Source: a virus
Lineage: Duplodnaviria; Heunggongvirae; Uroviricota; Caudoviricetes
IMG/VR virus record: IMGVR_UViG_2909278081_000001
Reading direction: 5' to 3' (one strand)
Length of the DNA: 50,428 bases
Both the position numbers and the translations under genes were made by a program. This document shows, piece after piece, positions 1 to 50,428 of the stretch. Within the stretch, counting starts at the first letter, position 1, and each line of letters starts with the position of its first letter. A model generated the notes under the pieces. It did not search any database. It had not been told where the DNA came from and was given only the letters and a program-made list of their open reading frames with translations.

Positions 1-405
1 ATGGATCAGGTTGTTGTTTTTCAAAAGATGTTTGAGCAAGTGAGAAAAGAGCAAAACTTCTCCTGGTTTTATTCAGAATTAAAACATCACCGTATTGCAC
101 ATTACATTTATTACCTGGCTACGGATAACATCAGAATTATTACTCACGATGACACGGTTTTGTTATTAAGAGGAACCAGGAACCTGTTAAAAGTTAGTAC
201 GACCAAGAACCCTGCTAAAATAAAAGAGGCCGCATTGCTTCATATTTGCGGAAAATCAACATTTCGGGAATACTGTTCAACACTGGCAGGCGCGGGCGTT
301 TTCCGGTGGGTTACTGATGTTAATCATAACAAACGCAGTTACTACGCCATTGATAATACGCTTTTATATATTGAAGATGTAGAAAACAATAAACCATTAA
401 TCTAG
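1..405 (+). CDS. ycgX: host DUF1398-family protein (YcgX-like), 134 aa
   Basis: Complete ORF starting at ATG at position 1; translation matches my recollection of E. coli YcgX, which neighbours iraM. Recalled, not searched. Confidence 0.6.
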   Translation: MDQVVVFQKMFEQVRKEQNFSWFYSELKHHRIAHYIYYLATDNIRIITHDDTVLLLRGTRNLLKVSTTKNPAKIKEAALLHICGKSTFREYCSTLAGAGVFRWVTDVNHNKRSYYAIDNTLLYIEDVENNKPLI

Positions 406-612
406 CTAAAGTTGGAAGCTTAAGAAATGCTTCATAATTCAGTAAGACATTAGCATAATGGAAATAAAAGTGCAGAGACTATCCCTATGGATGATAAATA
501 CTATCTTTTTATTGCCACCCATAAATAATCACCAGGCCAATACTATCAAATTGATATTTGAAATGTGATCACTTGACTTTCTATACGTTATTTTATAACG
601 GTTAACAAATTT

Positions 613-664
613 ATAAAACCAACGGGCGTGCCATACGCCCGTTTCAATACTTAACGCACATGTG
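613..664. repeat. about 50-bp hairpin-containing element, copy 1 of 2 (second copy 1481..1530)
   Basis: ataaaaccaacgggcgtgccatacgcccgtttcaatacttaacgcacatgtg is near-identical to 1481..1530; contains inverted repeat aacgggcgt/acgcccgtt. Confidence 0.6.
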
Positions 665-1107
665 TTTTGGTTTAGTCATCATCCGATTATATGTATTTTA
701 GTCAGGAACGGGTTTAACCATTCCTATATAACTCAAAAATTGAAACCTTATTCTCAGGTCATGCTTATATTCATCATTATCATTATATTAAAAGGCCAAT
801 CATAATGTTTTGCAAATTGGCACAACATAGCATAAAGGCTATGTTTTAATTACAGAATGTTCAGTCATTTGAATGTATAATATTTTAGCTAAACAAATCT
901 AAAACGAAGTGAATAATTTAATGTTTTCACTAAATCTCATTTTGTTTAATCTCTATTGAGATTCCTTGCTTTAAATTTTGTTTTATATAGGTAATGACAT
1001 TAATTTTTAATTAATTTATTTTTTGGGGAGTAATATACACATATGCAAAATCAAGAAATGAACATCCAAATGAACTATATTAAACACCGTGGGATAAGAC
1101 ATAACAA

Positions 1108-1431
1108 ATGAAGTGGATAGTAATTGATACGGTAATTCAACCTACATGCGGCATATCTTTTTCAGCCATATGGGGTGATATGAAAATGATCATCTGGTAT
1201 CAATCTACTATATTTCTCCCTCCTGGAAGTATATTTACACCGGTTAAGTCTGGTATTATCCTTAAGGATAAAGAATACCCTATTACTATTTATAACATCA
1301 CACCATTCAACAAGGATTTATGGATTTTACTCAAAAGCAGTCAAGAGTGTCCTCCAGGAGAAAGCGAAATAACAAATAAATGTTTACATAATAGTTGTAT
1401 TATAAAAATATGCCCATATGGACTCAAGTAA
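1108..1431 (+). CDS. iraM: anti-adaptor protein IraM (RssB inhibitor), 107 aa
   Basis: Translation [12 protein letters not shown]...KICPYGLK matches recalled E. coli IraM/YcgW almost residue for residue; in K-12 iraM lies next to the icdC end of the e14 element. Confidence 0.85.
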
Positions 1432-1488
1432 TGGGCTTCATATAAATATGCTCGACATGCTATTAATAATATCCACATAAATAAAACA

Positions 1489-1512
1489 ACGGGCGTGTTA
1501 TACGCCCGTTTC
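1489..1512 (-). terminator. rho-independent terminator downstream of the icd 3' end (copy 2 of the 50-bp repeat)
   Basis: Hairpin aacgggcgt-gttat-acgcccgtt; on the minus strand it is followed by gttttatttatg, directly after the icd stop codon. Confidence 0.55.
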
Positions 1513-1533
1513 AATATTTAACACATGTAGAGA

Positions 1534-1698
1534 TTACATGTTCTTGATGATCGCATCACCAAACTCGCTGCATTTCAGCAGCTTAGCACCTTCCATCAGA
1601 CGTTCGAAGTCATAGGTTACGGTCTTCGCATTGATTGCGCCTTCCATACCTTTAACAATCAGGTCTGCAGCTTCAGTCCAGCCCATATGGCGCAGCAG
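1534..1698 (-). pseudogene. icdC: isocitrate dehydrogenase 3' fragment (icdC-like), last about 54 codons plus stop; prophage attachment junction
   Basis: Minus-strand translation ...[54 protein letters not shown] equals the Icd C-terminus; homology stops abruptly at about 1698/1699 where AT-rich foreign DNA begins. Confidence 0.85.
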
Positions 1699-2197
1699 TA
1701 TATAAAAACAATAAGTTCAAGTCATTGATATTTAATGATAAAAATTATTTTATTGTCTTTTTATTAGCCAAAATCAACTTTATTCAACCGTTTGATTTCA
1801 TTGACGCTCGTTTTTATTTTGGGGAAAGGTTTTATCTACCATTTATATCAAAATTACAAGTCTACATTTTATTAACATCTCAATACATGTGAGGCCTTGC
1901 AGACCTTTGTGAGACCTTATGTGTCTCAGTTTTGTCCCACCTTTTATTACGACTTGCATAGCCAATGAAGATAAACGTGACGACAAACGGCGCAGCAATC
2001 TTCCTTTCTTTCACACTTTCCCAACCCAGCATGTATACTTTTCTGCCATAACTAAAGTGAATGCCTGTTATGAGCAACAAACAGGCATTAGCGCCGCTAG
2101 CATATTAGCTACCATTCGACTGCCATACTTAAGATTGATTTCTTAAGTATAACCCGGTTTCTAATACTACTTGTATATTCAGCTCTGAGATTCATTT

Positions 2198-5100
2198 TTA
2201 TCTCGTAAAGCTAGTTTTATGACTTCCTGTTAGCTGACTGTCTTCATAATAAAATGCTCCACTAAACTCCTGTCGACCATAATGATGACTTGATGTGAGT
2301 GAGCCCCCTATAACGCCCTTTTCACCTAATAATGTCCAAACGATTTCAAAACCATTGTCCCTTAACATTGTTAAAAATGGTTCTTTTTTAACAAGTAGAT
2401 GCGGCTTTGAAGCATATACAGCTTCAGCTGCAAAGCAAACCATAGTTCCATTTTCATCATTGAAGCTACCCTCTACTTCCCCACTTTTTAATCCCATCTT
2501 TTCAAAGATTAAGTTACTAGGCTTCAAAAAATTCAAAGTTTCTATTTTTGATTTGTCGAACTCCTCTTCCCACAAATAATTAATCGAAGTGACACTAACA
2601 TCAGCAATCTTAGCTCCAGACTCCCGGTCTGTTACCGAAGTCCAGTCAGATCCACCATAATAATCTGATTTAAAAGACTTAAATGCTTCGGACCAATAGT
2701 ACTCCCTATTAAATAATTGGTATCTATCAGTACATTCCGGCATCCACCTGCCCATAAAGTCTTGAGCTATTGCCCAATCTCTAAAATTTTCAAATTCTTC
2801 AACTTTAACGATATAACTTCTGATCTGATACCAAACCTCTTTTCGTGGGTGCCCCCAATCATCGTTTCCAATAATTTTTGGTTCTTTCCATGATGGATAA
2901 CTTTCTAATACTATCCATTCATCACCATTATCATCTTTAACTTCAATAAAAGCATATGAATTAGTTATAGTAGTAGAACTTTTAACCCAGTCTTCATTAG
3001 AGCAAGTCCAATCAAACACTTCATCATTAAGCCACCACATTTCTTTATTGCTTATTTTTTTCGTTCCAGTTTCTTTAAGTAAGATAGTGGGATCTATATC
3101 TCTTACGTAAGGCTCCCATGGCCCTTGGTATGGATTTTCCTTTCGTTCGTCACCATAACCTTCAAAACGAGTAAAATTATCGGCTAGCCTTGCCATGTAT
3201 TCATAATAAGCAATCCATTGGTATTTTTTACCAATCCGTTCTTGGAATGCCTCTCTACGTCCACGTCCAGTTCCTATTTGTTGGTCAAAATTACCATGCT
3301 TCTCCGGATCCCAACCAAGCTCTATAACACGATTGAATATAAATTGTTGAGCTAGTCGAAGATCAAAGTGTTTATCAGTTTCCAGCAGATTATTATTATG
3401 ATCCAGGTATGGCTCTATTTCATTTTCAAACTCACTTAACAGATCGTATGACAATGAATTCTTAAATAATTTCTTGCTCGCCTTTATTTCTTCCTGTGCT
3501 TTTCTACCGACCACACGACCAAATTTAATTCCTTCGCATTTATCATCATAAATGAAAGGATCTGTGGCATCATGCAAATCTTTTTGTTGATCAGTTAGTT
3601 TACATTTGAAAGTTTTAAAAACTTGCTTACGGTCAACAGGGGTTTCATTAAACTTGCAACCAGACCAATCAGAATGATTATAATTTGTTCCAATAGTATA
3701 TCGTGAAAAGTCACCACCTTCCATAATCGAGCTCCAGAGTTCCCGATAAGGTTCTTTATCATAAAGGGACTCTAGTTCCTCTTTTGAAGGAATCTTGTCA
3801 GGCCAAATGCTGTTGTAGGGTGGTCTAGTCTTGGATAATTCAATGCTTTCAAGTTCCAATCCAAGATGATTAGCAAATTCAATAATCTCTCTAGCATAAT
3901 CTCTAAGTAATATATTTGGATACACATACTCAGAACAAAATACCTTTTGGTAAACAGTTTCGGCTAAATATTTTAGTTCTTTAATATTATCAGTTCGCAA
4001 TGTACAGCCTAATGCAACTGCAAATATTCTTTCCCAAACGTAAGGATCATTTACACCATAAAACTTATCAATTATTTTTCTCAATACAGGAATTCTTGGC
4101 TCGAGTAAACTCACTAAAGCCTTGGTTGAGCAATCTCGAAGTTCTCGGTTACTAGAAGTTAAAAACCAGCATAAACTAGTTGCAACTAGCTCGATTGACT
4201 CATCCGAAACGAAGCTTTTGTCTGTTCTGCCCCATGCCCAATCGATTAGATGCCTAAATGCTGAGTCTTCACTATATTTATATTTAAGTTTTGTAGTCCA
4301 AAACGAATCTCGATTTGCCAAAGGGTAATCTTTTAGCCAATCATGCAAGAAATTAGCATTAAAGGGATGGTCAACTAAACCTGAAATAGAGATCACTGCC
4401 TCGAGGAAATGATCAAAACTATCTTTAAATTTAAAAACATGTTCATTGATGAAAGGTCTGATTTTTTCGAAATCAATAGCCTTAATATCTCGCCATATCA
4501 AGCTATCAATAAAGGCTTCTAGTAATTTATGATTATTGCTGAACTCCGGCAGAAGTTCATAAAGCTCTTTTCCATACTTTTCTGGCAATTGAATAGACAG
4601 CGCCTCTACTATTCCCGGGTTTATATAAAAGTCACATTCATCATGAAAATATTTTTTCAGACGACCATCTGACTTAAATTCACTTTCGATATTTTCAACA
4701 TCATTTAATAAAAAATTAACAGTTAAATGATCATCAAACCTTTCAAAAGCCACATGAACTACTTCCTCAGTAGAATTATCATCATTTCTCACTATGCCTT
4801 TAGTCAATAATCCTTCGTCAATCAAGGCGCTGAGGAAGGTTTTATCAGCAACATAATCATTAACTACAGATTGAACCACTGAGTGAGCATCTCTAAGTGA
4901 AATACTATTACGACCAATCTCTAATTTGAATTTTATGATTTCATTGAGAGCATCTTTAACAAGAGGAAAACTGGGATCGAATGCATATTTTCTTGGCGAT
5001 GCTAATGATTTATTTACCCCTTCCACTAAAAAGTTAAAAATATTTGAAATCCCATTAAATCCAACAGGCACTTTGGTTAAACCATTTTTCTTAATGCCTT

Positions 5101-6652
5101 CACACAATAACTTAAGAAATAGAGGGTTTTTAAACTCTGGATTAAGGTTAGGTGATGAAGGCCTCTCTATATTGTAATAATCATAAAATAGACTAACCGC
5201 TTCCAACTCAACGTTCTGAAATCCAATATGTTCATGAATTTCAAAATTATTTCGCTCAACATTCTCATGTGAAATTGTTACATTTCTATATGTTGTTCTG
5301 ACTGACATTATCAGACCAAGCCATTCAAAGCCTCTGATTTCATCGACAAAACTGTTAATATTGTCATTCCAGAATTTATTTCCATTACCTTCATTAATAG
5401 CATCAATAAAAACTAAGACTCTTTTTCCTGTTTTTTTGCCATATAAATTCAGTTTTTCTAGGAATTCACGAGAAGTGATTTTAAGCTGTAATCTCTTGAA
5501 GATTTGTGACCATGGAGATTCATCTGAAGTAAGTTGTTGCCCTAGTATGAGTAGAGAAGGATACCCAGAAGCAATTCGATTTTTAATCACATCAGCCAGT
5601 AAATGAGACTTACCAATTCCAGCTTTTCCTTCGAGAAGTAAGAATGGGTTGTTAGCCAACTTCACTGTTGTTGAATTAATGAATGCACGTAATTCATTGC
5701 ACGCATAGTCAAGTTCCCGAAGCATTCGCAGAGTAGATGAATAATTATCACTGTAATGCTTGGTTTCACCTACTTGTTCTGACTTTTCTCGGAGTTCCCA
5801 CAATATTGATTCCGCTCCGCCAATAGCTGTCTGGCAGCTAGAAACATAGTTATTAAATTTATTTATAGGGACTTCATCTAATTTAGAAAAATTAATTTCT
5901 TGATATATATCAGAAATTTCTTTTAAGGACTGGTCTATTTCAGATAATTGTGAGGAAATTACATCGCAACTATGTAATTTCTTTCCAGTGACCAGAAAAC
6001 TATCTATATGCGAATAAAATATTTTAGAAAAATTATTAGTTCTACCGAGACCATCAAATATCTCTGCTATTTCTAGCTTTACGTTGAGTTCGGGTGTGTA
6101 TCGGCCTCCCAAGTCAGCTATTGCTTGACTACTTTTCTCATTTAACCAATCATCACTCAAGTGAAAAGTTAGTTTCTCATCTATAGACCGCAAAACAAGT
6201 TTAATTTGAATAAGCTCTTCATTAATATCGAATATTTTTTCTTTATAAGTTTCTTCGATATGTAGCTTTTTTAACTTCGAACAATTATTTATTTTTAACG
6301 ACAACATCCCATAAAAAAGGCTGAGTTGTTGTTGAGTTGGGGGAGTGACGCTTGGATATTCTTTGAACTTGTCTAATAACATCTCTTTGTCAGGGAACTC
6401 TTTAAAAAGGATGTGCTCATTCAACATCTCAAACAATGGTTTAGAATGATAAAATGGAATTGCTCCACTTTCTACTGGATATGTTTCTTCAAACTCAATT
6501 GCCGTCTCTTCAATTAGTTGATATAATCTATCCACATATTTTTCTGTGGGGAATAATGCTTTCTTAATCCAACTATATCCTTCTTGAGAAATGAATTGAT
6601 CAATAAGTTTAGTTGCTACATAAGTTGCCACTGTAATTGATATGGGTTCCAT
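2198..6652 (-). CDS. large P-loop NTPase, STAND/NACHT-like (1484 aa); candidate anti-phage defence protein
   Basis: Single uninterrupted 4.4-kb ORF, visibly AT-rich. Walker A LLEGKAGIGKSHLLADV about 330 aa from the N-terminus, Walker B-like RVLVFIDAINEG, long Trp-rich C-terminal region. Family assignment is inferred from motifs only. Confidence 0.6.
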   Translation of the reverse strand: MEPISITVATYVATKLIDQFISQEGYSWIKKALFPTEKYVDRLYQLIEETAIEFEETYPVESGAIPFYHSKPLFEMLNEHILFKEFPDKEMLLDKFKEYPSVTPPTQQQLSLFYGMLSLKINNCSKLKKLHIEETYKEKIFDINEELIQIKLVLRSIDEKLTFHLSDDWLNEKSSQAIADLGGRYTPELNVKLEIAEIFDGLGRTNNFSKIFYSHIDSFLVTGKKLHSCDVISSQLSEIDQSLKEISDIYQEINFSKLDEVPINKFNNYVSSCQTAIGGAESILWELREKSEQVGETKHYSDNYSSTLRMLRELDYACNELRAFINSTTVKLANNPFLLLEGKAGIGKSHLLADVIKNRIASGYPSLLILGQQLTSDESPWSQIFKRLQLKITSREFLEKLNLYGKKTGKRVLVFIDAINEGNGNKFWNDNINSFVDEIRGFEWLGLIMSVRTTYRNVTISHENVERNNFEIHEHIGFQNVELEAVSLFYDYYNIERPSSPNLNPEFKNPLFLKLLCEGIKKNGLTKVPVGFNGISNIFNFLVEGVNKSLASPRKYAFDPSFPLVKDALNEIIKFKLEIGRNSISLRDAHSVVQSVVNDYVADKTFLSALIDEGLLTKGIVRNDDNSTEEVVHVAFERFDDHLTVNFLLNDVENIESEFKSDGRLKKYFHDECDFYINPGIVEALSIQLPEKYGKELYELLPEFSNNHKLLEAFIDSLIWRDIKAIDFEKIRPFINEHVFKFKDSFDHFLEAVISISGLVDHPFNANFLHDWLKDYPLANRDSFWTTKLKYKYSEDSAFRHLIDWAWGRTDKSFVSDESIELVATSLCWFLTSSNRELRDCSTKALVSLLEPRIPVLRKIIDKFYGVNDPYVWERIFAVALGCTLRTDNIKELKYLAETVYQKVFCSEYVYPNILLRDYAREIIEFANHLGLELESIELSKTRPPYNSIWPDKIPSKEELESLYDKEPYRELWSSIMEGGDFSRYTIGTNYNHSDWSGCKFNETPVDRKQVFKTFKCKLTDQQKDLHDATDPFIYDDKCEGIKFGRVVGRKAQEEIKASKKLFKNSLSYDLLSEFENEIEPYLDHNNNLLETDKHFDLRLAQQFIFNRVIELGWDPEKHGNFDQQIGTGRGRREAFQERIGKKYQWIAYYEYMARLADNFTRFEGYGDERKENPYQGPWEPYVRDIDPTILLKETGTKKISNKEMWWLNDEVFDWTCSNEDWVKSSTTITNSYAFIEVKDDNGDEWIVLESYPSWKEPKIIGNDDWGHPRKEVWYQIRSYIVKVEEFENFRDWAIAQDFMGRWMPECTDRYQLFNREYYWSEAFKSFKSDYYGGSDWTSVTDRESGAKIADVSVTSINYLWEEEFDKSKIETLNFLKPSNLIFEKMGLKSGEVEGSFNDENGTMVCFAAEAVYASKPHLLVKKEPFLTMLRDNGFEIVWTLLGEKGVIGGSLTSSHHYGRQEFSGAFYYEDSQLTGSHKTSFTR

Positions 6653-7183
6653 GATTAGCTTCTTCCAACAATTAAATTTTTTACCAAGCGTTTATGCTTT
6701 CCAATAATTATTACATCTCACCGTAAAACATATTTATATGGTTTTAAACCTATCTGTAAATCTTGACACCTTGGCAAGAACCTAATCCTACATTTTAATA
6801 TCAATCTATATAATATCGCCAGCGTCATAATAATCGGGCTTGTCATAGTTAAGTATTCGCCTCCGATATCCCAATGAGATAAGTAAGTCATAAGTGTTAT
6901 AAATGAAAAGGTTTCATTTTTCAAAGAGTTATTATGATGGAATATTATTCAAAACGCAATGTGGCTGAAACGAGTCTGAATCTAACATCCGCTCCTAGCA
7001 CATAGCAGCCATAGAGACAGTGGCGTAAAGTCATGGAGGATCGGTGGGAGAAGGTGCAAATCCTCCCCTACAAAAAATACGTAAAAACGGTAACGGCTGG
7101 AAATCATTCAATACTCGCACTATCGAAAGTTAACCAGCCAGCCGCAGTATCCTATCATGACAAGTTACTGCGGCTTTTTATAT

Positions 7184-7501
7184 TTAACGGATCAACAGCC
7201 AGACCAGCAGACATGCCACCACCGGCACAGCAAAATCCATCAGGCTTGCCACATCCCATGCACGAGGATCAAAACCGCCCCACCACGGCATGTTAATCCG
7301 CTTGCCATGCCCGAACATTTCAATCCAGCGATATTCTGCCTGGGTATGTTCACGAGCGATGAAGAACGTACAACCAGCTATCGCACCGTAAGCCCAGTTT
7401 CCGGTAAAAAGACCAACCAGTACCTGCGCAGCCACAGCACAAAGCGCGTGAAGGAAAGGTGTTATATCCATTTTCATCCTACCCAATAAAACGGGACTCA
7501 C
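7184..7501 (-). CDS. small hydrophobic protein, likely inner-membrane; function unknown
   Basis: ORF with two hydrophobic stretches (AVAAQVLVGLF, VPVVACLLVWLLI); true start may be Met9 or Met11; sits between the distal fiber gene and the NTPase gene. Confidence 0.45.
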   Translation of the reverse strand: MSPVLLGRMKMDITPFLHALCAVAAQVLVGLFTGNWAYGAIAGCTFFIAREHTQAEYRWIEMFGHGKRINMPWWGGFDPRAWDVASLMDFAVPVVACLLVWLLIR

Positions 7502-7513
7502 GGCCCCTTAATA

Positions 7514-8554
7514 TTATTTAGACGCAAGCGCCGCCTCAATTGCAGATAATCTTTGTCTTAATTCTGCGTTTTCTTCTTCCAGTGCTGTTATTCTGTCGTC
7601 GGACTCTCTGGCTACCTGAACAAGCAAGCCAGTAACACCAGAATAATCTACAGTGTAATACCGTTCACCTTCTTCGCCTTCAGATCCGCTACCACCGTCC
7701 CTATATTTTATCGTAGAGCCTACGGACTCTGGAATTGCTTCTAAGGCTTCCTGTGCGATAACACCAGCGTAAGGCATCCCGTTTTCTTTAAGCGTGTATG
7801 TATAACCATTCATCTTACGGATGCGATTGGTTGCATTATCAATCACCTGAATATTATCTTTCAGGTCTCGGTCAGAGGTCTGGTTAAATGCGGTCGCTTG
7901 ACATGCACCATTAACAGCAAATGCATATGTGTCATCTGTTTGTTTTTGACCGAAGAATATAAAAGCCCCACCATCTACACCAACTTCATAAACAACCGGA
8001 CGGCTGGAGTTGCCCCACAATTTAGCAGTAACGCCAGCGTGAGCGGTTCCCTGTGTGTTTAGTGTCATGGTCGAACCATGATTAGCATATTTGATCTGTA
8101 ATGTGTCTGTATAATCAAATTTAATCAGGGCATTATCTACACGATCCCCATAGGACATGAGGCATTTACCCATTTTCAAATAACCAGCAGTGCCAGGGAA
8201 AATTAAAGTTCCTCCGTAAAGATCACTAAAGTCCCAAAAGATACCTTTTGTCCCGTTATGTGTGACGATCCTCGTCATTGTATCTTTAGTACCATCAATA
8301 TTTTTTCTTGTATATATATCACTATAAGCGTTTTCCGTTTCACCAGTCTTATTTGACAAATGCAGCTTACCGCTGAATATAGTTCCAGTTGTTGGCAATG
8401 TTTTTTGTTCATAGATTACATTGCAATAACCATTCCATGTTGTTTTATTGTCTACATAAGATTTTGTTGCATAGCTTCCTTGATCAGTTTTTAGTTTACT
8501 AACATCGGATTTTAGCGTTTTGATGTCATCAGGAATTACTGTTTTTGTAACCAT
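7514..8554 (-). CDS. tail fiber/tailspike-like protein with C-terminal intramolecular-chaperone (S74-type) domain and coiled-coil tail
   Basis: C-terminal DRDLKDNIQVIDNATNRIRKMNGYTYTLKE... resembles the auto-cleaving chaperone of fiber/endosialidase proteins, then ALEEENAELRQRLSAIEAAL coiled coil. By motif, not lambda Tfa. Confidence 0.6.
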   Translation of the reverse strand: MVTKTVIPDDIKTLKSDVSKLKTDQGSYATKSYVDNKTTWNGYCNVIYEQKTLPTTGTIFSGKLHLSNKTGETENAYSDIYTRKNIDGTKDTMTRIVTHNGTKGIFWDFSDLYGGTLIFPGTAGYLKMGKCLMSYGDRVDNALIKFDYTDTLQIKYANHGSTMTLNTQGTAHAGVTAKLWGNSSRPVVYEVGVDGGAFIFFGQKQTDDTYAFAVNGACQATAFNQTSDRDLKDNIQVIDNATNRIRKMNGYTYTLKENGMPYAGVIAQEALEAIPESVGSTIKYRDGGSGSEGEEGERYYTVDYSGVTGLLVQVARESDDRITALEEENAELRQRLSAIEAALASK

Positions 8555-8566
8555 TGTCTTACTCCA

Positions 8567-8836
8567 TTAAGCCCATGTCCTTACATGCTGATCTGTCGTA
8601 ATGAAAGGCATTAAAGAAGATATGTTTTTACTGCCATCAACAATCCTCATGTTTACGAAAAAACCACCGCGATCAATGCCTGTACATCTTTCGTTTTCTG
8701 GCTCCTCGTAATCGATAATGCAGCCAATAACATCAACAAGAACCCCATTTTCTTCTTCAAGACTGAACAGGCCACTGTCATATACAATTGCGTTAAACTG
8801 TTCTCTGTTATCGAATCGTAATGTTATATCCCGCAT
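8567..8836 (-). CDS. hypothetical protein, 89 aa, translationally coupled to side tail fiber gene
   Basis: Start overlaps the stf stop by 1 nt; acidic; no recognised motif. Confidence 0.45.
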   Translation of the reverse strand: MRDITLRFDNREQFNAIVYDSGLFSLEEENGVLVDVIGCIIDYEEPENERCTGIDRGGFFVNMRIVDGSKNISSLMPFITTDQHVRTWA

Positions 8837-11199
8837 TATACGTATTCCTTAAGCTGCGTATCTGACAATGCTCTGTTCCAGAAACGGAGGTTTTTTATAT
8901 GACCATTAAGGTGTCGTAATCCTGTCGTCGTTTGCCCCCCGATACGAATCACGGCAGCTTCACGAATATATTTCCATACTGTTTTTGTTTCTGTGCTTAT
9001 ATGCTTATTTGCAAATGAGCATGTCATGCCGTCAGCCTTAACCCTGAATCCCATAACGAGATCTCTTACTCCGCATGACTCATATACACGTCGGTTAGCC
9101 CCGCCTATATCGCAATACGAATAACCATCCTGACTAATAGTTCCAGAAGAACCAAACCCCATAATAAATGGGCCCCCGGACTGGTGATTTTCTGAATCAA
9201 TGACACGCGGTGCAGCATTATGAGAAATAAACCAGTTTTTATGGACTTCCACCATGAACGTAAAAGGCATGGTATACATATTTTTCATCAGCGGAAATTT
9301 ACATAAATCTGATGCACGAGTAGCTGGCTCTGTTGTCGTTATGATAAAGGAAGTTGCACAAGCACCATACTCAAATTGCGGGGTGGTTACTTCTATCCAG
9401 TCACCTGTTGCAAAAGACCCCACAGCTCTGTCGGCTGCAATTTGCAACTGCGTACCAACCATTCCCCATTCTGGCAGACATTTCAGGGTTGCCTGAAAAT
9501 ATATCCATCCACTACCTGGATCGATTTCAAAGTTTGCTGTTAATAGCTGGGCATTACCACCCGTAATTTGTAGTTCATGGGTCTGTAATGACAAATAGGC
9601 GTCACAAAGGAAAGTGTATCCTTCCGAGTTATACCGTTCAAAACGGATACGTGCGCGAACATTGAGATCACTTCTTACCCTGAACGACGCGGTAACATAC
9701 GGACCTTTACTGTACTGATCATCGCCAGTCACATCTATGCCTTTATTACCAGCAACTGTGCATATATTTCTCCCTGTTGTCGTTCCTGCTATGTCGCTTC
9801 CTACTGTGAAACGTCCATATTTAAACTCAAATTCATCTGTTGATGATGTTACAGATATACCACCGCTTTTATTCCAGGCATCAGGATTAAAACTATTTAC
9901 GAACATGTTTGTTCGCTGATTCTCTATCAGCAAACCATATTTTTCAAAACGAGGAACGTTATTCCCTGCCACGGTAATATGCCCGGACTTATCAATATAC
10001 GTTGCAGATGAAGCCCGGCTAAATTGGCATATGCCATTAACAGGCATTGTTATTTCATCACTGCCGATGGTTATTGTTTTATAGCCCGGGGCATACCCTG
10101 TTATCGCTTCCAGAGAATCATTCAAGGGTAGCCAGATATCAGGAAGCGGAGGGACAGAAGCAGGATCAGCGGCATCTTCTGCAATCCGGGCTGCATTCTC
10201 TGCTCTTGTTGCGGCTGACGTTGCTTCTGTCTCGCTGGCTGCTGCTTTTGTTTCACTCGTCTTTGCGTTAGTTTCACTGGCTTTTGCAGCTTTTTGGCTA
10301 TTAGCTGCCGCTGTTGCAGAACCGGCCGCCGCGCTCTCGCTTTCAGCTGCTGCAGCCTGGCTGTTTTTCGCCGCAGTTTCACTGGCTTTGGCATTCGTTT
10401 CGCTGGTTTTCGCTGCCGTCTGGCTGGACTTTGCGTTAGTTTCACTCGTCTTCGCTGCTTTCTGACTGTTAGCCGCAGCAGTTGCTGATCCGGCTGCTGA
10501 AGTCGCAGAACCAGCTGCAGCACTCTCGCTTTCGGCTGCTGCATCCTGACTGCTTTTCGCTGCAGTTTCGCTGGCTTTGGCATTCGTTTCGCTGGTTTTC
10601 GCTGCCGTCTGGCTGGACTTTGCGTTGGTTTCGCTCGTCTTTGCGGCTGTCTCGCTGTTTTTCGCGTTGGTTTCTGATTTTTTGGCTGCTGTCGCGGAGT
10701 TTGCCGATGCAGTCTGTGAGGTCGCTGCCGCCTGTGCGCTGTTAGCTGCATTCGTTTCTGAGGTTTTCGCCGCGTTCTTCGATGATGCCGCTGCAGTTTC
10801 GGATTTCTTTGCCGCCGCTGCGCTCTGAGAGGCGGCTTCGGCGTTGCGTGCCGCTTCTTCCACCATTTCCTGAAAACGGCGCAATGCCTCCGGCATGACA
10901 TCATCTTCCGTCATGGCACCGAGAAAATCATTCAGCGTCCCCGGACTGGAACCTTCATAGACGGTAATGGTCCCAACATGTGATGGCTGAGAACCCTCAA
11001 TCCACAGGATGACGCTGTACTGACCATACTCAACGTCCATACTGTAACGCCCGGCTTCATCAGGATTTTCAGATGCCACCGTGTTCACCAGTACCGTGGT
11101 GCTGTTACGCTTTGCCTTCAGTTGAATAGTGCAGTTCTGTATTGGTTTTCCCGCACCATCTTTCAGCACACCTGAGATTTTTACTGCTGCCATATCCAC
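8836..11199 (-). CDS. stf: side tail fiber protein (Stf-like), 787 aa, mosaic
   Basis: N-terminus AVKISGVLKDG...QNCTIQLKA matches lambda Stf; Ala/Ser/Thr-rich repetitive middle; C-terminal half unlike lambda Stf as recalled. Confidence 0.85.
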   Translation of the reverse strand: MDMAAVKISGVLKDGAGKPIQNCTIQLKAKRNSTTVLVNTVASENPDEAGRYSMDVEYGQYSVILWIEGSQPSHVGTITVYEGSSPGTLNDFLGAMTEDDVMPEALRRFQEMVEEAARNAEAASQSAAAAKKSETAAASSKNAAKTSETNAANSAQAAATSQTASANSATAAKKSETNAKNSETAAKTSETNAKSSQTAAKTSETNAKASETAAKSSQDAAAESESAAAGSATSAAGSATAAANSQKAAKTSETNAKSSQTAAKTSETNAKASETAAKNSQAAAAESESAAAGSATAAANSQKAAKASETNAKTSETKAAASETEATSAATRAENAARIAEDAADPASVPPLPDIWLPLNDSLEAITGYAPGYKTITIGSDEITMPVNGICQFSRASSATYIDKSGHITVAGNNVPRFEKYGLLIENQRTNMFVNSFNPDAWNKSGGISVTSSTDEFEFKYGRFTVGSDIAGTTTGRNICTVAGNKGIDVTGDDQYSKGPYVTASFRVRSDLNVRARIRFERYNSEGYTFLCDAYLSLQTHELQITGGNAQLLTANFEIDPGSGWIYFQATLKCLPEWGMVGTQLQIAADRAVGSFATGDWIEVTTPQFEYGACATSFIITTTEPATRASDLCKFPLMKNMYTMPFTFMVEVHKNWFISHNAAPRVIDSENHQSGGPFIMGFGSSGTISQDGYSYCDIGGANRRVYESCGVRDLVMGFRVKADGMTCSFANKHISTETKTVWKYIREAAVIRIGGQTTTGLRHLNGHIKNLRFWNRALSDTQLKEYV
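10250..10640. repeat. tandem duplication of about 190 bp inside stf
   Basis: gcagtttcactggctttggcattcgtttcgctggttttcgctgccgtctggctggactttgcgtt at about 10374 recurs nearly exactly at about 10562; encodes ...TSETNAKSSQTAAKTSETNAKASETAAK... twice. Unit boundaries approximate. Confidence 0.8.
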
Positions 11200-11202
11200 T
11201 CC

Positions 11203-11230
11203 ACAAAAAAGCCCGCCTGAACCGGCGGGC
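11203..11230 (-). terminator. rho-independent terminator after lom
   Basis: Hairpin gcccgcc-tgaa-ccggcgggc followed on the minus strand by TTTTTTGTGG. Confidence 0.7.
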
Positions 11231-11257
11231 TGTCATAACACTGTGTTACCTGGCTAA

Positions 11258-11857
11258 TCAGAACTTATAACCGACACCCACGATGAAACCGTCAGTGCGC
11301 CAGTCACCACTGCCAGAACCTTCATAAGCAATATCAATGGCCACGGATTCGGTCGGGTTAAACTGCACGCCAGCCCCCCACGCCAGAGACGTGTTGCTGT
11401 GGCGACCGTCATCACTTCCGGTCAGCACATCGTGCGTTTTCCCCTTGTTGTCAGTTACGCGAAGGTAATCCCCGGAAAAAGTCGAAACACGGCTGTAAGC
11501 CATACCCGCCATCGCATACGCGCTGAACCATTCATTCACGCGCACAGACGGCCCCGCCATCACGCTGAACCAGCGGTTACGCACGGAATCTTCATGCCAG
11601 CGGGTATCGCTGTAACGGGTCAGCTGGCGATTCTTGTCTCCTGCATAGCTGAATGACGTCACCAGCCCCAGCGTATCCGTAAACTCATAACGGTATTTAA
11701 CGTTAATCCCGTTCAGATCATCACTGCCGGGAACGTTGGTCCGGGCATGAAGATACCCCGCGCTCAGCGTGGACTGATGTTCAGATGCCCATGCAGGCGC
11801 ACCGGATACGGCCAGACAAATGGCTGCGGACAAAATGGCGGCATAAAGTTTACGCAT
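11258..11857 (-). CDS. lom: outer membrane protein Lom (Ail/Lom family)
   Basis: Near-identical to recalled lambda Lom (MRKLYAAILSAAICLAVSGAPAWA... ending GFIVGVGYKF); signal peptide present. Confidence 0.95.
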   Translation of the reverse strand: MRKLYAAILSAAICLAVSGAPAWASEHQSTLSAGYLHARTNVPGSDDLNGINVKYRYEFTDTLGLVTSFSYAGDKNRQLTRYSDTRWHEDSVRNRWFSVMAGPSVRVNEWFSAYAMAGMAYSRVSTFSGDYLRVTDNKGKTHDVLTGSDDGRHSNTSLAWGAGVQFNPTESVAIDIAYEGSGSGDWRTDGFIVGVGYKF

Positions 11858-11926
11858 AATTACCTCTCGCTTTTCTGCAATAAAAAAGGCACCATTTCTG
11901 GTGCCCTTATATGGGTTATAACAATT

Positions 11927-14900
11927 TCAACGAATACTGATGCCGGAAGCGGCTTTTTTGGTCACAATCACCGTACAGTCGGTGATATTACCTGCCCATT
12001 GATTGCCTTTATGGAAAACCTTAAACTCCAGAGTGACGCTTCCCCTGCCACTCGGCATATCAATAACCGCACTGTAGCTACCGGGAATGGCCCCTTTAGT
12101 TTCTCTGGATGCGATTAATACACCGTTTTTGCGAACTTCAAAACCATAACCCGTGTATCTTGTACCTCCCGGGTTATTACCACTTCCCGGATCGCTATAC
12201 GCTATTCCGTTAAAGATAATGGGCGGAATAATGATTTGACGGGCAAAGTTATGATCATCGCTGATGGTGACTGTAACCGTCCCGTTTGGCGTTTCCGTGT
12301 TACCCCACGTACCAGCCTGTTTCGGAAATGATTTGGATACAGCTTTAACGAAGTCACCTCTGACCTGAGTCGCCTCCAGCATGCCCTTAATCGTACAGTT
12401 CTGGTTAATCGTGACATTGTTGAGCGTTCCTGAGTTCGCATTCACACTACCACTGATATCCGCATTTTTAGCGGTCAGCTTTCCGTCTGATGTCAGGGAA
12501 AATACCGGAGGACTGCCACCGCTGGTAATGGTGGGGGCTGTCAGGCGCTTCAGGAACACGTCGTTCATGAATATCTGGTTGCCCTGCGCCACAAACATCG
12601 GCGTTTCATTCCCGTTTGCCGGGTCAATAAACGCGATACGGTTAGCGGCAACCAGAAACTGGCTCAGCTTGCCTTCCTCCGTGTCCTCCATGCTGAGGCC
12701 AATACCCGCGACATAATGTTTGCCGTCTTTGGTCTGCTCAATTTTGACGCCCCACATGGCATTCCATTTATCGTTAGCGTCCTTCCACTCTTTCGAAAAC
12801 TCATCCAGTCTGCTGGCGTTATCCTCCGTCAGATCAACTTTTTCCAGCAGCTCTTTACCGAGATGGGATTCGGTTATCTTGCCTTTGAAAAAATCCAGGT
12901 AACCTTCCGCATCATCGCTCGCCCGACCGACGGCCTCCACGAATGCCGATTTGCCAACGGTGTTCACACTGCGGATATAAAAGTAATAATCATGGCCCGG
13001 TTTGATATTGATACTGGCGGCTATCCAGTACAGCGCCGTACCAAGATAGCGGGCTGTGGTTTCAACCTGCCTGATATCGGTAATCCGCTTTTCCGAGAAC
13101 CAGAACTCAAACTGTACCGTCGGGTCATAAACGGCAAGATGCGGCGTGGCGGTTATCTGAAAATAGCCCGGCGTCAGCTCAATCCTCGACGGTGCTGCCG
13201 GTGCGGCAATCCGGAACGATACCGACGCCGGATCGCCCTGCTGCCCCCAGGCATTTGCCGCCCGGACTGTCAGCCTGTAGTTTCCCAGCGCCAGTTGCGT
13301 GAAGCGGTATGTGGTTTCCGTCGTCCGGGCCGTGCTGACCAGCAGCTCACTGCCGTCATCCGCTGTTACGGTCAGACGGAGCAGGAAGCTCACGCCCTTC
13401 ACCACCTTCGGCGTGTCCCAGCGCGCCAGCACCTGATATTCCCCGCTGTCTGCGGTGACTTCGGCGGTCAGGTGCTGCACCGCTGGCGGCGTGACACCAT
13501 TCACCGTGCCGCTCTGGTCGCCGTCAAAGTGCGCCCCGTTATCCACGATGGCTTCTTTTTCCGGTACATGCTGCACGGCAGTGATGGCATACGTGCCGTC
13601 ATCGTTCTCACGGATACTCACACAGCGGAACAGGCGCTGACGCAACGTCGGCAACTTCAGCCCCCACACACTGTATTCTGCAACGCCGTCAGGAACCCGG
13701 TTCACTTTCACCTTAAGTCCGTCGGTGACGGACTGAACCTCCACGCTGACCGGATTACCACTTCCGTCAACCAGGCTTATCAGCGTGGTACCGGAGGATG
13801 GCAGCGTGATTTCACGGTCGAGCGTCAGCGTCCGGGTCTGGCTGTTCACCGCCAGCACGCGACCACCGGTGCTGATACCGGCATAGTCATCATCGCAGAT
13901 TTCAATGACATCGCCCGGTACATGGCGAAGCCCTTCAGCACCCACGCTGAAATCCACGGTCTGCGTCTCCAGCAGTTCCGTTTTAATCAGCCACAGCCCG
14001 GCGCGGTGTGCCTGCCCCCGGCTGGTACAGCCAAAGGCATCCATCTTCGTGACATTACGACCGTAACGGGCAATGGCCTGCGTATCTTCAACAAGCTCTG
14101 TCGCCGTCTCCCAGCCGTTGTTCGGGTCAATCCAGTTCACCTCAACGGCATTATGGCGGTCCTTCAGGGCGCTGAAGCTGTAGCGGAACGGCGCGCCATC
14201 ATCCGGCATCACCACATTACTGCGGTTATAGGTCCACACCTTATCTGATGGTCGGTCCTGCACGAACGTCAGCGTCTGCCCGTTCCATACCGGCATACAG
14301 CGCATCGCCGAGCAGAAATCACTGAGCACATCCCACGCCTTACGCTGCGTGGTCAGGTAGGCATTACAGGTGATGCGCGGCTCCGTGCCGCCAAAACCGT
14401 CCGGCACTGACTGGTCGCAGTACTGGCCGATGACATACAGCGCCCATTTATCCACATCCGCCGCACCAAGACGTTTCCCCATGCCGTAGCGCGGGTGGGT
14501 CAGCATATCCCACAGACACCAGGCCGGGTTGTTGCTGTATGCCGGCTTAAACGTTCCGTCCCAGATACCGCTGTATTGCCGCGTCTGCGGGTTATAGTTC
14601 GACGGCACCTGCAGAATGCGCCCGCGAAGATGATAATTACGGCTCACCTGCTGGCTGCCGAACTGCTCCGAGTCCACCTGCACGCCGACCAGTGCCGTGT
14701 TCGGGTAGCACTGTTTCACATCGATGATTTCGGTGTATGACGACCAGAGCGTTTTGTTCTGCAGCTGGTCTGTGGTGCTGTCCGGCGTCATCCTGCGCAT
14801 CCGGATATTAAACGGGCGCGGCGGCAGGCTACCCACCACCACCGAGGCCAGATACTGCGAGGTGGTTTTGCCCTTAATGGTGATGTCTTTTTCCGTCACC

Positions 14901-15340
14901 CAGCCACCGTTACGTTGTATCTGAACCAGCAGGCGGACTTCCGACGGATTCCTGTCCCCCTTTGAGGTGGTTTCCACCAGTGCCTGCACGCCGAAAGTAA
15001 AACGCAGACGGTCAATGTTTGCCGACGTGATGGTCCGGGTGATCGGCGTGTCATATTTCACTTCCGTACCCAGCACCGTCTCGGATCCGGAGGATTCAAA
15101 ACCCTCCGGCGGTGTCTGCTCCTGCTCACCTGCCCGGAACACCACCGTGACACCGGCGATGTTGGTATTCCCCTCACTGTCCAGCACCGGCGTACTGTTC
15201 AGCAGCACGCTTTTTAATCCATCCACCGGACCTTCTATCGGCCCTTCGCTGATGGCATCGATCACACTCAGTAACTGCGTGGATTTCAGGTTGTCCTTCG
15301 CTTCGCGCGGGGTATGCCCCTTACTGCTGCCTTTACCCAT
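11927..15340 (-). CDS. J: tail tip / host specificity protein J
   Basis: 1137 aa; N-terminus [21 protein letters not shown] matches lambda J; position between lom and I. Confidence 0.95.
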
Positions 15341-15400
15341 TCGTCATGCTCCATAAACGACAAAACCGCCCGCAGGCGGTTTCACATAAAACATTTTGCA

Positions 15401-16072
15401 TCAGCGACCAATCACCACAACCTGACCAGCATCCCCTTCGTCTGCCGTGCTGATCTCCTGAGAAACCACCCGCGACCCCACACGCATTTCACCGTACAGA
15501 ACAGGCAAAACATTGCCCTGGGCAACCATGTTATCCAGTGAGGAGAAATAGGTGTTCTGCTTACCGTTATCCGTTGTCTGTGTGCGGGGAGTTCTGGCTT
15601 TCGGTGCCAGCATCTGAGCCACACCGCCGAGCACCATACTGGCACCGAGAGAAAACAGAATGCCGGTCATACCACCGGCCCCAATGGCTGTCCCCCATGC
15701 TGCAAGGGTGGCTCCGGCGGTAAAGAATGATCCGGCAATGGCGGCTGCCCCCAGGACAATCTGGAATACGCCACCTGACTTGGCCCCGGCGACTCTGGGA
15801 ACGATATGAATCACAGCGCCGTCAGGCAGAGCCTCATGTAACTGCGCCGTTAATCCGGACGTGCTGACATCCTGCCCGGCAATACGTACCTGATACCAGC
15901 CGTCGCTCAGTTTCTGACGAAACGCAGGGAGCTGTGTGGCCAGCGCCCGGATGGCTTCGGCCCCCGTTTTCACACGAAGGTCGATGCGGCGGCCAAATCG
16001 TTGTAAATCCCCGTAAAGGCAGATGCGTGCCATGCCCGGTGACGCCAGAGGGAGTGTGTGCGTCGCTGCCAT
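15401..16072 (-). CDS. I: tail assembly protein I
   Basis: 223 aa, matches lambda gpI as recalled. Confidence 0.95.
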   Translation of the reverse strand: MAATHTLPLASPGMARICLYGDLQRFGRRIDLRVKTGAEAIRALATQLPAFRQKLSDGWYQVRIAGQDVSTSGLTAQLHEALPDGAVIHIVPRVAGAKSGGVFQIVLGAAAIAGSFFTAGATLAAWGTAIGAGGMTGILFSLGASMVLGGVAQMLAPKARTPRTQTTDNGKQNTYFSSLDNMVAQGNVLPVLYGEMRVGSRVVSQEISTADEGDAGQVVVIGR

Positions 16073-16713
16073 TTGTCGGTATACCTCTCTCGTTTGCTCA
16101 GTTGTTCAGGAATATGGTGCAGCAGCTCGCCGTCACCACAGTAAATGGCGGCATGATTCGGCACCGATGAACCAAAACAGCACAGCAGCACATCGCCCGG
16201 CTGCGCCGCTGACAGCGGCACCTGATACAGCCCTGTGGCCTCCAGATTATCCAGATAGAGATTCTGACCGTTACGCCACCAGTCATCCTCACGATGAAAA
16301 TCCGGCATCTCAATCCCCGCCAGATGGTAAGCATCCCGGAACAGCGTGTAACAGTCCGTCACCCCGTGCTCAAAGCGCCGCCCGGTGAGATGCGGCACAC
16401 AGCGGAACTTATGAATCGCCCCCCGGCAGACCAGCCACCACGGCAAATCACTCTGCACCTGCAGTCGCCGGTCGGCCTCACTCAGCCAGGGCAGACCACC
16501 GGGATGGCTGTGCACCAGCGCCACAATCTCACCCTGCATTTCTGCCTGCAGCCAGTCTTCCGGCGACATACGGAAATACGCCTCCGGCTCACCGGAGATA
16601 TTCACGCAGGGGAAATATCTTTCCCCCTCCGGCGTGCTTACCACGAAGCCGCACGACTCCGCTGGCGCACATCGCCGGGCGTGCGCCAGAATCGCTGATT
16701 CTGTCTCTGTCAT
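15970..16713 (-). CDS. K: tail assembly protein K (JAMM/MPN plus NlpC/P60-like)
   Basis: Lambda gpK-like; HSHPGG...SEAD JAMM motif; start boundary uncertain (alternative start at Met49). Confidence 0.85.
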   Translation of the reverse strand: MTETESAILAHARRCAPAESCGFVVSTPEGERYFPCVNISGEPEAYFRMSPEDWLQAEMQGEIVALVHSHPGGLPWLSEADRRLQVQSDLPWWLVCRGAIHKFRCVPHLTGRRFEHGVTDCYTLFRDAYHLAGIEMPDFHREDDWWRNGQNLYLDNLEATGLYQVPLSAAQPGDVLLCCFGSSVPNHAAIYCGDGELLHHIPEQLSKRERYTDKWQRRTHSLWRHRAWHASAFTGIYNDLAAASTFV

Positions 16714-16718
16714 GGGAT

Positions 16719-17417
16719 TTACTGCGAAAGTTTGTTAATGGAAAGGAAGCCGCCAAAGTTGCCGACATTATTGCGGAACTTACAACCGCTCAGGCATTTG
16801 CTGCATTTATCCTTCGTGATATCGGACGTTGGCTGGTCATATTCATCCGCGACCGCCGGACCGTGATAACCGCACTCATCGCCGCGATAGGTCCAGGTGC
16901 AGGTGTTGGCCAGCATGATACGTCCCGGAAAAACAGCGCCGTCCGTTTCCGTCGGCGTGGACAGTACAAAAGAGGCACTCACCGCGCTCAGTTCGCTGCA
17001 CTGCTCAATGCGCCAGCGGCTGATCACCTCCTGCTCCGGATCGGCGTCACTGTTTCCGTTGACGAAGTTCACCGCATCCAGAAAACGGGCGTAAACCTTA
17101 CGCCGGACCACCGTTCCGCCGACCAGACTCTGCAGATCTTCCGCCATCCCGGTGACCATACCGTACAGGTTAGAAACCGTCAGCGTGGGGCGCGTACTGG
17201 TGCCTTTGCCATTCAGTTCAAAACCACTCCCCTGAATGGGATACGGCTGATACTGTCGCCCCTGCCAGGTGACCGGCTCACCTTTTTCGTTCTGCTCATT
17301 ACAGAAAAAATAACGTTCTCCACCGACCTCTGTCAGATCGATTTCCCAGAGCACCACGCTGGCCGACTGCTCCGCACGGGTGCATTCATTCAATGTTTCC
17401 TGCCGGATATCCTGCAT
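16719..17417 (-). CDS. L: minor tail protein L
   Basis: 232 aa, matches lambda gpL (MQDIRQETLNECTRAEQ...). Confidence 0.95.
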   Translation of the reverse strand: MQDIRQETLNECTRAEQSASVVLWEIDLTEVGGERYFFCNEQNEKGEPVTWQGRQYQPYPIQGSGFELNGKGTSTRPTLTVSNLYGMVTGMAEDLQSLVGGTVVRRKVYARFLDAVNFVNGNSDADPEQEVISRWRIEQCSELSAVSASFVLSTPTETDGAVFPGRIMLANTCTWTYRGDECGYHGPAVADEYDQPTSDITKDKCSKCLSGCKFRNNVGNFGGFLSINKLSQ

Positions 17418-17746
17418 CAGTTCACCACCTGTTCAAACTCTGCGCTGAACTCAACACGCAGCATACTGACCCGCGACGACCATTTTGCGCAGGTCACCTT
17501 TATCTGCCGCCACTCATAAGGCGGCGTCCACAGAAAGGATTTCCAGCCACCGTGCTCAGCCAGAAACGACTCCAGCGCCGTGGCCTCCCAACGGGGAACA
17601 GAAAGCGTCACGCTGTACGTTTTCAGGTCGGCATTCAGCCCGGCAGGCGCTCGCTGGGAATAGCCATCACCAAAGCGCACCTTTCTTACAGAAGGGGCCG
17701 AAGCCACATCCATACCGGGTTTCACTTTCCAGCGGAAGGTTTTCAT
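17417..17746 (-). CDS. M: minor tail protein M
   Basis: 109 aa, matches lambda gpM (MKTFRWKVKPGMD...). Confidence 0.95.
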   Translation of the reverse strand: MKTFRWKVKPGMDVASAPSVRKVRFGDGYSQRAPAGLNADLKTYSVTLSVPRWEATALESFLAEHGGWKSFLWTPPYEWRQIKVTCAKWSSRVSMLRVEFSAEFEQVVN

Positions 17747-20304
17747 CGTCCACCTCCGGAGAACAGGCCACCATCACGCATCTGTGTCTGAATTTCATCA
17801 CGGGCACCCTTGCGGGCCATGTCATACACCGCCTTCAGAGCAGCCGGACCTATCTGCCCGTTCGTGCCGTCGTTGTTAATCACCACATGGTTATTCTGCT
17901 CAAACGTCCCGGACGCCTGCGTCCGGCTGTCTGCCATGCTGCCCGGTGTACCGACATAACCGCCGGTGGCATAGCCGCGCATCAGCCGGTAAAGATTCCC
18001 CACGCCAATCCGGCTGGTTGCCTCCTTCGTGAAGACAAACTCACCACGGTGAACAATCCCCGCTGGCTCATATTTGCCGCCGGTTCCCGTAAATCCTCCG
18101 GTTGCAAAATGGAATTTCGCCGCAGCGGCCTGAATGGCTGTACCGCCTGACGCGGATGCGCCGCCACCAACAGCCCCGCCAATGGCGCTGCCGATACTCC
18201 CGACAATCCCCACCATTGCCTGCTTAAGCAGAATTTCTGTCATCATGGACAGCACGGAACGGGTGAAGCTGCGCCAGTTCTGCTCACTGCCGGTCAGCAT
18301 CGCCGCCATATTCTGTGCAATACCATCAAAGGTCTGCGTGGCTGCACTTTTTACCTGCGACATACTGTCCGTGGCGCTCTCTTCCCACTCACTCCAGCCG
18401 GACTTCAGGCCTGCCATCCAGTTCCCGCGAAGCTGGTCTTCAGCCGCCCAGGTCTTTTTCTGCTCTGACATGACGTTATTCAGCGCCAGCGGATTATCGC
18501 CATACTGTTCCTTCAGGCGCTGTTCCGTGGCTTCCCGTTCTGCCTGCCGGTCAGTCAGCCCCCGGCTTTTCGCATCAATGGCGGCCCGTTTTGCCCGTTG
18601 CTGCTGTGCGAATTTATCCGCCTGCTGCGCCAGCGCGTTCAGGCGCTCCTGATACGTAACCTTGTCGCCAAGTGCAGCCAGCTGGCGTTTGTACTCCAGC
18701 GTCTCATCTTTATGCGCCAGCAGGGATTTCTCCTGTGCAGACAGCTGGCGACGTTGCGCCGCCTCCTCCAGTACCGCGAACTGACTCTCCGCCTTCCACA
18801 AATCCCGGCGCTGCTGGCTGATTTTCTCATTTGCTCCGGCATGCTTCTCCAGCGTCCGGAGTTCTGCCTGAAGCGTCAGCAGGGCAGCATGAGCACTGTC
18901 TTCCTGACGATCGCCCGCAGACACCTTCACGCCGGACTGTTTCGGCTTTTTCAGCGTCGCTTCATAATCCTTTTTCGCCGCCGCCATCAGCGTGTTGTAA
19001 TCCGCCTGCAGGATTTTCCCGTCTTTCAGTGCCTTGGTCAGTTCTTCCTGACGGGCGGTATATTTCTCCAGCGGCGTCTGCAGCCGTTCGTAAGCCTTCT
19101 GCGCCTCTTCGGTATATTTCAGCCGTGACGCTTCGGTATCGCTCTGCTGCTGCGCATTTTTGTCCTGTTGAGTCTGCTGCTCAGCCTTCTTTCGGGCGGC
19201 TTCAAGCGCAAGACGGGCCTTTTCACGATCATCCCAGTAACGCGCCCGCGCTTCATCGTTAACAAAATAATCATCCTTGCGCAGATTCCAGATGTCGTCT
19301 GCTTTCTTAAACGCAGCCTCTGCCTTAATCAGCATCTCCTGCGCGGTATCAGGACGACCAATATCCAGCACCGCATCCCACATGGATTTGAATGCCCGCG
19401 CAGTCCTGTCTGCCCAGGTCTCCAGCGTGCCCATGTTCTCTTTCAGGCGGCGGGTCTGGTCATCAAACCCTTTCGTTGCGGCCTCGTTCGCCGCCTGCAA
19501 TGCCCCGGCTTCATCGCCGGAACGCTGCAACTGAGCAACATACGCAATCTGCTCCGCCGTCACGTTATGGAACTGGCGTGCCATCGCCGTCAGCCCCGAC
19601 GTCGGGTCTGTGGTCAGCTTCCCGAAGGCTTCAGCGACCTTGTCCACCTCCACGCCGGATGCAGAGGAGAAACGCGCCACACTCTGGCTGATGGACGCAA
19701 TCTGAGCCTCACCGCTTACCCCCGCCTTAACCAGTGCGCTGAGTGACTCGCTGGTCTGGTTAAACGTCAGCCCTGCCGCCTGCCCGACTCTGGACAGGAC
19801 CAGCATACGATCTGCCGTCAGACCCGCCTGATTGCCGGAAAGGACCAGCGTTTTGTTGAAATCGGACAGGGTTGAGTTGCCCTGATACCAGGCATACGCC
19901 AGCGCACCGGTCGCCACCGCCAGCGAGGTGGCCCCCACCATCGGCAGGGTGATCGCACCGGCAAGCCCCCTGAACATGGGGATCATCCCGCCGAAGGAGT
20001 CCTTCACCTGCCCCCCCTGTTGCAGCAGGATCAGCCACGGACTTTGCCCGCCTGCAAGCTGCGTGGCCACGTCGGTGAACTGTGCAGGCAGCATACGCAT
20101 GGCGGCTTTATACTGCCCGACGGAAATCCCCGCTTTCTGTGCAGCCAGCGCCTGTCGGCTCAGCGACTGTTCAACGACTGCCGCTGTTTTTTTCGCATCA
20201 CTTTCCGTACCGGAAAAATGACGCCTGACTCTGGCCATCTGCTCGTCAAATCTGGCCGCATCCAGACTCAAATCAACGACCAGATCGCCTACCGGTTCAG
20301 CCAT
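17743..20304 (-). CDS. H: tail tape measure protein H
   Basis: 853 aa, matches lambda gpH. Confidence 0.95.
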   Translation of the reverse strand: MAEPVGDLVVDLSLDAARFDEQMARVRRHFSGTESDAKKTAAVVEQSLSRQALAAQKAGISVGQYKAAMRMLPAQFTDVATQLAGGQSPWLILLQQGGQVKDSFGGMIPMFRGLAGAITLPMVGATSLAVATGALAYAWYQGNSTLSDFNKTLVLSGNQAGLTADRMLVLSRVGQAAGLTFNQTSESLSALVKAGVSGEAQIASISQSVARFSSASGVEVDKVAEAFGKLTTDPTSGLTAMARQFHNVTAEQIAYVAQLQRSGDEAGALQAANEAATKGFDDQTRRLKENMGTLETWADRTARAFKSMWDAVLDIGRPDTAQEMLIKAEAAFKKADDIWNLRKDDYFVNDEARARYWDDREKARLALEAARKKAEQQTQQDKNAQQQSDTEASRLKYTEEAQKAYERLQTPLEKYTARQEELTKALKDGKILQADYNTLMAAAKKDYEATLKKPKQSGVKVSAGDRQEDSAHAALLTLQAELRTLEKHAGANEKISQQRRDLWKAESQFAVLEEAAQRRQLSAQEKSLLAHKDETLEYKRQLAALGDKVTYQERLNALAQQADKFAQQQRAKRAAIDAKSRGLTDRQAEREATEQRLKEQYGDNPLALNNVMSEQKKTWAAEDQLRGNWMAGLKSGWSEWEESATDSMSQVKSAATQTFDGIAQNMAAMLTGSEQNWRSFTRSVLSMMTEILLKQAMVGIVGSIGSAIGGAVGGGASASGGTAIQAAAAKFHFATGGFTGTGGKYEPAGIVHRGEFVFTKEATSRIGVGNLYRLMRGYATGGYVGTPGSMADSRTQASGTFEQNNHVVINNDGTNGQIGPAALKAVYDMARKGARDEIQTQMRDGGLFSGGGR

Positions 20305-20737
20305 ACCGGACTCCTCCTGCGATCCCTTCTGATACTGTCATCAGCATTACGTCATCCTCCGTCATGTCCGCCACATCCGGGGAAGCGGGGATAACTTCAT
20401 TCCCGTCCGGGCCAAAGCGGACACCTCCGGCAAGCCCTGCCGCTTTCTGCATCAGCACATCATCTTCAGGCTCTTCGTCAGCCTCGCGCCGGTTCAGCAG
20501 ACTGAAATCCAGCGGATGCATATCCGGATCGCTGAAAAACAGGCTGAGCACGGTGTACGTCAGCCCGGAAAAGTGCATATCCAGCAGAACATCATGAAAA
20601 TAATGGGTACTGTAAAAGCGGTGCCAGTCGGCATACTCCGTGGATGACATCCCGGCAAGCATGGCACGCCAGTCGGGTCGCCCCATCTCACGCGCCAGTT
20701 TCAGGGCAAAACTCAGCTCACCGTCGAACACTTTCCC
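20297..20737 (-). CDS. T: T segment of tail assembly chaperone GT (expressed as G-T fusion by programmed -1 frameshift)
   Basis: ORF in the -1 frame overlapping the end of G; slippery heptamer GGGAAAG at the overlap. Confidence 0.8.
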   Translation of the reverse strand, partial: GKVFDGELSFALKLAREMGRPDWRAMLAGMSSTEYADWHRFYSTHYFHDVLLDMHFSGLTYTVLSLFFSDPDMHPLDFSLLNRREADEEPEDDVLMQKAAGLAGGVRFGPDGNEVIPASPDVADMTEDDVMLMTVSEGIAGGVRYG

Positions 20738-21135
20738 GCAGAAACAGGCTCTGCGGGCCCGGCGTCCTCTGTCTGTTCAGGGGCATTATTCACCACAAAC
20801 TCATACATACCAGACAGCCGGTACACCACGTTTTCAGCATGAGAAATTGCCTCCGTGGGCCAGGTGGTAAGCACTTCCTGCTCAATCTGTTTAACGGCTT
20901 CATTCATGGACGGCATCTGCGTCTTCTGCGGATGGTTATGCCACAGGGACATCGCCACCAGAAACGCGCCGGTTCTGATGGCGTCTTCCACAGTAAACTT
21001 CCGGTTGCTGTCTGACTCCGCCTGTTCTGCCTGCCGTTTCATCAGGGCGAGATGCTCAATGCGCTGCAGGGCTGACAGTTCAGAAAGCGTGACGGTCACA
21101 CCGTTATGTTCAAATGATTCGGTTTTCAGGAACAT
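20713..21135 (-). CDS. G: tail assembly chaperone G
   Basis: 140 aa, lambda gpG-like, ends ...GKCSTVS. Confidence 0.95.
   Translation of the reverse strand: MFLKTESFEHNGVTVTLSELSALQRIEHLALMKRQAEQAESDSNRKFTVEDAIRTGAFLVAMSLWHNHPQKTQMPSMNEAVKQIEQEVLTTWPTEAISHAENVVYRLSGMYEFVVNNAPEQTEDAGPAEPVSAGKCSTVS
20731..20737 (-). other. programmed -1 ribosomal frameshift slippery site (G to GT)
   Basis: Plus-strand ctttccc, i.e. GGGAAAG on the coding strand, within the last codons of G as in lambda. Confidence 0.8.
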
Positions 21136-21150
21136 CGCTGACTCTCCGGA

Positions 21151-21891
21151 TTAACTGGCGGTGACGGTAATTTCTGCAACCGCAGCAAACTCACCATTAC
21201 CGGATACAACCGGAATGTTGACCTTGCCTGCAGCAACGCCGTTCACGGTGATGGTCATACCACTGACCGACACGGTGGCTTTTGTTTTATCCGCAGACAC
21301 CGCACGAAAGCTCTTGTCGGTTACGCCCTCCGGCTGGAAGGCCACGGTCAGCGTGGTGCTCTGCCCTTTCACCACCGAGGTGCTGGCAGGCGTCACGGTC
21401 ATGCCGGTTGCCGCTGTTACCGTGCTGCGATCTTCTGCCATCGACGGACGTCCCACATTGGTGACTTTCACCGTGCGGGTGATCACTTCCTTCGCCGTCA
21501 CCGCCTTACCGATACTGCTGACCCAGCCACGGAACACATCGACCGTGCCGTTCGGGAAGCGGATTTTATAGGCACGGGTATCGCCTTCATTAAACCACGC
21601 CAGCAGCGCCTGCTGCCCCTGCTCTCCGGGCATCCACGCCAGCGTGAAGCTGGTATCTCCGGCAGATTTCTGCCCCTGCCTGGTCGCAGTCCAGTCTGCA
21701 TCTTCATCATCGAGATAGCTGTCGTCATAGGACTCAGCGGTCAGTTCGCCGGGCGTCAGGTCTTTAACTTTTGCCAGACGCGACCAGTCAACGTCTGAAA
21801 GCGGATTCGCATAAGGGTCACCGCTCCCCTTATAAACCCACAGGGTGGTCCCGGCACCTTTCACCGGCATTGTAGGATTTGGTACAGGCAT
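21151..21891 (-). CDS. V: major tail protein V
   Basis: Start set at [16 protein letters not shown] (as in lambda gpV); the supplied ORF extends 10 codons further upstream. Confidence 0.95.
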
Positions 21892-21898
21892 AGCGTCC

Positions 21899-22294
21899 TC
21901 ACATTTCATAGGTAATGACATAAGTCAGATCGGCTGAACTCCACAGGCCCGCATCATCGTCGCGCCGGTAGTCATAGCCGCTGGCCACCATACTGGTGAT
22001 CAAATCTGACAGTGCCGGGATATCGCTCATCACCGGATAAATCCGGGACTCCATCCACGCATCCAGCTCTGAATCCGGCACCTGAGCAGGCAGGAAAACT
22101 TCGATATGCAGCTCCGCCTGCCAGGTATCGCTGTCCAGCTCTTCGCCCGTGTATTCAGCGCCGGTGAGATAAACGGCAACTGCCGGAAAATCCGCCTCAT
22201 CAAAAACAGCGGGGCGACCATCAAAAAACGTCGCCCGGGTGTCATGCTTCTCCAGTGCATCCAGTACGGCTGCACGGAGTTCAGTATGTTTCAT
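21899..22294 (-). CDS. U: tail terminator protein U
   Basis: 131 aa, matches lambda gpU. Confidence 0.95.
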
Positions 22295-22868
22295 CGCTTT
22301 ATTACCATCCTCAGTTGATGCTGCAGCGCATAGCCCAGCTCTTTCGGAAGACGTTCACGCCGTATCCGCTCAATATTTTGTTTAAACGCCGTGGTCAGCG
22401 GCACCGCCATCGGGATTTTCACCACATCAATGGGGTAACGGTTTTTCCCGGCCACACGCTGCATGACATGCCACCGGCCATTTTTCAGTTGCTGAATAAA
22501 CGCGCCGGGAATACGACGGTTACCCACCACAAGCACGCTGCCGCCACCTTTCAGGGATGAACGCTGCCCCTTTTTACGACGCCTGCGGCGCGAAAGGACA
22601 ACCCGCGCATTACCCAGCTTGATTACGGGCAAATCCCCCGGTTAACTTTGATTCTGGCCTGCGGATTTTTGACCGTGGCCCTTTTCAGCCTGGCCCTTTC
22701 CTTTACCAGTTTCCGGCGTACCTTTGTCTCACGGGCAACCTGTGACGCCGACTGCGATATCGCGGATGAAGCAACGCGGTTAATGGCCATTGCGGCGGCA
22801 CCAGGCACCGCCGTTTTGCTGATACGGCTGAGGTTTTCAACGGCCTGCTCAAGACCTTTTATGGCCAT
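22291..22868 (-). pseudogene. Z: tail completion protein Z, split by a 1-nt frameshift in a C5/G5 homopolymer
   Basis: Two abutting ORFs (81 aa MAIKGLEQAVENL...KVNRGICP* and 113 aa ...PVIKLGNARVV...) together span the length I recall for lambda gpZ (about 192 aa); frames join if one G is added at 22635..22639. Confidence 0.75.
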
Positions 22869-22879
22869 ACATCCCCCTT

Positions 22880-23233
22880 TCAGCGGCGACGGTTAACGGC
22901 AGGCGGTACGCCCCGTCCAAGCCAGAGATGACAGCTTCCGCCATCATCCGTCGAAATCCGGTCTATCCAGAAGTTTTCCTCACCGATGGTCAGCGTGTCG
23001 CCGCGCCGCAGCTGCCGCACATCATCAGTCCGGACAAACAGGGACGGGCTGGAGCCTTCAACGCGCACGCCCTGTCCGGCATAGCTGATATTTTCAGGGT
23101 CATCAAAAACACCACGTATTACTGCGCCGGACTGCTCACCGGATGTCATGGTGGCTGACGTTCCCATGTACCCGCGTATCGTTTCATCGGCGCGGGCAAT
23201 GGCAGCATCGAACAGGTTATCGAAATCAGCCAC
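22880..23233 (-). CDS. FII: head-tail connector protein FII
   Basis: 117 aa, matches lambda gpFII. Confidence 0.95.
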   Translation of the reverse strand: MADFDNLFDAAIARADETIRGYMGTSATMTSGEQSGAVIRGVFDDPENISYAGQGVRVEGSSPSLFVRTDDVRQLRRGDTLTIGEENFWIDRISTDDGGSCHLWLGRGVPPAVNRRR

Positions 23234-23244
23234 AGCGCCTCCCG

Positions 23245-23643
23245 TTATTGCATTCTGGCCAGGCCACGTTCTGTCATTTCGGCTGCCACACCGGCAGAGA
23301 CACGAAACGCCGTTCCCGGCAGCACAAATGCCACAGGTTCATCCCGCGTGGCGTGAAGTGCATCAGTATGCAGCTTCACCAGTGCCACGACCGTGACCAG
23401 TTCAGACGTATCCAGAATCACGGTATCCGGCTGCGCTGATCCCACCTCATTTTCATGTCCGGTCAGCACATTTTCCCAGCTGAGAGGGGTGTCCTGACCG
23501 GCAGTTTCATCCGTGTCATCAAGCTCCTCTTCCAGCTCTGCCACACGGAGCACCAGTTCTTCTTTCGTCCCCGTCAGGCTAACATCACGGTTCAGTTGCT
23601 CACCCAGCACCTGAAGACGGGCAATCAGTTCATCTTTCGTCAT
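23245..23643 (-). CDS. FI: DNA packaging protein FI
   Basis: Start set at MTKDELIARL (lambda gpFI-like). Confidence 0.9.
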   Translation of the reverse strand: MTKDELIARLQVLGEQLNRDVSLTGTKEELVLRVAELEEELDDTDETAGQDTPLSWENVLTGHENEVGSAQPDTVILDTSELVTVVALVKLHTDALHATRDEPVAFVLPGTAFRVSAGVAAEMTERGLARMQ

Positions 23644-23684
23644 GGACTCCTCCACAAAGAGAAAATGGCCCCGAAGGGCCATGA

Positions 23685-24710
23685 TTACGCCAGTTGTACG
23701 GACACGAACGCATCAGGGTCAGCCAGCAGCATCAGCGGTGCTGACTGAATCATGGTGAACTCACGCGCCGGATCGCCGGTGGTCACCCAGTTTTTCGGGT
23801 AGCGGGCAGAAGCGTTAATACCTTCGCGCTGTGCGTCCGCATCCTGAATGCAGCCATAGGTGCGCAGACCGCGTGCCTGAGTGTTCCCCAGCACCATCGT
23901 GTTGTCCGGAAGGAAGTTCTTTTTGACGTCGTTTTCCACGTACTGTCCGGAATACACGACGATCGCCGTATCGCCATACATCCCCTTATAGGACACCGCT
24001 TCGCCCAGGTCTTTTACCGCTGTCTCCAGCTCGGAATTAGAGCCGCGACGGGTATCCAGCTTCTCCTTGACGGCTTTGAAGGAACGGAACAGCGCCCAGC
24101 CTTTCGGATCGAACACGATGATATTCACCACACCGCTGGCGTTCAGCGCGTAGGCTTCGATATCGTCGGTCGGGTCATACGTGGACTTGTCACGCTTGCT
24201 CCACTCCGTGCCGCCGGACTGCGTGATGTTATTCTCCTCACTGCGGCCCATATCCACCTCAACCGGATCGAAGGCTTCACCGGTCATGGTGTATTTGCCC
24301 TTAAGCACGGCAGAAACTGCCTGCATCTCTTCGACCTGAGCAATGGCCAGCTCTTCGTCACGCATGTTCTGCATGATGATGCGACGGCGGCGGTAAGCCG
24401 GGTCCGCCAGATTCTGCGGATCTTCATCCGGCAGGCGACGCAGGGTCATCTGCGGATTCACTTCATGCTTCGGCTTGACATATCCCGGCGTAAATTCAGA
24501 GGTGGAGCCGCCACGGGAACGGATAACCTCACCGGAAACAATCGGCGAAACGTACAGCGCCATGTTTACCAGTCCCGGAATTTGTGAGAGATAGACTTTC
24601 TCCGTGGTGAAGGGATAGCTCTCACGGAAAAAGAGACGCAGAAACAGCGGATCAAACTTAAATTTCTGCTCATTTGCCGCCAGCAGTTGGGCGGTTGTGT
24701 ACATCGACAT
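23685..24710 (-). CDS. E: major capsid protein E
   Basis: Start set at MSMYTTAQLL; near-identical to lambda gpE. Confidence 0.95.
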   Translation of the reverse strand: MSMYTTAQLLAANEQKFKFDPLFLRLFFRESYPFTTEKVYLSQIPGLVNMALYVSPIVSGEVIRSRGGSTSEFTPGYVKPKHEVNPQMTLRRLPDEDPQNLADPAYRRRRIIMQNMRDEELAIAQVEEMQAVSAVLKGKYTMTGEAFDPVEVDMGRSEENNITQSGGTEWSKRDKSTYDPTDDIEAYALNASGVVNIIVFDPKGWALFRSFKAVKEKLDTRRGSNSELETAVKDLGEAVSYKGMYGDTAIVVYSGQYVENDVKKNFLPDNTMVLGNTQARGLRTYGCIQDADAQREGINASARYPKNWVTTGDPAREFTMIQSAPLMLLADPDAFVSVQLA

Positions 24711-24765
24711 AAAAAAATCCCGTAAAAAAAGCCGCACAGGCGGCCTTTAGTGATGAAGGGTAAAG

Positions 24766-25098
24766 TTAAACGATGCTGATTGCCGTTCCGGCAAACGCGG
24801 TCCGTTTTTTCGTCTCGTCGCTGGCAGCCTCCGGCCAGAGCACATCCTCATAACGGAACGTGCCGGACTTGTAGAACGTCAGCGTGGTGCTGGTCTGGTC
24901 AGCAGCAACCGCAAGAATGCCAACGGCAGCACCGTCGGTGGTGCCATCCCACGCAACCAGCTTACGGCTGGAGGTGTCCAGCATCAGCGGGGTCATTGCA
25001 GGCGCTTTCGCACTCAATCCGCCGGGCGCGGTTGCGGTATGAGCCGGGTCACTGTTGCCCTGCGGCTGGTAGTGGGTAAAGGTTTCTTTGCTCGTCAT
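24766..25098 (-). CDS. D: capsid decoration protein D
   Basis: Start set at [11 protein letters not shown]; near-identical to lambda gpD. Confidence 0.95.
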
Positions 25099-25107
25099 AA
25101 ACATCCC

Positions 25108-26407
25108 TTACACTGGTGTGTTCAGCAAATCGTTAACGGCATCAGATGCCGGGTTACCTGCAGCCAGCGGTGCCGGTGCCCCCTGCATCAGACGATCCAG
25201 CGCAGTGTCACTGCGCGCCTGTGCACTCTGTGGTGCTGCGGCCAGAATGCGGCGGGCCGTTTTCACGGTCATACCGGGGGTTTCTGCCAGCACGCGTGCC
25301 TGTTCTTCGCGTCCGTGAGCCTCCTCACAGTTGAGGATCCCCATAATGCGGCTGTTTTCTGCCGCAACCGCTGCGGTGATCTGCGCGTTCACGTCCGGCT
25401 GCGCCGCGCTGGCGTTCTCGCCCTCCGTCGCTGGCACCACGTCAGTAACGTCAGCCTGCGAAGCAGTGGCTGAAACAGTTGTTGATTGAGCCTCTTTGGT
25501 CATTCGCCCTCCTGAGAGACGGGATTTACGTGCATCCAGTGCATCACGCATGACGGTGATCGCATCGGTGCTGTTAACAAGTTCATCAGCCAGTCCGGCA
25601 TCAATGGCCTCCTGACCGCTGTACACTGCAGCCTCGGTATCCAGCACAGCCTGCACGGACAGGCCGGTATATGCCGACACCTTCTGCGCAAACATCTGGC
25701 GGGTTGCGTCCATCCGGGACTGCAGTGTCTCCCGGACGTCATCCGGAAGATGGCTGTAGGGGTTGCCATCCACCTTATGGCTGCCGCTGTAAATCAGCGT
25801 GATTTCCACACCCTGTTTCTCCAGCGCAGCACCGTAATTACTGTGAGCCATCATGACGCCGATGGAGCCTGTCCGGGCGGTCTGCGTGACCAGACGCCGG
25901 GAGGCGGCACTGGCAAGCAACTGACCTGCACTGCAGTTCATGTCGTTGGCAAGCGCCCATACCGGTTTTATGTCACGCACACGGGCGATGATGTCAGCGC
26001 AGTCAAATGCCCCCGCCACCATCCCGCCGGGCGTGTCCATATCGAGCAGAATGCCGTCCACCATCGGGTCGCTGGCAGCCTGTTGCAGACGGGCGATAAT
26101 GCCGTTGTAACCGGTCATCCCCGAATACGGCTGCAGCGCCCGCGTCCGACTGACCAGCGTGCCGGACACCGGCAGCACGGCGATGCCGTTCATGACCTGA
26201 TAACTGCGGGCCTGTCGTGGTCCGTCATCATCAACGGATAACGCCAGCGCCTCGGGTGCCTCTCCGGCAGTCAGGCTGTCGCCGGATACCGCATCCGTCA
26301 GGCGGCTGATCCCAAGCTGGCCTGCAAGCGCACAAAAGAAAACCCGCGCATAGGCGGGTTCAAGCATCAGCGGCTCATTAAAGGCCATACTGGCAATATG
26401 CGGGAGA

Positions 26408-26427
<20 letters not shown>
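25108..26427 (-). CDS. C: capsid protease/scaffold C (with nested in-frame Nu3 scaffold)
   Basis: Lambda gpC-like (VTAELRNLPHIASMAFNEPLM...); homologous start codon here appears to be GTG; overlaps the end of B by 20 nt. Confidence 0.9.
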
Positions 26428-30108
<3,681 letters not shown>

Positions 30109-30134
<26 letters not shown>

Positions 30135-30654
30135 TCAGCAACCCCGGTATCAGTTCATCCAGCGCGGCTGCTTTGTTCATGGCTTTGATGATATCCCGTT
30201 TCAGGAAATCAACATGTCGGTTTTCCAGTTCCGGAAAACGCCGCTGCACCGACAGGGGGAGCCCGTCGAGAATACTGGCAATTTCACCTGCGATCCGCGA
30301 CAACACGAAAGTACAGAATGCGGTTTCCACCACTTCAGCGGAGTCTCTGGCATTCTTCAGTTCCTGTGCGTCGGCCTGCGCACGCGTAAGTCGATGGCGT
30401 TCGTACTCAATAGTTCCTGGCTGGAGATCTGCCTCGCTGGCCTGCCGCAGTTCTTCAACCTCCCGGCGCAGCTTTTCGTTCTCAATTTCAGAATCCCTTT
30501 CGGCATACCATTTTATGACGGCGGCAGAGTCATAAAGCACCTCATTACCCTTGCCACCGCCTCGCAGAACGGGCATTCCCTGTTCCTGCCAGTTCTGAAT
30601 GGTACGGATACTCGCACCGAAAATGTCAGCCAGCTGCTTTTTGTTGACTTCCAT
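30109..30654 (-). CDS. Nu1: terminase small subunit Nu1
   Basis: 181 aa, MEVNKKQLADIFGASIRTIQNWQEQGMP..., lambda Nu1. Confidence 0.95.
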
Positions 30655-30831
30655 TGTTCATTCCACGGACAAAAACAGAGAAAGGAAACGACAGAGGCCA
30701 AAAAGCTCGCTTTCAGCACCTGTCGTTTCCTTTCTTTTCAGAGGGTATTTTAAATAAAAACATTAAGTTATGACGAAGAAGAACGGAAACGCCTTAAACC
30801 GGAAAATTTTCATAAATAGCGAAAACCCGCG

Positions 30832-30843
30832 AGGTCGCCGCCC
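30832..30843. other. cosN cohesive-end site, inside a cos region (cosB/cosQ about 30660..30880)
   Basis: Plus-strand aggtcgccgccc is the reverse complement of the lambda 12-nt cohesive end GGGCGGCGACCT; flanks match recalled lambda left and right end sequences. Confidence 0.9.
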
Positions 30844-31277
30844 CGTAACCTGTCGGATCGCCGGAAAGGACCCGTTGGCCGTTCTGGTCTACTTCGTAAT
30901 GGGATTTAATAGCTGAACGACAAAAGTCTTGCGACCACAGTCACACAGACCTGAATACACGTCCTGTTTCTTCCACCCCCGCACAGGACTGGCGAGCATG
31001 AGGGACACCCCGCGAACCATAAACGCGGTAAAAACCCGGTGTGCATCGTTTTTGATTATTCCCGCACACTCACGCAGAAGGAATTCCCCGTCGGGCTACG
31101 GTCATGGTTAATGCGGGAATACGGCGACGATACAGCGCATAATGTGTCAGGCTTGAATACCTTTATCGAATCCCGGTAACGAATTCTCCTGACGTTCCAG
31201 TCAGGTGATGATATGCATGGTGAGATTCAGATATGAAAAAGCCCCGCTAAAAGCGAGGCCATAAATCACTTAATATC

Positions 31278-31703
31278 TTATTGAGGACGCTGGAGTAATC
31301 CGTGCTGAGCGAGAGTTAGAGCAATGTCATAAGACCCTTGCCTGTCTTTATAGCAAGTTTTATCAACTAACTCCGCTTTGCTGATTCCGGGTAAATCAAG
31401 AATCAGATTCGCAACTTCAATTGCCCTTTGATACAACTTACCGCCCTTTCTCTCCCCATGCTGTGGTTTTACATTCTTCAGATAACCGCTATCCGCCAGG
31501 GCGAGAAATGTTGCCCGTGGGCATATCTTCTTTCTTGACGATTCGCTTTCCGTAACCTCTGCGACAGCTGCATCCCATGCATCACGAGGATGCATTGAGC
31601 TATCAGCAACCAAATGATAAGCGATTAAAGCGGCGTGAGCGTATTGAGACATAATGCATCCATATACAAAAATCTTATGATACGACTTTTCTAATATGAG
31701 CAC
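31278..31703 (-). CDS. hypothetical protein between Rz and cos (slot occupied by bor in lambda, but same strand as lysis genes)
   Basis: 141-aa ORF; likely start at MSQYAHAAL (about 31652); no motif recognised; not Bor-like. Confidence 0.5.
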
Positions 31704-32155
31704 TGTGATCTCACATACTCTTGCAGGCCATTCAATTGGTTAGTTATGGTTTCGATGCGCTCTCTGAGAACGAAATAATCCCGTTGAGCGGTGTCAGTAA
31801 GTCTGGGGCTGGAAGCATCATCCACGCCGGAGGCGGCGGTGGTTTTATGCTTGTCCGGACAGACTGCTTTGACGTGCAGCCACTTACGACCAGCAGAAAC
31901 ATCAGCACGAAGACTTTCGATAGTCGCGTTAGCATCAGCAAGCTCCTTTGTATATCTGGCATCGAGTTCAGCTACATCACGTTGACGCTTCTGCATGTCA
32001 GTAATTGCCACGTTCGCCAGCTTCAGTTCTCTGGCATTTTTGTCGCGCTGGGCTTTGTAGGTAATGGCGTTATCACGGTAATGATTAACAGCCCATGACA
32101 GGCAGACGATGATGCAGATAAGCAGAGCGGAGATAATCGCGGTTAATCTGCTCAT
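31691..32155 (-). CDS. Rz: i-spanin Rz
   Basis: [36 protein letters not shown]..., lambda Rz-like. Confidence 0.95.
31744..31935 (-). CDS. Rz1: o-spanin Rz1 (lipoprotein, embedded in +1 frame of Rz)
   Basis: [26 protein letters not shown]...PPPPPAW...; lipobox and proline-rich segment as in lambda Rz1. Confidence 0.85.
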
Positions 32156-32628
32156 ACCTCAATCTCTCTGACCGTTCCGCCTGCTTCTTTGAATTTTGCA
32201 ATCAAACTGTCAACCTTATGCTCGAACTGACCATAACCAGCACCCGGCAGTGAAGCCCAGATATTGCTGCAACGGTCGATTGCCTGACGAATATCACCGC
32301 GATCAATCATCGGTAAAGCGCCACGCTCTTTAATCTGCTGCAATGCCACTGCGTCTTGGCTATTGGGGGAAAAGTCTTTCAAACCAAGCTGTTTACAGTA
32401 AGCATCCCACCACCGGGAAAGAAGCTGGTAACGTCCGGCGGCTGTTGATTTGAGTTTTGGGTTTAGCGTGACAAGTTTGCGAGGGTGATCGGAGTAATCA
32501 GTAAACAGTTCGCCGCCAACAATAACATCATAACCGTGGTTACGTGTCGGTTGTCGCCCGTTATCCGTTCCTTCTGACCACGCCAACATATCGAGGAAGG
32601 CTTTACGCTGAGGATTAAGATTTTGCAT
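32152..32628 (-). CDS. R: endolysin R (lytic transglycosylase)
   Basis: 158 aa, near-identical to lambda R (…[20 protein letters not shown]…). Confidence 0.95.
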
Positions 32629-32932
32629 TTTTCACCCCTGTCAGTCGTTCCCAAAAGTACGTCAGTGCAACCGAACCCATCGCACCACTAATCCCCGCTG
32701 TCGCGAGAATCATGTAAATACTGAATCCACTTTCGATGCTGATCAGGCCACCAATAACACCGGTGAATCCCGATACCACAATCTGAGCCAGAGCATTTAT
32801 CCAGCTCCACGTTGCTTTACTCTGCTTCACATCTATCAGGTAGCGGACCAGACCGCCCCAACCTGCGATGATCAGCAAAACGAGCCAGAACGCTCCGGCA
32901 AGGCTCTCTTTTTCGTGCATATGAATAGCCAA
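32615..32932 (-). CDS. putative holin, not lambda S-like in sequence
   Basis: 105 aa, hydrophobic segments, possible dual start (MAIHM), directly upstream of R; called by position and hydrophobicity. Confidence 0.6.
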   Translation of the reverse strand: MAIHMHEKESLAGAFWLVLLIIAGWGGLVRYLIDVKQSKATWSWINALAQIVVSGFTGVIGGLISIESGFSIYMILATAGISGAMGSVALTYFWERLTGVKNAKS

Positions 32933-33136
32933 TGTTTCGCCGCCGACAAAAGGCCGGGACGTTAAATGTCAGAAATCAGGCTCACGGGGTAATTTAACGA
33001 CAAAGCACGGAGTTGATGCTCCCCGCAAGCCTGGAATAAAAAAGCCAGCATGTAGCTGGCAATAGAGGGTTAAGCAATATCAACTCAACAGCTGAAGACA
33101 CCCTGGCTGGGGTAGGTTGGAAGGCTACTCACCGTC

Positions 33137-33175
33137 CAGAAACAGAAAAGCCCAAGGCTTTAAACCTCGGGCTTG
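33137..33175 (-). terminator. hairpin terminator between Q and the lysis cassette (possible tR'-like site)
   Basis: Minus-strand agcccgagg-tttaaa-gccttgggct followed by TTTTCTGTTTC. Confidence 0.4.
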
Positions 33176-33241
33176 AATTTGGATTACTGCCAGTGCGTAC
33201 AACATTGGCAGAATATCAGATTTACATGAAATATATGCTTT

Positions 33242-33931
33242 TTAATCCAGTTTTGCAATATTTTGCTGTGAAAATGTCGCCTTTTGTTTTGAACGTGTTC
33301 TCGTTACAAGCAATAAAGCTTCGCTATCAAGCTGTAGAAAAATGTGCTTCATTGCAATCCAGCGTTCAGTAAATGTCTCAGACCAGTTTTTTGATGTCAC
33401 TCCCACCAGTAATGCCAGCTCCTGGTATTCATAGGTCTCACGCCCAGCCAGCTCGCTCTTCACATCCTGTGCAGCCAGCCAGATTAACTTCTTCAAGCGA
33501 TCCAGTGTCTTACCTGCAATTTTTCTGGTACCCAACAGAGCCTTAAACTCGTTCCATGCCCACTGCGTTATGGCAACCTGATGCTCCCAGCGAATATTTT
33601 CACTGTAACTCCACAGCAACCACGCTTTCTGATGTTCATCGAGAGACAAAATCGCACGCCGCCACGAAGAGGTTGAAAACTCGACCGAACTGACTAGGGC
33701 GACAGATGAACCTTTTGCGTACGACTGTTTACCGGAAATCGGCGGATTATCCAGCGTAATCATCCTGCCAGTTACCTCATCCAGAATGCGCGGCTTCTTT
33801 CGTTTGTATGTACCAGTATCAAATTGTGCATGCTCCAGCCAGGCTTCAAGCTGTCCTTTCGTTGCTCCGCTCAAATCAGCGGTAGCCACAATGAGTTGCT
33901 CGCGGACATACTGTAAATATTGGGTATTCAT
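33242..33931 (-). CDS. late antiterminator Q-like protein (by position)
   Basis: 229-aa ORF between ylcG/rusA and the lysis genes; start overlaps the ylcG stop. Confidence 0.6.
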   Translation of the reverse strand: MNTQYLQYVREQLIVATADLSGATKGQLEAWLEHAQFDTGTYKRKKPRILDEVTGRMITLDNPPISGKQSYAKGSSVALVSSVEFSTSSWRRAILSLDEHQKAWLLWSYSENIRWEHQVAITQWAWNEFKALLGTRKIAGKTLDRLKKLIWLAAQDVKSELAGRETYEYQELALLVGVTSKNWSETFTERWIAMKHIFLQLDSEALLLVTRTRSKQKATFSQQNIAKLD

Positions 33932-34068
33932 GCGGCAGCTCCTTTCAGTGTTTTGGCGTAATTCTTCAGTATCCGGTAATCGGTCAAAACAGAACCAGGA
34001 AAACGATATAAGCGCAGGCGCACCCAGCGGCGGCGAAGACGCTCTGCCATATAAGACTCAAACATCAT
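33928..34068 (-). CDS. ylcG: small protein YlcG-like (46 aa)
   Basis: Not in supplied ORF list; minus-strand [49 protein letters not shown]; ATGA overlap with rusA stop, stop overlaps Q start. Confidence 0.6.
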
Positions 34069-34427
34069 TCATCTCCCAGTTCGGTGATGGTCAGCTCCAG
34101 CTTCCCACCTTTGGTAACGGGCATCTTCACAACACGGTAATCAACGACCTGAACATCATCCAGCCAGAAACCTGCTTTGGTGAGTGCGTCAAAAGCGGCT
34201 TTTTGCAGATTATCCAGGTCACGGCGACGGCGATCCGGCATGTGGCACTCAATACGGATTTTCACTGGCATAGCCAAGCCGATATCCAGCATTGCGTTTT
34301 TAATGATTCGGGCGACGTTATCGCAGTATGCCTGCCCCTCTGCGCTGACGTGCGTGCGCCCACGATTATGGCGGTAATAGCGATTATTGCTCGGAGGCCA
34401 AGGTAATGTGATGCTGTAGGTATTCAC
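34065..34427 (-). CDS. rusA: Holliday junction resolvase RusA
   Basis: 120 aa, [26 protein letters not shown]..., matches E. coli RusA. Confidence 0.9.
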
Positions 34428-34714
34428 GCCTCAATAACCCCCTCTTTCAACCAGATAACCTGTGTTCTCGCCATACCTTCCAGCGCGCATTCTTTTGCAT
34501 ATCCAGCGTCAACAAAATGCGTGCGACGGTCGATTTCGTCGTGGCAGGCAGAACATGCAATGGTGGCAATCAGGTCTGGCGGTTTGATACCGGTACCGCA
34601 CAATCCAGCCAGCCGGATATGTGCCAGTACTGACGTTTCAGGATTGCCATTACATACGCCAGGGATTCTTACCTGGCATTCCCGACCACGCGCTGCTTTT
34701 CTCAAATCAGCCAT
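34424..34714 (-). CDS. ybcO: YbcO-like Cys-rich protein (DUF1364, putative nuclease), 96 aa
   Basis: Start set at [14 protein letters not shown] with strong SD aggagg; supplied ORF extends upstream. Confidence 0.7.
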
Positions 34715-34877
34715 GATTCCTCCTTGCTGCCAGTCGCAACCATTTTTTATCAACCAGGCTGGCGGTATACCCGAGCAGTGTTGGTATTTCGGATGGCTTC
34801 AGCTCAGGTTTACGCTTACGACGATTTGGTACTTTGTAGATGTGTCCGTTCATGATACGAATAAGCGGTGTAGCCAT
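34707..34877 (-). CDS. ninE: NinE-like protein (56 aa)
   Basis: Not in supplied ORF list; minus-strand [59 protein letters not shown]; start overlaps ybcN stop, stop overlaps ybcO start. Confidence 0.6.
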   Translation of the reverse strand: MATPLIRIMNGHIYKVPNRRKRKPELKPSEIPTLLGYTASLVDKKWLRLAARRNHG

Positions 34878-35332
34878 TACGCCTCCTGCTTGTCGCGCAG
34901 CAGCTGGAACTCGCAGCGCTGCGGAATAGTCAGGTGGCAGCCAATATTCATCGCCCAGGCTTCAACCTTACACAGGAAGACATACATCTCTCCGGTATCA
35001 AGATCGGAGGTATGGCGTAACGACTGGATAGTAGTGATTTCGCCGGTTACGACATCAACCAGGTCCTTGGTTTCATAACCGAGGTATGTGTGTTTGAGAG
35101 CATCTTTTACCCATGCTGCGGTAGCGAACGATTTCCCCCTGCTGATGAGGTATTCACTGATTTCGCTGTACCACATATGGCTGAGTGCATTCTGGGAAAG
35201 ACTGCGTTTCTCACGCCACGGTTTAAGCACCATGCGAAAGCATTTTCCGTCCTCCAGATAAGGCTGGATCTGCTGGCCGAAAGCGGTGAAGTTGCCGCGA
35301 TGCAATTTGATGCCATCTTGTGGGAGGTTCAC
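34877..35332 (-). CDS. ybcN: NinB/YbcN-like recombination protein
   Basis: 151 aa; [17 protein letters not shown] resembles the NinB motif region; position upstream of ninE. Confidence 0.7.
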
Positions 35333-35779
35333 GATTCACCTCCGCAGAGGCCAAACGCTGGATGCAAAAAATCGCAGGTGCATTTCTGCATCTGTGAATG
35401 GAGAAGATAGGTTGGATTGTATGTGCGCATAAACGTCCCCGTTTAGCGCAGAAGTCACAGGAGTTGTTCAGGCTCCGGTGATACAATTATGGCGAATTGA
35501 TTATTCATAATCAAACAAGATAAGGTCTCAAACTTCATGCAAGCCAAGATTTATTTCTGACAGAATTATACAAAGAAGCTATTGGTCAGAATCTACTCGG
35601 ACTGTAAAACATACGCATAACCTTAAGCTCTCACTTTAAGCATTGTTGAAATAATAGCCGTCAAGTACAACCTTAACCACGACTGGGATATTTCCCTAGC
35701 TACCACGAGTTGTACTGCTATTAAACTGCCGTTAAATTCAGTAAGAGAATTTCATCCGATAAGTCAAGGCATGTAAAAC

Positions 35780-36823
35780 ATGAAAATTAACAAGATATTA
35801 TCATCTGCAACACTATTGTATGGTATGTCAATGGCCATGTCGGTCGGGAGTTGTGCAACACCTGTCCAGACTAATCTTCCTGGTTACACCCCGGGTGCAG
35901 ATATCATTAGTGTTTCACCCACCAGAAACCAGGTCGATCTCATTGGTGATGTTGTTTATTCCCAGATAAAAGGAACTCGTTCTGTCAGACAGCTTCACAT
36001 GTCAGTTCTTGTCCCGCGAACAAATGATTTAAAACCAGCCATTATTTATTATCCCGGCGGCGGATTCATGTCTTCTGAACATGACAAATTTATTGAAATG
36101 AGAATGGCTCTGGCTGAAGCTGGTTTTGTTGTGGCCGCTGTAGAATACAGAACAATTCCTGATACATTTCCAGCACCAGTTGAGGATGGGAAAGCTGCAA
36201 TACGTTACTTGAGAGAACATGCCAGCGATTATGGGATTGATCCTCAAAGAATCGGAGTTCTGGGTGACTCTGCCGGTGGATGGCTTGCCCAGATGATGGG
36301 AACTACAAATGGTGACAAAACCTTTAATAAAGGTGACTTTCTTCAGCAATCAGCAGATGTTCAGGCTGTTGCCACACTTTATGGGATTTCTGACTTGTTG
36401 AATATTGGCGAGGGGTTCCCTGAATCAGTGCAGGAGGTTCATCGATCTCCTGCCGTAACCGAAGCCTTAATGATCAATGGCCCTGCATTCAGAAGTTTTG
36501 CGGGAGCCCCCATAACAGCGTCAAAAGAAAAAGCGCTAAACGCCAGTCCAATCGGACATATGAAAGGAGTAAAACCCCCATTTCTTATTATGCATGGTAG
36601 CAAAGACACTCTGGTTTCACCTGAGCAAAGCGCCAAACTATTCAGGATGTTGAAGAAGAACGGCGATAACGCTGAGTACGTTCTGGTAGAAGGGGCTGAG
36701 CATGGCGATAATACATGGTATCAGCCAATTATTATAAACAGAGTTGTTGAGTGGTTTACTAAAAACCTGGGAACCCCCATAAAAACCGCTACCCAACAAC
36801 AAAAAACAAACGCTGACCTGTAA
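35780..36823 (+). CDS. lipoprotein alpha/beta-hydrolase (esterase/lipase family), cargo gene
   Basis: Signal peptide with lipobox (SVGSC), oxyanion-hole YYPGGGF, nucleophile elbow GDSAGG, C-terminal GAEHGD; only plus-strand gene in the minus-strand early-right operon. Confidence 0.8.
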   Translation: MKINKILSSATLLYGMSMAMSVGSCATPVQTNLPGYTPGADIISVSPTRNQVDLIGDVVYSQIKGTRSVRQLHMSVLVPRTNDLKPAIIYYPGGGFMSSEHDKFIEMRMALAEAGFVVAAVEYRTIPDTFPAPVEDGKAAIRYLREHASDYGIDPQRIGVLGDSAGGWLAQMMGTTNGDKTFNKGDFLQQSADVQAVATLYGISDLLNIGEGFPESVQEVHRSPAVTEALMINGPAFRSFAGAPITASKEKALNASPIGHMKGVKPPFLIMHGSKDTLVSPEQSAKLFRMLKKNGDNAEYVLVEGAEHGDNTWYQPIIINRVVEWFTKNLGTPIKTATQQQKTNADL

Positions 36824-36826
36824 AAA

Positions 36827-36847
36827 GCAGCCCGCACTTATGCGGGC
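36827..36847. terminator. hairpin between convergent esterase and ybcK genes (possibly bidirectional)
   Basis: gcagcccgca-ctta-tgcgggc; T-rich flank on the minus-strand side. Confidence 0.45.
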
Positions 36848-37172
36848 CAACCTATTTCACTCGATTCAAAAGAAATTATTTTTAATGGGGGCGTGACCAG
36901 CCTCTCGGTGCTCAGATACTTAATGAAGTGGAGTGGCATTCAGGCAAGAGGTTAACATCACCTGTTCGCCATAACCAAGCACGTGCACAAAGTTTGTTAT
37001 CAGTGAATTGTTTTGTGATTGGGTATTGTTGAGCTACTAGAGCAAGAATGCCAACATCCAGTGGCAGTGCCTATAGTAAAACTATAGCTCAGGGCGCTTC
37101 GTTCAAGATAGTTAATATCATATTAGTTACTTTACTTTCATACCATAGCACGGTTGAAAAAGTGATTATTAC

Positions 37173-38699
37173 TCAAAAATAAATCTCACCATCAACCATA
37201 TATTTAAGAGTACTTATCACCTGCTGGGCGGATATTACTTTCATTAAAGGATAGTGTTTAAAAACAATGCCATTCATAAAATAGATATCACAGGTTTTAT
37301 TATCTGTATTAATTATAATTTTTTCGAATATTTTATAGGCAAGTGTACGACATAGCTCTCGCCCATTTTTACTGGTTAAATCAATAGCATGAAAATCACC
37401 AAGTGAACTCACCCCTTTACTCTTCAAAGTTTTTAATGATACCGAAGCCCTTCGTAATTCCTTATCTAATAGTCTTATTTTCTCTGCTATAGCGGTAACT
37501 TCAGGCGCGACAGACAATGCAACGATTAAATTATTAATTTTCATCTGAAGCTCAATAATTTTTAACTCTAAAGTTTCATTAGCATCTTTCTTGTTTTCAA
37601 CTGGTTGAATTTTGCTACAATTAAAAAGCAATTCATTAATGATATTATAATCAACCAAATCTCTTTTTATTGATGGTCTGTCACATCGATGTAATCTTCT
37701 CATCGGACAAACATAATAGCCATGCAAACTTCCAGATACCGCATGAACAATCATGGTATTACCACAAGCCTCACACTTCATAACTGTTCGAAGTAGATTT
37801 ATTAGCATAGGATTCTTGCTACTATTGCTAATACCAAAAGGTGCCAACCGAATTTCCTGTACAGCGTAAAACAAATCATCTGATATGACTCTGGGATAAT
37901 AGCCAGCGATTTCACTTATCCCTTTCCCTCTTGCACGATATGAAGGTACGCATATACCTATCAGAGCTTTATTCGCTAATAATTTTTCAATTACAGAAGG
38001 TCCCCATGCACTTTCTTTTCCTGAGAAATTCTTTACAGCATGATCATTTAAATACTTGGCTATTGCATTCAATGAGCGCCTTTCCATCCTGAGTTTAAAA
38101 ATTAGCTCAATAGTTTTCACCCTGTCGGGGTCTGGAACAAAAGCCGTTCTTTTGTCATCCAATGAGAGCCATCTCGGACAAGAAGCCGTCATAATCGTGC
38201 CTGACTCCAGTGCATCCTGCCGTTTTTTCTTCCATGATAATTTAACCCGACTTGACTTTATCTCGCTTTCTTCATTTGCCCTTTGTGCTATAAGTATGGC
38301 TTTTATTAATGAATATGGCTCATTCAATGAGTCAATATTATAGACTGTATTATCGCAAAGAGTTATAACATCAATACCGTGATTCAAAATCAATTTCAGA
38401 CGCTCAATCGCTTCACCGACTTTTTCTCTTGAAAGTCTGTCCAGACTTTCAACTAACAATGTAGTCCCTGGCAATATATAACCATGTTCTATAGCATCTA
38501 AAAATTCCGAAAAAGCTCCTGATTGTGCATGCTTTCCATTGAATGCGCTTAACCCCAAATCTTCATACGTTACGGTATCAAGGTAATAATCACTATTTAC
38601 CTTTAGCCATTCAGTAATAAGCCTTCTCTGGCGGTTTAATGAATCACCAGACATCTGACCTGGTGATGAAAATCGCATATATGCTATGGCTTTTTTCAT
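37173..38699 (-). CDS. ybcK: large serine recombinase (YbcK-like)
   Basis: 508 aa; N-terminal resolvase-type fold (…AYMRFSS…), C-terminal recombinase and Cys-rich segments (CEACG...CPMRRLHRC); AT-rich. Confidence 0.8.
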   Translation of the reverse strand: MKKAIAYMRFSSPGQMSGDSLNRQRRLITEWLKVNSDYYLDTVTYEDLGLSAFNGKHAQSGAFSEFLDAIEHGYILPGTTLLVESLDRLSREKVGEAIERLKLILNHGIDVITLCDNTVYNIDSLNEPYSLIKAILIAQRANEESEIKSSRVKLSWKKKRQDALESGTIMTASCPRWLSLDDKRTAFVPDPDRVKTIELIFKLRMERRSLNAIAKYLNDHAVKNFSGKESAWGPSVIEKLLANKALIGICVPSYRARGKGISEIAGYYPRVISDDLFYAVQEIRLAPFGISNSSKNPMLINLLRTVMKCEACGNTMIVHAVSGSLHGYYVCPMRRLHRCDRPSIKRDLVDYNIINELLFNCSKIQPVENKKDANETLELKIIELQMKINNLIVALSVAPEVTAIAEKIRLLDKELRRASVSLKTLKSKGVSSLGDFHAIDLTSKNGRELCRTLAYKIFEKIIINTDNKTCDIYFMNGIVFKHYPLMKVISAQQVISTLKYMVDGEIYF

Positions 38700-38954
38700 G
38701 GTGACACCTGCTAAAGTATGCTTTTATAAACCTTAGTGGTGAGATATGATTTTTGTTTAATTTTTATTTAAAAAGACAATTAAGGTCACATTATCTTGAA
38801 TATACAACAATAATCGTATTGCAATTTTCTTACACCATAATCTTGAAAGCACAAAAGAATGAATAAAAACTAAAGACATTAACAAAAAGCATAAAACGAG
38901 GCCCATATAAATATACGAGCCTCCATATTTTAGTCGTTTAAAAACAAATTATTT

Positions 38955-39287
38955 TTAATGTGGTGTGCTTCGTGACAATAAATTAATAACCAACACACCG
39001 GCACAAATCAACATCATGCCTATAATGGCTGGCAGGTCCAACCGTTGGCCGAAAAATCCCCATGATAGTAAGCTAATCAGGACAATACCGACTCCTGACC
39101 AGATAGCATAAGCAATCCCTGTAGGAATATAAGCCAGCGTCTGAGCTAATAACCAGAATGATGCACAATAACAAATAATTGTACCAACAGATGGCCATAA
39201 CCGTGTAAAACCTTCTGAAAACTTCATTAAGGTTGTACCAATGACCTCTGCAAGTATTGCACCACCAAGATAAATATAAGGATTCAT
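38955..39287 (-). CDS. emrE: small multidrug resistance efflux protein EmrE
   Basis: From Met19 of the supplied ORF: MNPYIYLGGAILAEVIGTTLMKFSEGF... 110 aa, matches E. coli EmrE. Confidence 0.9.
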   Translation of the reverse strand: MNPYIYLGGAILAEVIGTTLMKFSEGFTRLWPSVGTIICYCASFWLLAQTLAYIPTGIAYAIWSGVGIVLISLLSWGFFGQRLDLPAIIGMMLICAGVLVINLLSRSTPH

Positions 39288-39354
39288 AGCATATTCTTTC
39301 CTGTTCAAACTGGAGAGAATTGTACTACAGTTTGAACTCAACTCACCTGTTTCA

Positions 39355-39657
39355 TCATTGTGTACCCATTGATGTTCTTTTATATACCCTCAATACCCGT
39401 TTCATCGCGGCACTCTGGCGACACTCCTTAAAAATCAAATTCGTGCTCACCTTTCCTTCCCATTCTTCTCTGGTAGCGAACCGATAATACACCGTTCGCC
39501 AGACCTTACCATCAACGACCAGGATTCCTGCCCGCGCCATTTTAGCCGCAGCCTGATTTATGCTGGTTACGGTTGCGCCTGTTACCGCGGCAACGTCCTG
39601 CGCACAGAAGTTCTTATGAGTCCCCAGGTAATGAATAATTGCCTCTTTGCCCGTCAT
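39355..39657 (-). CDS. ren: Ren (protects against Rex exclusion in lambda)
   Basis: MTGKEAIIHYLGTH...VTGATVTSINQAAAKMARAG, lambda Ren-like. Confidence 0.85.
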   Translation of the reverse strand: MTGKEAIIHYLGTHKNFCAQDVAAVTGATVTSINQAAAKMARAGILVVDGKVWRTVYYRFATREEWEGKVSTNLIFKECRQSAAMKRVLRVYKRTSMGTQ

Positions 39658-40355
39658 ACACTTGCTCCTTTCAGCCCAAACTTAGCTTTGATTTCTGCGA
39701 TCTTCGCCAGAGCCTGTGCACGATTTAGAGGTCTACCGCCCATGACAGGAAGTTGTTTTACTGGTTCAGGTATCGCCTCACCACGGTTAATTCGCGCGGT
39801 CATACAGGACAGTTCATCGGCAGCCTTGCGCCGTAATTCCGCGTCAGTCAACGCATTGGCCCGCATGTTCTGATACAGGTTGGTAACCAGCCAGTAGTGC
39901 GCGTTTGATTTCCACGGATAAGACTCTGCATCCGGATACAGACCACGCTTCCGGCAATACTCGTAAACCATATCAACCAGCTCGCTGACGTTTGGCAGCC
40001 CGGCGGTAACGGATGCTTCTTCCCGGCACCATGCAACAAACTGCCCGGGTGATGGCAGAAATGGTCTATTCTGCCGACGGGCAACACGCATTCCGGCGCT
40101 CACCTGTTCCATCGTGGTGATCCCGTTTTCCCGGAAAGCCAGAACCCACTGGCGGCGGATTTCGTTCAGTTCGTTCTGGTCACGATTAGCCAGGCTCGCC
40201 GGGAAAGTTGCCAGTAACTGGCTGAATACACCGTTGATTATCTGCGCTACCTGCTGTACCTGCGGCTTTTCGTCGTACTGTTCCGGCATGTTGTTGGCGA
40301 TCCGACGCATCTGCTCACGGTCAAAGTTAATCATCTGTGCGGCGATGTTTTTCAT
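39654..40355 (-). CDS. P: replication protein P (DnaB helicase loader)
   Basis: 233 aa, near-identical to lambda P. Confidence 0.95.
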   Translation of the reverse strand: MKNIAAQMINFDREQMRRIANNMPEQYDEKPQVQQVAQIINGVFSQLLATFPASLANRDQNELNEIRRQWVLAFRENGITTMEQVSAGMRVARRQNRPFLPSPGQFVAWCREEASVTAGLPNVSELVDMVYEYCRKRGLYPDAESYPWKSNAHYWLVTNLYQNMRANALTDAELRRKAADELSCMTARINRGEAIPEPVKQLPVMGGRPLNRAQALAKIAEIKAKFGLKGASV

Positions 40356-41281
40356 AGATCCACCCCGTAAATCCAGTCTGTGTTTGTCAGGTCGAGTTTT
40401 GGTTTGCTAGCTGTCACGCCTGCCTGTTGCTTGTTACGGTTGATTTCGAGTTGGGTCCACTTGTCGCGGAGTTTGGCCGGACTTAGCACGTTACCGGACC
40501 AGAAGTTGTCCTGGCATGCCCAGCGGAACAGCACGCACATGTCGCGGTGGTTACGTCCGTCACGTTCACGCATCAGGCGGATATCGTTAGCCCACCCTGC
40601 AAAATTCGGTTTTCTGGCTGATGGCGCGATGGTCTTCACCATGTCAAACATCCACTCTGCGGCGGTCAGGTCTTCTGCTGTCCCCCACTTGCTGCCGCTC
40701 TGAATTGCAGCATCCGGTTTCACCACAGGAAGATCGTTTTCTGGTTGGTCAGAGGATTCGCCAGAATTCTCGGACGAAAAAGGTTTTATATTGTCTTTTG
40801 TTAGTTTGTCTTTTGTGTTTACCTGATTCGGGTAAACGCCTTTACCTGATTTGGGTAAACTTTTTTTACCTGATTCAGGTAAATTTACCTCTTTCAGGTA
40901 AACTTTATTTTTCTTACCTGATTCGGGTAATGTAGACCATTCACTGACCACATTATTAATGCCGGTATTCCGCCCGCTCTGAATAAAAATCCCACGCTTT
41001 ACCAGAACACTTTTTGCAGCAGAACACTTGTGCGGCAATATCCCGGTTAATTCGGAAAATTGCTCGTTGCTAACCCAATCCAGTTTTTTATTAAAGCCAT
41101 ATGTTTTGCGCATGACAGCCAGAAAGACCAGAAGCTGGTGCTGTGTTAATCCGGCCAGCATCACAGCTTCCAGCAACTCATTTGCAATGCGCGTATAACC
41201 ATCATCGAGATCTGCCACGCGCGGCTCCTTTTGTGCCGCATCCGGCACTGGAAAATTGAATATCTCAGCAGTGTTTGCCAT
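40352..41281 (-). CDS. O: replication initiator O
   Basis: Start set at MANTAEIFNF (aligns with lambda O MTNTAKILNF; strong SD ggagga); supplied ORF extends to 41371; iterons lie inside the gene. Confidence 0.85.
   Translation of the reverse strand: MANTAEIFNFPVPDAAQKEPRVADLDDGYTRIANELLEAVMLAGLTQHQLLVFLAVMRKTYGFNKKLDWVSNEQFSELTGILPHKCSAAKSVLVKRGIFIQSGRNTGINNVVSEWSTLPESGKKNKVYLKEVNLPESGKKSLPKSGKGVYPNQVNTKDKLTKDNIKPFSSENSGESSDQPENDLPVVKPDAAIQSGSKWGTAEDLTAAEWMFDMVKTIAPSARKPNFAGWANDIRLMRERDGRNHRDMCVLFRWACQDNFWSGNVLSPAKLRDKWTQLEINRNKQQAGVTASKPKLDLTNTDWIYGVDL
40818..40930. repeat. replication origin iterons (five about 19-bp repeats) plus adjacent AT-rich stretch
   Basis: Repeated tttacctgattcgggtaaac-type units at about 40818, 40841, 40866, 40885 and 40913, each an imperfect palindrome, inside O. 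Confidence 0.85.
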
Positions 41282-41367
41282 AATTCCTCCCGCAATGAGT
41301 GTGTTACGATTTGCACCTGAAAGTCGGTTCTGTTCCCGCAGACCGACTTTCGCCATTTTTGAACCTG

Positions 41368-41913
41368 TCATATTGCCCCCAGCATGGTGGTGACCATCGC
41401 CATCAATGGACCAGCCAGATCCGGGTCCACTCGAAACATCGACACAATGCCTTCACTCATCTCCTTCAGTTTCTGGTGGCGTGGTGCGTTGAGAATGACA
41501 GCCTGTTTTGCCTCACTGAGTTCCTTTTCCATTTCAGCCAACCGAGTCATGAAACTATCCTGCTCAACCAGGTAACCGCGATATTCCAGCGGTAGTACCG
41601 CCAGAATTGCCGGGGTCAGTTCACGCACGTTATTTCGGTATTTTTCAGAATCGAATTTGTTATCGAGGAAGCGGAACAGCTTCTGGCGTGCACGGCTGAC
41701 ATCATCAGGGAAATCGATGGTGCCGCCGCCCTGCTCCCGATACTCATTCACAATGAGTGCGGCAACAACATCCTGATTATCTGCAGCCGACCAGGCGCGA
41801 ACGGCATCACGGATTTTTTCGTGGCCTGGCACCTGTTTTATTTGAGAACGATTTATCACCGCAGTCGGGCTAAATCCGCTAGTCTGTTGGTATGTAAGTG
41901 GTTGCATAGTCAT
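41368..41913 (-). CDS. CII-like regulatory protein (181 aa; not lambda cII-like in sequence)
   Basis: Occupies the cII position between cro and O; assignment by position only. Confidence 0.45.
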   Translation of the reverse strand: MTMQPLTYQQTSGFSPTAVINRSQIKQVPGHEKIRDAVRAWSAADNQDVVAALIVNEYREQGGGTIDFPDDVSRARQKLFRFLDNKFDSEKYRNNVRELTPAILAVLPLEYRGYLVEQDSFMTRLAEMEKELSEAKQAVILNAPRHQKLKEMSEGIVSMFRVDPDLAGPLMAMVTTMLGAI

Positions 41914-41937
41914 TGCCTTATCAGTTAACGCCGCAGT

Positions 41938-42165
41938 TTAGGCGGCAGAATTACTCGCGTTAAACAATGGTGCAAGGTCGGGACGAATATCTGCTGGTTT
42001 AATCTTTCCACCAGTGGCTGAGACAATTTTCATTACATAGCGGGCATCAATTCCGCCACCGTGTAGCCAACGCCAAACAGTGGGCTGGGCTACACCGCAT
42101 AGATCTGCCAGTCGTTTTTGACTACCTGTAATACTGATTGCGAGTTGAATGGTTTGATTTGTCAT
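41938..42165 (-). CDS. cro: Cro-like HTH repressor
   Basis: 75 aa from ATG (MTNQTIQLAISITGSQKRLADLCGVAQPTVWRW, helix-turn-helix), divergent from cI across the operator region. Confidence 0.8.
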   Translation of the reverse strand: MTNQTIQLAISITGSQKRLADLCGVAQPTVWRWLHGGGIDARYVMKIVSATGGKIKPADIRPDLAPLFNASNSAA

Positions 42166-42196
42166 TATCAATTCCTATTGGTATTACAATGAATGG

Positions 42197-42225
42197 ATAA
42201 TAGCAATGCGTATTAATCCAATCAA
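42197..42225 (-). promoter_or_regulatory. pR-like promoter with overlapping operator motifs
   Basis: Minus strand TTGATT, 17-nt spacer, TATTAT, then SD and cro ATG; CAATAGCAA-type motifs overlap both hexamers. Confidence 0.5.
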
Positions 42226-42239
42226 TAGCAAAACGTGTT

Positions 42240-42268
42240 TTGACCATCAATACGCAAGCGTATAAATT
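42240..42268 (+). promoter_or_regulatory. pRM-like promoter for cI (probably leaderless transcript)
   Basis: TTGACC, 17-nt spacer, TAAATT, ending 7 nt before the cI ATG at 42276. Confidence 0.5.
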
Positions 42269-42275
42269 AAAACTT

Positions 42276-42968
42276 ATGAAAAAAGAAACTCTTGCTGATC
42301 GCTTAAACCTAGCGATGGAACAATCTGGAATGTCTCAAGGCGCTCTTGCAAAGGCGTCTGGCGTAGCTCAACCCACAATCTGGAGACTGACAAGCGGCAA
42401 CGCACGCGGCTCAACAAAAATTGTTGAAATAGCTAATGCATTGGGTGTTCGAACAGAGTGGCTCTCATCAGGCATAGGCCCGATGAGAAATGACGGTCAA
42501 CAATCAGGGAAGCCTGCTGTCAACCATTCCAAATACTTCAAGATTGACGTTCTTGATATAGAAGTCAGTGCTGGGCCGGGTGTCATCAACCGTGAGTTTG
42601 TAGAAGTCCTACGCTCGGTTGAGTACTCGTTTGACGATGCTCGTCACATGTTCGATGGCAGGAAGGCAGAAAATATCCGCATCATTAACGTACGCGGTGA
42701 CAGCATGTCAGGAACGATCGAACCAGGTGATCTTCTGTTCGTTGATATCACTGTTAAATCTTTCGACGGTGATGGTATCTATGCGTTTCTGTACGACGAC
42801 ACAGCCCATGTAAAGCGCCTGCAAATGATGAAGGATAAGCTGCTGGTTATCTCTGATAACAAGAGCTACTCACCGTGGGACCCGATCGAAAAAGACGAAA
42901 TGAATCGGGTATTTATATTTGGGAAAGTTATTGGGAGCATGCCACAGACATATAGAAAACATGGGTAG
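42276..42968 (+). CDS. cI: cI-type repressor (HTH plus LexA-like S24 peptidase domain)
   Basis: Start set at MKKETLADRLNLAMEQSGMSQGALAKASGVAQPTIWRL (HTH); C-terminal GDSM and HVKRL motifs of S24 autopeptidases. Confidence 0.85.
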   Translation: MKKETLADRLNLAMEQSGMSQGALAKASGVAQPTIWRLTSGNARGSTKIVEIANALGVRTEWLSSGIGPMRNDGQQSGKPAVNHSKYFKIDVLDIEVSAGPGVINREFVEVLRSVEYSFDDARHMFDGRKAENIRIINVRGDSMSGTIEPGDLLFVDITVKSFDGDGIYAFLYDDTAHVKRLQMMKDKLLVISDNKSYSPWDPIEKDEMNRVFIFGKVIGSMPQTYRKHG

Positions 42969-43074
42969 ATTATTAATGACAGATTTCATCAAGATAACCA
43001 GATGATGTTTTGGTGAGACATGCTGACATCCTCATAATTTATAGAATGGATGTTTCAAGCAGAGCTTAAGGTAT

Positions 43075-44682
43075 ATGGATATGTCAAAAAAAAATTTTGA
43101 ATTCAAAAATTACCCAATAGTCTTTATTGGCTCAGGCATTTCAAAAAGATATTTAGAGAACTACCCAACGTGGGAAGAGCTATTAAACGAGTATTGGAAA
43201 ATAACAAATCCCACAAATGATTTCTATAGTTATCTTTTAACAATAAAAGAATCACATAAAAATAACAGTGATAATGATATCGATCATAAGATTTATACAG
43301 AGGCAGCAAGTAAAATTGAAAATGATTACAATCTATTGTTTAGGACTGGCAAATTAAAATTAAATGGACTAGATGCCAAGAGGGTTTTTAGTGAAGATAT
43401 TTCACCATTTAAATACGCCATATGCCAAAGATTTTCTAATAACACAATCAGAAAGGATGTAAATCTTGATGAATTAGCATCATTTAAAACATTAATAAAA
43501 AAGGCCAAGATAATCATCACTACAAATTATGATGCTTTCATAGAAAATTTACTTCAAGAGCAAAATGTAACTCCAAAACTCTATATTGGAAATAATGGTT
43601 TCTTCGAAGATACTATTGGATGGAGTGAGTTATACAAAATCCATGGTGATATAAAGGATCCACACTCAATAATCATAAATAAAGATGATTACGAAAAATA
43701 TGACAACAAATCTATACTCATTAGTGCCAAGATACTATCTAACATGATTAAAAATCCAATAGTTTTTCTTGGATATTCTTTAACTGACAGGAATGTAAAG
43801 AAACTTCTTTCTGATTTTTCCTCACAACTACCTAGAGAAGATGGTCGAAAATCAGCTGAAAGAATAATTTTGATTGAATATAAAGAGAATGAACAAGAAG
43901 TAGTACCAAAACAGATTACCGATCAACAGCTACAAATTACATATACATCTGTTAAAACAGATAACTATAAACAGATCTATGATGAGATCAGTGCTGTTGA
44001 TGAAGGGCTCTCACCTTATGATGTTTTAAGGTATCAAAGAGCCATTAAAACACTTATCATTAATGAGGGTGAAAAAGGGCACTTAGATACTCTATTGGTT
44101 TCACCTTCTGACTTAGACAGACTTGAAGAAAGTGTTAAACAAGGAAAAAATTTAGTTGTTGCTCTAGGCGATAAAAAGTATGTATTCACACAAGTTAAAG
44201 AAATAAATTATCTTGAAGACTACTTATTTAATAAAAATGAAATATCTAATAAATTAGCCATAGATTTCATATTAGGTTCAGTAAACTCATTACAACTTCC
44301 ATTTTCAAAAACTATAACCTCATGTAATTTGAAAGAGTTAAGTTTGCCAGCTAAATATGTGTTAAAACTAAATCAACGCATTGAACGCCACGGAAAACTA
44401 GACGACTTGCTCAATAAAATCACCTTAGATAAAATCAATGCAAATAAAATTTACACCAACATCAAAGATATAAAGGATGCAACGTTCAAAAAGTACAAAG
44501 AATTGTCTATAGTCATTAAGAACATAAAAAATATCCCCAAAGAGGAGATTGAAGATTATGTTAAAAAAGAAGCGTTTGTTCAATTCAAGGCATGCGACGT
44601 TGACAATTTAAAAACCCAGTATAGGAAACTATTTCTTGCCTACGACTTGTTGATTCATGGAAATGTTGAAAAGATAAATTAA
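43075..44682 (+). CDS. SIR2-domain protein (ThsA-like SIR2 plus unknown C-terminal domain), candidate defence gene
   Basis: 535 aa, AT-rich; motifs IVFIGSGISKRY, ITTNYD, KIHGD, VFLGYSLTD in the order typical of defence-type SIR2 domains; directly downstream of cI. Confidence 0.7.
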   Translation: MDMSKKNFEFKNYPIVFIGSGISKRYLENYPTWEELLNEYWKITNPTNDFYSYLLTIKESHKNNSDNDIDHKIYTEAASKIENDYNLLFRTGKLKLNGLDAKRVFSEDISPFKYAICQRFSNNTIRKDVNLDELASFKTLIKKAKIIITTNYDAFIENLLQEQNVTPKLYIGNNGFFEDTIGWSELYKIHGDIKDPHSIIINKDDYEKYDNKSILISAKILSNMIKNPIVFLGYSLTDRNVKKLLSDFSSQLPREDGRKSAERIILIEYKENEQEVVPKQITDQQLQITYTSVKTDNYKQIYDEISAVDEGLSPYDVLRYQRAIKTLIINEGEKGHLDTLLVSPSDLDRLEESVKQGKNLVVALGDKKYVFTQVKEINYLEDYLFNKNEISNKLAIDFILGSVNSLQLPFSKTITSCNLKELSLPAKYVLKLNQRIERHGKLDDLLNKITLDKINANKIYTNIKDIKDATFKKYKELSIVIKNIKNIPKEEIEDYVKKEAFVQFKACDVDNLKTQYRKLFLAYDLLIHGNVEKIN

Positions 44683-44687
44683 ATAAA

Positions 44688-44713
44688 CGCCCCGTACAAA
44701 GCGATGGCGGGGC
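44688..44713 (+). terminator. weak hairpin after the SIR2 gene
   Basis: gccccg with 13-nt loop then cggggc; no strong T-tract. Confidence 0.3.
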
Positions 44714-44963
44714 TAATAAGTCATTTATGTATCATTTAGCAACTGACTAAAAAAATACACATAAGAACTCAGACTACCAATATTCGATTAAATTTGCTGC
44801 CAACCTACCGAGCTCACCACAACCCGATGCCCCTCTGTCACGAGGCACATTAAAGCTGTACAAATTTCAGCCACACCAATAAGTCTTCATACTCTTTTTT
44901 ATAAAAATTCATTTAATTATCAATCAGAACAAGTATATCAAACATTATCAATACTAATTGCTA

Positions 44964-44992
44964 TTGACTACACCAATAGCCATTGCTATTGT
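44964..44992 (+). promoter_or_regulatory. pL-like promoter with operator motifs
   Basis: TTGACT, 17-nt spacer, TATTGT; TTGCTATTG/CAATAGC motifs at 44958..45004 shared with the cro/cI intergenic region. Confidence 0.45.
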
Positions 44993-45185
44993 CATGCTAT
45001 TGCATCGATGTTGGTATCACAAAATTTATAACTTCACCGTTGCGATGACCGCTTAGATCCGCAGCTTGAATTTCAGCAGGCTCCGGGGAGTGCGAGGGGT
45101 GAAGCGGACGCGTGAACGTCGGTGTGACCAGCTGAAATCAACTCAACACTTCATACCTCAGTCGCTTCAACGAGGCGACTTAGTT

Positions 45186-45476
45186 ATGACAACCGGCGGC
45201 CATCCACCGCTTGAATACGCGCAGAAGTCTCTATATGTTCAGCAGCCCAGCTTACGGGCAGGAGTTTTTATGGTTCATCAACATTACGGAACGCAGACCG
45301 TTAATCGAGGTGCGGTCATGCCAGGAATGCTGGTCAAACACAAAGATGGTACCTGGACTGCATCAGCTAATTTACGCGGACGGCTTTATCTGCATCGCGG
45401 CATCGAGCGCACTTATACCCGTGATTTGCTCGTGGAAGTTTTTCTCGACGGACGCGGTAACGGCCTGAATCGCTAA
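45186..45476 (+). CDS. hypothetical protein at the kil position upstream of gam (start uncertain, possibly upstream GTG)
   Basis: First ATG at 45186; upstream in-frame extension encodes an Arg-rich segment (KRTRERR); ends just before gam. Confidence 0.45.
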
Positions 45477-45551
45477 TCCCCTTTCCTGTTTTCCTAATCA
45501 GCCTGGCATTTCGCGGGCGATATTTTCACAGCCATTTTCAGGAGTTCAGCC

Positions 45552-45848
45552 ATGAACGCTTATTACATTCAGGATCGTCTTGAGGCTCAGAGCTGGGCGC
45601 GTTACTACCAGCAGATCGCCCGTGAAGAGAAAGAGGCAGAACTGGCAGACGACATGGAAAAAGGCCTGCCCCAGCACCTGTTTGAATCGCTATGCATCGA
45701 TCATTTGCAACGCCACGGGGCCAGCAAAAAAGCCATTACCCGTGCGTTTGATGACGATGTTGAGTTTCAGGAGCGCATGGCAGAACACATCCGGTACATG
45801 GTTGAAACCATTGCTCACCACCAGGTTGATATTGATTCAGAGGTATAA
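45552..45848 (+). CDS. gam: Gam (RecBCD inhibitor), short form
   Basis: 98 aa, [28 protein letters not shown]..., lambda Gam-like; the upstream long-form extension is out of frame here. Confidence 0.95.
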
Positions 45849-45853
45849 AACGG

Positions 45854-46639
45854 ATGAGTACAGCACTCGCAACGCTGGCAGGGAAGCTGGCTGAACGTGT
45901 CGGCATGGATTCTGTCGACCCACAGGAACTGATCACCACTCTTCGCCAGACGGCATTTAAAGGTGATGCCAGCGATGCGCAGTTCATCGCATTGCTGATC
46001 GTCGCCAACCAGTACGGCCTTAATCCGTGGACGAAAGAAATTTACGCCTTCCCTGATAAGCAGAACGGCATTGTTCCGGTGGTGGGCGTTGATGGCTGGT
46101 CCCGCATCATCAATGAAAACCAGCAGTTTGATGGCATGGACTTTGAGCAGGACAATGAATCCTGTACATGCCGGATTTACCGCAAGGACCGTAATCATCC
46201 GATCTGCGTTACCGAATGGATGGATGAATGCCGCCGCGAACCATTCAAAACCCGCGAAGGCAGAGAAATCACGGGGCCGTGGCAGTCGCATCCCAAACGG
46301 ATGTTACGACATAAAGCCATGATTCAGTGTGCCCGTCTGGCCTTCGGATTTGCTGGTATCTATGACAAGGATGAAGCCGAGCGCATTGTCGAAAATACTG
46401 CATACACTGCAGAACGTCAGCCAGAACGCGACATCACTCCGGTTAACGATGAAACCATGCAGGAGATTAACACTCTGCTGATCGCCCTGGATAAAACATG
46501 GGATGACGACTTATTGCCGCTCTGTTCCCAGATATTTCGCCGCGACATTCGCGCATCGTCAGAACTGACACAGGCCGAAGCAGTGAAAGCTCTTGGATTC
46601 CTGAAACAGAAAGCCACTGAGCAGAAGGTGGCAGCATGA
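45854..46639 (+). CDS. bet: Bet (Red beta single-strand annealing protein)
   Basis: 261 aa, lambda Bet-like. Confidence 0.95.
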
Positions 46640-47316
46640 TACCGGACATTATCCTGCAGCGTACCGGGATCGACGTGAGAGCTGTCGAACAGGGGGATGA
46701 TGCATGGCACAAATTACGGCTCGGCGTCATCACCGCTTCAGAAGTTCACAACGTGATAGCAAAGCCCCGCTCAGGAAAGAAGTGGCCTGACATGAAAATG
46801 TCCTACTTCCACACCCTGCTGGCTGAGGTTTGCACCGGTGTGGCTCCGGAAGTTAATGCTAAGGCGCTGGCCTGGGGAAAACAGTACGAGAACGACGCCA
46901 GAACCCTGTTTGAATTCACTTCCGGCGTGAATGTTACTGAATCCCCGATCATCTATCGCGACGAAAGTATGCGCACCGCCAGCTCTCCCGATGGTTTATG
47001 CAGTGACGGCAATGGCCTTGAGCTGAAATGCCCGTTTACCTCCCGGGATTTCATGAAGTTCCGGCTCGGTGGTTTCGAGGCCATAAAGTCGGCTTACATG
47101 GCCCAGGTGCAGTACAGCATGTGGGTGACACGAAAAGATGCCTGGTACTTTGCCAACTATGACCCGCGTATGAAGCGTGAAGGACTGCATTATGTCGTGG
47201 TTGAGCGGGATGAAAAGTACATGGCGAGTTTTGACGAGATGGTGCCGGAGTTCATCGAAAAAATGGACGAGGCACTGGCTGAAATTGGTTTTGTATTTGG
47301 GGAGCAATGGCGATGA
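46636..47316 (+). CDS. exo: Exo (lambda 5'-3' exonuclease, Red alpha)
   Basis: 226 aa, [37 protein letters not shown]..., lambda Exo-like. Confidence 0.95.
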
Positions 47317-47472
47317 CGCATCCTCACGATAATATCCGGGTAGGCGCGATCACTTTCATCTACTCCGTTACAAAGCGAGGCTGGGTATTTCCCGGCCTTT
47401 CTGTTATCAGAAATCCACTGAAAGCACAGCGGCTGGCTGAGGCGATAAATAATAAACGGGGGCTGTATGACT
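47312..47472 (+). CDS. small hypothetical protein (53 aa), translationally coupled between exo and dam
   Basis: Not in supplied ORF list; [53 protein letters not shown]; ATGA overlaps at both ends. Confidence 0.4.
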
Positions 47473-48024
47473 GATTTCACCGGAAGCAATACTCCTGCCG
47501 AACATCGCGACAGCTGGCGCACACCACCAGAGATTTTTGCTGCGCTTAATGCAGAGTTCGTTTTTCAACTTGATGCTGCCGCCAGCGAAAAAAACCGACT
47601 ATGTCGGCTTTTTATCTCACAGGAGCAGAACACATTAACCACTTCATGGCCTGAAGCAATGGGATATGCCTCTGGTTATGTCTGGCTGAATCCACCATAC
47701 AGCAATATTTCCCCTTTTGTGAAAAAGGCAGCCACTGAAAACAAATTCAGTAGTGTGGGATGTGTAATGTTATTGCCTGCTGACACGTCTGTCGGATGGT
47801 TTCATGAAGCGATACAAACCGCCAGTGAGGTCAGATTCATCACGGCAGGACGACTGGCATTTATTAACCCACTCACCGGGAAACCCGTGAGTGGAAATAA
47901 TAAAGGCTCGATGCTCATTATCTGGCACCCATACCCCCGTACACACTGCCACTTTACGACCGTTGATCGTGGAGAGTTGATGGCGTTCGGCTCAAGGATT
48001 CTTGCCCGTCGGGAGGCTGCATGA
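47467..48024 (+). CDS. phage DNA N6-adenine methyltransferase (Dam-like)
   Basis: 185 aa; NPPY catalytic motif (LNPPYSN). Confidence 0.8.
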   Translation: MTDFTGSNTPAEHRDSWRTPPEIFAALNAEFVFQLDAAASEKNRLCRLFISQEQNTLTTSWPEAMGYASGYVWLNPPYSNISPFVKKAATENKFSSVGCVMLLPADTSVGWFHEAIQTASEVRFITAGRLAFINPLTGKPVSGNNKGSMLIIWHPYPRTHCHFTTVDRGELMAFGSRILARREAA

Positions 48025-48100
48025 CAACCACGGAATGCATTTTTCTGGCAGCGGGCTTCATATTCTGTGTGCTTATGCTTGCCGACATGGGACTTGTTCA

Positions 48101-48316
48101 ATGACACCTCAGCAGGAAAACGCCCTTCGCAGCATTGCCCGTCAGGCTAATTCTGAAATCAAAAAAGCCAGACAGCAGTTTCCGGATAAAAACGTCGATG
48201 ACATTTGCCGTAGCGTACTAAAGAAGCACCGCGAAACGGTAACGCTGATGGGATTCACACCGACTCATTTAAGCCTGGCGATCGGCATGTTAAACGGCGT
48301 CTTTAAGGAACGGTGA
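48101..48316 (+). CDS. hypothetical protein (71 aa)
   Basis: ATG-initiated part of the supplied ORF 48002..48316 (MTPQQENALRSIARQ...). Confidence 0.4.
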   Translation: MTPQQENALRSIARQANSEIKKARQQFPDKNVDDICRSVLKKHRETVTLMGFTPTHLSLAIGMLNGVFKER

Positions 48317-48414
48317 ACATGAAAAGCAAAATCATCAGGGAGCTACAGGCTCCTTTTTTATTGTTCGCATTCATCCTCAAGCGTATTAACCAACAATTCA
48401 GGGATTAATGGAAG

Positions 48415-48633
48415 ATGGCAGACATCATTGATTCAGCATCAGAAATTGAAGAATTACAGCGCAACACAGCAATAAAAATGCACCGCCTGAACCACCAGGC
48501 TATATCTGCCACTCATTGTTGTGAGTGTGGCGATCCGATAGATGAACGAAGACGTCTGGCCGTTCAGGGTTGTCGGACTTGTGCAAGTTGCCAGGAGGAG
48601 ATCGAACTTAAGAACAAACAATGGGGATTGTGA
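48415..48633 (+). CDS. TraR/DksA-family C4 zinc-finger protein
   Basis: CECGDPIDERRRLAVQGCRTCASCQ four-cysteine motif; 72 aa. Confidence 0.75.
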   Translation: MADIIDSASEIEELQRNTAIKMHRLNHQAISATHCCECGDPIDERRRLAVQGCRTCASCQEEIELKNKQWGL

Positions 48634-48680
48634 TGGCCTCAAAGCAGCAAATTTCAACATCGTCCAACTGAGGTGTAAAA

Positions 48681-48920
48681 ATGTTCAGAATCATTTTTCC
48701 TAACACCTGGTACGTCGACCACCACGGCACTCCCTGCAAAATCCTGCGTTCTACCCACAACAAAGTTCACTACATCCGAAAAGGCAGAACATGTATCGCC
48801 AGCATGTTCCGCTTTAATCATGACTTTGAACCTGTGAGTAAAGTGGAATCAGAGCGGATAGCCGAAGAGATCGATACAGCAGAACACATTAAGAAGTTAC
48901 GTGCCACACGCAGGAAATAG
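48681..48920 (+). CDS. hypothetical protein (79 aa)
   Basis: ORF in the early-left operon; no motif recognised. Confidence 0.4.
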   Translation: MFRIIFPNTWYVDHHGTPCKILRSTHNKVHYIRKGRTCIASMFRFNHDFEPVSKVESERIAEEIDTAEHIKKLRATRRK

Positions 48921-49059
48921 AAAAATTGATAAATTCAATACTGCATTTCTCAGCATTAAATTTATCTCTATGACCAGTCAAGAGATGTACCTGCCATGAG
49001 CTTAATATCATGTCAGATATATCGGTCACAAACTCCCTCAGCAGCTAAGAGGAGGACAA

Positions 49060-49296
49060 ATGTCTCGACTAATCACTTTACAGGACTGGGCTAAAGAAGA
49101 ATTTGGGGACTTAGCACCAAGTGAGCGAGTTCTGAAAAAATACGCGCAAGGGAAAATGATGGCCCCACCCGCTATAAAAGTTGGTCGCTACTGGATGATT
49201 GACCGAAATTCCCGTTTTGTAGGAACGCTTGCAGAACCGCAACTCCCAATAAACGCAAACCCAAAACTCCAACGGATAATCGCTGATGGCTGCTAG
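49060..49296 (+). CDS. xis: excisionase
   Basis: 78 aa, immediately upstream of and overlapping int; size and layout similar to lambda Xis. Confidence 0.75.
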   Translation: MSRLITLQDWAKEEFGDLAPSERVLKKYAQGKMMAPPAIKVGRYWMIDRNSRFVGTLAEPQLPINANPKLQRIIADGC

Positions 49297-50428
49297 ACCC
49301 CGATCTCACAAAATCTCTATACCCAATTTATATTGCAAATTAGATAAGCGAACCGGAAAGGTATATTGGCAATACAAACATCCACTATCCGGTCGTTTTC
49401 ATAGCTTAGGAACTGATGAGAATGAAGCAAAACAAGTTGCTACTGAAGCAAATACCATTATTGCTGAACAACGTACCAGACAAATATTAAGCGTCAATGA
49501 GCGTCTGGAAAGAATGAAAGGCAGGCGCTCAGACATTACGGTGACAGAATGGCTTGATAAATATATTTCTATCCAAGAGGACAGGCTGCAACATAATGAA
49601 CTAAGACCCAACTCCTATCGGCAAAAAGGCAAACCCATTCGTCTTTTCCGTGAGCATTGTGGAATGCAACACCTCAAGGATATTACCGCACTTGATATTG
49701 CCGAAATAATTGATGCTGTAAAGGCTGAAGGTCATAACAGGATGGCGCAAGTCGTGAGAATGGTGTTGATCGACGTCTTCAAAGAAGCACAACACGCAGG
49801 ACATGTTCCGCCAGGATTTAACCCAGCGCAGGCAACAAAACAACCGCGAAATCGAGTAAACCGCCAAAGATTGTCACTGCCCGAATGGCAGGCAATATTT
49901 GACAGCGTAAGCAGACGGCAGCCCTATTTAAAATGCGGCATGCTACTTGCTCTTGTTACTGGACAACGTTTAGGCGATATCTGCAATTTGAAATTCTCTG
50001 ATATATGGGACGACATGTTGCACATTACTCAGGAAAAAACCGGTTCAAAACTTGCTATTCCGCTTAACCTGAAATGCGATGCTCTGAATATTACCCTTCG
50101 TGAAGTTATATCTCAGTGCAGGGATGCTGTTGTTAGTAAATATCTGGTCCATTACCGTCACACTACCTCTCAAGCAAACAGAGGAGACCAGGTTTCTGCA
50201 AATACTCTGACAACGGCTTTTAAAAAGGCCCGGGAAAAATGTGGCATAAAATGGGAGCAAGGAACTGCGCCCACATTTCATGAGCAGCGATCTCTGTCAG
50301 AACGGTTATATCGGGAACAGGGTCTGGATACGCAAAAGTTGTTAGGCCATAAATCCAGAAAAATGACAGACCGATACAATGATGATCGTGGTAAAGACTG
50401 GATTATCGTAGATATCAAAACAGCATAG
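49286..50428 (+). CDS. int: tyrosine integrase (lambda Int family, icd-targeting)
   Basis: 380 aa; HEQRSLSERLY and LLGHKS...Y..DRG catalytic region aligns with lambda Int HELRSLSARLY / LLGHKS; ends at the last base of the window. Confidence 0.9.
   Translation: MAARPRSHKISIPNLYCKLDKRTGKVYWQYKHPLSGRFHSLGTDENEAKQVATEANTIIAEQRTRQILSVNERLERMKGRRSDITVTEWLDKYISIQEDRLQHNELRPNSYRQKGKPIRLFREHCGMQHLKDITALDIAEIIDAVKAEGHNRMAQVVRMVLIDVFKEAQHAGHVPPGFNPAQATKQPRNRVNRQRLSLPEWQAIFDSVSRRQPYLKCGMLLALVTGQRLGDICNLKFSDIWDDMLHITQEKTGSKLAIPLNLKCDALNITLREVISQCRDAVVSKYLVHYRHTTSQANRGDQVSANTLTTAFKKAREKCGIKWEQGTAPTFHEQRSLSERLYREQGLDTQKLLGHKSRKMTDRYNDDRGKDWIIVDIKTA

Follow-up and report, generated by a model that had tools for sequence, protein, structure and literature searches.

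The DNA analysed here (the window, 50,428 nt, IMG/VR virus record IMGVR_UViG_2909278081_000001) carries near its left end the gene iraM, bracketed by two copies of one short hairpin-bearing element. IraM is an anti-adaptor that shields RpoS from RssB/ClpXP, and the locus raises the question of how this gene came to lie between the two copies. A sequence-only reading of the window had proposed that the iraM segment is the remnant of an earlier integration at icd, with duplication of the flank. That proposal was supported by strains with a single copy of the element, by phages that carry it, by icd codons preserved in a divergent haplotype and by the prophage-type cargo between the copies. We consider it probable, at roughly three chances in four, that the two copies (copy A, distal to icd, and copy B, next to it) are icd terminators left by an icd-integrating element that then decayed, with iraM as its last surviving gene. 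The coordinates of the features are given in Table 1.

Table 1. Features at the left end of the window, with the basis of each assignment
Feature	Position	Strand	Basis and remarks
ycgX (DUF1398 family)	1..405	+	Pfam DUF1398, E=1e-47; annotated ycgX in near-identical genomes; chromosomal, on the far side of copy A
ymgL small ORF	458..568	+	Annotated ymgL at the equivalent position in strain VCSW7
Flank just distal to copy A, about 40 nt (TATACGTTATTTTATAACGGTTAAC...)	575..612		BLAST and MAFFT comparisons
Copy A, icd terminator element	613..664	-	Hairpin 621-643; minus-strand T-run 620-611; repeat and exact pattern match
Bracketed segment	665..1480	+	GC 21-35%; ymgK-like ORF (805-849), iraM promoter region, 22-codon uORF, iraM
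22-codon uORF overlapping the iraM start	1043..1111	+	Translations; alignment with the WL297 ymgB-like gene
iraM	1108..1431	+	95% identical to proteins named IraM; annotated iraM in matching genomes
Copy B, icd terminator element	1481..1530	-	Hairpin 1488-1510, then GTTTTATTTA on the minus strand
Displaced 3' icd fragment (icdC in K-12)	1534..1697	-	164 nt, about 54 codons; ends at the junction GGCGCAGCA|GTATAT
Lambdoid prophage now in icd	1698..50428	-	Lambda-type integrase 49286-50428 (+), Pfam integrase domains

A direct-repeat search of the window reported a single family for the two copies. They lie on the same strand, with 616-658 matching 1483-1525 at 38 of 43 nt (88%), and their start-to-start spacing is 867, against an initial estimate of about 870 bp with the first copy on the other side of iraM. 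One 2-nt indel (AACGCACATGT vs AACACATGT) extends the similarity to about 50 nt, the limits entered in Table 1. The perfect 9-bp hairpin AACGGGCGT-5 nt-ACGCCCGTT was present in both copies, and the 29-nt pattern of hairpin and tail had two exact matches in the 50-kb window compared with none in 100 shuffles. The near-identity and the shared hairpin described in the sequence-only reading thus held on measurement. When the copies were aligned together with their flanks, as that reading had suggested, the alignment was confined to these 50 nt; the flanks of copy A and copy B within the window gave Smith-Waterman scores no better than shuffles.

On the minus strand both copies were predicted to be intrinsic terminators, each with a 9-bp stem containing six GC pairs, a 5-nt loop and a T-rich tail (GTTTTATTTA and GGTTTTATAA). 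The fold energies were -16.8 kcal/mol for copy A and -20.7 kcal/mol for copy B (z=-4.2). Copy B begins about 4 nt past the icd stop codon (1534-1536) and is identical to the terminator behind the intact icd of prophage-free strains, for example K-12 ER3413. The repeated element is thereby shown to be the predicted Rho-independent terminator of the minus-strand icd. The earlier suggestion that the second copy directly follows the icd stop and looks like the icd terminator was correct, with the amendment that the icd found there is only a displaced 3' fragment. Copy A, of the same polarity, is an orphan, with no minus-strand gene upstream of it within 665-1480. Its hairpin is broken in K-12, and copy A failed the hairpin pattern in 9 of 13 iraM-bearing IMG/VR contigs; judged from these sequences, copy A is decaying, as expected of a relic.

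The terminator hairpin has also received insertion sequences. In E. coli EC16 (4617-6040 of the locus) the left edge of the icd terminator hairpin is the exact insertion point of two tandem IS200C copies, and the hairpin loop is inverted from GTTAT to ATAAC. Other strains have IS200C in the interval from ycgX to iraM, and IS200 appears to target the terminator hairpin.

To the right of copy B the window contains the end of icd and then the present prophage. A 50-aa ORF in the icd fragment is identical to the C-terminus of Icd, and the VCSW7 annotation describes it as an incomplete isocitrate dehydrogenase. Matches to intact icd end at 1692-1697, and icd is cut by the prophage at 1697/1698. In eight IMG/VR contigs with an integrase 95-100% identical to that of the window, the element and the icd 3' end come about 70 nt after the integrase. 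Because these relatives have the element behind their integrase, a complete icd and a third copy of the terminator are expected, by this comparison, just beyond the window end. The order in an O157 prophage is excisionase, integrase, about 60 nt, element and icd, and its similarity to the window begins at the left edge of the element.

Some other features of the record were seen on this side. A 1484-aa ORF (window 2198-6652, minus strand) lies just inside the prophage junction; its sole domain match is a weak one to the nSTAND6 NTPase and, given its place and length, it is a candidate for a prophage-borne anti-phage defence gene. Like the window, many provirus contigs of IMG/VR begin exactly with the ATG of ycgX. 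The provirus boundary call takes in about 1.7 kb of host DNA (ycgX, iraM and the icd fragment) beyond the true junction, and provirus callers can thus overshoot the icd attachment junction.

No integrase, attachment core or phage backbone gene was found inside 665-1480, and the segment was for this reason filed as a decayed relic and not as an element. A GC profile of the segment, which had been proposed as a check, was low; it discriminates little, because the ycgX side is equally low. A Pfam scan of IraM gave no match, though precomputed annotations list PF11183. The motif TTTTGGGGA upstream of iraM (1018-1030) resembles TTTTGGGGAA, which is repeated beside phage integrases; the simplest interpretation is that it serves the uORF as ribosome-binding site. 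In some strains iraM is truncated by an IS1 insertion (loci 3489-4454 and 1400-2200). In one of them prophage tail genes adjoin the IS1-truncated iraM, which points to an IS1-mediated deletion.

The link between copy A and icd came from a divergent haplotype, which was reached through an IraM variant of 73% identity and is present in 19 complete genomes, for example WL297 (11879-18864 of the locus). The order in WL297 is ycgX, copy A, about 190 nt, a region homologous to window 660-1079, a complete ymgB/ariR-like gene (with a Pfam YmgB match) and iraM with its own terminator. These are followed by trkG, an IS5 fragment, a 455-aa ORF, copy B and icd, so that the bracketed DNA amounts to 6.3 kb. 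Copies A and B of WL297 were 82% identical over 67 nt, through the stop codon, and copy A carries ACATATTCTTGAT, an exact in-register 13-mer of the last four icd codons. The in-register icd codons show that the ancestor of this copy A was a terminator joined to icd. Copy A of the window has no recognisable icd coding remnant, and the link thus depends on the WL297 haplotype, which in principle might stem from a separate event. A search to the right of copy A in the window for a hidden remnant of icd coding sequence gave Smith-Waterman scores no better than shuffles. A resemblance of GATTATATGT and GATTACATGT at 681-690 was attributed to chance; its WL297 counterpart lies 200 nt off the real icd relic of that haplotype.

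Prophage DNA was also found between the WL297 copies. The trkG block together with a partial Rz lysis gene is about 90% identical to Rac-type prophages, the block is oriented as expected of a lambdoid prophage in icd, and the flank of copy B shares 87% identity with the attachment module of e14. No integrase was detected in the bracketed DNA of WL297, the prophage material being limited to fragments (trkG with part of Rz, and IS5).

Compared with the window haplotype, the divergence of WL297 starts inside ycgX; identity is 99% in bluR and drops to about 61% close to copy A, and the haplotype was probably introgressed from a distant Escherichia lineage. Since the two haplotypes are so diverged, the two-copy arrangement is old. 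In the alignment the window haplotype looks like a derivative of a WL297-type structure by three deletions. One would have removed the icd relic and about 200 nt, another most of the ymgB-like gene, leaving the 22-codon uORF, and the last the DNA from iraM's own terminator up to copy B, with the ends joined at an AAAAC tract. The first 11 codons of the uORF are homologous to the start of the complete WL297 ymgB/ariR-like gene (MQNQEMNIQMN vs MQSQGMYFEMN), and by this alignment the uORF is a relic of the 5' end of such a gene. The overlap of the uORF with iraM (ATGA) could couple its translation to that of iraM.

Strains without iraM were sought among 5426 complete E. coli genomes, 3842 of which match at least 80% of ycgX-iraM-icd. 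In 1037 genomes (about 19%) iraM is absent, and the ycgX/ymgL flank leads to exactly one terminator copy and then to the icd 3' end. Examples are SCU-111, DE17, CFT073 and an O25:H4 strain, and ST131-type strains are included; in SCU-111 and DE17 the ymgL flank runs straight into the single copy. The missing block corresponds to exactly one 867-bp repeat unit. The comparison with other strains, another check suggested at the outset, thus revealed a precise empty site, with one terminator copy joined to both flanks. CFT073 has been reported to be without iraM (PMC4045071), in agreement with its place in this set. The clean absence of iraM in about one fifth of E. coli, including CFT073 and the ST131-type strains seen here, is explained by this allele.

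The genes beside and between the copies have relatives in phages. IraM homologs of 55-73% identity lie between the Q antiterminator gene and holin or nanS genes in lambdoid prophages of E. coli and E. albertii, beside stx2AB in Stx prophages and, once, on a virulence-plasmid-like contig. The phage homologs sit on the strand opposite to the late genes. A search for phage DNA similar to the non-coding DNA of the iraM segment, in the window or in WL297, found none; the iraM coding sequence alone matches. Judged by its relatives, iraM is a typical lambdoid cargo gene and of putative foreign, phage origin. As in other lambdoid cargo genes or 'morons' (iraL, the Stx-phage iraM-like gene, bor, lom), the homologs occupy the classical cargo slot from Q to the lysis cassette. 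Chromosomal iraM, in contrast, is without any phage context and is wired to host regulation. Published work has shown it to be regulated by PhoP and H-NS. The iraL gene of CFT073 was placed on a genomic island (PMC4045071).

Three further observations concern these cargo genes. The IraM homolog of a Stx2 prophage (69% identity, 111 aa) lies between stx2B and a nanS-like esterase gene, and some phage records already annotate the Stx-prophage homolog as iraM or anti-adapter. In an E. albertii lambdoid prophage (8001-8405 of the locus) a YcgX-family (DUF1398) gene of 70% identity has the Rz lysis gene on one side and the small terminase gene on the other. Because this prophage carries such a gene, ycgX also belongs to a phage cargo-gene family.

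The icd/icdC duplication by integration of e14 (and phage 21) was reportedly described by Hill et al. in 1989 and by Wang, Whittam and Selander in 1997. In e14 the element occurs as the variant AACGGGAGCG-TTA-CGCTCCCGTT (K-12 W3110, about 32700-32750 of the locus), in which the stem is altered on both arms and still pairs. This retention of the hairpin fits a terminator function for the hybrid icd gene. Three TTTTGATAA repeats were seen upstream of the e14 variant and may be integrase arm sites. The e14 prophage has been reported to replace the icd 3' end and to leave the icdC fragment (PMC6379469, PMC13626634). In PMC4045071 iraM was placed 'on the e14 prophage'. This is contradicted by the K-12 sequence, in which iraM is found outside the e14 junction, on the far side of icdC and copy B. 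The gene would accordingly be assigned not to e14 but to an older layer.

From these observations we infer the following order of events. Temperate phages of the e14, phage 21 and lambdoid types enter the icd 3' end and bring a substitute icd 3' end with its terminator beside the integrase. Because the incoming phage brings its own icd end, the old icd 3' end and terminator are stranded at the far junction. Copy A, at the ycgX/ymgL flank, would be the host terminator stranded by an earlier integration, and copy B the one supplied by the incoming element, presumably a lambdoid prophage. That element would then have lost DNA by deletions until about 820 bp was left, comprising iraM, its promoter region and two tiny ORFs. 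A later prophage, that of the window, would have entered the same site and pushed copy B and the 164-nt icd fragment outward.

Other origins of the repeat pair were weighed against this sequence of integrations. The element might be a dispersed REP/BIME or MITE repeat, or the copies might be two independently evolved look-alike terminators. Like REP/BIME sequences it is a GC-rich imperfect palindrome in an intergenic location, and the bare hairpin AACGGGCGT-N5-ACGCCCGTTT, present in 52 stretches in an exact scan of one genome per species in 185,579 species, also arises by chance as a terminator in phyla unrelated to one another. However, the similarity of the copies goes past the stem into the loop-proximal bases and the 20-nt tail (TTTCAATAYTTAAC..CACATGT), which are absent from the chance matches in other phyla. 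The full element (loop and 20-nt tail) was recovered in the same scan from Escherichia and from two contigs labelled Sutterella and Veillonella, each time beside the icd 3' end, and both of these contigs carry E. coli-type flanks. With a 55-nt query the copies per complete E. coli genome had a median of 2 and a maximum of 6, and every full-length copy examined adjoined the icd 3' end or was copy A. REP/BIME sequences number tens to hundreds at unrelated loci, unlike the 1-6 copies per genome here, all tied to the icd 3' end. The sequence-only reading had named a widespread REP-like repeat as the outcome that would speak against it; since copies are few per genome and the full element is confined to icd 3' ends, that outcome was not encountered, and a dispersed or convergent origin is hardly credible. 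Entry of the iraM segment without phage integration, by illegitimate recombination or by a hairpin-targeting insertion that duplicated about 45 bp, with the phage copies coincidental, is unlikely but deserves more weight. It would account for the lack of mobility and phage backbone genes in 665-1480 and of phage matches to the non-coding flanks, and the IS200C insertions at the hairpin edge in EC16 and between ycgX and iraM elsewhere mark the terminator as an insertion hotspot. Yet the repeat of 43-50 nt in the window (about 100 nt in WL297) far exceeds the 2-14 bp of transposon target duplications, and neither terminal inverted repeats at the insert ends (665/1480) nor a transposase was found. 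Moreover, flank, terminator and icd end make up the WL297 duplication just as they make up the unit carried by phages that integrate in icd, and the WL297 insert holds Rac-like prophage DNA.

A further alternative touches only the direction of the polymorphism and not the origin of the repeats: the iraM-less alleles may be secondary deletions of the 867-bp unit by recombination or slippage between A and B, with the repeats mainly a deletion substrate. Besides the size of the missing block, equal to one repeat spacing, this is favoured by the two-copy structure common to two haplotypes 23-39% diverged in the flank, and by iraM-less left flanks that are only about 6% from iraM-plus flanks, interleaved with them and of at least two distinct lineages (SCU-111-type and EC16-type). 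The left-flank distances were star-like, about 6% among the window, K-12, SCU-111 (empty) and EC16 (empty) and about 33% for WL297, and by parsimony would favour a secondary loss, with recombination between the repeats removing iraM. However, the flank tree can be uncoupled from the indel by the frequent recombination of E. coli. The single copies themselves argue against deletion: they are B-like at all diagnostic positions and never A-like, all with the B-type loop and the B-type ATAT tail. None of the 1037 iraM-less genomes has an A/B chimeric copy, the best match to a designed A/B chimera being 98.7%, or 3 mismatches at 3 diagnostic sites. A crossover would thus have been required within the leftmost 11-16 nt every time. 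B-like, non-chimeric copies fit an ancestral empty site with later drift of copy A, in which case copy A must have gained 3-4 changes since. In E. whittamii and Escherichia sp. E1V33 the terminator lies behind icd with other downstream genes; the YcgX relatives of other Escherichia are paralogs that lie elsewhere or are carried by prophages, and Citrobacter bluR is not near icd. The exact pattern gave no icd locus from E. albertii, E. fergusonii or E. marmotae. An ancestral empty site and a secondary deletion come out near even on this evidence, and we hold the latter at a little under even odds.

With integration at icd and later decay as the preferred reading of the repeats, the A/B pair represents the icd/icdC phenomenon in a layer one step older, with decay almost complete, a fresh example of a known phenomenon. 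The target is that of e14 and phage 21, where a substitute icd 3' end comes with the phage and that of the host, once displaced, stays as a direct repeat; the current prophage shows such a duplication itself in the icd fragment of the window. In contrast to the e14 case, the A/B pair is older, lies outside the present prophage and consists of the terminator part only, without the 160-nt coding part, and of the DNA between the copies about 820 bp, lacking an integrase, is left. The arrangement also resembles tRNA-gene islands and decayed prophages with their attL and attR, in which the element carries the 3' end of its target, cargo is left bracketed and island-free strains have one copy. It differs from these in having a protein-coding target and, as the surviving repeat, a transcription terminator instead of a piece of an RNA gene. 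A literature search gave no paper on the pair of terminators around iraM.

More tentatively, the DNA downstream of icd may consist of layered prophage relics, with terminators as layer markers and with host regulators recruited from the cargo of successive decayed lambdoid prophages; this broader picture is possible but doubtful. Each integration at icd would push the previous phage-supplied icd end and terminator outward (A, B and a third beyond the window), iraM would come from one layer and ycgX/ymgL perhaps from an older one. The order and orientation of ycgX and iraM are the same as those of their phage counterparts. A third, older terminator relic was searched for between bluR and ycgX and was not found. 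By BLAST and MAFFT the flank of about 40 nt distal to copy A is homologous to the icd-terminator flank of E. whittamii, Escherichia sp. E1V33, e14 and WL297 copy B. The flank common to copy A, e14, WL297 copy B and E. whittamii may be ancestral chromosome that phages captured or may come from phages; in the latter case ycgX/ymgL would form part of a still older relic. For iraM, one of three anti-adaptors setting RpoS stability in E. coli, these results would provide an origin at the sequence level, as the last cargo gene of a former icd prophage bracketed by two generations of the icd terminator.

Follow-up and report, generated by a model that had tools for sequence, protein, structure and literature searches.

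A displaced icd 3' end as the very probable attR of a lambda-like prophage with a phage 21-type integration module

Introduction

How does the end of a host gene come to lie at the edge of a lambda-like phage sequence, and is what remains there still a gene? The question is raised by a 50,428-nucleotide stretch of DNA assigned to the Caudoviricetes (IMG/VR record IMGVR_UViG_2909278081_000001), the whole of which is referred to here as the window. Close to its left end, the minus strand contains a short open reading frame resembling the C terminus of isocitrate dehydrogenase (Icd). Use of the 3' end of a gene as an attachment site, with the phage bringing along a replacement for the displaced end, is textbook knowledge and known from e14 (1989) and phage 21. 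That e14 integrates into icd and supplies a replacement of 165 nt is credited to Hill et al. (1989) where PMC6379469 and PMC13626634 cite that work, and the attB shared by phages 21 and e14 is the subject of Wang et al. (1997), an entry in the references of PMC12803456. The prophage NC-SV of Escherichia coli NC101 is described in the same article as related to lambda and as occupying the phage 21 site in icd.

Results

The icd fragment and its host flank

Translation of positions 1534 to 1698 on the minus strand yields 54 residues, 53 of which were identical to residues 363 to 416 of the full Icd protein of E. coli GF43 in a BLASTP comparison (E = 2e-36). The original prediction had read this segment as the end of isocitrate dehydrogenase, and the protein match confirmed that reading. 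The limits of the homology were determined in a four-way alignment of attR (the window), attL (SK1144 and C4), attP (phage 21 and Lambda_4C10), and attB (GF43, unoccupied), in which nucleotide homology with icd stops at 1697/1698. The first codon of the open reading frame, CTG (Leu, 1696 to 1698), shares only TG with the ATG of Met-363, so that genuine coding homology amounts to 164 nt, comprising codons 364 to 416, the stop codon, and 2 nt of codon 363 (1534 to 1697, minus strand). An abrupt end inside icd had been predicted at about 1698/1699; the abruptness held, but the exact position did not, as the boundary lies one base further left. To the right of 1697, ungapped identity to icd drops to 95/378, which is the random level. 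Codon 363 of icd is thus where the junction falls, and the displaced 3' end lies at the int-distal prophage end.

Positions 1534 to 1697 were identical to the GF43 attB at 162 of 164 nucleotides and to phage copies at 152 to 156. Because in-frame stop codons are found directly upstream of it, the fragment represents a dead 3' end, an icdC-type pseudogene that forms the B' half of attR. Its counterpart in E. coli C4 is labeled by PGAP as an N-terminally truncated isocitrate/isopropylmalate dehydrogenase pseudogene, and in K-12 it is annotated as icdC, 165 nt in length and adjoining iraM.

The duplicated block runs 53 nt beyond the icd stop codon, through the icd terminator hairpin (1488 to 1510 by terminator scan), to about position 1481. 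This part, which is the host flank 3' of icd and contains its intrinsic terminator (1481 to 1533, minus strand), was identical to the unoccupied site of GF43 at all 53 positions and to the attP and attL copies at 48 to 52. For the block as a whole (1481 to 1697), 215 of 217 nucleotides were identical to the empty icd site of GF43 and 204 to the phage-borne copies. Ordinary E. coli chromosome occupies the left end of the window, where the host genes ycgX (1 to 405) and iraM (1108 to 1431; NCBIfam IraM, 170 bits against a cutoff of 121) are in K-12 order.

The phage arm and the core

The sequence to the right of the junction, 1698 to 2075, was assigned by its match to phage 21 attP as the phage arm of attR, that is, the P arm of a phage 21-type attP. 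Over 1481 to 2075, the window was 90.6% identical to phage 21 positions 27550 to 26954, which is the int-distal side of the attP region. Compared without gaps, the arm itself was identical to phage 21 at 312/378 positions and to the attR of C4 at 376/378. It also matched the attP arm of Lambda_4C10 and was unrelated to icd and to the arm of e14. The predicted prophage junction inside icd is therefore real, with host sequence (iraM, the icd terminator, and the icd 3' end) left of 1697 and a phage 21 attP arm right of it.

The arm contains a dodecamer of the arm type, TTTTGGGGAAAG, at 1817 to 1828, which is an exact match to the consensus YYTTCCCCAAAA taken from the phage 21 GenBank record and whose position is conserved in phage 21 and Lambda_4C10. 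Two of the five matches to the IHF consensus in the window fall within the arm, at 1718 to 1730 and 1785 to 1797. In the phage 21 record OL657228.1, the layout consists of int, three arm-type sites (P1P2P3) with this dodecamer consensus, a terminator, and a 165-nt "ICDH-like" pseudo-CDS. By our own measurement, the outermost attP dodecamers are about 400 bp apart. Wang et al. reportedly found in 1997 that phage 21 has a long minimal attP, with which this spacing agrees. With gathering thresholds applied, Rfam gave no hit anywhere in the window. The published prophage small RNA svsR/co293 maps in NC-SV to the cI region, not to the att region.

The last stretch common to host and phage is the core block CCCATATGGCGCAGCA (1682 to 1697), which ends at the right homology limit of 1697/1698 and is present only once in the window. 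The junction of e14 is at the same nucleotide position. Judging from the alignment, strand exchange must fall in, or just left of, this core. The sole differences between the window and the empty site of GF43 in 1481 to 1697 are two core positions, CAGCA versus TAACA. These five bases, the final ones before the junction (1693 to 1697), occur as two synonymous alleles, with Leu-364 encoded by CTG or TTA. Both were found among attP-like, attL, and attR sequences, and the single attB that was read had TAACA; the core alleles ...GCGCAGCA and ...GCGTAACA both occur on host-derived and on phage-derived sides. Phage and host copies evidently exchange sequence here. A crossover to the left of 1692, at which this polymorphism seemed to hint, was dropped because both alleles are spread over the site types.

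Integrase and excisionase

At the opposite end of the window, int (49286 to 50428, plus strand) encodes a lambda-family tyrosine integrase of the phage 21 type with an N-terminal arm-DNA-binding domain (Pfam PF09003, E = 1.8e-28; PF00589, E = 8.9e-24). Over 380/380 residues it was 99.2% identical to the Int of phage 21 (M61865.1, OL657228.1), and it was 100% identical to the Int of the isolated phages Lambda_4C10, 4A7, 1W, 3W, Perceval, PhiR47_2, and PhiR63_2. Identity to IntE of e14 was only 60% over 303 aligned residues. An icd-targeting integrase had been predicted at this far end; the identity to phage 21 bears this out and makes the enzyme the phage 21 integrase itself, not a mere analogue. 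The excisionase gene xis (49060 to 49296, plus strand) exceeded the gathering score of Pfam PF07825 Exc (E = 6.7e-06) and shares 11 nt with int; SK1144, C4, and phage 21 all have an annotated excisionase in the same place.

The int-side junction in relatives

The last base of the window is the end of the int stop codon. The sequence beyond int was read at 13 loci, namely all 10 contigs returned for the exact Int protein together with SK1144, C4, and one further locus (L011). All 13 had an intact icd (416 aa) convergent with int; the replacement icd 3' end that had been predicted outside the window is thus the rule in these relatives. The gap between the int stop codon and icd was 113 nt in 12 of them and 125 nt in C4, and the junction was located 277 nt past the int stop in the same proportion of loci (12/13) and 289 nt past it in C4. 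This shift is explained by dodecamer number: the attL of C4 (L014, 8956 to 9245) contains four tandem TTTTGGGGAA dodecamers, and the other twelve loci have three (L001 and L036 to L045 compared). Beyond int, the gene order in the relatives is icd, rluE, nudJ, mnmA, and hflD, with purB further on in most.

Among 5,426 complete E. coli genomes, the int region was found in 1,679, the int-icd junction in 1,676, and an unoccupied iraM-icd site in 3,026. This puts the phage 21-type icd module in roughly 31% of them. C4 shares the attR of the window, including the neighboring avs2, and its int-icd junction is about 46.5 kb away. The lysogens SK1144 and C4 and the nonlysogen GF43 have one Icd accession in common (WP_000444487.1), so that the phage-supplied 3' end is silent at the protein level in SK1144 and C4.

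By analogy with these loci, the attL of this genome should lie about 277 nt beyond 50428, giving a prophage of about 49.0 kb; the genomes of Lambda_4C10 and 4A7, at 49.2 kb, are close to this value. We infer that this attL would consist of the TTTTGGGGAA dodecamers, a terminator copy AACGGGCGTGTTATACGCCCGTT, and the junction ...CATRTGGCGYARCA|TCATCTCAGCGG, followed by icd. The best full-length matches in complete E. coli genomes to the left 2.2 kb of the window and to 1600 to 7200 were both in C4 (97.2% and 99.3% identity, respectively), and none of these genomes had a full-length match of at least 99.5% to either region. The nearest int-side locus covered 5,450 of 6,000 nt at 98.8% identity.

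The prophage body and its cargo

Sequence comparison with lambdoid phages identified 1698 to 50428, from the side-tail-fiber or b region to int, as a lambda-like prophage body. In a comparison of the left arm with window positions 6700 to 31000 as the query, the matched part (query 4142 to 24144, corresponding to window 10841 to 30843, Nu1 through J) was 97.8% identical to bases 1 to 20001 of lambda h434 imm21 and 97.5% identical to phage 434. The right half was 97.4 to 97.7% identical, at 74 to 80% coverage, to the isolated phages PhiR47_2, Lambda_4C10, 4A7, 1W, 3W, and Perceval. The mosaic proposed for this phage, lambda morphogenesis genes combined with a non-lambda integration module, is thus borne out by structural genes at 97.5 to 97.8% identity to lambda and 434 and an Int of the phage 21 type. 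Prophages whose integrases and attachment sites are quite different, such as one next to mlrA, also have the same SIR2-type gene and early region, which shows that the integration module is exchanged as a unit.

Phage 21 itself (M61865.1, OL657228.1) shares with the window not only Int but also the int-xis DNA (99.0% identity), the attP arm with its dodecamer (90.6%), the phage-borne icd 3' end with a terminator copy, and the position of the junction. Its tail genes were 95.8% identical. It differs in the head and packaging genes, including terminase, which are of the lambda type in the window and only about 66% identical, in the immunity region, and in the cargo of the b region, where phage 21 has sitABCD. 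The isolated lambda-like phages Lambda_4C10, 4A7, 1W, 3W, Perceval, and PhiR47_2 share both the identical Int and lambda-type morphogenesis genes.

The cargo of the b region, situated between the attR arm and the side-tail-fiber genes, is avs2 (AVAST type 2; 2198 to 6652, minus strand), which encodes 1,484 aa. It was matched over its full length (NCBIfam NF041813, 1,697 bits against a cutoff of 1,000; PADLOC Avs2, 1,763.7 bits), and its orthologue in C4 is annotated as avs2. A close Avs2 homologue was absent from 50,697 phage records, which sets the window apart from the isolated phages. The slot that holds avs2 here is occupied by sitABCD in phage 21 and by mcrA in e14. The avs2 cassette (window 1880 to 7145) was present in 86 of the 5,426 complete E. 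coli genomes and was seen at the icd junction only in C4; another genome that was inspected has it next to a truncated integrase and pinE/tail-fiber remnants.

Immediately after the gene for a cI-like repressor (42240 to 42968) there is a second candidate defense gene (43075 to 44682, plus strand), encoding a SIR2_2-domain protein of 535 aa that scored 780.8 bits with the candidate defense family PDC-S25. In relatives with an identical Int, this slot holds M78 peptidase and DUF4411 genes, kinase and PP2C phosphatase genes, or other genes. The nin region contains a gene for an alpha/beta-hydrolase of the esterase-like type (35780 to 36823, plus strand) and one for a 508-aa, YbcK-like large serine recombinase (37173 to 38699, minus strand). 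The related isolated phages 4A7, 1W, and Perceval carry these two genes as well.

Discussion

The junction at 1697/1698 is very probably the attR of a lambda-like prophage that entered E. coli icd by way of a phage 21-type module. In the mechanism that we propose, the phage attP carries a duplicate of the final 164 nt of icd and of the terminator, about 217 nt in all, located between int with the dodecamer cluster and the crossover point. Int would exchange strands at the 5' edge of the homology, around icd codons 363 to 368. On the int side, integration would then fuse the chromosomal body of icd to the phage-borne 3' end (its final 53 codons) and terminator, and the reconstituted gene would encode an unchanged Icd protein, as it does in the relatives read. 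The original host 3' end with its terminator would be left stranded as a dead fragment at the opposite prophage end, beside iraM. Xis acting with Int would reverse the integration.

One textbook system, the cryptic prophage e14 of K-12, uses the same host gene, has its junction after the same ...GCGCAGCA, supplies a 165-nt icd 3' end, and leaves icdC next to iraM. It differs, however, in its integrase, in having its own terminator copy, and in an int that is not adjacent to icd. Its arm after ...GCGCAGCA reads TTAGTTAGATG... and bears no similarity to the GTATATAAAAA... of the window. Moreover, Icd residues are altered by the copy that e14 brings but not by that of the phage 21-type relatives. 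Membership in the e14 group was rejected for the IntE identity of only 60% and the unrelated arm sequence; an Int identity of 99.2% to phage 21 makes the module that of phage 21. NC-SV, which is likened to the window by its published description, is also lambda-related and located at the phage 21 site in icd.

Compared with the gal-bio system of lambda, the module has the same arm-binding and catalytic domains in Int, an xis that lies upstream of and overlaps int, arm-type and IHF-like sites in the arms, the same prophage gene order, and lambda-type structural genes. The phage 21 record notes only a distant similarity of phage 21 Int to lambda Int. In contrast to lambda, the target lies within a protein-coding gene and involves a long stretch of homology, and attP is longer, as reflected in the distance of about 400 bp between its outermost dodecamers.

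It should be noted that a prophage that arrived by this route could by now be defective, so that the junction would be a fossil and neither excision nor phage production would be expected. We consider this unlikely. What speaks for it is tail completion gene Z (22291 to 22868, minus strand), which relative to phage 21 and C4 is split into open reading frames of 81 and 113 aa by a 1-nt deletion at about 22635 to 22640. A G run has five residues in the window and six in phage 21; Z of C4 is intact at 579 nt, and alignment to it gives the same 1-nt gap. The deletion may be a genuine mutation that inactivates the gene, or it may be a homopolymer sequencing error, of which a change from G6 to G5 is typical. 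If real, the defect may leave a prophage without infectious particles, and the frameshift would affect any induction experiment, but it would not block excision, and it has no bearing on how the junction arose. Against a fossil, int and xis are intact, Int is identical to that of isolated plaque-forming phages, and the attR arm has diverged from that of C4 at only 2 of 378 positions. Furthermore, the other lambda morphogenesis open reading frames that were checked have the lengths known for their lambda counterparts, and no further uncompensated indel was present against the references compared.

Far less probable is that some other icd-targeting element, such as an e14-type or older phage, left the icd fragment behind and that the present prophage is merely adjacent to it, for example, in a tandem array. 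The e14 junction coincides exactly with that of the window, and displaced fragments in many genomes have phage-type polymorphisms, suggesting repeated use of the site. In addition, a second, diverged copy of the icd terminator is present at 612 to 663. Such an origin of the fragment is nevertheless difficult to reconcile with the sequence to the right of 1697, where a phage 21-type arm unrelated to that of e14 is contiguous and collinear with phage 21 attP through 2075. The core also occurs only once in the window, and no second integrase was noticed among open reading frames of at least 90 aa, a portion of which had been domain-scanned. As for chance similarity to icd, or a local gene duplication with no phage involved, no point in its favor was found, and we give it practically no credence in view of the protein match (53/54 identities, E = 2e-36), the identity to the empty site (215/217 nt), and the known attP arm that abuts the fragment.

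We regard attachment through the phage 21-type module as correct, already known, and very common, and it carries little weight beyond correct annotation. The novelty implied by the original prediction was not sustained, because isolated phages with the same combination of modules have already been sequenced and a lambda-related prophage at the icd site has been published. What an annotator gains is that the short icd-like open reading frame is an icdC-type attR pseudogene, not a gene, and that the left prophage boundary is set at 1697/1698. By analogy with the relatives, the functional icd of this strain would be the copy with a phage-supplied 3' end. The Avs2 defense gene next to attR and the frameshift in gene Z are mildly useful extras only.

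The second terminator copy (612 to 663, 52 nt), on the far side of iraM, is 88% identical to 1480 to 1528, with an alignment score of 69 compared with 21.7 ± 2.7 for shuffled sequences. In E. coli this sequence is confined to the icd locus, and the median number of places per genome is two. A decayed icd fragment was not detectable beside it (alignment score of 18 compared with 20.8 ± 2.7 for shuffles). Homologues of ycgX in E. ruysiae, E. whittamii, and related species were 77 to 81% identical, with icd, iraM, and the terminator all absent from within 4 kb of them. The copy may be the scar of an older icd integration or a local duplication. That the icd 3' flank records more than one round of phage integration seems to us rather doubtful. 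If the copy were such a scar, the iraM-ymgK block, including the gene for the RpoS anti-adaptor IraM, would be decayed phage cargo that arrived through the same attachment site.

Follow-up and report, generated by a model that had tools for sequence, protein, structure and literature searches.

A predicted terminase-sensing Avs2 allele carried as AT-rich cargo in an icd prophage of Escherichia coli N3

The cargo slot at the icd junction

The window, a stretch of 50,428 nucleotides (IMG/VR record IMGVR_UViG_2909278081_000001), contains a prophage of the phage-21/lambda type from E. coli N3. Its features are listed in Table 1. A preliminary description, made from the sequence alone, had noted one giant uninterrupted open reading frame (ORF) in AT-rich DNA, between the tail-fiber module and the icd junction, and had likened its position to the slot of the non-essential b region in lambda. 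The ORF listing returned a single intact ORF with an ATG start at this position. Its GC content is 34.7%, compared with 54.0% for the lambda-like genes at positions 7184-34000 of the window. The tail-fiber genes (7514-8554 and 8836-11199) lie on one side of it and the icd fragment on the other. Phage 21 integrates in icd, and att-adjacent sequence resembling that of phage 21 is present at the junction. One tail gene of the prophage is frameshifted.

The gene, annotated avs2 in RefSeq, is the only gene in a mobile cassette of 5.27 kb. The end points of the cassette are identical in strains I4, 23CRST028 and EF7-18-58, with 96-98% identity by blastn, and no flanking direct or inverted repeats were found around it. 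On the tail-fiber side, the slot is bounded by an ORF of 95 amino acids that is ~93% conserved in icd prophages carrying sitABCD and that matched nothing in Pfam or PADLOC. Comparison of icd prophages, which had been suggested as a check, revealed that the contents of the slot vary between strains; mcrA, McrBC-like genes and sitABCD were each found there. Among 5426 complete E. coli genomes, only 2 had avs2 as icd-slot cargo in a lambdoid prophage. These results indicated that avs2 is an AT-rich moron in a slot of the icd prophage equivalent to the lambda b region, as first proposed.

The cryptic prophage e14 of E. coli K-12 (pinE-mcrA-icdC) shares the chromosomal junction of the window prophage (icd', iraM, ycgX) and also carries a defense gene downstream of a tail-fiber/pin module. 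The gene carried by e14 encodes the type IV restriction enzyme McrA, whereas the window prophage carries avs2.

Table 1 Features of the cargo slot, the Avs2 protein and the resident terminase. Coordinates are positions in the window; domain boundaries preceded by ~ are approximate.
Feature	Position	Strand	Basis or remark
icd 3' pseudogene fragment; prophage/chromosome junction, icdC side	1534..1701	-	RefSeq; homologous to K-12 icdC
Phage-21-like att-adjacent sequence	1716..2078		89.6% identity to phage 21 (M61865.1, OL657228.1) and lambda-21 hybrids
AT-rich cassette, 5.27 kb	1880..7145		avs2 with 318 bp downstream and 493 bp upstream; recurs in other genomic contexts
avs2 coding sequence	2198..6652	-	1484 aa and stop; assigned as EcAvs2 allele; RefSeq avs2, WP_116836614.1
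Sensor region, ~aa 561-1484	2201..4972	-	Helical TPR-like, then beta-rich putative terminase-ATPase sensor; contact residues conserved
STAND NTPase module, ~aa 331-560 (C-terminal boundary approximate)	4973..5662	-	Sub-threshold Pfam STAND matches; Walker motifs
Walker B-type strand VLVFID, aa 412-417	5402..5419	-	Sequence; canonical hhhhD pattern
Walker A GKAGIGKS, aa 342-349 (K348)	5606..5629	-	Sequence
Helical extension, effector to NTPase, ~aa 166-330	5663..6157	-	Conserved Avs2 core
N-terminal effector, ~aa 1-165	6158..6652	-	Predicted all-helical; MEPIS start
Last conserved phage-backbone ORF, 95 aa	7184..7471	-	Bounds cargo slot, tail-fiber side
Prophage large terminase, gpA type	28209..30134	-	Pfam GpA_ATPase and GpA_nuclease; 99.5% identical to lambda gpA

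Assignment to Avs2 and domain layout

The preliminary description had compared the protein with antiviral STAND proteins of the Avs or bNACHT type and had proposed profile searches against these families. Avs2 models matched over their full length and above cutoff. NCBIfam NF041813, the Avs2 equivalog, scored 1697 bits (cutoff 1000; aa 178-1476; profile positions 1-1317 of 1317), and the PADLOC Avs2 model PDLC02164 scored 1763.7 bits (E = 0; aa 22-1483). EcAvs2 (AVAST type 2; PDB 9O4E, chain A; Evans et al. 2026, PMC13601566) aligned from residue 1 to residue 1484 with residues 1-1484 of the window protein, at ~97% identity and with no indels. A hand count from this alignment gave 45 substitutions, which are concentrated toward the N-terminus, 23 falling in aa 1-330 and 22 in the remaining 1154 residues. 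[quoted passage not shown] Pfam models of STAND NTPases (nSTAND6, NACHT and NB-ARC) matched the full protein only below threshold, within aa 325-427, and the best of these, nSTAND6, reached 18.7 bits against a threshold of 27.7. The NACHT model PF05729 reached 14.4 bits (cutoff 26.7) and covered aa 338-357 only; the protein belongs in Avs2 rather than bNACHT. The first reading as an antiviral STAND protein of the Avs/bNACHT type was supported. By these matches the giant ORF is an allele of Avs2, an already known bacterial immune sensor. A tblastn search of phages with the full protein also returned a 31% match to "Staphylococcus phage UPMK_1", which was rejected because its neighbors (SigS, acetyl-CoA synthetase and an ars operon) mark host DNA in a record labeled as a partial genome.

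The gene is therefore already known, being annotated in RefSeq and having a 97%-identical relative with a published 2.3 A structure and defense data. It adds little as a discovery, and its value lies in the natural setting in which genes of the EcAvs2 type travel: an AT-rich cassette at the terminal prophage slot, interchangeable at the icd junction with mcrA, McrBC-like genes and sitABCD. EcAvs2 itself is said to have been reported first by Gao et al. in 2020/2022.

The P-loop and Walker B-like motif that had been pointed out are both present (GKAGIGKS, aa 342-349; RVLVFIDAINEG, aa 411-422), and so is the tryptophan enrichment of the C-terminus, with 17 tryptophans (3.5%) in the last 484 residues. 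The first ~330 residues had been taken for one N-terminal domain. It comprises two units rather than a single domain. Avs2 profile models that lack this effector begin their alignment at aa 131-178, and effector homology in other proteins stops at ~aa 150-165; aa 1-165 were therefore assigned to a variable effector and aa 166-330 to a helical extension of the Avs2 core. In EcAvs2 this extension is located proximal to the terminase (PMC13601566).

The composition of the gene, typical of xenogeneic DNA, bears on whether the allele is in use. Xenogeneic AT-rich DNA is often silenced by H-NS, and the allele may be a silenced or decaying passenger without current defense function: the promoter scan found 21 consensus sites where 21.1 were expected and no convincing promoter, and the frameshifted tail gene lies in the same prophage. 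We nevertheless consider this reading highly improbable. Random stop codons are frequent in AT-rich DNA, yet the 4455-nt ORF is intact; all of the functional residues tested are conserved; and of the 88 complete genomes with avs2, 87 match over the whole gene at 96.6-100% identity. Furthermore, EcAvs2 is active on a plasmid from its native promoter (PMC13601566). Terminator sites were not above chance, and no Rfam families or tRNAs were found at positions 1-9000 of the window.

The N-terminal effector

The preliminary description could not assign the N-terminal effector to a known class, and the searches performed here bore this out. Pfam returned nothing meaningful for the effector alone, its only match being Erf4 (E 0.09), and no HeLo or Hell model matched even at E <= 10. 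Fold searches with the effector produced no fold match and no enzyme match, phmmer against PDB sequences found 9O4E only, and tblastn searches of deposited phages with the effector or with its first 34 residues found nothing usable. A phmmer search with the effector retrieved 210 representatives; among the matches listed, the domain sits at or near the N-terminus on differing sensors, and it is fused to NACHT, nSTAND3, NB-ARC+TPR and PIN-TPR-GreABC sensors. An AF2 model of the effector was all-helical, with eight helices and moderate confidence (pLDDT 70.4). In the published cryo-EM map of EcAvs2, the effector is invisible.

The window protein begins MEPISITVATYVATKLIDQF, the most hydrophobic 19-residue stretch of the whole protein, and carries the literal MEPIS motif at its start. 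An M-[ED]-P start is also found in a subset of effector homologs. No hydrophobic segment of transmembrane grade was detected, the maximum Kyte-Doolittle mean over 19 residues being 1.09. Bell/Hell domains and "Avast2" are reported to have the conserved MEPIS motif in common, and mutations in the MEPIS region are reported to impair Avast2 defense against T4 (Ibarlosa et al., bioRxiv 10.1101/2024.11.07.622273). With the Bell, HeLo, Hell, CC(HeLo) and MLKL-4HB domains, represented by Bab of the Bab/Agp pair, the window effector shares an N-terminal hydrophobic MEPIS region of ~15 residues and an all-helical make-up with an N-terminal position on an NLR-like sensor. One of the sensors fused to its family, PIN-TPR-GreABC, is also the sensor class that partners Bab. 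Bell-type domains have 80-100 residues and five helices, whereas the window effector has ~165 residues and eight predicted helices, and no significant similarity in sequence or fold to the Bell, HeLo or Hell domains was found beyond the short MEPIS motif. It has been hypothesized in the literature that Avs2, by way of its fused MEPIS domain, would be a bacterial counterpart to the plant CC-NLR resistosomes that directly punch membranes.

Two other accounts of the effector were weighed against a membrane-targeting helix bundle. The effector may instead be an enzyme of an unrecognized class, such as a hydrolase or a nucleotide-modifying enzyme. In an alignment of 92 long homologs, several polar or charged columns (T50, E53, S70, K128 and E134) are fairly conserved, and most other Avs2 proteins carry enzymatic effectors, for example Mrr-like nucleases (PMC13601566, PMC11564622). 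The strongly conserved columns of the same alignment, however, are almost all hydrophobic (F67, Y68, L43, L77, F113, L127, I140 and F141), and the searches above matched neither a Pfam family nor an enzyme fold. The authors of the EcAvs2 structure likewise regard the effector as non-enzymatic (PMC13601566). An enzyme is unlikely in our view.

The second account, which we consider very unlikely, holds that the first ~15 residues do not kill directly; they would be a signal, of the amyloid or templating kind, that switches on an executioner protein encoded by a separate gene, as in Bab/Agp. The segment ISITVATYV is rich in beta-branched residues, but AF2 predicted a helix at aa 6-24, and the MEPIS region corresponds to the first helix of the execution domain in Bell proteins and not to the BASS11 amyloid motif (Ibarlosa et al., bioRxiv 10.1101/2024.11.07.622273). 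Moreover, avs2 is alone in a cassette that moves between contexts, and in E. coli K-12 and C a single gene is enough for EcAvs2 to function (PMC13601566). A helical effector that attacks the membrane itself remains our preferred account.

Proposed mechanism and the resident terminase

The steps from sensing to cell death have been demonstrated for EcAvs2, which is 97% identical, and are extended to the window allele by sequence comparison. When the whole proteomes of PhiV-1 and ZL19 were screened, the terminase was the sole trigger of EcAvs2 to be found; Ksap1 and vs.8 are known as non-terminase triggers of EcAvs2 (PMC13601566). Oligomerization of EcAvs2 depended on the terminase, the terminase-bound cryo-EM structure is a C4 tetramer, and the K348A substitution abolished defense (PMC13601566). 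By analogy, the window protein most likely binds the terminase ATPase, tetramerizes with ATP and kills via its N-terminal domain. The TPR-like and beta-rich sensor at the C-terminus would bind the ATPase domain of the phage large terminase jointly with the helical extension, and an additional "bridging" ATP would help to seal this interface. A flat C4 tetramer would then form from the ATP-loaded STAND modules, gathering four N-terminal effector domains and leading to death of the cell before the phage cycle is completed. For the effector, we infer a non-enzymatic, helical unit of ~165 residues whose hydrophobic MEPIS helix would be freed upon oligomerization and would attack the membrane as in Bell-, HeLo- and CC-type executioner domains. 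The reading as a whole, namely an EcAvs2 allele that acts by terminase-sensing abortive infection through an inferred membrane-attacking effector and is carried as a moron in the icd slot, has in our estimate a probability of about 0.9.

Two other characterized systems place the window gene among its relatives. KpAvs2 of Klebsiella pneumoniae, which falls in the same family by its Avs2 sensor and NTPase, responds to the terminase and to Ksap1 and defends through abortive infection (Bechon et al. 2024, PMC11564622). It differs from the window gene in having an Mrr-like nuclease effector where the window gene has a predicted non-enzymatic MEPIS effector, and in forming an operon with two associated genes, whereas avs2 is alone in its cassette. 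[quoted passage not shown] In contrast to Avs2, SeAvs3 has a different TPR domain, an elongated rather than flat tetramer and a nuclease effector. Another difference is its binding to the folded terminase nuclease domain.

The prophage in the window pairs a predicted terminase sensor with a lambda-type terminase of its own within one element, which raises a testable question of self-tolerance. Avs2 might also fire on the terminase of the resident prophage upon induction and so abort, like a lock, the lytic cycle of the very prophage that carries it, a tentative idea that we regard as rather unlikely. Conversely, if the lambda-type gpA is a natural non-trigger, its comparison with triggering terminases would define how phages escape Avs2.

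Identification of the large ORF as avs2

A single giant AT-rich ORF lies between the tail fibres and the icd junction, a setting given in the preliminary description on which the ORF listing, GC values and the annotation of E. coli strain N3 (NZ_CP031609.1; 100% identity to the window) agree. The opposite strand carries short spurious ORFs only, and GC content is 34.7% in the ORF and 34.8% in the block 1702-7183, versus 54.0% in the lambda-like structural region (7184-34000).

The product of this ORF is Avs2. It matched the NCBIfam equivalog NF041813 over the entire profile with 1697 bits (cutoff 1000) and six PADLOC Avs2 models (top 1763.7 bits, aa 22-1483), and the gene is already named avs2 in RefSeq (WP_116836614.1). 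A PDB search aligned residues 1-1484 with residues 1-1484 of 9O4E chain A ('AVAST type 2 anti-phage system protein Avs2'), the reference protein EcAvs2. The profile and structure searches, with curated Avs2 models and 9O4E matched end to end, thus supported the earlier suggestion of an Avs-type antiviral STAND protein. The protein could not be placed more closely at that stage because Pfam has no model for the Avs2 family, and a Pfam search returned P-loop/STAND matches only, all sub-threshold. Both nucleotide-binding motifs claimed earlier were found, the P-loop GKAGIGKS at aa 342-349 and the Walker B-like RVLVFIDAINEG at aa 411-422, as was the C-terminal enrichment in tryptophan (17 within the last 484 residues).

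The window allele differs from 9O4E_A by 45 substitutions and no indels (~97% identity; mismatches hand-counted from printed alignments). These are divided between aa 1-330, the effector and helical extension (23), and the other 1154 residues, the NTPase and sensor (22), a density ~3.7-fold higher in aa 1-330 than in aa 331-1484. The protein is already known: the gene is annotated, and a 97%-identical allele has both functional data and a solved structure. The remaining novelty is confined to genomic context and the putative effector mechanism.

Features of the window discussed in the text
Feature	Position	Strand	Description
icd 3' fragment	1534-1701	-	N3 record annotation
avs2	2198-6652	-	ATG start, 1484 aa; ORF listing
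95-aa ORF	7184-7471		conserved; slot boundary on phage side
787-aa ORF	8836-11199	-	intact; ORF listing
Tail gene	22291-22868	-	frameshifted; RefSeq
Large terminase	28209-30134	-	GpA_ATPase/GpA_nuclease; 99.5% identical to lambda gpA
Non-phage cargo block	35780-39287		nin/replication region
XRE/cI-like repressor	42276-42968
SIR2-family gene	43081-44682	+	533 aa; just downstream of the repressor, near the immunity region

Sensing, assembly and the killing step

When the complete proteomes of PhiV-1 and ZL19 were screened by co-expression, EcAvs2 was triggered by the large terminase alone; the ATPase domain of the terminase suffices for activation, and oligomerisation was seen only with terminase (PMC13601566). 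The non-terminase proteins Ksap1 and vs.8 are also triggers (PMC13601566). Together with terminase, EcAvs2 forms a flat C4 tetramer joined through its ATP-bound STAND modules, in which a third, 'bridging' ATP adjoins the terminase ATP and is held by T1128, R1132, E1364 and D981 (with R1130). Defence against T7, PhiV-1 and Pal009 was lost in K348A and weakened by combined mutations at R1132/D981/E1364, E1362, E1444/E1462 and W1266 (PMC13601566). K348, D981, T1128, R1130, R1132, W1266, E1362, E1364, E1444 and E1462 are all identical in the window allele. Since every published functional residue is identical, the sensing and assembly steps are transferable, and from sequence we predict with high confidence that the window allele senses terminase and assembles as EcAvs2 does: it would bind the terminase ATPase domain and form a C4 tetramer through ATP-loaded STAND modules.

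The same element carries both this terminase sensor and a lambda gpA-type terminase, and some defence against lambda-vir has been reported for KpAvs2 (PMC11564622). Either the resident terminase escapes Avs2, or prophage induction would trigger it. Because one tail gene is frameshifted, the prophage may be unable to produce particles in any case.

The N-terminal ~330 residues, described earlier as one domain, comprise two units, the effector and the remainder. Avs2 HMMs built on homologues that carry different effectors start their alignment at aa 131-178, and the true effector spans about aa 1-165. Pfam has no family for it. Among 1.84 billion cluster representatives, phmmer identified 210 relatives, with the match starting at or near the N-terminus in every match listed. 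Carriers are mainly ~870, ~1250 (commonest) and 1380-1490 aa long, and those sampled had NACHT, nSTAND3, NB-ARC+TPR or PIN-TPR-GreABC modules, or an Avs2-like NTPase whose C-terminus is shorter. This variety of sensor modules confirms the statement that the effector is a modular domain common to several systems (PMC13601566).

Among 92 long homologues, strong conservation in the effector falls almost entirely on hydrophobic columns (F67, Y68, L43, L77, P105, F113, L127, I140, F141), with moderate conservation at only a few polar ones (T50, E53, S70, K128, E134). An AlphaFold2 model from 19 sequences was all-helical, with 8 helices (pLDDT 70.4, pTM 0.69). No transmembrane-grade segment was found in the effector (best 19-mer Kyte-Doolittle mean 1.09); aa 4-22 is the most hydrophobic 19-mer in the entire protein.

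The N-terminus of the window protein is a literal MEPISITVATYVATKLIDQF. In the Bell-domain executioner Bab, the ~15 N-terminal residues are termed the 'MEPIS' region; they make up helix 1, which is hydrophobic and sits in a cup of four further helices. The region is kept in fungal Hell, bacterial Bell and the antiphage NLRs 'Avast2, bNACHT02, bNACHT11 and bNACHT23'; its mutation in Avast2 impaired T4 defence (bioRxiv 10.1101/2024.11.07.622273). During T5 infection Bab shifts to the periphery of the cell and the membranes change, and Ibarlosa et al. proposed that helix 1, once freed, targets the membrane in the manner of HET-S, ZAR1 and MLKL (same preprint; listed as Nat Microbiol 2025 among the references of PMC13601566). 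Direct fusions also join the window effector family to PIN-TPR-GreABC proteins (sampled carrier P0024), the class of sensor that an amyloid motif couples to the Bell executioner in Bab/Agp. The MEPIS start and this fusion argue for an effector that is non-enzymatic and is directed at the membrane once tetramerisation releases it, a model to which we give slightly less than even odds (roughly 0.4-0.5). The hydrophobic MEPIS helix would then attack the membrane. A test for whole-domain homology to Bell/HeLo found none, so the effector is not filed as a member; the likeness is limited to motif and architecture.

The icd cargo slot and the distribution of avs2

In N3, chromosomal ycgX-ymgL-iraM is followed by the icd 3' fragment, avs2, the 95-aa ORF, tail fibres, lom and J, and then by the remaining lambda-type morphogenesis module, lysis genes, Q, replication, repressor and recombination genes, xis and int. 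Positions 1716-2078 are 89.6% identical to att-adjacent DNA of phage 21, a classic lambdoid phage that integrates at icd. Gene order and this att-side DNA indicate that avs2 fills the tail-fibre/att slot, the counterpart of the lambda b region.

Cargo of this slot varied in a small sample, which bears out the variable hotspot suggested earlier: pinE-mcrA in K-12 e14, a McrBC-like pair in Survcare253, and sitABCD in M12, FDAARGOS_1266 and UPEC-774U, accompanied or not by a hypothetical gene. The slot, bounded by icd' and the final phage ORF (1702-7183; compared with loci L006-L010), thus holds mcrA, McrBC-like genes, sitABCD or avs2 by strain. In several other genomes avs2 lies right after pinE, the position of mcrA in e14.

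Of 5426 complete E. coli genomes, 88 contain avs2, with 96.6-100% nucleotide identity in the 87 with a whole-gene match; only in N3 and C4 does it lie at the icd junction. None was found in deposited phage genomes. By blastn, the shared unit is sharply bounded (window 1880-7145/7147) and 96-98% identical in three other settings: beside a CP4-6-like island and recombinase fragment (strain I4), next to a P4-like integrase in another lambdoid prophage, at its tail-fibre end (23CRST028), and straight after pinE in prophage remnants near paoD (EF7-18-58, likewise E8). No flanking repeats of the unit were found. Exactly at its upstream boundary, 7140-7175 contains an inverted repeat of 18 nt, perfect-stem-type (GCCGCAGTA...TACTGCGGC), with a T-run after it on the + strand; this may be a terminator insulating the cargo from the phage late operon.

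Other genes of the prophage

The SIR2-family protein has a Pfam SIR2_2 domain, related to ThsA, and a full-length match to the PADLOC candidate defence family PDC-S25 (E 9.5e-235); its gene is likely a second defence gene of the prophage. The 787-aa ORF contains a long repetitive Ala/Ser/Thr/Glu-rich stretch with many 'KTSETNAK'/'AAKSSQ'-like units. RefSeq annotates two features here instead, a shorter CDS at 8836-10047 and a pseudogene for a tail-fibre N-terminus at 10827-11193, a split that may be an artefact caused by the low-complexity repeat. The non-phage cargo block encodes an alpha/beta hydrolase (BD-FAE family), a ybcK-type serine recombinase and emrE, and resembles the arrangement in DLP12.

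Follow-up and report, generated by a model that had tools for sequence, protein, structure and literature searches.

Tail gene Z of a lambda-like prophage, which encodes the tail completion protein gpZ, is split into two reading frames at a run of five G residues that has six members in phage lambda. We propose that the missing G probably reflects under-calling of a G/C homopolymer in the assembly consensus, which would make the split Z an assembly artefact. The prophage is contained in a 50,428-nucleotide stretch of DNA (IMG/VR record IMGVR_UViG_2909278081_000001), which is called the window in the following. The artefact is favored because the window carries two homopolymer deletions and zero substitutions, and both deletions are absent from otherwise identical sequences. 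In the biological DNA, the prophage would then have the usual G6 run and encode gpZ as an intact protein of 192 amino acids, one G having been dropped from the Z run by a consensus error, most often an error from long reads. That both deletions are technical rather than biological is the most likely interpretation of the comparisons described below.

The two reading frames of gene Z

Gene Z is encoded on the minus strand, where the coding sequence around the frameshift reads ...AAA GTT AAC CGG GGG ATT TGC CCG TAA. Alignments and in-silico repair place the frameshift site at the G5 run, 22639..22635 (–), corresponding to a plus-strand C5 at 22635-22639. Upstream of it, ORF1 (22868..22623, –), assigned from the ORF list, Pfam and tblastn, encodes the N-terminal part of Z with 81 amino acids ending in VNRGICP: residues 1-78 of gpZ are followed by three out-of-frame residues (ICP) and a TAA stop codon at 22625..22623. 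The C-terminal part is encoded by ORF2 (22632..22291, –), assigned from Pfam and tblastn, with 113 amino acids counted from the first possible start, a TTG at 22632. It comprises gpZ residues 80-192, is 100% identical to lambda and overlaps ORF1 by 10 nt, and its stop codon overlaps the start of gene U (ATGA).

The two ORFs match complementary parts of the Pfam family PF06763 (Minor_tail_Z, 190 positions), ORF1 covering model positions 1-76 (E 1.3e-28) and ORF2 positions 79-190 of 190 (E 2e-47), which goes far beyond chance and identifies them as two halves of one gene. The whole model is thus matched by both ORFs together, while the single uninterrupted ORF of about 190 amino acids that characterizes the family is split in the window. 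A tblastn search against lambda Z aligned ORF1 with residues 1-81 and ORF2 with residues 78-192 at 100% identity. At the DNA level, Z and its flanks (761 nt) share 99.2% identity with lambda (J02459), with a few substitutions and a sole gap, where lambda has G6 and the window G5. Insertion of one G in silico results in a 192-aa product that agrees with lambda gpZ in 192/192 residues, indicating a coding sequence without decay. Since ORF2 lies in the –1 frame relative to ORF1, an added G and a –1 slip on the run both restore the sequence ...NRGDLPV.... A preliminary description of this DNA had assigned the two ORFs jointly to a lambda gpZ-like protein, and the Pfam matches and the repaired product bear this out; its statement that the first ORF ends at the G5 run (plus-strand C5 at 22635..22639) and that one added G joins the frames agrees with both the coordinates and the in-silico repair.

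Lambda gene Z (gpZ, PF06763, UniProt P03731) occupies the same position in the order FII-Z-U-V and is nearly identical in DNA sequence; the window differs from it in carrying G5 instead of G6 and, with it, an ORF split into 81 and 113 amino acids. The head-tail joining gene FII (22880..23233, –; PF05354) is located directly upstream and the tail terminator gene U (21899..22294, –; PF06141, E 7.9e-62) directly downstream of Z, and both are intact. Z therefore lies where a gpZ gene is expected, between FII and U and upstream of the tube gene V.

Positions 12371-30843 of the window align collinearly with lambda 18474-1, with 98.2% identity and three gaps, and Z is the only frameshifting indel across these 18.5 kb of head and tail genes. 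At the two other gaps (lambda positions 139 and 14266, a difference of one base each) the J02459 record, not the window, is the outlier: the state of the window was found in 10/11 other loci fetched for position 139 and in 26/26 for position 14266. We found no published note on these lambda reference differences in the literature, and a resequenced lambda record looked reference-guided. The lambda morphogenesis proteins from Nu1 to J were all matched over their full length at 88-100% identity, J to within its last residue, and Z alone is split. Annotation of the early region via the closest RefSeq relative revealed integrase, excisionase, exo/bet/gam, repressor, O, P, Q and lysis genes, and cos is present in the element. 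A 217-bp copy of the icd 3′ end (92% identity) at 1481-1697 suggests the att duplicate expected of an icd-integrating phage, that is, the attR of the prophage. Full-length morphogenesis genes, integrase, immunity, replication and lysis functions, cos and the att duplicate are in line with the otherwise intact-looking prophage of the preliminary description.

Some further features of the element were noticed on the way. A weaker, 52-bp copy of the icd 3′ end further out (613-664) suggests the remnant of another icd-integrated element beside the prophage, and window positions 1-1480, with 33% GC, may fall outside the prophage. Past the tail fibre genes, an AT-rich region (33-36% GC) contains an ORF of 1484 amino acids (2198-6652, –), which is named Avs2 (AVAST type 2 anti-phage protein) in RefSeq relatives and represents a defence gene carried as prophage cargo. 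The stf-like side tail fibre gene (8836-11199, –) contains internal direct repeats of ∼190 bp with ∼80% identity at 10223-10659, which surfaced as secondary self-hits and are rich in Ala, Ser, Thr and Glu in the protein. In the nin region (37173-39341, –, and 35780-36823, +), a large serine recombinase (ybcK-like, 508 aa), an EmrE-like SMR transporter and an alpha/beta hydrolase form a gene set that recalls the cryptic prophage DLP12.

Identical sister copies and a second private deletion

Sister copies of the prophage were reached with lineage-specific anchor proteins, namely J, FI, terminase A and the ybcK recombinase, the latter giving access to the last part of the window; the Dam-like protein and the integrase were too common as anchors and did not return the sister contig. 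One copy (L139, NCBI GCA_949767905.1) agrees with window positions 1927-25339 along 23,414 bp, with 0 mismatches and a single gap, which is the Z run: it is G6 in this assembly, and Z is called as 192 amino acids. Contig 52 of the Logan assembly of run ERR8650827 matches positions 18210-40133 and 27174-48699, again with 0 mismatches and with two gaps only, one at the Z run (G6) and one at 31008-31011, where it carries C5 and the window C4. L139 and the Logan contig may stem from one isolate and are therefore maybe not independent. In the otherwise identical copies L139, L147 and L155, Z is uninterrupted and encodes 192 amino acids. Together, the sister copies cover window positions 1927-48699 (46.8 kb, 93% of the window), within which the window has no private substitutions; positions 1-1926 and 48700-50428 are without an identical comparator.

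The only private differences of the window in these 46.8 kb are two single-base deletions, both in plus-strand C runs (C6 to C5 and C5 to C4). The second one, at 31008-31011 (+), is a C4 in the window and a C5 in five related loci from four other assemblies. As revealed by comparing the L155 translation with the three window frames, it breaks a small ORF (30998-31179, +; 60 aa in relatives, MRDTPANHKRGKNP...) after codon 5; this ORF sits between cos and the lysis genes. Four further close relatives have the longer run at every site they cover. Two of them (L156 and L158, 4-18 substitutions relative to the window) show it at both sites, and L157 (23 substitutions) at 31008-31011, its 15.4 kb ending at window position 24692 and thus not extending to the Z run. 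The comparison of homopolymer length in related prophages that the preliminary description had suggested thus yields a six-base run and an intact 192-aa Z in identical copies. An intact Z was also the observation it had named as speaking against a split gene; this is nearly what we found, but in sister assemblies and not in reads of the same isolate.

These results reproduce the pattern expected of a homopolymer error. The change is one base in length and lies inside a homopolymer (G6 to G5), it is absent from other assemblies of the same sequence (L139, the Logan contig, L156 and L158 all have G6), and it is accompanied by another private homopolymer indel, at 31008-31011, and by 0 private substitutions in 46.8 kb. 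Long-read-only assemblies show the same kind of error, namely single-base deletions in G/C runs without substitutions, which create apparent pseudogenes that are absent from other assemblies. In contrast to such assemblies, the window has only two events in ∼47 kb, and its longer runs are unaffected: a C7 run (20011-20017), three C6 runs and an A9 run (43086-43094) are each as long as in the sister assemblies. If they are errors, the two deletions are the residue of a largely accurate consensus.

Accession numbers are an indirect indication in favor of the artefact. In a GenBank genome, they run from J (AXO85093) to U (AXO85101) and FI (AXO85103), so that one number remains for FII and Z has none. 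In a TPA assembly of this prophage, the numbers between J (HCK2553121) and FI (HCK2553133) include exactly one for Z. Judged from this numbering only, Z is presumably annotated as a pseudogene in the AXO85093-AXO85103 genome, from which the window was probably cut.

Two other sites with length differences were seen along the early region. The 5′ part of gam (45470-45541) has a one-base insertion relative to lambda at window position 45538, and only a short Gam ORF of 98 amino acids (45552-45848) is open; because this state is common to RefSeq relatives and the Logan contig, the insertion is a trait of the lineage and not an error. Just downstream of the repressor, the A9 tract at 43086-43094 falls into codons 4-7 of a SIR2_2 gene (43075-44682, +). 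The tract is A9 in the Logan sister contig and A10 in the closest RefSeq relative (L128), where the annotated start is an ATA codon; the difference could be a homopolymer error in L128 or mark a tract of variable length with which a defence gene begins.

Run-length alleles in public sequences and the origin of the split

We determined how often the length of the Z run changes in public data. In the exact 71-nt context, G5 was present in 3/2241 matching records from 5,426 complete RefSeq E. coli genomes and G7 in a single RefSeq E. coli record. Among 112 IMG/VR contigs, the Z run was G6 in 110, G5 in one and G7 in one, so that the off states G5 and G7 each account for about 0.1-1%. The 81-aa fragment is recorded in exact form for 122 contigs; among contigs in which both the 81-aa and the 113-aa fragment are exact, identity to the window is at most 98.4%. 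The best matches to the window in RefSeq complete E. coli genomes reach only 96-98% identity, so the window does not stem from this collection, and the exact G5 pattern had no match in species-representative genomes.

Many of these G5 alleles come from error-rich sequences. Among the 14 long G5 loci that were fetched, each aligned over at least 6 kb, nine have 8-44 additional frameshifting indels in the part collinear with lambda, indicating that sequencing error often yields the G5 allele. The three RefSeq carriers comprise one prophage truncated after U, one in an assembly that has 15 frameshifting indels within 6 kb, and strain A27, which is clean apart from Z; they have different Z haplotypes, which rules out shared descent of G5 among them. 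G5 and G7 alleles also occur in short contigs with short-read-assembler names (L135, L136, L137) and in otherwise clean prophages (A27 and L015), and we conclude from these cases that real slippage at the Z run happens in nature. On the evidence of these records, the Z run is a recurrent site of length change, much of which, but not all, results from sequencing error.

The preliminary description had left the choice between a homopolymer error and a real inactivating mutation; this description holds, with the error favored by the G6 run of the identical sister copies. That the change from G6 to G5 is instead a real, very recent slipped-strand deletion, leaving a Z-null prophage, we regard as clearly less likely. 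Induction would then produce heads and tails that assemble into normal-looking, mostly non-infectious particles, and rare revertants would arise when replication slippage restores G6. The allele does stand in the sequence as given, and the occurrence of G5 and G7 on different Z haplotypes in clean prophages and short-read-style contigs counts against the artefact, as do the C7, three C6 and A9 runs of the window, which are not shortened and argue that under-calling was not systematic. Lambda particles without gpZ are reported to look normal but to be mostly non-infectious, an effect attributed to a misplaced DNA end at the head-tail junction (PMC11099176, PMC11784142). A real deletion would be expected to cause the same phenotype as the Z-defective amber mutants of lambda, that is, a very low infectivity (PMC11099176, PMC11784142), with the difference that a homopolymer frameshift can revert by slippage and is not a nonsense mutation. 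There is a precedent for a real and stably carried single-base frameshift in a lambda tail gene, since a one-base change in stf deprived laboratory lambda of its side tail fibres (PMC10721106, PMC12617516); the stf change, however, is fixed in its lineage and confirmed by many independent sequences, whereas the Z change is private to one assembly. A real deletion further demands that, after diverging from the sister copies, the prophage acquired two independent indels and zero substitutions in 46.8 kb. Substitutions are several times more frequent than indels in E. coli mutation spectra, which makes two indels without a substitution unlikely unless they arose in a mismatch-repair mutator. Nor is there any other sign of decay, the repaired protein being that of lambda and the neighboring genes all being intact. 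The split Z is thus most likely an artefact and otherwise an ordinary, very recent mutation; neither would be novel.

It is very improbable that the G5 run is functional, be it by allowing synthesis of gpZ through –1 ribosomal slippage, with tRNA-Gly re-pairing from GGG to GGG, or by serving as an on/off switch of infectivity. If CGG GGG A were read with a –1 shift, the product would be exactly the wild-type NRGDLPV, the public data contain shorter as well as longer run variants, and gpZ is a minor virion protein (PMC10721106), found in virions by mass spectrometry and not located in cryo-EM maps (PMC10721106, PMC12617516), all of which would suit such a mechanism. The same tail operon even contains a programmed –1 frameshift, that of lambda G-T, which has the same shift direction as Z would need and whose slippery site GGGAAAG is intact in the window (20737..20731). 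In contrast to the G-T site, the Z site has no slippery heptamer, its shifted state is not conserved, and it has no distinctive structure. Instead of the canonical X XXY YYZ, the sequence is C CGG GGG A, in which only GGG can re-pair in the –1 frame, and the next codon, AUU, is a common one. A stretch of 101 nt spanning the run and its downstream sequence folds no better than its shuffles (z = –0.91), no Shine-Dalgarno-like motif was found upstream of the run, in AAAGTTAACC, and wild-type lambda, where no shift is required, has the same flanking sequence. Few public sequences show the shifted state (3/2241 RefSeq records, 1/112 IMG/VR contigs), and the identical sister prophages lack it. Heptamer, stimulatory structure or Shine-Dalgarno motif, and a conserved shifted arrangement, which together mark programmed –1 sites, are thus all lacking, and we rejected programmed frameshifting at Z on the rarity of the allele and the fold z score. 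As for a switch, a tract of 5-6 bases is short for a contingency locus, which has a long tract with both states common, unlike the Z run.

A related proposal, to which we attach hardly any probability, is that G5 is real and the G run of Z acts as a mutational or translational leak point, providing a little full-length gpZ by –1 slippage or reverting frequently. If this were true, the prophage would be conditionally and not permanently defective, and G5 and G7 would recur in unrelated prophages because an on/off state of infectivity is tolerated. Production of a split gpZ as two fragments, with re-initiation at the TTG at 22632, was also considered and is unnecessary given the evidence from the sister copies.

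Consequences for the prophage

Should the deletion be real after all, it would be an ordinary and revertible loss of function with a phenotype already known from lambda genetics, and a lysogen carrying G5 would release mostly dead particles along with rare G6 revertants. Returning to the artefact, which we prefer, its main effect is on annotation: taken at face value, the split causes the prophage to be scored as defective, with Z as a pseudogene. A practical check for a suspect homopolymer frameshift of this kind is to compare it with exact-match sister assemblies and to look for other private homopolymer indels that are not accompanied by substitutions. The prophage itself is probably complete and inducible, a lambda-like phage with the defence genes Avs2 and SIR2.

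Follow-up and report, generated by a model that had tools for sequence, protein, structure and literature searches.

In the window (the whole stretch of 50,428 nucleotides analysed here), the DNA from ren to the ylcH-ybcN operon is likely a permissive cargo slot of the moron type, which in this prophage holds a mosaic of at least three separately acquired cassettes. One of these consists of emrE with its own terminator and encodes a proton-coupled SMR efflux pump, another of ylcJ and an intact ybcK together with the stub of a gene that would once have lain downstream, and a further one of a convergently oriented gene for a putatively exported BD-FAE-type carboxylesterase, which most likely strips hydroxycinnamoyl (feruloyl) or acetyl groups off plant-derived substrates. 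The island is an ordinary patchwork of passenger genes and was probably assembled by ordinary recombination among related phages, with YbcK not being the likely builder; such events would have been homologous where genes are shared, as with emrE, and illegitimate where microhomologies occur. The edges of the slot would correspond to what the phage cannot lose, namely the replication gene P on one side and a promoter-like element before ylcH-ybcN on the other, with P rather than ren regarded as the edge because ren is missing in one of the variants (L003).

The island extends over 3.8 kb from ren to the ybcN side (positions 35516-39354) and has a GC content of 38.6%, compared to 51.3% and 50.1% in the flanks (33938-35332 and 39355-41371), while the GC3 values are 0.29-0.37 for the island genes vs. 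0.46-0.63 for the backbone genes. These values support the initial annotation of this DNA, which had described AT-rich cargo interrupting a lambda-like backbone between ybcN and ren; the cargo is foreign and occupies the ren/ninB interval. EmrE, the 508-aa YbcK, and a hydrolase on the opposite strand with a lipobox and a GDSAGG motif, which the annotation had named as the contents, are all present at the places it gave. Starting from the ybcN side, the order is a lipobox alpha/beta-hydrolase gene (plus strand), a pseudogene stub, ybcK, ylcJ, and emrE. The composition is heterogeneous within the island, with GC contents of 42.9% in the hydrolase cassette, 35.8% in ybcK, 27.1% in the ylcJ region, and 40.5% in emrE. 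On the Q-proximal side, the backbone begins with ybcN (34877-35332, minus strand), a NinB/Orf-like ORF with a weak match to Pfam NinB (6.8e-05; 23.1 bits, just below the cut-off of 23.8 bits), which is 94.7% identical to its K-12 DLP12 counterpart and carries this name in near-identical genomes. Upstream of it lies a ylcH-like ORF of 33 codons (35329-35430, minus strand), which corresponds to K-12 ylcH and is kept in every variant examined; its coordinates follow from an annotated CDS (20030-20131) in L001, a genome with 99.7% identity to the window across positions 33938-41908. The backbone gene closest to the slot on the replication side is ren (39355-39657, minus strand; PHROG 142, Ren-like exclusion protein, 1.3e-41), annotated as "protein ren" or RenD in the matching genomes and in phage Perceval. 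Overall, the window contains three AT-rich patches, consisting of the island and the regions at roughly 1-7.7 kb and 42-44.5 kb.

A view on prophage DLP12 of K-12, which shows the order renD-emrE-ylcJ-ybcK-ybcL-ybcM-ylcH-ybcN, reveals the same backbone order, with 97.3% identity in the emrE-ylcJ-ybcK block (window 37164-39568) and 94.7% in the block from ylcG to ylcH (window 33938-35515). Both are collinear except for positions 35516-37163, where DLP12 has 1845 bp with ybcL-ybcM in place of the esterase gene, the repeat at hairpin T', and the P22AR-C stub of the window. The initial annotation was thus right in ascribing to DLP12 emrE next to ybcK and different genes at the site of the esterase, these being ybcL and ybcM. 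Unlike the cryptic DLP12, whose renD gene is split by IS3, the window prophage appears complete; it ends at the integrase, which in L001 lies, as judged by homology, beside icd and not beside argU as in DLP12. A gene order identical to that of the window is present in the Bievrevirus phages Perceval (LF82 prophage 2, OV696612) and 4A7 (NC_049946), namely P, ren, emrE, (ylcJ), ybcK, esterase (opposite strand), ybcN, ninE, ybcO, rusA, and Q, with annotations as multidrug transporter EmrE, large serine recombinase, and alpha/beta hydrolase or esterase. The arrangement is already known and already annotated in isolated phages, namely Perceval, 4A7, 4C10, D2, 1W, and 3W. The YbcK protein of such phages is 99.2% identical to that of the window; phages 4C10, D2, 1W, 3W, and PhiR47_2 are included on the basis of this match and of a match in the early region, and in 4C10 an "Alpha/Beta hydrolase" also falls under the match. 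However, these phages share only 58-84% of the right half of the window, and Perceval-type prophages carry sitABCD, whereas the window has Avs2. The island resembles the morons and nin mosaicism of lambdoid phages (as defined in PMC9928086) in containing genes unneeded for the lytic cycle among conserved phage genes, in its own terminators, candidate promoter, and deviant base composition, and in the different cargo held by related phages at the same position. The prophage Perceval undergoes spontaneous induction in LF82, where only EmrE has been reported among the products of the island; it is described as a moron with induction in DMEM (PMC9928086).

The esterase cassette is found in 681 and ybcK in 1423 of 5426 complete E. 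coli genomes, yet they adjoin in only 171, the number in which the window arrangement occurs identically. The cassette and the emrE-ylcJ-ybcK block therefore assort independently, as also seen in L003, where the esterase lies beside an inverse autotransporter without ybcK, emrE, and ren, and in L006, where emrE-ybcL-ybcM occurs without ylcJ-ybcK and adjoins fliE. Downstream of ybcK, homology to the window restarts at 37164 in K-12, at 37107 in O157, and at 36955 in L007/L008, where it continues at the DNA level into ybcK and is accompanied by L007-type remnants down to 36893. In 60 records drawn from all along the ranking, the slot was occupied by ybcL-ybcM, P22AR-C with hypothetical genes, an outer-membrane protein, an inverse autotransporter, DUF4041, HEPN, TagO or NADAR proteins, or NinX with a methyltransferase, while the O157 variant has nothing downstream of ybcK; the sizes of these classes are approximate, because the best match per record and a 60-row sample were used. 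The ren-to-ylcH slot, a known variable slot of lambda-like phages, is hypervariable, its gene set differing widely from one E. coli prophage to another, and the positions of the breakpoints point to ordinary recombination.

On the ylcH side, the junction at about 35515 is common to variants with and without ybcK and coincides with the upstream edge of a conserved boundary element (35458-35514, minus strand). This element consists of a promoter-like -35 sequence TTGATT (35514-35509), a 17-nt spacer, a -10 sequence CATAAT (35491-35486), and a following hairpin, TCACCGGAG-N9-CTCCGGTGA (35458-35484). Homology stops at its upstream edge in all variants, and in an alignment of seven loci the -35 hexamer is present in all seven and the -10 hexamer in six, one being different, while the spacer is variable and everything distal to the element is unrelated. 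It is this conservation which suggests that the element may act as a promoter, since promoter-like matches as such occur in the region about as often as expected from shuffled sequence (12 vs. 11.7).

The esterase cassette (35516-36827, plus strand) comprises a 264-bp upstream region and an ORF for 347 amino acids (35780-36823), its limits being the homology breaks relative to K-12 (35515/35516) and UPEC-774U (36827). The protein matches Pfam BD-FAE (3.2e-44) and Abhydrolase_3 (9e-23) as well as PDB entries 6nkf (1e-36), 6mly (1.5e-22), and 6tkx (BD-FAE, 1.8e-21). With the BD-FAE/hormone-sensitive-lipase-like carboxylesterases (PF20434) represented by these structures it shares the alpha/beta-hydrolase fold, the GDSAGG nucleophile elbow (beginning at residue 162), the PGGG oxyanion motif, and a Ser-Asp-His triad, predicted as Ser164, Asp276, and His308, although the identity to the solved members is remote even in the best alignment (6nkf). 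The N-terminus, MKINKILSSATLLYGMSMAMSVGSC, matches the lipoprotein rule, and all five E. coli loci checked, like three of the four closest homologues, retain the lipobox Cys; the enzyme is probably exported and lipid-anchored, whereas most homologues have an ordinary signal peptide. It probably represents a feruloyl/acetyl esterase. The founding member of BD-FAE is a characterised feruloyl/acetyl-xylan esterase (PMC8165983); the enzyme studied here is encoded on a phage rather than in a polysaccharide utilisation locus. In the two closest clades outside E. coli (74-80% identity), a gene for phenolic acid decarboxylase immediately precedes that for the esterase, a neighbourhood not found for more distant homologues in Pantoea, Dickeya, and Klebsiella.

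At the other end of the island, emrE (38955-39287, minus strand) codes for a 110-aa SMR multidrug/quaternary-cation efflux transporter (NCBIfam SMR_efflux_EmrE, 240.6 bits with a cut-off of 226; Pfam Multi_Drug_Res, 3.4e-35) with 98.8% nucleotide identity to K-12 emrE, and is followed by a terminator-like match, T, as its intrinsic terminator (38898-38923, minus strand; 11 stem pairs, tail GTTTTATGCT). The interval to ybcK contains ylcJ (38757-38906, minus strand), a small ORF for a hydrophobic protein of 49 amino acids (Pfam YlcJ-like, 1.9e-30), which is annotated as such in K-12. The large serine recombinase encoded by ybcK (37173-38699, minus strand) appears intact, with the Pfam domains Resolvase, Recombinase, and Zn_ribbon_recom each scoring over its cut-off and a match to the PHROG 95 integrase (3e-120). 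It resembles the large serine recombinases PhiC31, Bxb1, A118/LI, and TP901-1 in its catalytic domain, recombinase domain, and zinc ribbon with coiled-coil. A PDB search with the sequence alone gave no match; the AF2 model (pLDDT 81) aligned over its full length in Foldseek with serine integrase complexes, e.g., 9dxd (8.5e-19), PhiC31, and Bxb1, the E-values against full-length integrase-DNA complexes ranging from 8.5e-19 to 2e-13. Residues R9, S11, Q15, D87, R88, and R91 and the four zinc-ribbon Cys are invariant among 20 orthologues, and the dN/dS values of 0.07-0.23 among nin-region copies show purifying selection on YbcK, which is no decayed relic and must serve some function. In contrast to serine integrases, YbcK is without known att sites or a directionality factor, carries an additional beta-rich C-terminal region (residues 444-508), and is encoded midway along the early-right operon of a tyrosine-integrase phage.

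The recombinase gene had led to the initial proposal of a separately mobile module. In favour of this are the location of an intact large serine recombinase within the AT-rich block and the discreteness of the block in comparison with prophages without it (L005). The part of this proposal concerning discrete foreign cargo holds, but nothing shows movement as one unit by YbcK. That the whole island of about 4 kb is integrated and excised site-specifically by YbcK is extremely improbable and largely refuted by the distribution data, as esterase, ybcK, and emrE assort independently, the junctions vary, the island edges are common to variants without ybcK, and the GC content differs among the parts. 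Moreover, a search for border repeats yielded no repeats or dyads at the two outer edges beyond an inverted pair of 13 nt; instead, a 52-nt direct repeat, D1, flanks the ybcK segment (copies at 36839-36890 and 38912-38963, 79% identity, spacing 2073 bp). Copy 1 belongs to a region with a terminator-like match (36828-36892, minus strand), whose hairpin T' (36828-36849) is the one initially noticed beside the hydrolase gene; with a T-tract on the minus strand, it is directed against transcripts arriving from the ybcK/emrE side. Adjacent to it is the degraded 5' stub of a "P22AR C-terminal domain" gene (36893-37061, minus strand; codons 1-58, disrupted by a frameshift and a stop), which is 57% identical over 47 amino acids to the L007 protein (tblastn on the window, E 1.3e-17) with a frame-shifted continuation, and whose intact equivalent comes after ybcK in other prophages. 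Two genomes, F467 and Rb-50, lack exactly the D1-flanked ylcJ-ybcK-stub segment of 2073 bp, with the crossover falling in a block of 15 identical nt. An excising element would give the same pattern of a repeat and precise deletion alleles, and the segment alone might be mobile with the repeats as attR and attL, F467 and Rb-50 then being excision products or unoccupied sites. This would imply YbcK-dependent, RecA/Red-independent recombination at a fixed dinucleotide in AAATTATTTTTAATG, and would agree with the purifying selection on YbcK and with the occurrence of its orthologues as single AT-rich genes, both in a plasmid-like region and in unrelated prophages, where they occupy different cargo slots. 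Nevertheless, it is very unlikely: copy 1 is confined to the esterase variant and was not found in the K-12, O157, L007, L008, and L003 variants, the indel between K-12 and the fliE locus ends elsewhere on the right, and the non-coding sequence around the orthologues is unconserved. Copy 2 overlaps the emrE stop codon (within 38898-38963, minus strand), and the similarity is one-sided, from this codon downstream, which fits duplicated emrE-flanking DNA rather than sites centred on a crossover. Copy 1 duplicates, in diverged form, the DNA after the emrE stop codon, sequence of its type lies directly after an intact emrE in L028 and L029, and its inner end is joined to the stub at a GTGAC/GCGAC microhomology, read by eye from back-translated protein on the L007 side and from DNA on the window side.

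The mosaic of separately acquired cassettes gives no account of what YbcK does. It may be an accessory recombinase kept for the benefit of the phage and unrelated to the neighbouring cargo, such as a second integrase that provides an alternative attachment site, or else an invertase or resolvase with its site of action elsewhere in the phage or host genome. This is unlikely but compatible with the intact active site under selection, the predicted complete serine-integrase architecture including the coiled-coil, and the presence of ybcK in viable phages. In a lambdoid prophage of Pantoea, the same nin position is taken by an orthologue of 42% identity, and orthologues of 52-59% identity occur at prophage ends beside host genes including ssrA; however, this position is also the lambda b-region cargo slot and hence no proof of an integrase role. 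No target site was identified, nor was any att-like sequence common to the ybcK variants or to orthologues in other genera. The prophages already possess a tyrosine integrase and an excisionase, and in K-12, a Rho-dependent terminator within the ybcK leader limits transcription of the gene to a low level (PMC4150792).

As judged from the ORF list and from Pfam, PHROG, and NCBIfam scans, all genes named in the initial annotation are present where they had been placed, in a slot delimited by ren (39355-39657, minus strand; PHROG 142) and by the backbone flank with ybcN (34877-35332, minus strand). The slot contains a gene for an alpha/beta-hydrolase of 347 amino acids on the plus strand (35780-36823; Pfam BD-FAE, 3.2e-44), followed on the minus strand by ybcK (37173-38699, 508 amino acids), ylcJ (38757-38906, 49 amino acids; Pfam YlcJ-like, 1.9e-30), and emrE (38955-39287, 110 amino acids; NCBIfam EmrE, 240.6 bits at a cut-off of 226). 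The AT-richness ascribed to this region was confirmed, with a GC content of 38.6% in 35516-39354 as compared to 51.3 and 50.1% in the flanks, and with GC3 values of 0.29-0.37 for the island genes and 0.46-0.63 for backbone genes. The composition is uneven inside the island (esterase cassette, 42.9%; ybcK, 35.8%; ylcJ region, 27.1%; emrE, 40.5%), and two further AT-rich patches occur in the window. The slot genes are nonessential, located between conserved phage genes, deviant in composition, and variable in their presence, as is typical for morons or cargo genes. A function as a defense system was ruled out by a PADLOC search, which returned no match for YbcK, the esterase, YlcJ, EmrE, or Ren.

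The neighborhood of emrE and ybcK had been noted as that of DLP12, a cryptic prophage of E. coli K-12, with the esterase at the place of other DLP12 genes, and this proved to be correct. The order in DLP12 is renD-emrE-ylcJ-ybcK-ybcL-ybcM-ylcH-ybcN; the window is 97.3% identical to it in 37164-39568 and 94.7% in 33938-35515, and the segment in between (35516-37163) substitutes for that of ybcL-ybcM. Of the 5426 E. coli genomes that are complete, 171 carry the full arrangement, with 98.6-99.9% identity in all of the 30 records listed, and an identical gene order is annotated in the phages Perceval (LF82 prophage 2) and 4A7. The phages 4C10, D2, 1W, 3W, and PhiR47_2 encode a YbcK of 99.2% identity and match much of the early region. 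In the phage annotations, the slot genes appear as "Large serine recombinase," "alpha/beta hydrolase" or "esterase," and "EmrE." Perceval has been described as a spontaneously induced lambda-like prophage of LF82, for which EmrE alone was reported as an additional moron, induced in DMEM (PMC9928086). The arrangement is already known and fits textbook lambdoid mosaicism and moron slots, and the slot is a known kind of variable site. The locus as it stands is of limited importance; numerous E. coli genomes contain this arrangement with annotation, and so do phages that have been isolated and named.

The proposal that the recombinase marks a separately mobile module is not supported by the distribution of the parts. 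These assort independently, the inner breakpoints vary, and the outer edge is common to variants without ybcK; the pattern expected for a genomic island mobilized by a recombinase, namely a joint gain and loss between recognition sites, is not observed. The gene ybcK is found in 1423 and the esterase cassette in 681 of the 5426 genomes, and the two are neighbors in only 171. The acquisition of the whole island as a single block from one donor was rejected because of the uneven GC content and the independent distribution of its parts. Among 60 records sampled across all matches, the space from ren to ylcH-ybcN is filled by ybcL-ybcM, by a gene for a P22AR-C-domain protein plus hypothetical genes, by a set of NinX and methyltransferase genes, by genes for DUF4041, HEPN, TagO, and NADAR proteins without any emrE or ybcK, or by an outer-membrane protein gene inserted within ren, and nothing follows downstream of ybcK in O157:H7. 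At the locus of STEC1588 (L008; NZ_CP129263, 5687-7287), it is a 729-bp outer-membrane-protein gene that interrupts ren, representing a separate cargo insertion at the same junction.

The esterase gene is not located beside ybcK in about 510 of the 681 esterase-positive genomes, including an O25b:H4-ST131 strain. At the one such locus inspected, that of UPEC-774U (L003; NZ_CP049852, 7379-12010), a gene of 3.5 kb for an inverse autotransporter (intimin/invasin-like) comes after it, in place of ren-emrE-ybcK. The C289 locus (L006; NZ_CP097426, 2483-4342) contains emrE-ybcL-ybcM adjoining fliE, without a prophage backbone and without ylcJ-ybcK; these genes share about 91% identity with their DLP12 counterparts, and about 4 bp are present where K-12 has about 2083 bp. 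A diverged emrE match (about 91.6-91.9%) occurs alone in 12 of the 60 sampled records, and the one inspected is located at fliE.

A view on the breakpoints downstream of ybcK indicates how the esterase may have entered the slot. Homology to the window resumes at 37164 in K-12, 9 bp past the ybcK stop codon, and at 37107 in O157, 66 bp past it, and continues to 36955 in the loci L007 and L008, in which an intact P22AR-C gene follows ybcK. The window retains a stub of this gene at 36893-37061, consisting of codons 1-58 with a frameshift and a stop, which suggests that the esterase variant descends from an L007-type arrangement via a replacement cutting into the P22AR-C gene. The ylcH-side breakpoint is constant at about 35515 in every variant, with ybcK present or absent. 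In a multi-locus alignment, homology stops there, exactly at the upstream border of a conserved element (35458-35514, minus strand), which consists of a -35 motif TTGATT, a variable 17-nt spacer, a -10 motif CATAAT, and a conserved hairpin with a 9-bp stem, TCACCGGAG-N9-CTCCGGTGA. We infer that ylcH-ybcN possibly have their promoter and leader in this element, and selection to retain such a putative promoter would set the edge of the slot. Promoter-like matches across the region are not more numerous than by chance. The repeats sought at the borders of the supposed module did not materialize; the outer edges of the island show only short matches of chance size and no att-like repeats.

A direct repeat of 52 nt with 79% identity (D1) was found inside the slot, with copy 1 at 36839-36890 and copy 2 at 38912-38963; the two copies are spaced by 2073 bp and bracket the segment containing ylcJ, ybcK, and the stub. 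The junction predicted for a repeat-to-repeat deletion was constructed and then used as a search query, which was matched at 100% coverage and 99.0-99.3% identity in F467 (L028; NZ_OY754409) and Rb-50 (L029; NZ_AP025682), both at 2381-3815. The order in these genomes is ren-emrE-T'-esterase-ylcH, T' being the hairpin beside the esterase gene, and neither ylcJ nor ybcK is present. This is the exact product expected of recombination between the two repeats of the window, and the sequence changes from copy-1-type to copy-2-type within an identical block of 15 nt, AAATTATTTTTAATG, at the emrE stop codon. The deletion alleles could be the result of site-specific excision, given that direct repeats bracket a recombinase segment and two genomes lack exactly that segment. 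However, copy 1 of D1 does not occur in the other ybcK variants, and the similarity starts at the emrE stop codon and runs downstream only, unlike that of sites centered on a crossover, whereas such a one-sided similarity is the expected appearance of duplicated DNA from downstream of emrE. Moreover, a GTGAC/GCGAC microhomology marks the point at which copy 1 is fused, by its inner end, with the gene stub (as judged by eye, with the L007 side back-translated from protein). The indel between K-12 and the fliE locus, by which ylcJ-ybcK is removed as well, differs in its right end, which lies 2083 bp away and shows an AAAC-type microhomology.

These four points make ordinary recombination the better reading of the repeat and the deletion alleles. 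The conversion of the window arrangement into that of the two genomes, or the reverse, would require just a homologous or illegitimate exchange. Two further assignments of the repeat were discarded. D1 is no intrinsic end of a ybcK element, as it is missing from the K-12 and O157 loci, from L007, L008, and L005, and from those of UPEC-774U and C289. Nor does copy 1 represent the end of another SMR gene, as no convincing match resulted from a tblastn search with EmrE and the P22AR-C stub occupies the adjoining DNA. It is instead regarded as a short stretch duplicated from the DNA that flanks emrE. With its nested breakpoints, the stub, the duplicated emrE-flanking DNA, and an edge fixed at a promoter-like element, the slot provides a clean worked example of rebuilding.

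YbcK exceeds the respective Pfam cut-offs for the Resolvase (68.6 bits; cut-off 23.3), Recombinase (53.9 bits), and Zn_ribbon_recom (32.9 bits) domains. The residues R9, S11, Q15, D87, R88, and R91 as well as the zinc-ribbon residues C309, C312, C331, and C339 do not vary among 20 orthologs of down to 30% identity, and the dN/dS values of the nin-region copies amount to 0.07-0.23. Because a phmmer search of YbcK against the PDB returned no match at E <= 1e-3, structure prediction and Foldseek were used for comparison. The AF2 model (pLDDT 81) consists of a catalytic domain, a long helix E, a recombinase domain, and a zinc ribbon, together with a two-helix coiled-coil at 368-427 (helices 368-397 and 401-427) and an extra beta-rich region at the C-terminus; Foldseek matched it to full-length serine-integrase-DNA complexes, including those of PhiC31 and Bxb1 (E values of 8.5e-19 to 2e-13). 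YbcK exhibits the domains of a large serine recombinase, namely an N-terminal catalytic domain of the resolvase type, with the Ser nucleophile and the conserved Arg residues, followed by a recombinase domain and a zinc ribbon with an inserted coiled-coil, and its sequence indicates an intact protein under selection rather than a wreck.

The orthologs from other genera are found at various places. That of Atlantibacter (59% identity) is located at a prophage end about 540 bp from ssrA, after a tail-fiber assembly gene with one or two small ORFs between, and that of Erwinia (52%) lies just after a tail-fiber assembly gene at a prophage end, followed by two small ORFs and then lepA; both adjoin host genes. 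The Yersinia ortholog (55%) follows tail-fiber assembly and autotransporter genes at the junction with a P2-like prophage, and that of Pantoea (42%) resides in the nin region of a lambdoid prophage (loci of these four genera: L011 8001-10432; L022 9001-11954; L013 8001-10232; L015 8001-9518), while the Citrobacter ortholog (49%) is part of a plasmid- or ICE-like region. The orthologs at the four loci could be integrases or cargo. The position at a prophage end was not accepted as proof of an integrase role, because the same position is the cargo slot of the lambda b region. No conserved non-coding flanks were found around the ybcK orthologs of five other genera. The literature searched on ybcK offers only indirect phenotypic or transcriptional data, namely a Rho-dependent terminator in the leader (PMC4150792) and a sabinene-tolerance phenotype upon overexpression (PMC7181518), and describes no recombination assay.

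The D1 pair, taken together with the two deletion alleles, is the sole candidate for att sites of YbcK, against which the one-sidedness of the repeat and its absence in other ybcK variants have to be counted. It appears improbable that an active YbcK moves itself, with ylcJ-ybcK as a minimal selfish element of about 2.07 kb hopping from one cargo slot of temperate phages to another (nin region, b region, plasmids), D1 representing attL/attR, and F467 and Rb-50 carrying the excision products, or, in a weaker version, that it provides lambdoid phages with a second pathway of integration and excision. YbcK is an apparently intact serine recombinase under selection and is encoded in 26% of the complete genomes of E. 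coli; its function is the only part of the locus with a potential for novelty.

The hydrolase scores 151.4 bits with PF20434 (cut-off 26.8) and contains the motifs GDSAGG (162-167), which provides the G-x-S-x-G elbow, HGSKD (272-276), and AEHGD (306-310), from which Ser164, Asp276, and His308 are predicted as the catalytic triad. Together with its sequence matches in the PDB (6nkf, 1e-36; 6mly, 1.5e-22; 6tkx, 1.8e-21), these features assign it to the BD-FAE or hormone-sensitive-lipase-like group. BD-FAE itself is a characterized feruloyl and acetyl-xylan esterase (PMC8165983). Homologs at 63-80% identity are chromosomally encoded, and the genera named are mostly plant-associated (Dickeya, Pantoea, Pectobacterium, Kluyvera, Klebsiella, Rhizobium). 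In the two closest clades outside E. coli (80 and 74% identity), the gene directly follows one for a phenolic acid decarboxylase (PF05870), accompanied in one of them by a divergent LysR regulator gene (loci L016 1315-2889 and L017 3514-6047). This neighborhood looks like an operon for hydroxycinnamate esters and supports a hydroxycinnamoyl ester as the probable substrate. More distant homologs have different neighbors. No remnant of a phenolic acid decarboxylase gene was detected upstream of the esterase gene, the homology to the loci L016-L018 being limited to the ORF.

The lipobox noted at the N-terminus (MSVGSC, with Cys25) fits a PROSITE-type rule and is predicted to be part of a lipoprotein signal. 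None of the five E. coli loci checked lacks the cysteine, and three of the four closest homologs share it. It is replaced by Tyr in P0001, the cluster representative of the E. coli esterase (SVGSY, position 25), and in the homolog P0004; some alleles with Tyr instead of Cys25 would not be lipidated. Homologs of less than 72% identity mostly contain ordinary signal peptides. About 13% of the complete genomes of E. coli contain the esterase cassette.

The emrE gene (Pfam Multi_Drug_Res, 3.4e-35) shows 98.8% nucleotide identity to that of K-12, and its product belongs to the SMR family of transporters of about 110 amino acids with four transmembrane helices, the profile of which it matches above the curated threshold. 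The translated sequence, MNPYIYLGGAILAEVIGTT, contains Glu at position 14, and the membrane-embedded Glu14 of EmrE is essential. The genes emrE, ylcJ, and ybcK are oriented in the same direction as the early-right operon, and the esterase gene is convergent to them. A predicted intrinsic terminator rated as good (38898-38923) follows emrE. The flanking hairpin that had been regarded as the esterase's own, T', is indeed present at 36828-36849, but its T-tract is on the minus strand and it lies outside the cassette in UPEC-774U, where homology to the esterase cassette of the window stops at 36827, before T'. This hairpin would terminate transcripts arriving from ybcK, so that they do not extend in antisense direction into the esterase gene. 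EmrE is often treated as a core efflux protein of E. coli; its gene travels here on inducible phages together with that of a probable plant-phenolic esterase.

Two further genes of the window match defense or candidate defense families. A 1484-amino acid ORF on the minus strand in an AT-rich stretch (2198-6652; GC content 33-36%) encodes an Avs2 antiviral STAND protein (PADLOC PDLC02164, 1764 bits) and returned no Pfam match. It is found roughly at the position of sitABCD in the prophage of ChlosBP-23-1, and sitABCD has also been reported for Perceval. On the plus strand, a protein of 535 amino acids with a SIR2_2 domain (43075-44682), matching the PADLOC candidate defense family PDC-S25 (781 bits), is encoded in a patch of about 30% GC adjoining the immunity region. 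The near-identical genome ChlosBP-23-1 contains genes for a Ser/Thr kinase and a PP2C phosphatase in this region instead.

Follow-up and report, generated by a model that had tools for sequence, protein, structure and literature searches.

The question raised by this locus is what function is served by a SIR2 family protein that is encoded, as a single gene, directly behind the cI-type repressor gene of a lambda-like E. coli prophage. Within the window—the whole stretch of 50,428 nucleotides that was analysed—the open reading frame (ORF) concerned occupies the positions 43075–44682 of the plus strand and encodes 535 residues, exactly as reported in the first-pass annotation made from the sequence letters. 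The reading preferred here, to which a probability of about 0.6 is assigned, sees in it a stand-alone anti-phage module of the prophage that would be expressed in the lysogen, deplete NAD+ and carry a helical sensor in its C-terminal part.

Gene order and transcription signals

The SIR2 gene follows, on the same strand, the gene for the cI-type repressor (42276–42968, plus strand; 230 residues by the RefSeq start), which contains the Pfam domains HTH_3 and Peptidase_S24. The order on the map, based on ORFs, Pfam and RefSeq, is cI, the SIR2 gene, OL/pL, kil, gam, bet and exo. In phage lambda, the exclusion genes rexA and rexB lie immediately beside cI, and the rexAB-like slot suggested earlier for the present gene is indeed the one it occupies, i.e. 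between cI and OL/pL, on the cI strand and with no intervening terminator. The RefSeq "SIR2 family protein" WP_000038831.1, 100% identical to the protein studied, starts at the second ATG (43081), which shortens it to 533 residues; this ATG has a better-spaced AAGG ribosome-binding site than the one at 43075. The GC content over 43000–44800 is 0.27–0.33 versus approximately 0.50 in the flanking DNA—the SIR2 gene itself having about 30%—so that the AT-richness noticed at first sight is real. An open frame of 1.6 kb in 30%-GC DNA, together with 382 scored homologs, is far above chance.

Concerning the transcription signals, a pRM-like promoter found by the promoter scan as a consensus match (TTGACC-17-TAAATT; 42240–42268, plus strand) stops 7 nt short of the cI ATG, and the predicted cI transcript would therefore be almost leaderless. 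The 112-bp spacer between cI and the SIR2 gene (42969–43080, plus strand) contains no promoter scoring at least 9/12 and no terminator-like site in the consensus scan, its predicted RNA fold being not better than that of shuffled sequence (z = +0.31); the earlier impression that no convincing terminator separates the two genes is thus borne out. The spacer fits read-through from cI, as judged from the absence of a predicted terminator. Upstream of the SIR2 gene there is also a weak 8/12 promoter-like match, read by eye, that may represent a private promoter. A GC-rich hairpin (44689–44713, plus strand; fold −18.6 kcal/mol, z = −2.8), located 7 nt past the SIR2 stop codon, may terminate the cI-SIR2 transcript, its U-tract being weak and the terminator scan flagging the minus strand only. 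Since a terminator is lacking after cI and a hairpin follows the SIR2 gene, an operon reading is favoured: pRM would probably drive the transcription of cI and the SIR2 gene together, and the SIR2 protein would therefore be made in the lysogen.

The pL-like promoter located by the first-pass annotation beyond the SIR2 gene was recovered as a part of the OL/pL region (44960–45000, plus strand), in which a 21-bp palindromic operator and further half-sites overlap the promoter. The palindrome, GCTATTG-N7-CAATAGC, is perfect and covers the positions 44960–44980, the promoter—TTGACT-17-TATTGT with an extended −10 element—extending over 44964–44992. This site is the densest cluster of the palindrome hexamer in the window, OR having two copies. 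The 590 bp between the SIR2 stop codon and kil gave no known RNA element in Rfam.

The N-terminal SIR2 domain

Judged by Pfam, by sequence and fold matches in the PDB and by the structure model, the residues 1–306 (43075–43992, plus strand) are a defence-type SIR2 domain of the predicted NADase type. The family SIR2_2 (PF13289) is matched by the residues 146–285 with 84.2 bits (cut-off 24.5; E = 1.2e-23), and the segment 1–306 is modelled as an alpha/beta fold, mostly with pLDDT >85. The N-terminal location of the domain assumed previously was therefore right, although it reaches, in the model, to approximately residue 306 instead of comprising only some 250 residues. All four motifs quoted at that time as an ordered set of the defence-type SIR2 domains—IVFIGSGISKRY (15–26), ITTNYD (148–153), KIHGD (188–192) and VFLGYSLTD (230–238)—are present, and with them the glycine loop G19-S20-G21, the predicted catalytic pocket N151-Y152-D153...H190 and the GYSLxD stretch (233–238). 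In the alignment, spanning Enterobacterales to Firmicutes, G19, S20, G21, N151, Y152 and D153 are invariant in all 46 sequences and H190 is conserved in 45 of them. The asparagine and histidine ascribed to the NAD+ pocket, N151 and H190, align to N112 and H152 of ThsA, the mutations N112A and H152A of which abolish NAD+ cleavage (PMC7272460); the same N-Y-D...H pocket is needed by DSR2 (PMC11263360).

The nearest solved relatives by sequence in the PDB are ThsA, DSR2, KomC and SIR2-HerA-type proteins, while the best fold matches are BcThsA, DSR2, SeThsA and KomC, each with the probability of 1.00. The comparison with ThsA, DSR1/DSR2 and SIR2-HerA, proposed with the original annotation, has thus put ThsA, DSR2 and KomC first by both sequence and fold. 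The defence reading is favoured because these closest solved relatives are all defence NADases. A canonical sirtuin deacylase of the CobB/Sir2 type, on the other hand, was ruled out: no canonical SIR2 Pfam match was obtained at E ≤ 0.1, and the protein possesses only three cysteines (117, 417 and 507), none of them in an invariant or near-invariant column, and hence no Cys4 zinc module.

The same features bear on the idea that the protein would modify a target, i.e. exclude phage by ADP-ribosylation or deacylation of a phage or host protein or nucleic acid. The SIR2 superfamily does include deacylases and ADP-ribosyltransferases (PMC9503650; PMC13064643), the same N...H pocket serves NADase, ADP-ribosyltransferase and deacylase, among which sequence alone cannot discriminate, and the helical C-terminal domain could bind a substrate. 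The closest characterised relatives, however, are all NAD+ hydrolases, and the lack of both the Cys4 module and a canonical sirtuin match, with no cysteine conserved, points in the same direction; target modification is considered unlikely.

The C-terminal domain

The residues 308–535 (43996–44679, plus strand) form a family-specific all-alpha domain, presumed to be the sensor or regulatory part of the protein. In the structure model, the residues 314–528 are all-helical and resemble generic HEAT/ARM solenoids only, the segment 335–370 being poorly modelled. The SLOG and Macro folds, both named earlier for comparison with this domain, were not found in the fold comparison and are at variance with its all-alpha character. 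The profile of the domain, compared with the PDB sequences, had the best hit at E = 0.11 and did not match DSR2; the BFVD library of viral structures gave no match under E = 0.68. The statement that the C-terminal part resembles nothing recognisable is thus maintained as far as any specific match is concerned, whereas the length of that part is to be corrected from about 280 to about 230 residues.

Two features of the domain are seen in the alignment. The first one is the conserved motif GKN(L/I)VVALGDKK (residues 358–369; 44146–44181, plus strand) with V361, A363 and G365 invariant, which lies within the one internal segment that the models cannot place (pLDDT <50). The second one is the high variability of the last 125 residues (411–535), which exceeds that of any other part of the protein, agrees with the expectation for a recognition surface and was therefore counted toward the sensor reading.

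Searching 1.84 billion representatives with the C-terminal profile yielded 108 matches, all of them being the same SIR2 fusion or fragments. The possibility that the domain is reused with other effectors was rejected, none of the 108 matches occurring without this SIR2. The single DegT-fused match among them appears to be an artefact of gene calling or assembly.

Family membership and occurrence

The protein belongs to the PADLOC family PDC-S25, its residues 1–528 matching the positions 1–526 of the 528-position model PDLC04967 with E = 2e-235; the second PDC-S25 model, PDLC04968, is matched with E = 4e-84 and phrog_2695 over the full length, and no family of NCBIfam was matched. PDC-S25 is one of 145 PADLOC defence candidates, described by the PADLOC authors as untested, and was nominated because one of its members resides within a BREX, DISARM or type I restriction-modification (RM) locus. 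Being a computational nomination only, it adds no mechanism. The first-pass annotation had spoken of a possible single-gene NAD+-depleting exclusion module; the protein does stand alone, but its family already exists both as PDC-S25 and under the RefSeq name, and a defence role is therefore plausible and testable, not surprising. The literature searched for a functional study of the family (PDC-S25, the WP accession and prophage SIR2) yielded only strain surveys and reviews, and no experiment on the family was found.

The megablast search of phage-record DNA gave no match, phage homologs being found by tblastn at 27–44% identity. From Enterobacterales to Firmicutes, both the catalytic residues and the architecture over the full length are conserved. 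In E. coli, the intact gene is present in identical or near-identical form (≥99.5%) in 166 of 5426 complete genomes (about 3%) from diverse sources. The alternative of a decaying, non-functional remnant—horizontally acquired, AT-rich and H-NS-silenced—could refer to the low GC content of the gene in a 50%-GC genome and to some broken homologs, such as that of the phage IPP23, the copy of which is split over two ORFs; given the intact frame in those 166 genomes, however, and the retention of architecture and catalytic residues over such a taxonomic range, it is hardly credible.

The SIR2 gene and the cI allele are strictly linked in E. coli (166 and 165 records, respectively). The heterologous segment comprises 2064 bp (42969–45032), its counterpart in a related prophage without SIR2 having 357 bp; the homology to the SIR2-less prophage ends at the cI stop codon and restarts in the pL leader. 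An isogenic empty site was sought and not found: the 834 "empty slot" genomes are heteroimmune, the shared sequence being restricted to the kil side and the C-terminal half of cI. In another strain, the same slot holds a different cargo, a BamE-like lipoprotein.

Neighbourhoods of the homologs

The ten gene neighbourhoods inspected, from six genera, share no common gene, and no conserved TIR, HerA, Argonaute or other partner was found across them. Their placement in the lysogeny module is, as seen in silico, recurrent among unrelated prophages: in Morganella and Kosakonia, the homolog immediately follows a co-oriented cI-type repressor gene, as it does, with 30 and 14 bp between the two genes, in the Streptococcus phages SVep1 and IPP23, and those of Javan227 and Listeria are found in a repressor-integrase module, the latter adjoining an Ltp-type lipoprotein. 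Of the remaining ones, the BK5-T homolog is a moron located behind the lysin gene and equipped with a promoter and terminators of its own, the B. velezensis homolog also comes after the lysin gene, and the E. faecalis homolog adjoins restriction and methylase genes. With regard to the present prophage, no gene for TIR, HerA or Argonaute occurs in the whole window. The absence of an adjacent partner, claimed previously for TIR, HerA, Argonaute and STAND proteins, accordingly holds for the adjoining genes here and in the homolog contexts, with the qualification that a STAND protein, Avs2, is encoded approximately 37 kb off, at the opposite end of the same prophage.

It should be pointed out that accessory genes adjoining a repressor are not always defence genes, the BamE-like lipoprotein in the same slot being an example, and the SIR2 gene might be a moron with no anti-phage role that tunes the NAD+ or acylation physiology of the host or stabilises lysogeny, e.g. 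by addiction or maintenance. Against this stand the assignment of the domain to SIR2_2, a group of the defence type, rather than to the housekeeping sirtuins, the nomination of the family from restriction/BREX embedding and its occurrence beside RM genes, as well as the modules shared with known exclusion-type genes, such as Avs2 in the present prophage and Ltp in the Listeria one; such a role is rather improbable. The anti-phage reading is favoured also because a PDC-S25 member is found in a BREX, DISARM or RM locus and the E. faecalis copy lies beside RM genes.

Comparison with known systems

By pairwise sequence, the closest SIR2 domain is that of ThsA (6LHX, E = 3e-12), which is also a top fold match and to which the catalytic Asn and His align. 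ThsA, however, has a C-terminal SLOG domain that binds a TIR-made signal, with thsB encoded alongside (PMC7272460), and the protein studied here has neither. Lacking both the SLOG domain and a ThsB partner, it is not a Thoeris component, and the label "ThsA-like" originally given to it is applicable to the SIR2 core only. A Thoeris-like effector switched on by a small molecule (a cyclic ADPR isomer, for instance) that a TIR or another signal-generating protein of the host would produce agrees with ThsA being among the best sequence and fold matches and with the PADLOC ThsA models matching the SIR2 core at E = 1e-21. That match, nevertheless, is limited to the positions 106–218 of a 478-position model, the C-terminal domain is all-helical and not the alpha/beta SLOG that binds the signal in ThsA, a TIR gene is missing from the window as well as from the ten neighbourhoods, and dependence on a host partner is improbable for a gene that moves among heteroimmune prophages across phyla, all of which makes this explanation very improbable.

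For the probable mode of action of the protein, DSR2 provides the best parallel: it, too, is one chain with the SIR2 NADase at its N-terminus, the N-Y-D...H pocket, a helical sensing region and no partner gene; in DSR2, the all-helical region senses a phage protein (PMC11263360). The two differ in that DSR2 has about 1000 residues and binds the phage tail tube in a cavity formed by the HEAT repeats and the C-terminal domain, in contrast to the 535 residues found here; the similarity to DSR2 is confined to the profile positions 146–246. The best reading is thus a protein whose logic is comparable to that of DSR2 and whose position corresponds to that of rexAB, and which is not a ThsA.

The SIR2-HerA and SIR2-APAZ/pAgo (SPARSA) systems differ by their HerA or short Argonaute, neither of which is encoded in the window or near any of the homologs inspected, and the Aga_SIR2 models of PADLOC give only weak matches to the SIR2 core (E = 3e-4). 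No AbiH model is among the matches of Pfam (E ≤ 0.1) or PADLOC (E ≤ 1), both libraries containing one; AbiH resembles the present protein in being a one-gene Abi carried by a mobile element. The lactococcal AbiH itself has a predicted sirtuin resemblance and possibly depletes NAD+ (PMC13064643). A Sir2 homologue is also mentioned among the validated systems of Vassallo 2022; since the PADLOC models PD-T4, PD-T7 and PD-lambda do not match the present protein, it is not that system, which was rejected as a candidate.

As far as the position is concerned, RexAB offers the likeness of an accessory gene beside the repressor and outside the lytic operons, with expected expression in the lysogen and predicted abortion of other phages. 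It is, however, a two-protein system of a sensor and a membrane ion channel as opposed to one cytoplasmic SIR2 enzyme, with no sequence or domain relation between them. BstA of the Salmonella phage BTP1, the subject of PMC8585504, is a further repressor-linked prophage exclusion gene with the same positional logic; BstA, a DNA-binding protein, is also unrelated to the SIR2 protein in sequence and domains.

Proposed mode of action and significance

In the preferred reading, the SIR2 domain would stay inactive in the lysogen until an infection is sensed by the helical C-terminal domain, the cue being most probably a superinfecting-phage protein. We infer that the triggered SIR2 domain would then hydrolyse NAD+, the collapse of which would abort the infection and give rise to the defence phenotype.

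A bolder version, which should be taken as tentative, considers the helical domain of about 230 residues as an undescribed compact phage sensor, the protein as a half-size counterpart of DSR2 with a different cue, and the repressor-coupled expression as a part of the mechanism. The coupling would arm the NADase only during dormancy and stop its new synthesis on induction, and could in this way solve the problem of self-immunity with no dedicated antidote; the placement behind non-orthologous repressors in both Proteobacteria and Firmicutes is cited for this version.

The chemistry of the effector is already established, and so are the principle of a one-protein system, from DSR2, and the placing of exclusion genes next to the repressor, from rexAB and BstA. 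If active, the protein would rank among the smallest self-contained SIR2 immune proteins and, in a genetically tractable prophage, would offer a simple system for how a sensor domain of unrecognised type keeps a SIR2 NADase off and then turns it on, as well as a model for how a prophage avoids being killed by its own abortive-infection gene. It would also be one more predictor of failure in phage therapy or phage typing for the carrier strains, among which there are many of the serotype O157:H7.

The SIR2 gene and its place in the immunity region

The open reading frame at 43075-44682 (+), which the first-pass annotation had described as an AT-rich gene of 535 aa lying directly behind cI, is present as such in the ORF list, its GC content being 0.27-0.33 against ~0.50 in both flanks. 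In E. coli strain N3, RefSeq starts the identical gene at the second ATG (window position 43081), giving a product of 533 aa (WP_000038831.1, "SIR2 family protein"), and the spacing of the AAGG ribosome-binding site is better for this second ATG. The product of 42276-42968 (+) carries the HTH_3 and Peptidase_S24 domains and is therefore a cI-type repressor; a pRM-like promoter, detected by the promoter scan, ends 7 nt 5' of its ATG. Divergent from cI, a gene for a Cro/YdaS-type HTH protein precedes YdaT, O and P, and the genes kil, gam, bet (RecT family) and exo are found on the + strand 3' of the SIR2 gene. The gene order is that of the lambda map in reverse, with the SIR2 gene at the rexAB position. 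The pL-like promoter expected beyond it was also found: a perfect 21-bp palindrome, GCTATTG-N7-CAATAGC, with extra half-sites at 44960-45000, overlaps the promoter TTGACT-17-TATTGT. The operator hexamer has its densest cluster in the whole window here, two more copies being present in the cI/cro intergenic region, and from these sequence features we read 44960-45000 as OL/pL.

The 112 bp separating cI from the SIR2 gene, both on the same strand, contain no terminator-like site according to the consensus scan, and their RNA has no folding advantage over shuffled sequence (z=+0.31), in agreement with the original reading. A GC-rich hairpin with a weak U-tract (44689-44713; -18.6 kcal/mol, z=-2.8) is located 7 bases past the SIR2 stop codon. 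Since no terminator precedes the gene, a hairpin follows it, and repressor and SIR2 genes nearly abut in Streptococcus phages, transcription starting at pRM would read through cI into the SIR2 gene.

The stretch from pL to kil (44993-45270) forms a leader of ~275 nt only, in which neither an N-like antiterminator gene (by annotation) nor any Rfam match was found. A Q antiterminator for the late genes is encoded in the prophage.

The SIR2 domain

Pfam recognises in the protein the family SIR2_2 (PF13289) at residues 146-285 (E=1e-23) and no other. Searching the PDB with the single protein gave ThsA as the best match (6LHX, E=3e-12), the family profile matching also DSR2, KomC and other defence SIR2 proteins; all these matches are confined to the SIR2 core. 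In the alignment with ThsA, N151 and H190 correspond to N112 and H152, so that the Asn and His proposed originally for a defence-type SIR2 domain are indeed in place. ThsA no longer cleaves NAD+ when mutated to N112A or H152A, and Thoeris defence is lost with N112A (PMC7272460); the N-Y-D...H pocket is needed in DSR2, too (PMC11263360). Among 46 aligned family members, sharing 40-75% identity with the query, the residues G19, S20, G21, N151, Y152 and D153 never vary, nor does the GYSLxD motif; 45 of the 46 have H190.

The AlphaFold model based on the same 46-member alignment (mean pLDDT 84.5) is alpha/beta at residues 1-306 and all helical at residues 314-528. Compared with the PDB by Foldseek, the full model matched BcThsA, DSR2, SeThsA and KomC, each with a probability of 1.00; the TM-score of ~0.6 against isolated SIR2 chains means that only the N-terminal domain superposes. 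Because of the homology to characterised NADases and the fully conserved pocket, the SIR2 domain is the predicted effector. Modification of a target rather than bulk loss of NAD+ would be another outcome of its activity, one that we regard as rather unlikely.

The C-terminal helical domain

The C-terminal part, said at first to resemble nothing recognisable, kept that status. Residues 308-535 modelled separately reached a mean pLDDT of 79.8 (>90 from residue 70 on); the viral structure library yielded nothing below E=0.68 for this model, and the sequence profile found no relative in the PDB (best E=0.11). Since neither search gave a specific match, the domain, all-helical as predicted, is neither a SLOG nor a Macro fold, the two named originally for comparison, and has no specific known relative.

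Among 1.84 billion cluster representatives, the C-terminal profile matched 108 proteins only. In the full-length matches, the domain is always situated at ~300-535 of a protein of 515-545 aa, and the weak or short matches inspected were SIR2_2-containing proteins or N-terminally truncated fragments; a single DegT-fused match looks like an artefact. With the matches thus being of the same architecture or fragments, the domain is specific to the fusion with SIR2. Mean column entropy is 1.42 in the SIR2 part, 1.54 at residues 307-410 and 2.13 at residues 411-535. By analogy to DSR2, the helical region of which binds the phage tail tube protein (PMC11263360), and in view of the exclusive SIR2 fusion and the variability pattern, the helical domain, especially its variable last 125 residues, would be the sensor.

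The best-conserved C-terminal motif, GKN(L/I)VVALGDKK (residues 358-369; window 44146-44181), is part of the sole internal stretch that scores pLDDT <50 in both models; as a possible strand, it might serve oligomerisation or pair with a trigger protein.

Occurrence in E. coli

The SIR2 gene is present in 166 of the 5426 complete E. coli genomes, many O157:H7 strains included, always on the chromosome and always at least 99.5% identical; that it is a decaying remnant is very improbable. The matching cI allele (at least 99%) occurs in 165 E. coli records and was never seen in E. coli without SIR2, the two counts showing cI and SIR2 to be strictly linked in this species. In 834 further genomes, a related C-terminal half of cI lies just ~275 bp away from this kil region. 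One of them loses its homology to the window precisely with the stop codon of cI (42968) and regains it at 45033, 357 bp corresponding to 2064 bp. This arrangement was rejected as an isogenic empty site, the prophages being heteroimmune, and the junction is therefore a mosaic boundary.

The position behind cI is one of variable cargo. A related prophage of E. coli strain DAM has, between cI and pL/kil, a 126-aa "BamE" (SmpA/OmlA-type lipoprotein; L011, 2130-2510) in place of SIR2, which may be an exclusion lipoprotein.

Homologues in other hosts

In Morganella, an S24 repressor, SIR2 and early-left genes follow each other in a prophage whose replication module is of the helicase/primase type, and in Kosakonia the SIR2 gene occupies the same slot of a Rac-like RecE/RecT prophage. 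The Streptococcus phages SVep1 and IPP23 have it 30 and 14 bp, respectively, 3' of a cI-like repressor and before the integrase gene; in Javan227 it lies two genes past the repressor. The SIR2 proteins of Kosakonia and Morganella are 75% and 63% identical to the query, i.e. above the 45% (L013, 5151-5843) and 44% (L006, 4985-5692) of the repressors preceding them, compared with the window cI (42276-42968), and the Streptococcus repressor is essentially unrelated to the latter. As the repressors diverge more than SIR2, placement behind a repressor is recurrent and not simply inherited with one immunity module.

Elsewhere, SIR2 lies between the lysin and integrase genes in Lactococcus phage BK5-T, where a promoter and terminators of its own are annotated, past the lysin gene in B. 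velezensis, and next to restriction and methylase genes in E. faecalis. In Listeria it belongs to a lysogeny module adjoining a recombinase. These contexts have no neighbour gene in common, and neither TIR, HerA nor Argonaute is encoded in the window according to its annotation, which upholds the claim that no such partner is adjacent; that the protein depends on a signal generator from another locus is considered improbable.

The Listeria monocytogenes module also contains an Ltp-family lipoprotein (Pfam Lipoprotein_Ltp; L015, 3154-4113). One member of the Ltp family confers superinfection exclusion in a Streptococcus thermophilus phage, and two exclusion-type genes would be stacked here in one lysogeny module. 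The IPP23 copy (L004, 5007-6598) is broken into two ORFs and has a decayed appearance. ORF30 of BK5-T (L005, 3965-5575) is of full length, yet aligned to the query over residues 13-412 only, which fits with the final ~125 residues diverging rapidly.

Family membership and proposed role

The PADLOC model PDC-S25 matches the protein end to end (E=2e-235), phrog_2695 ("unknown function") over its full length, and no NCBIfam model matched. It belongs to Pfam SIR2_2 and to the candidate family PDC-S25. The PDCs are, according to the PADLOC authors, 145 untested candidates, nominated for having a family member inside a BREX, DISARM or type I RM locus. The searchable literature names PDC-S25 solely among the calls of an O157:H7 strain survey and does not mention WP_000038831.1; other searches on SIR2/prophage topics returned reviews and other SIR2 systems only.

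The label "ThsA-like" holds for the SIR2 core, but not for the rest, and ThsA identity was rejected because both a SLOG domain and a ThsB partner are missing. DSR2 was rejected since the protein is half as long, lacks the HEAT-repeat and C-terminal-domain cavity and resembles DSR2 only in the SIR2 core; SIR2-HerA and SIR2-pAgo systems were rejected with no HerA or Argonaute in the window, and a canonical sirtuin since the Cys4 zinc module is absent (3 Cys, none at a conserved position). For AbiH, a Lactococcus Abi protein encoded by a single gene, both the likeness to sirtuins and the mechanism are likewise only predicted; no AbiH model matched the present protein in Pfam or PADLOC. The likeness to DSR2 probably consists in the way of working, that to rexAB in map position.

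We consider it likely, at a probability of roughly 60%, that the protein is an NAD+-depleting abortive-infection protein acting alone and made in the lysogen; a non-defence accessory role is judged unlikely. The proposal of a single-gene exclusion module with a new sensor domain stands as far as computation goes, except that the family had already been catalogued as a candidate. Versus characterised systems, the effector and the logic are known and the putative sensor domain is new. A specialist would find such a protein expected rather than surprising, its value being that of a compact, tractable test case.

The remaining prophage

A complete lambdoid prophage makes up the window; its attachment site is icd (e14). 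The integrase gene, ending at ~50428 at the right end of the window, abuts icd; the other side has a partial icd pseudogene (~1534-1701), then iraM, ymgL and ycgX. Just inside the partial icd copy, at the end opposite SIR2, RefSeq annotates Avs2 (AVAST type 2; ~2198-6652, - strand, ~1484 aa, coordinates mapped from strain N3), a second defence gene by which the prophage is armed at both ends. Further cargo of the prophage, in the nin/replication-side region (~35780-39287), comprises an alpha/beta hydrolase (+), a ybcK-type serine recombinase (-) and emrE (-), and GC dips to ~0.40 near 39000-39400.
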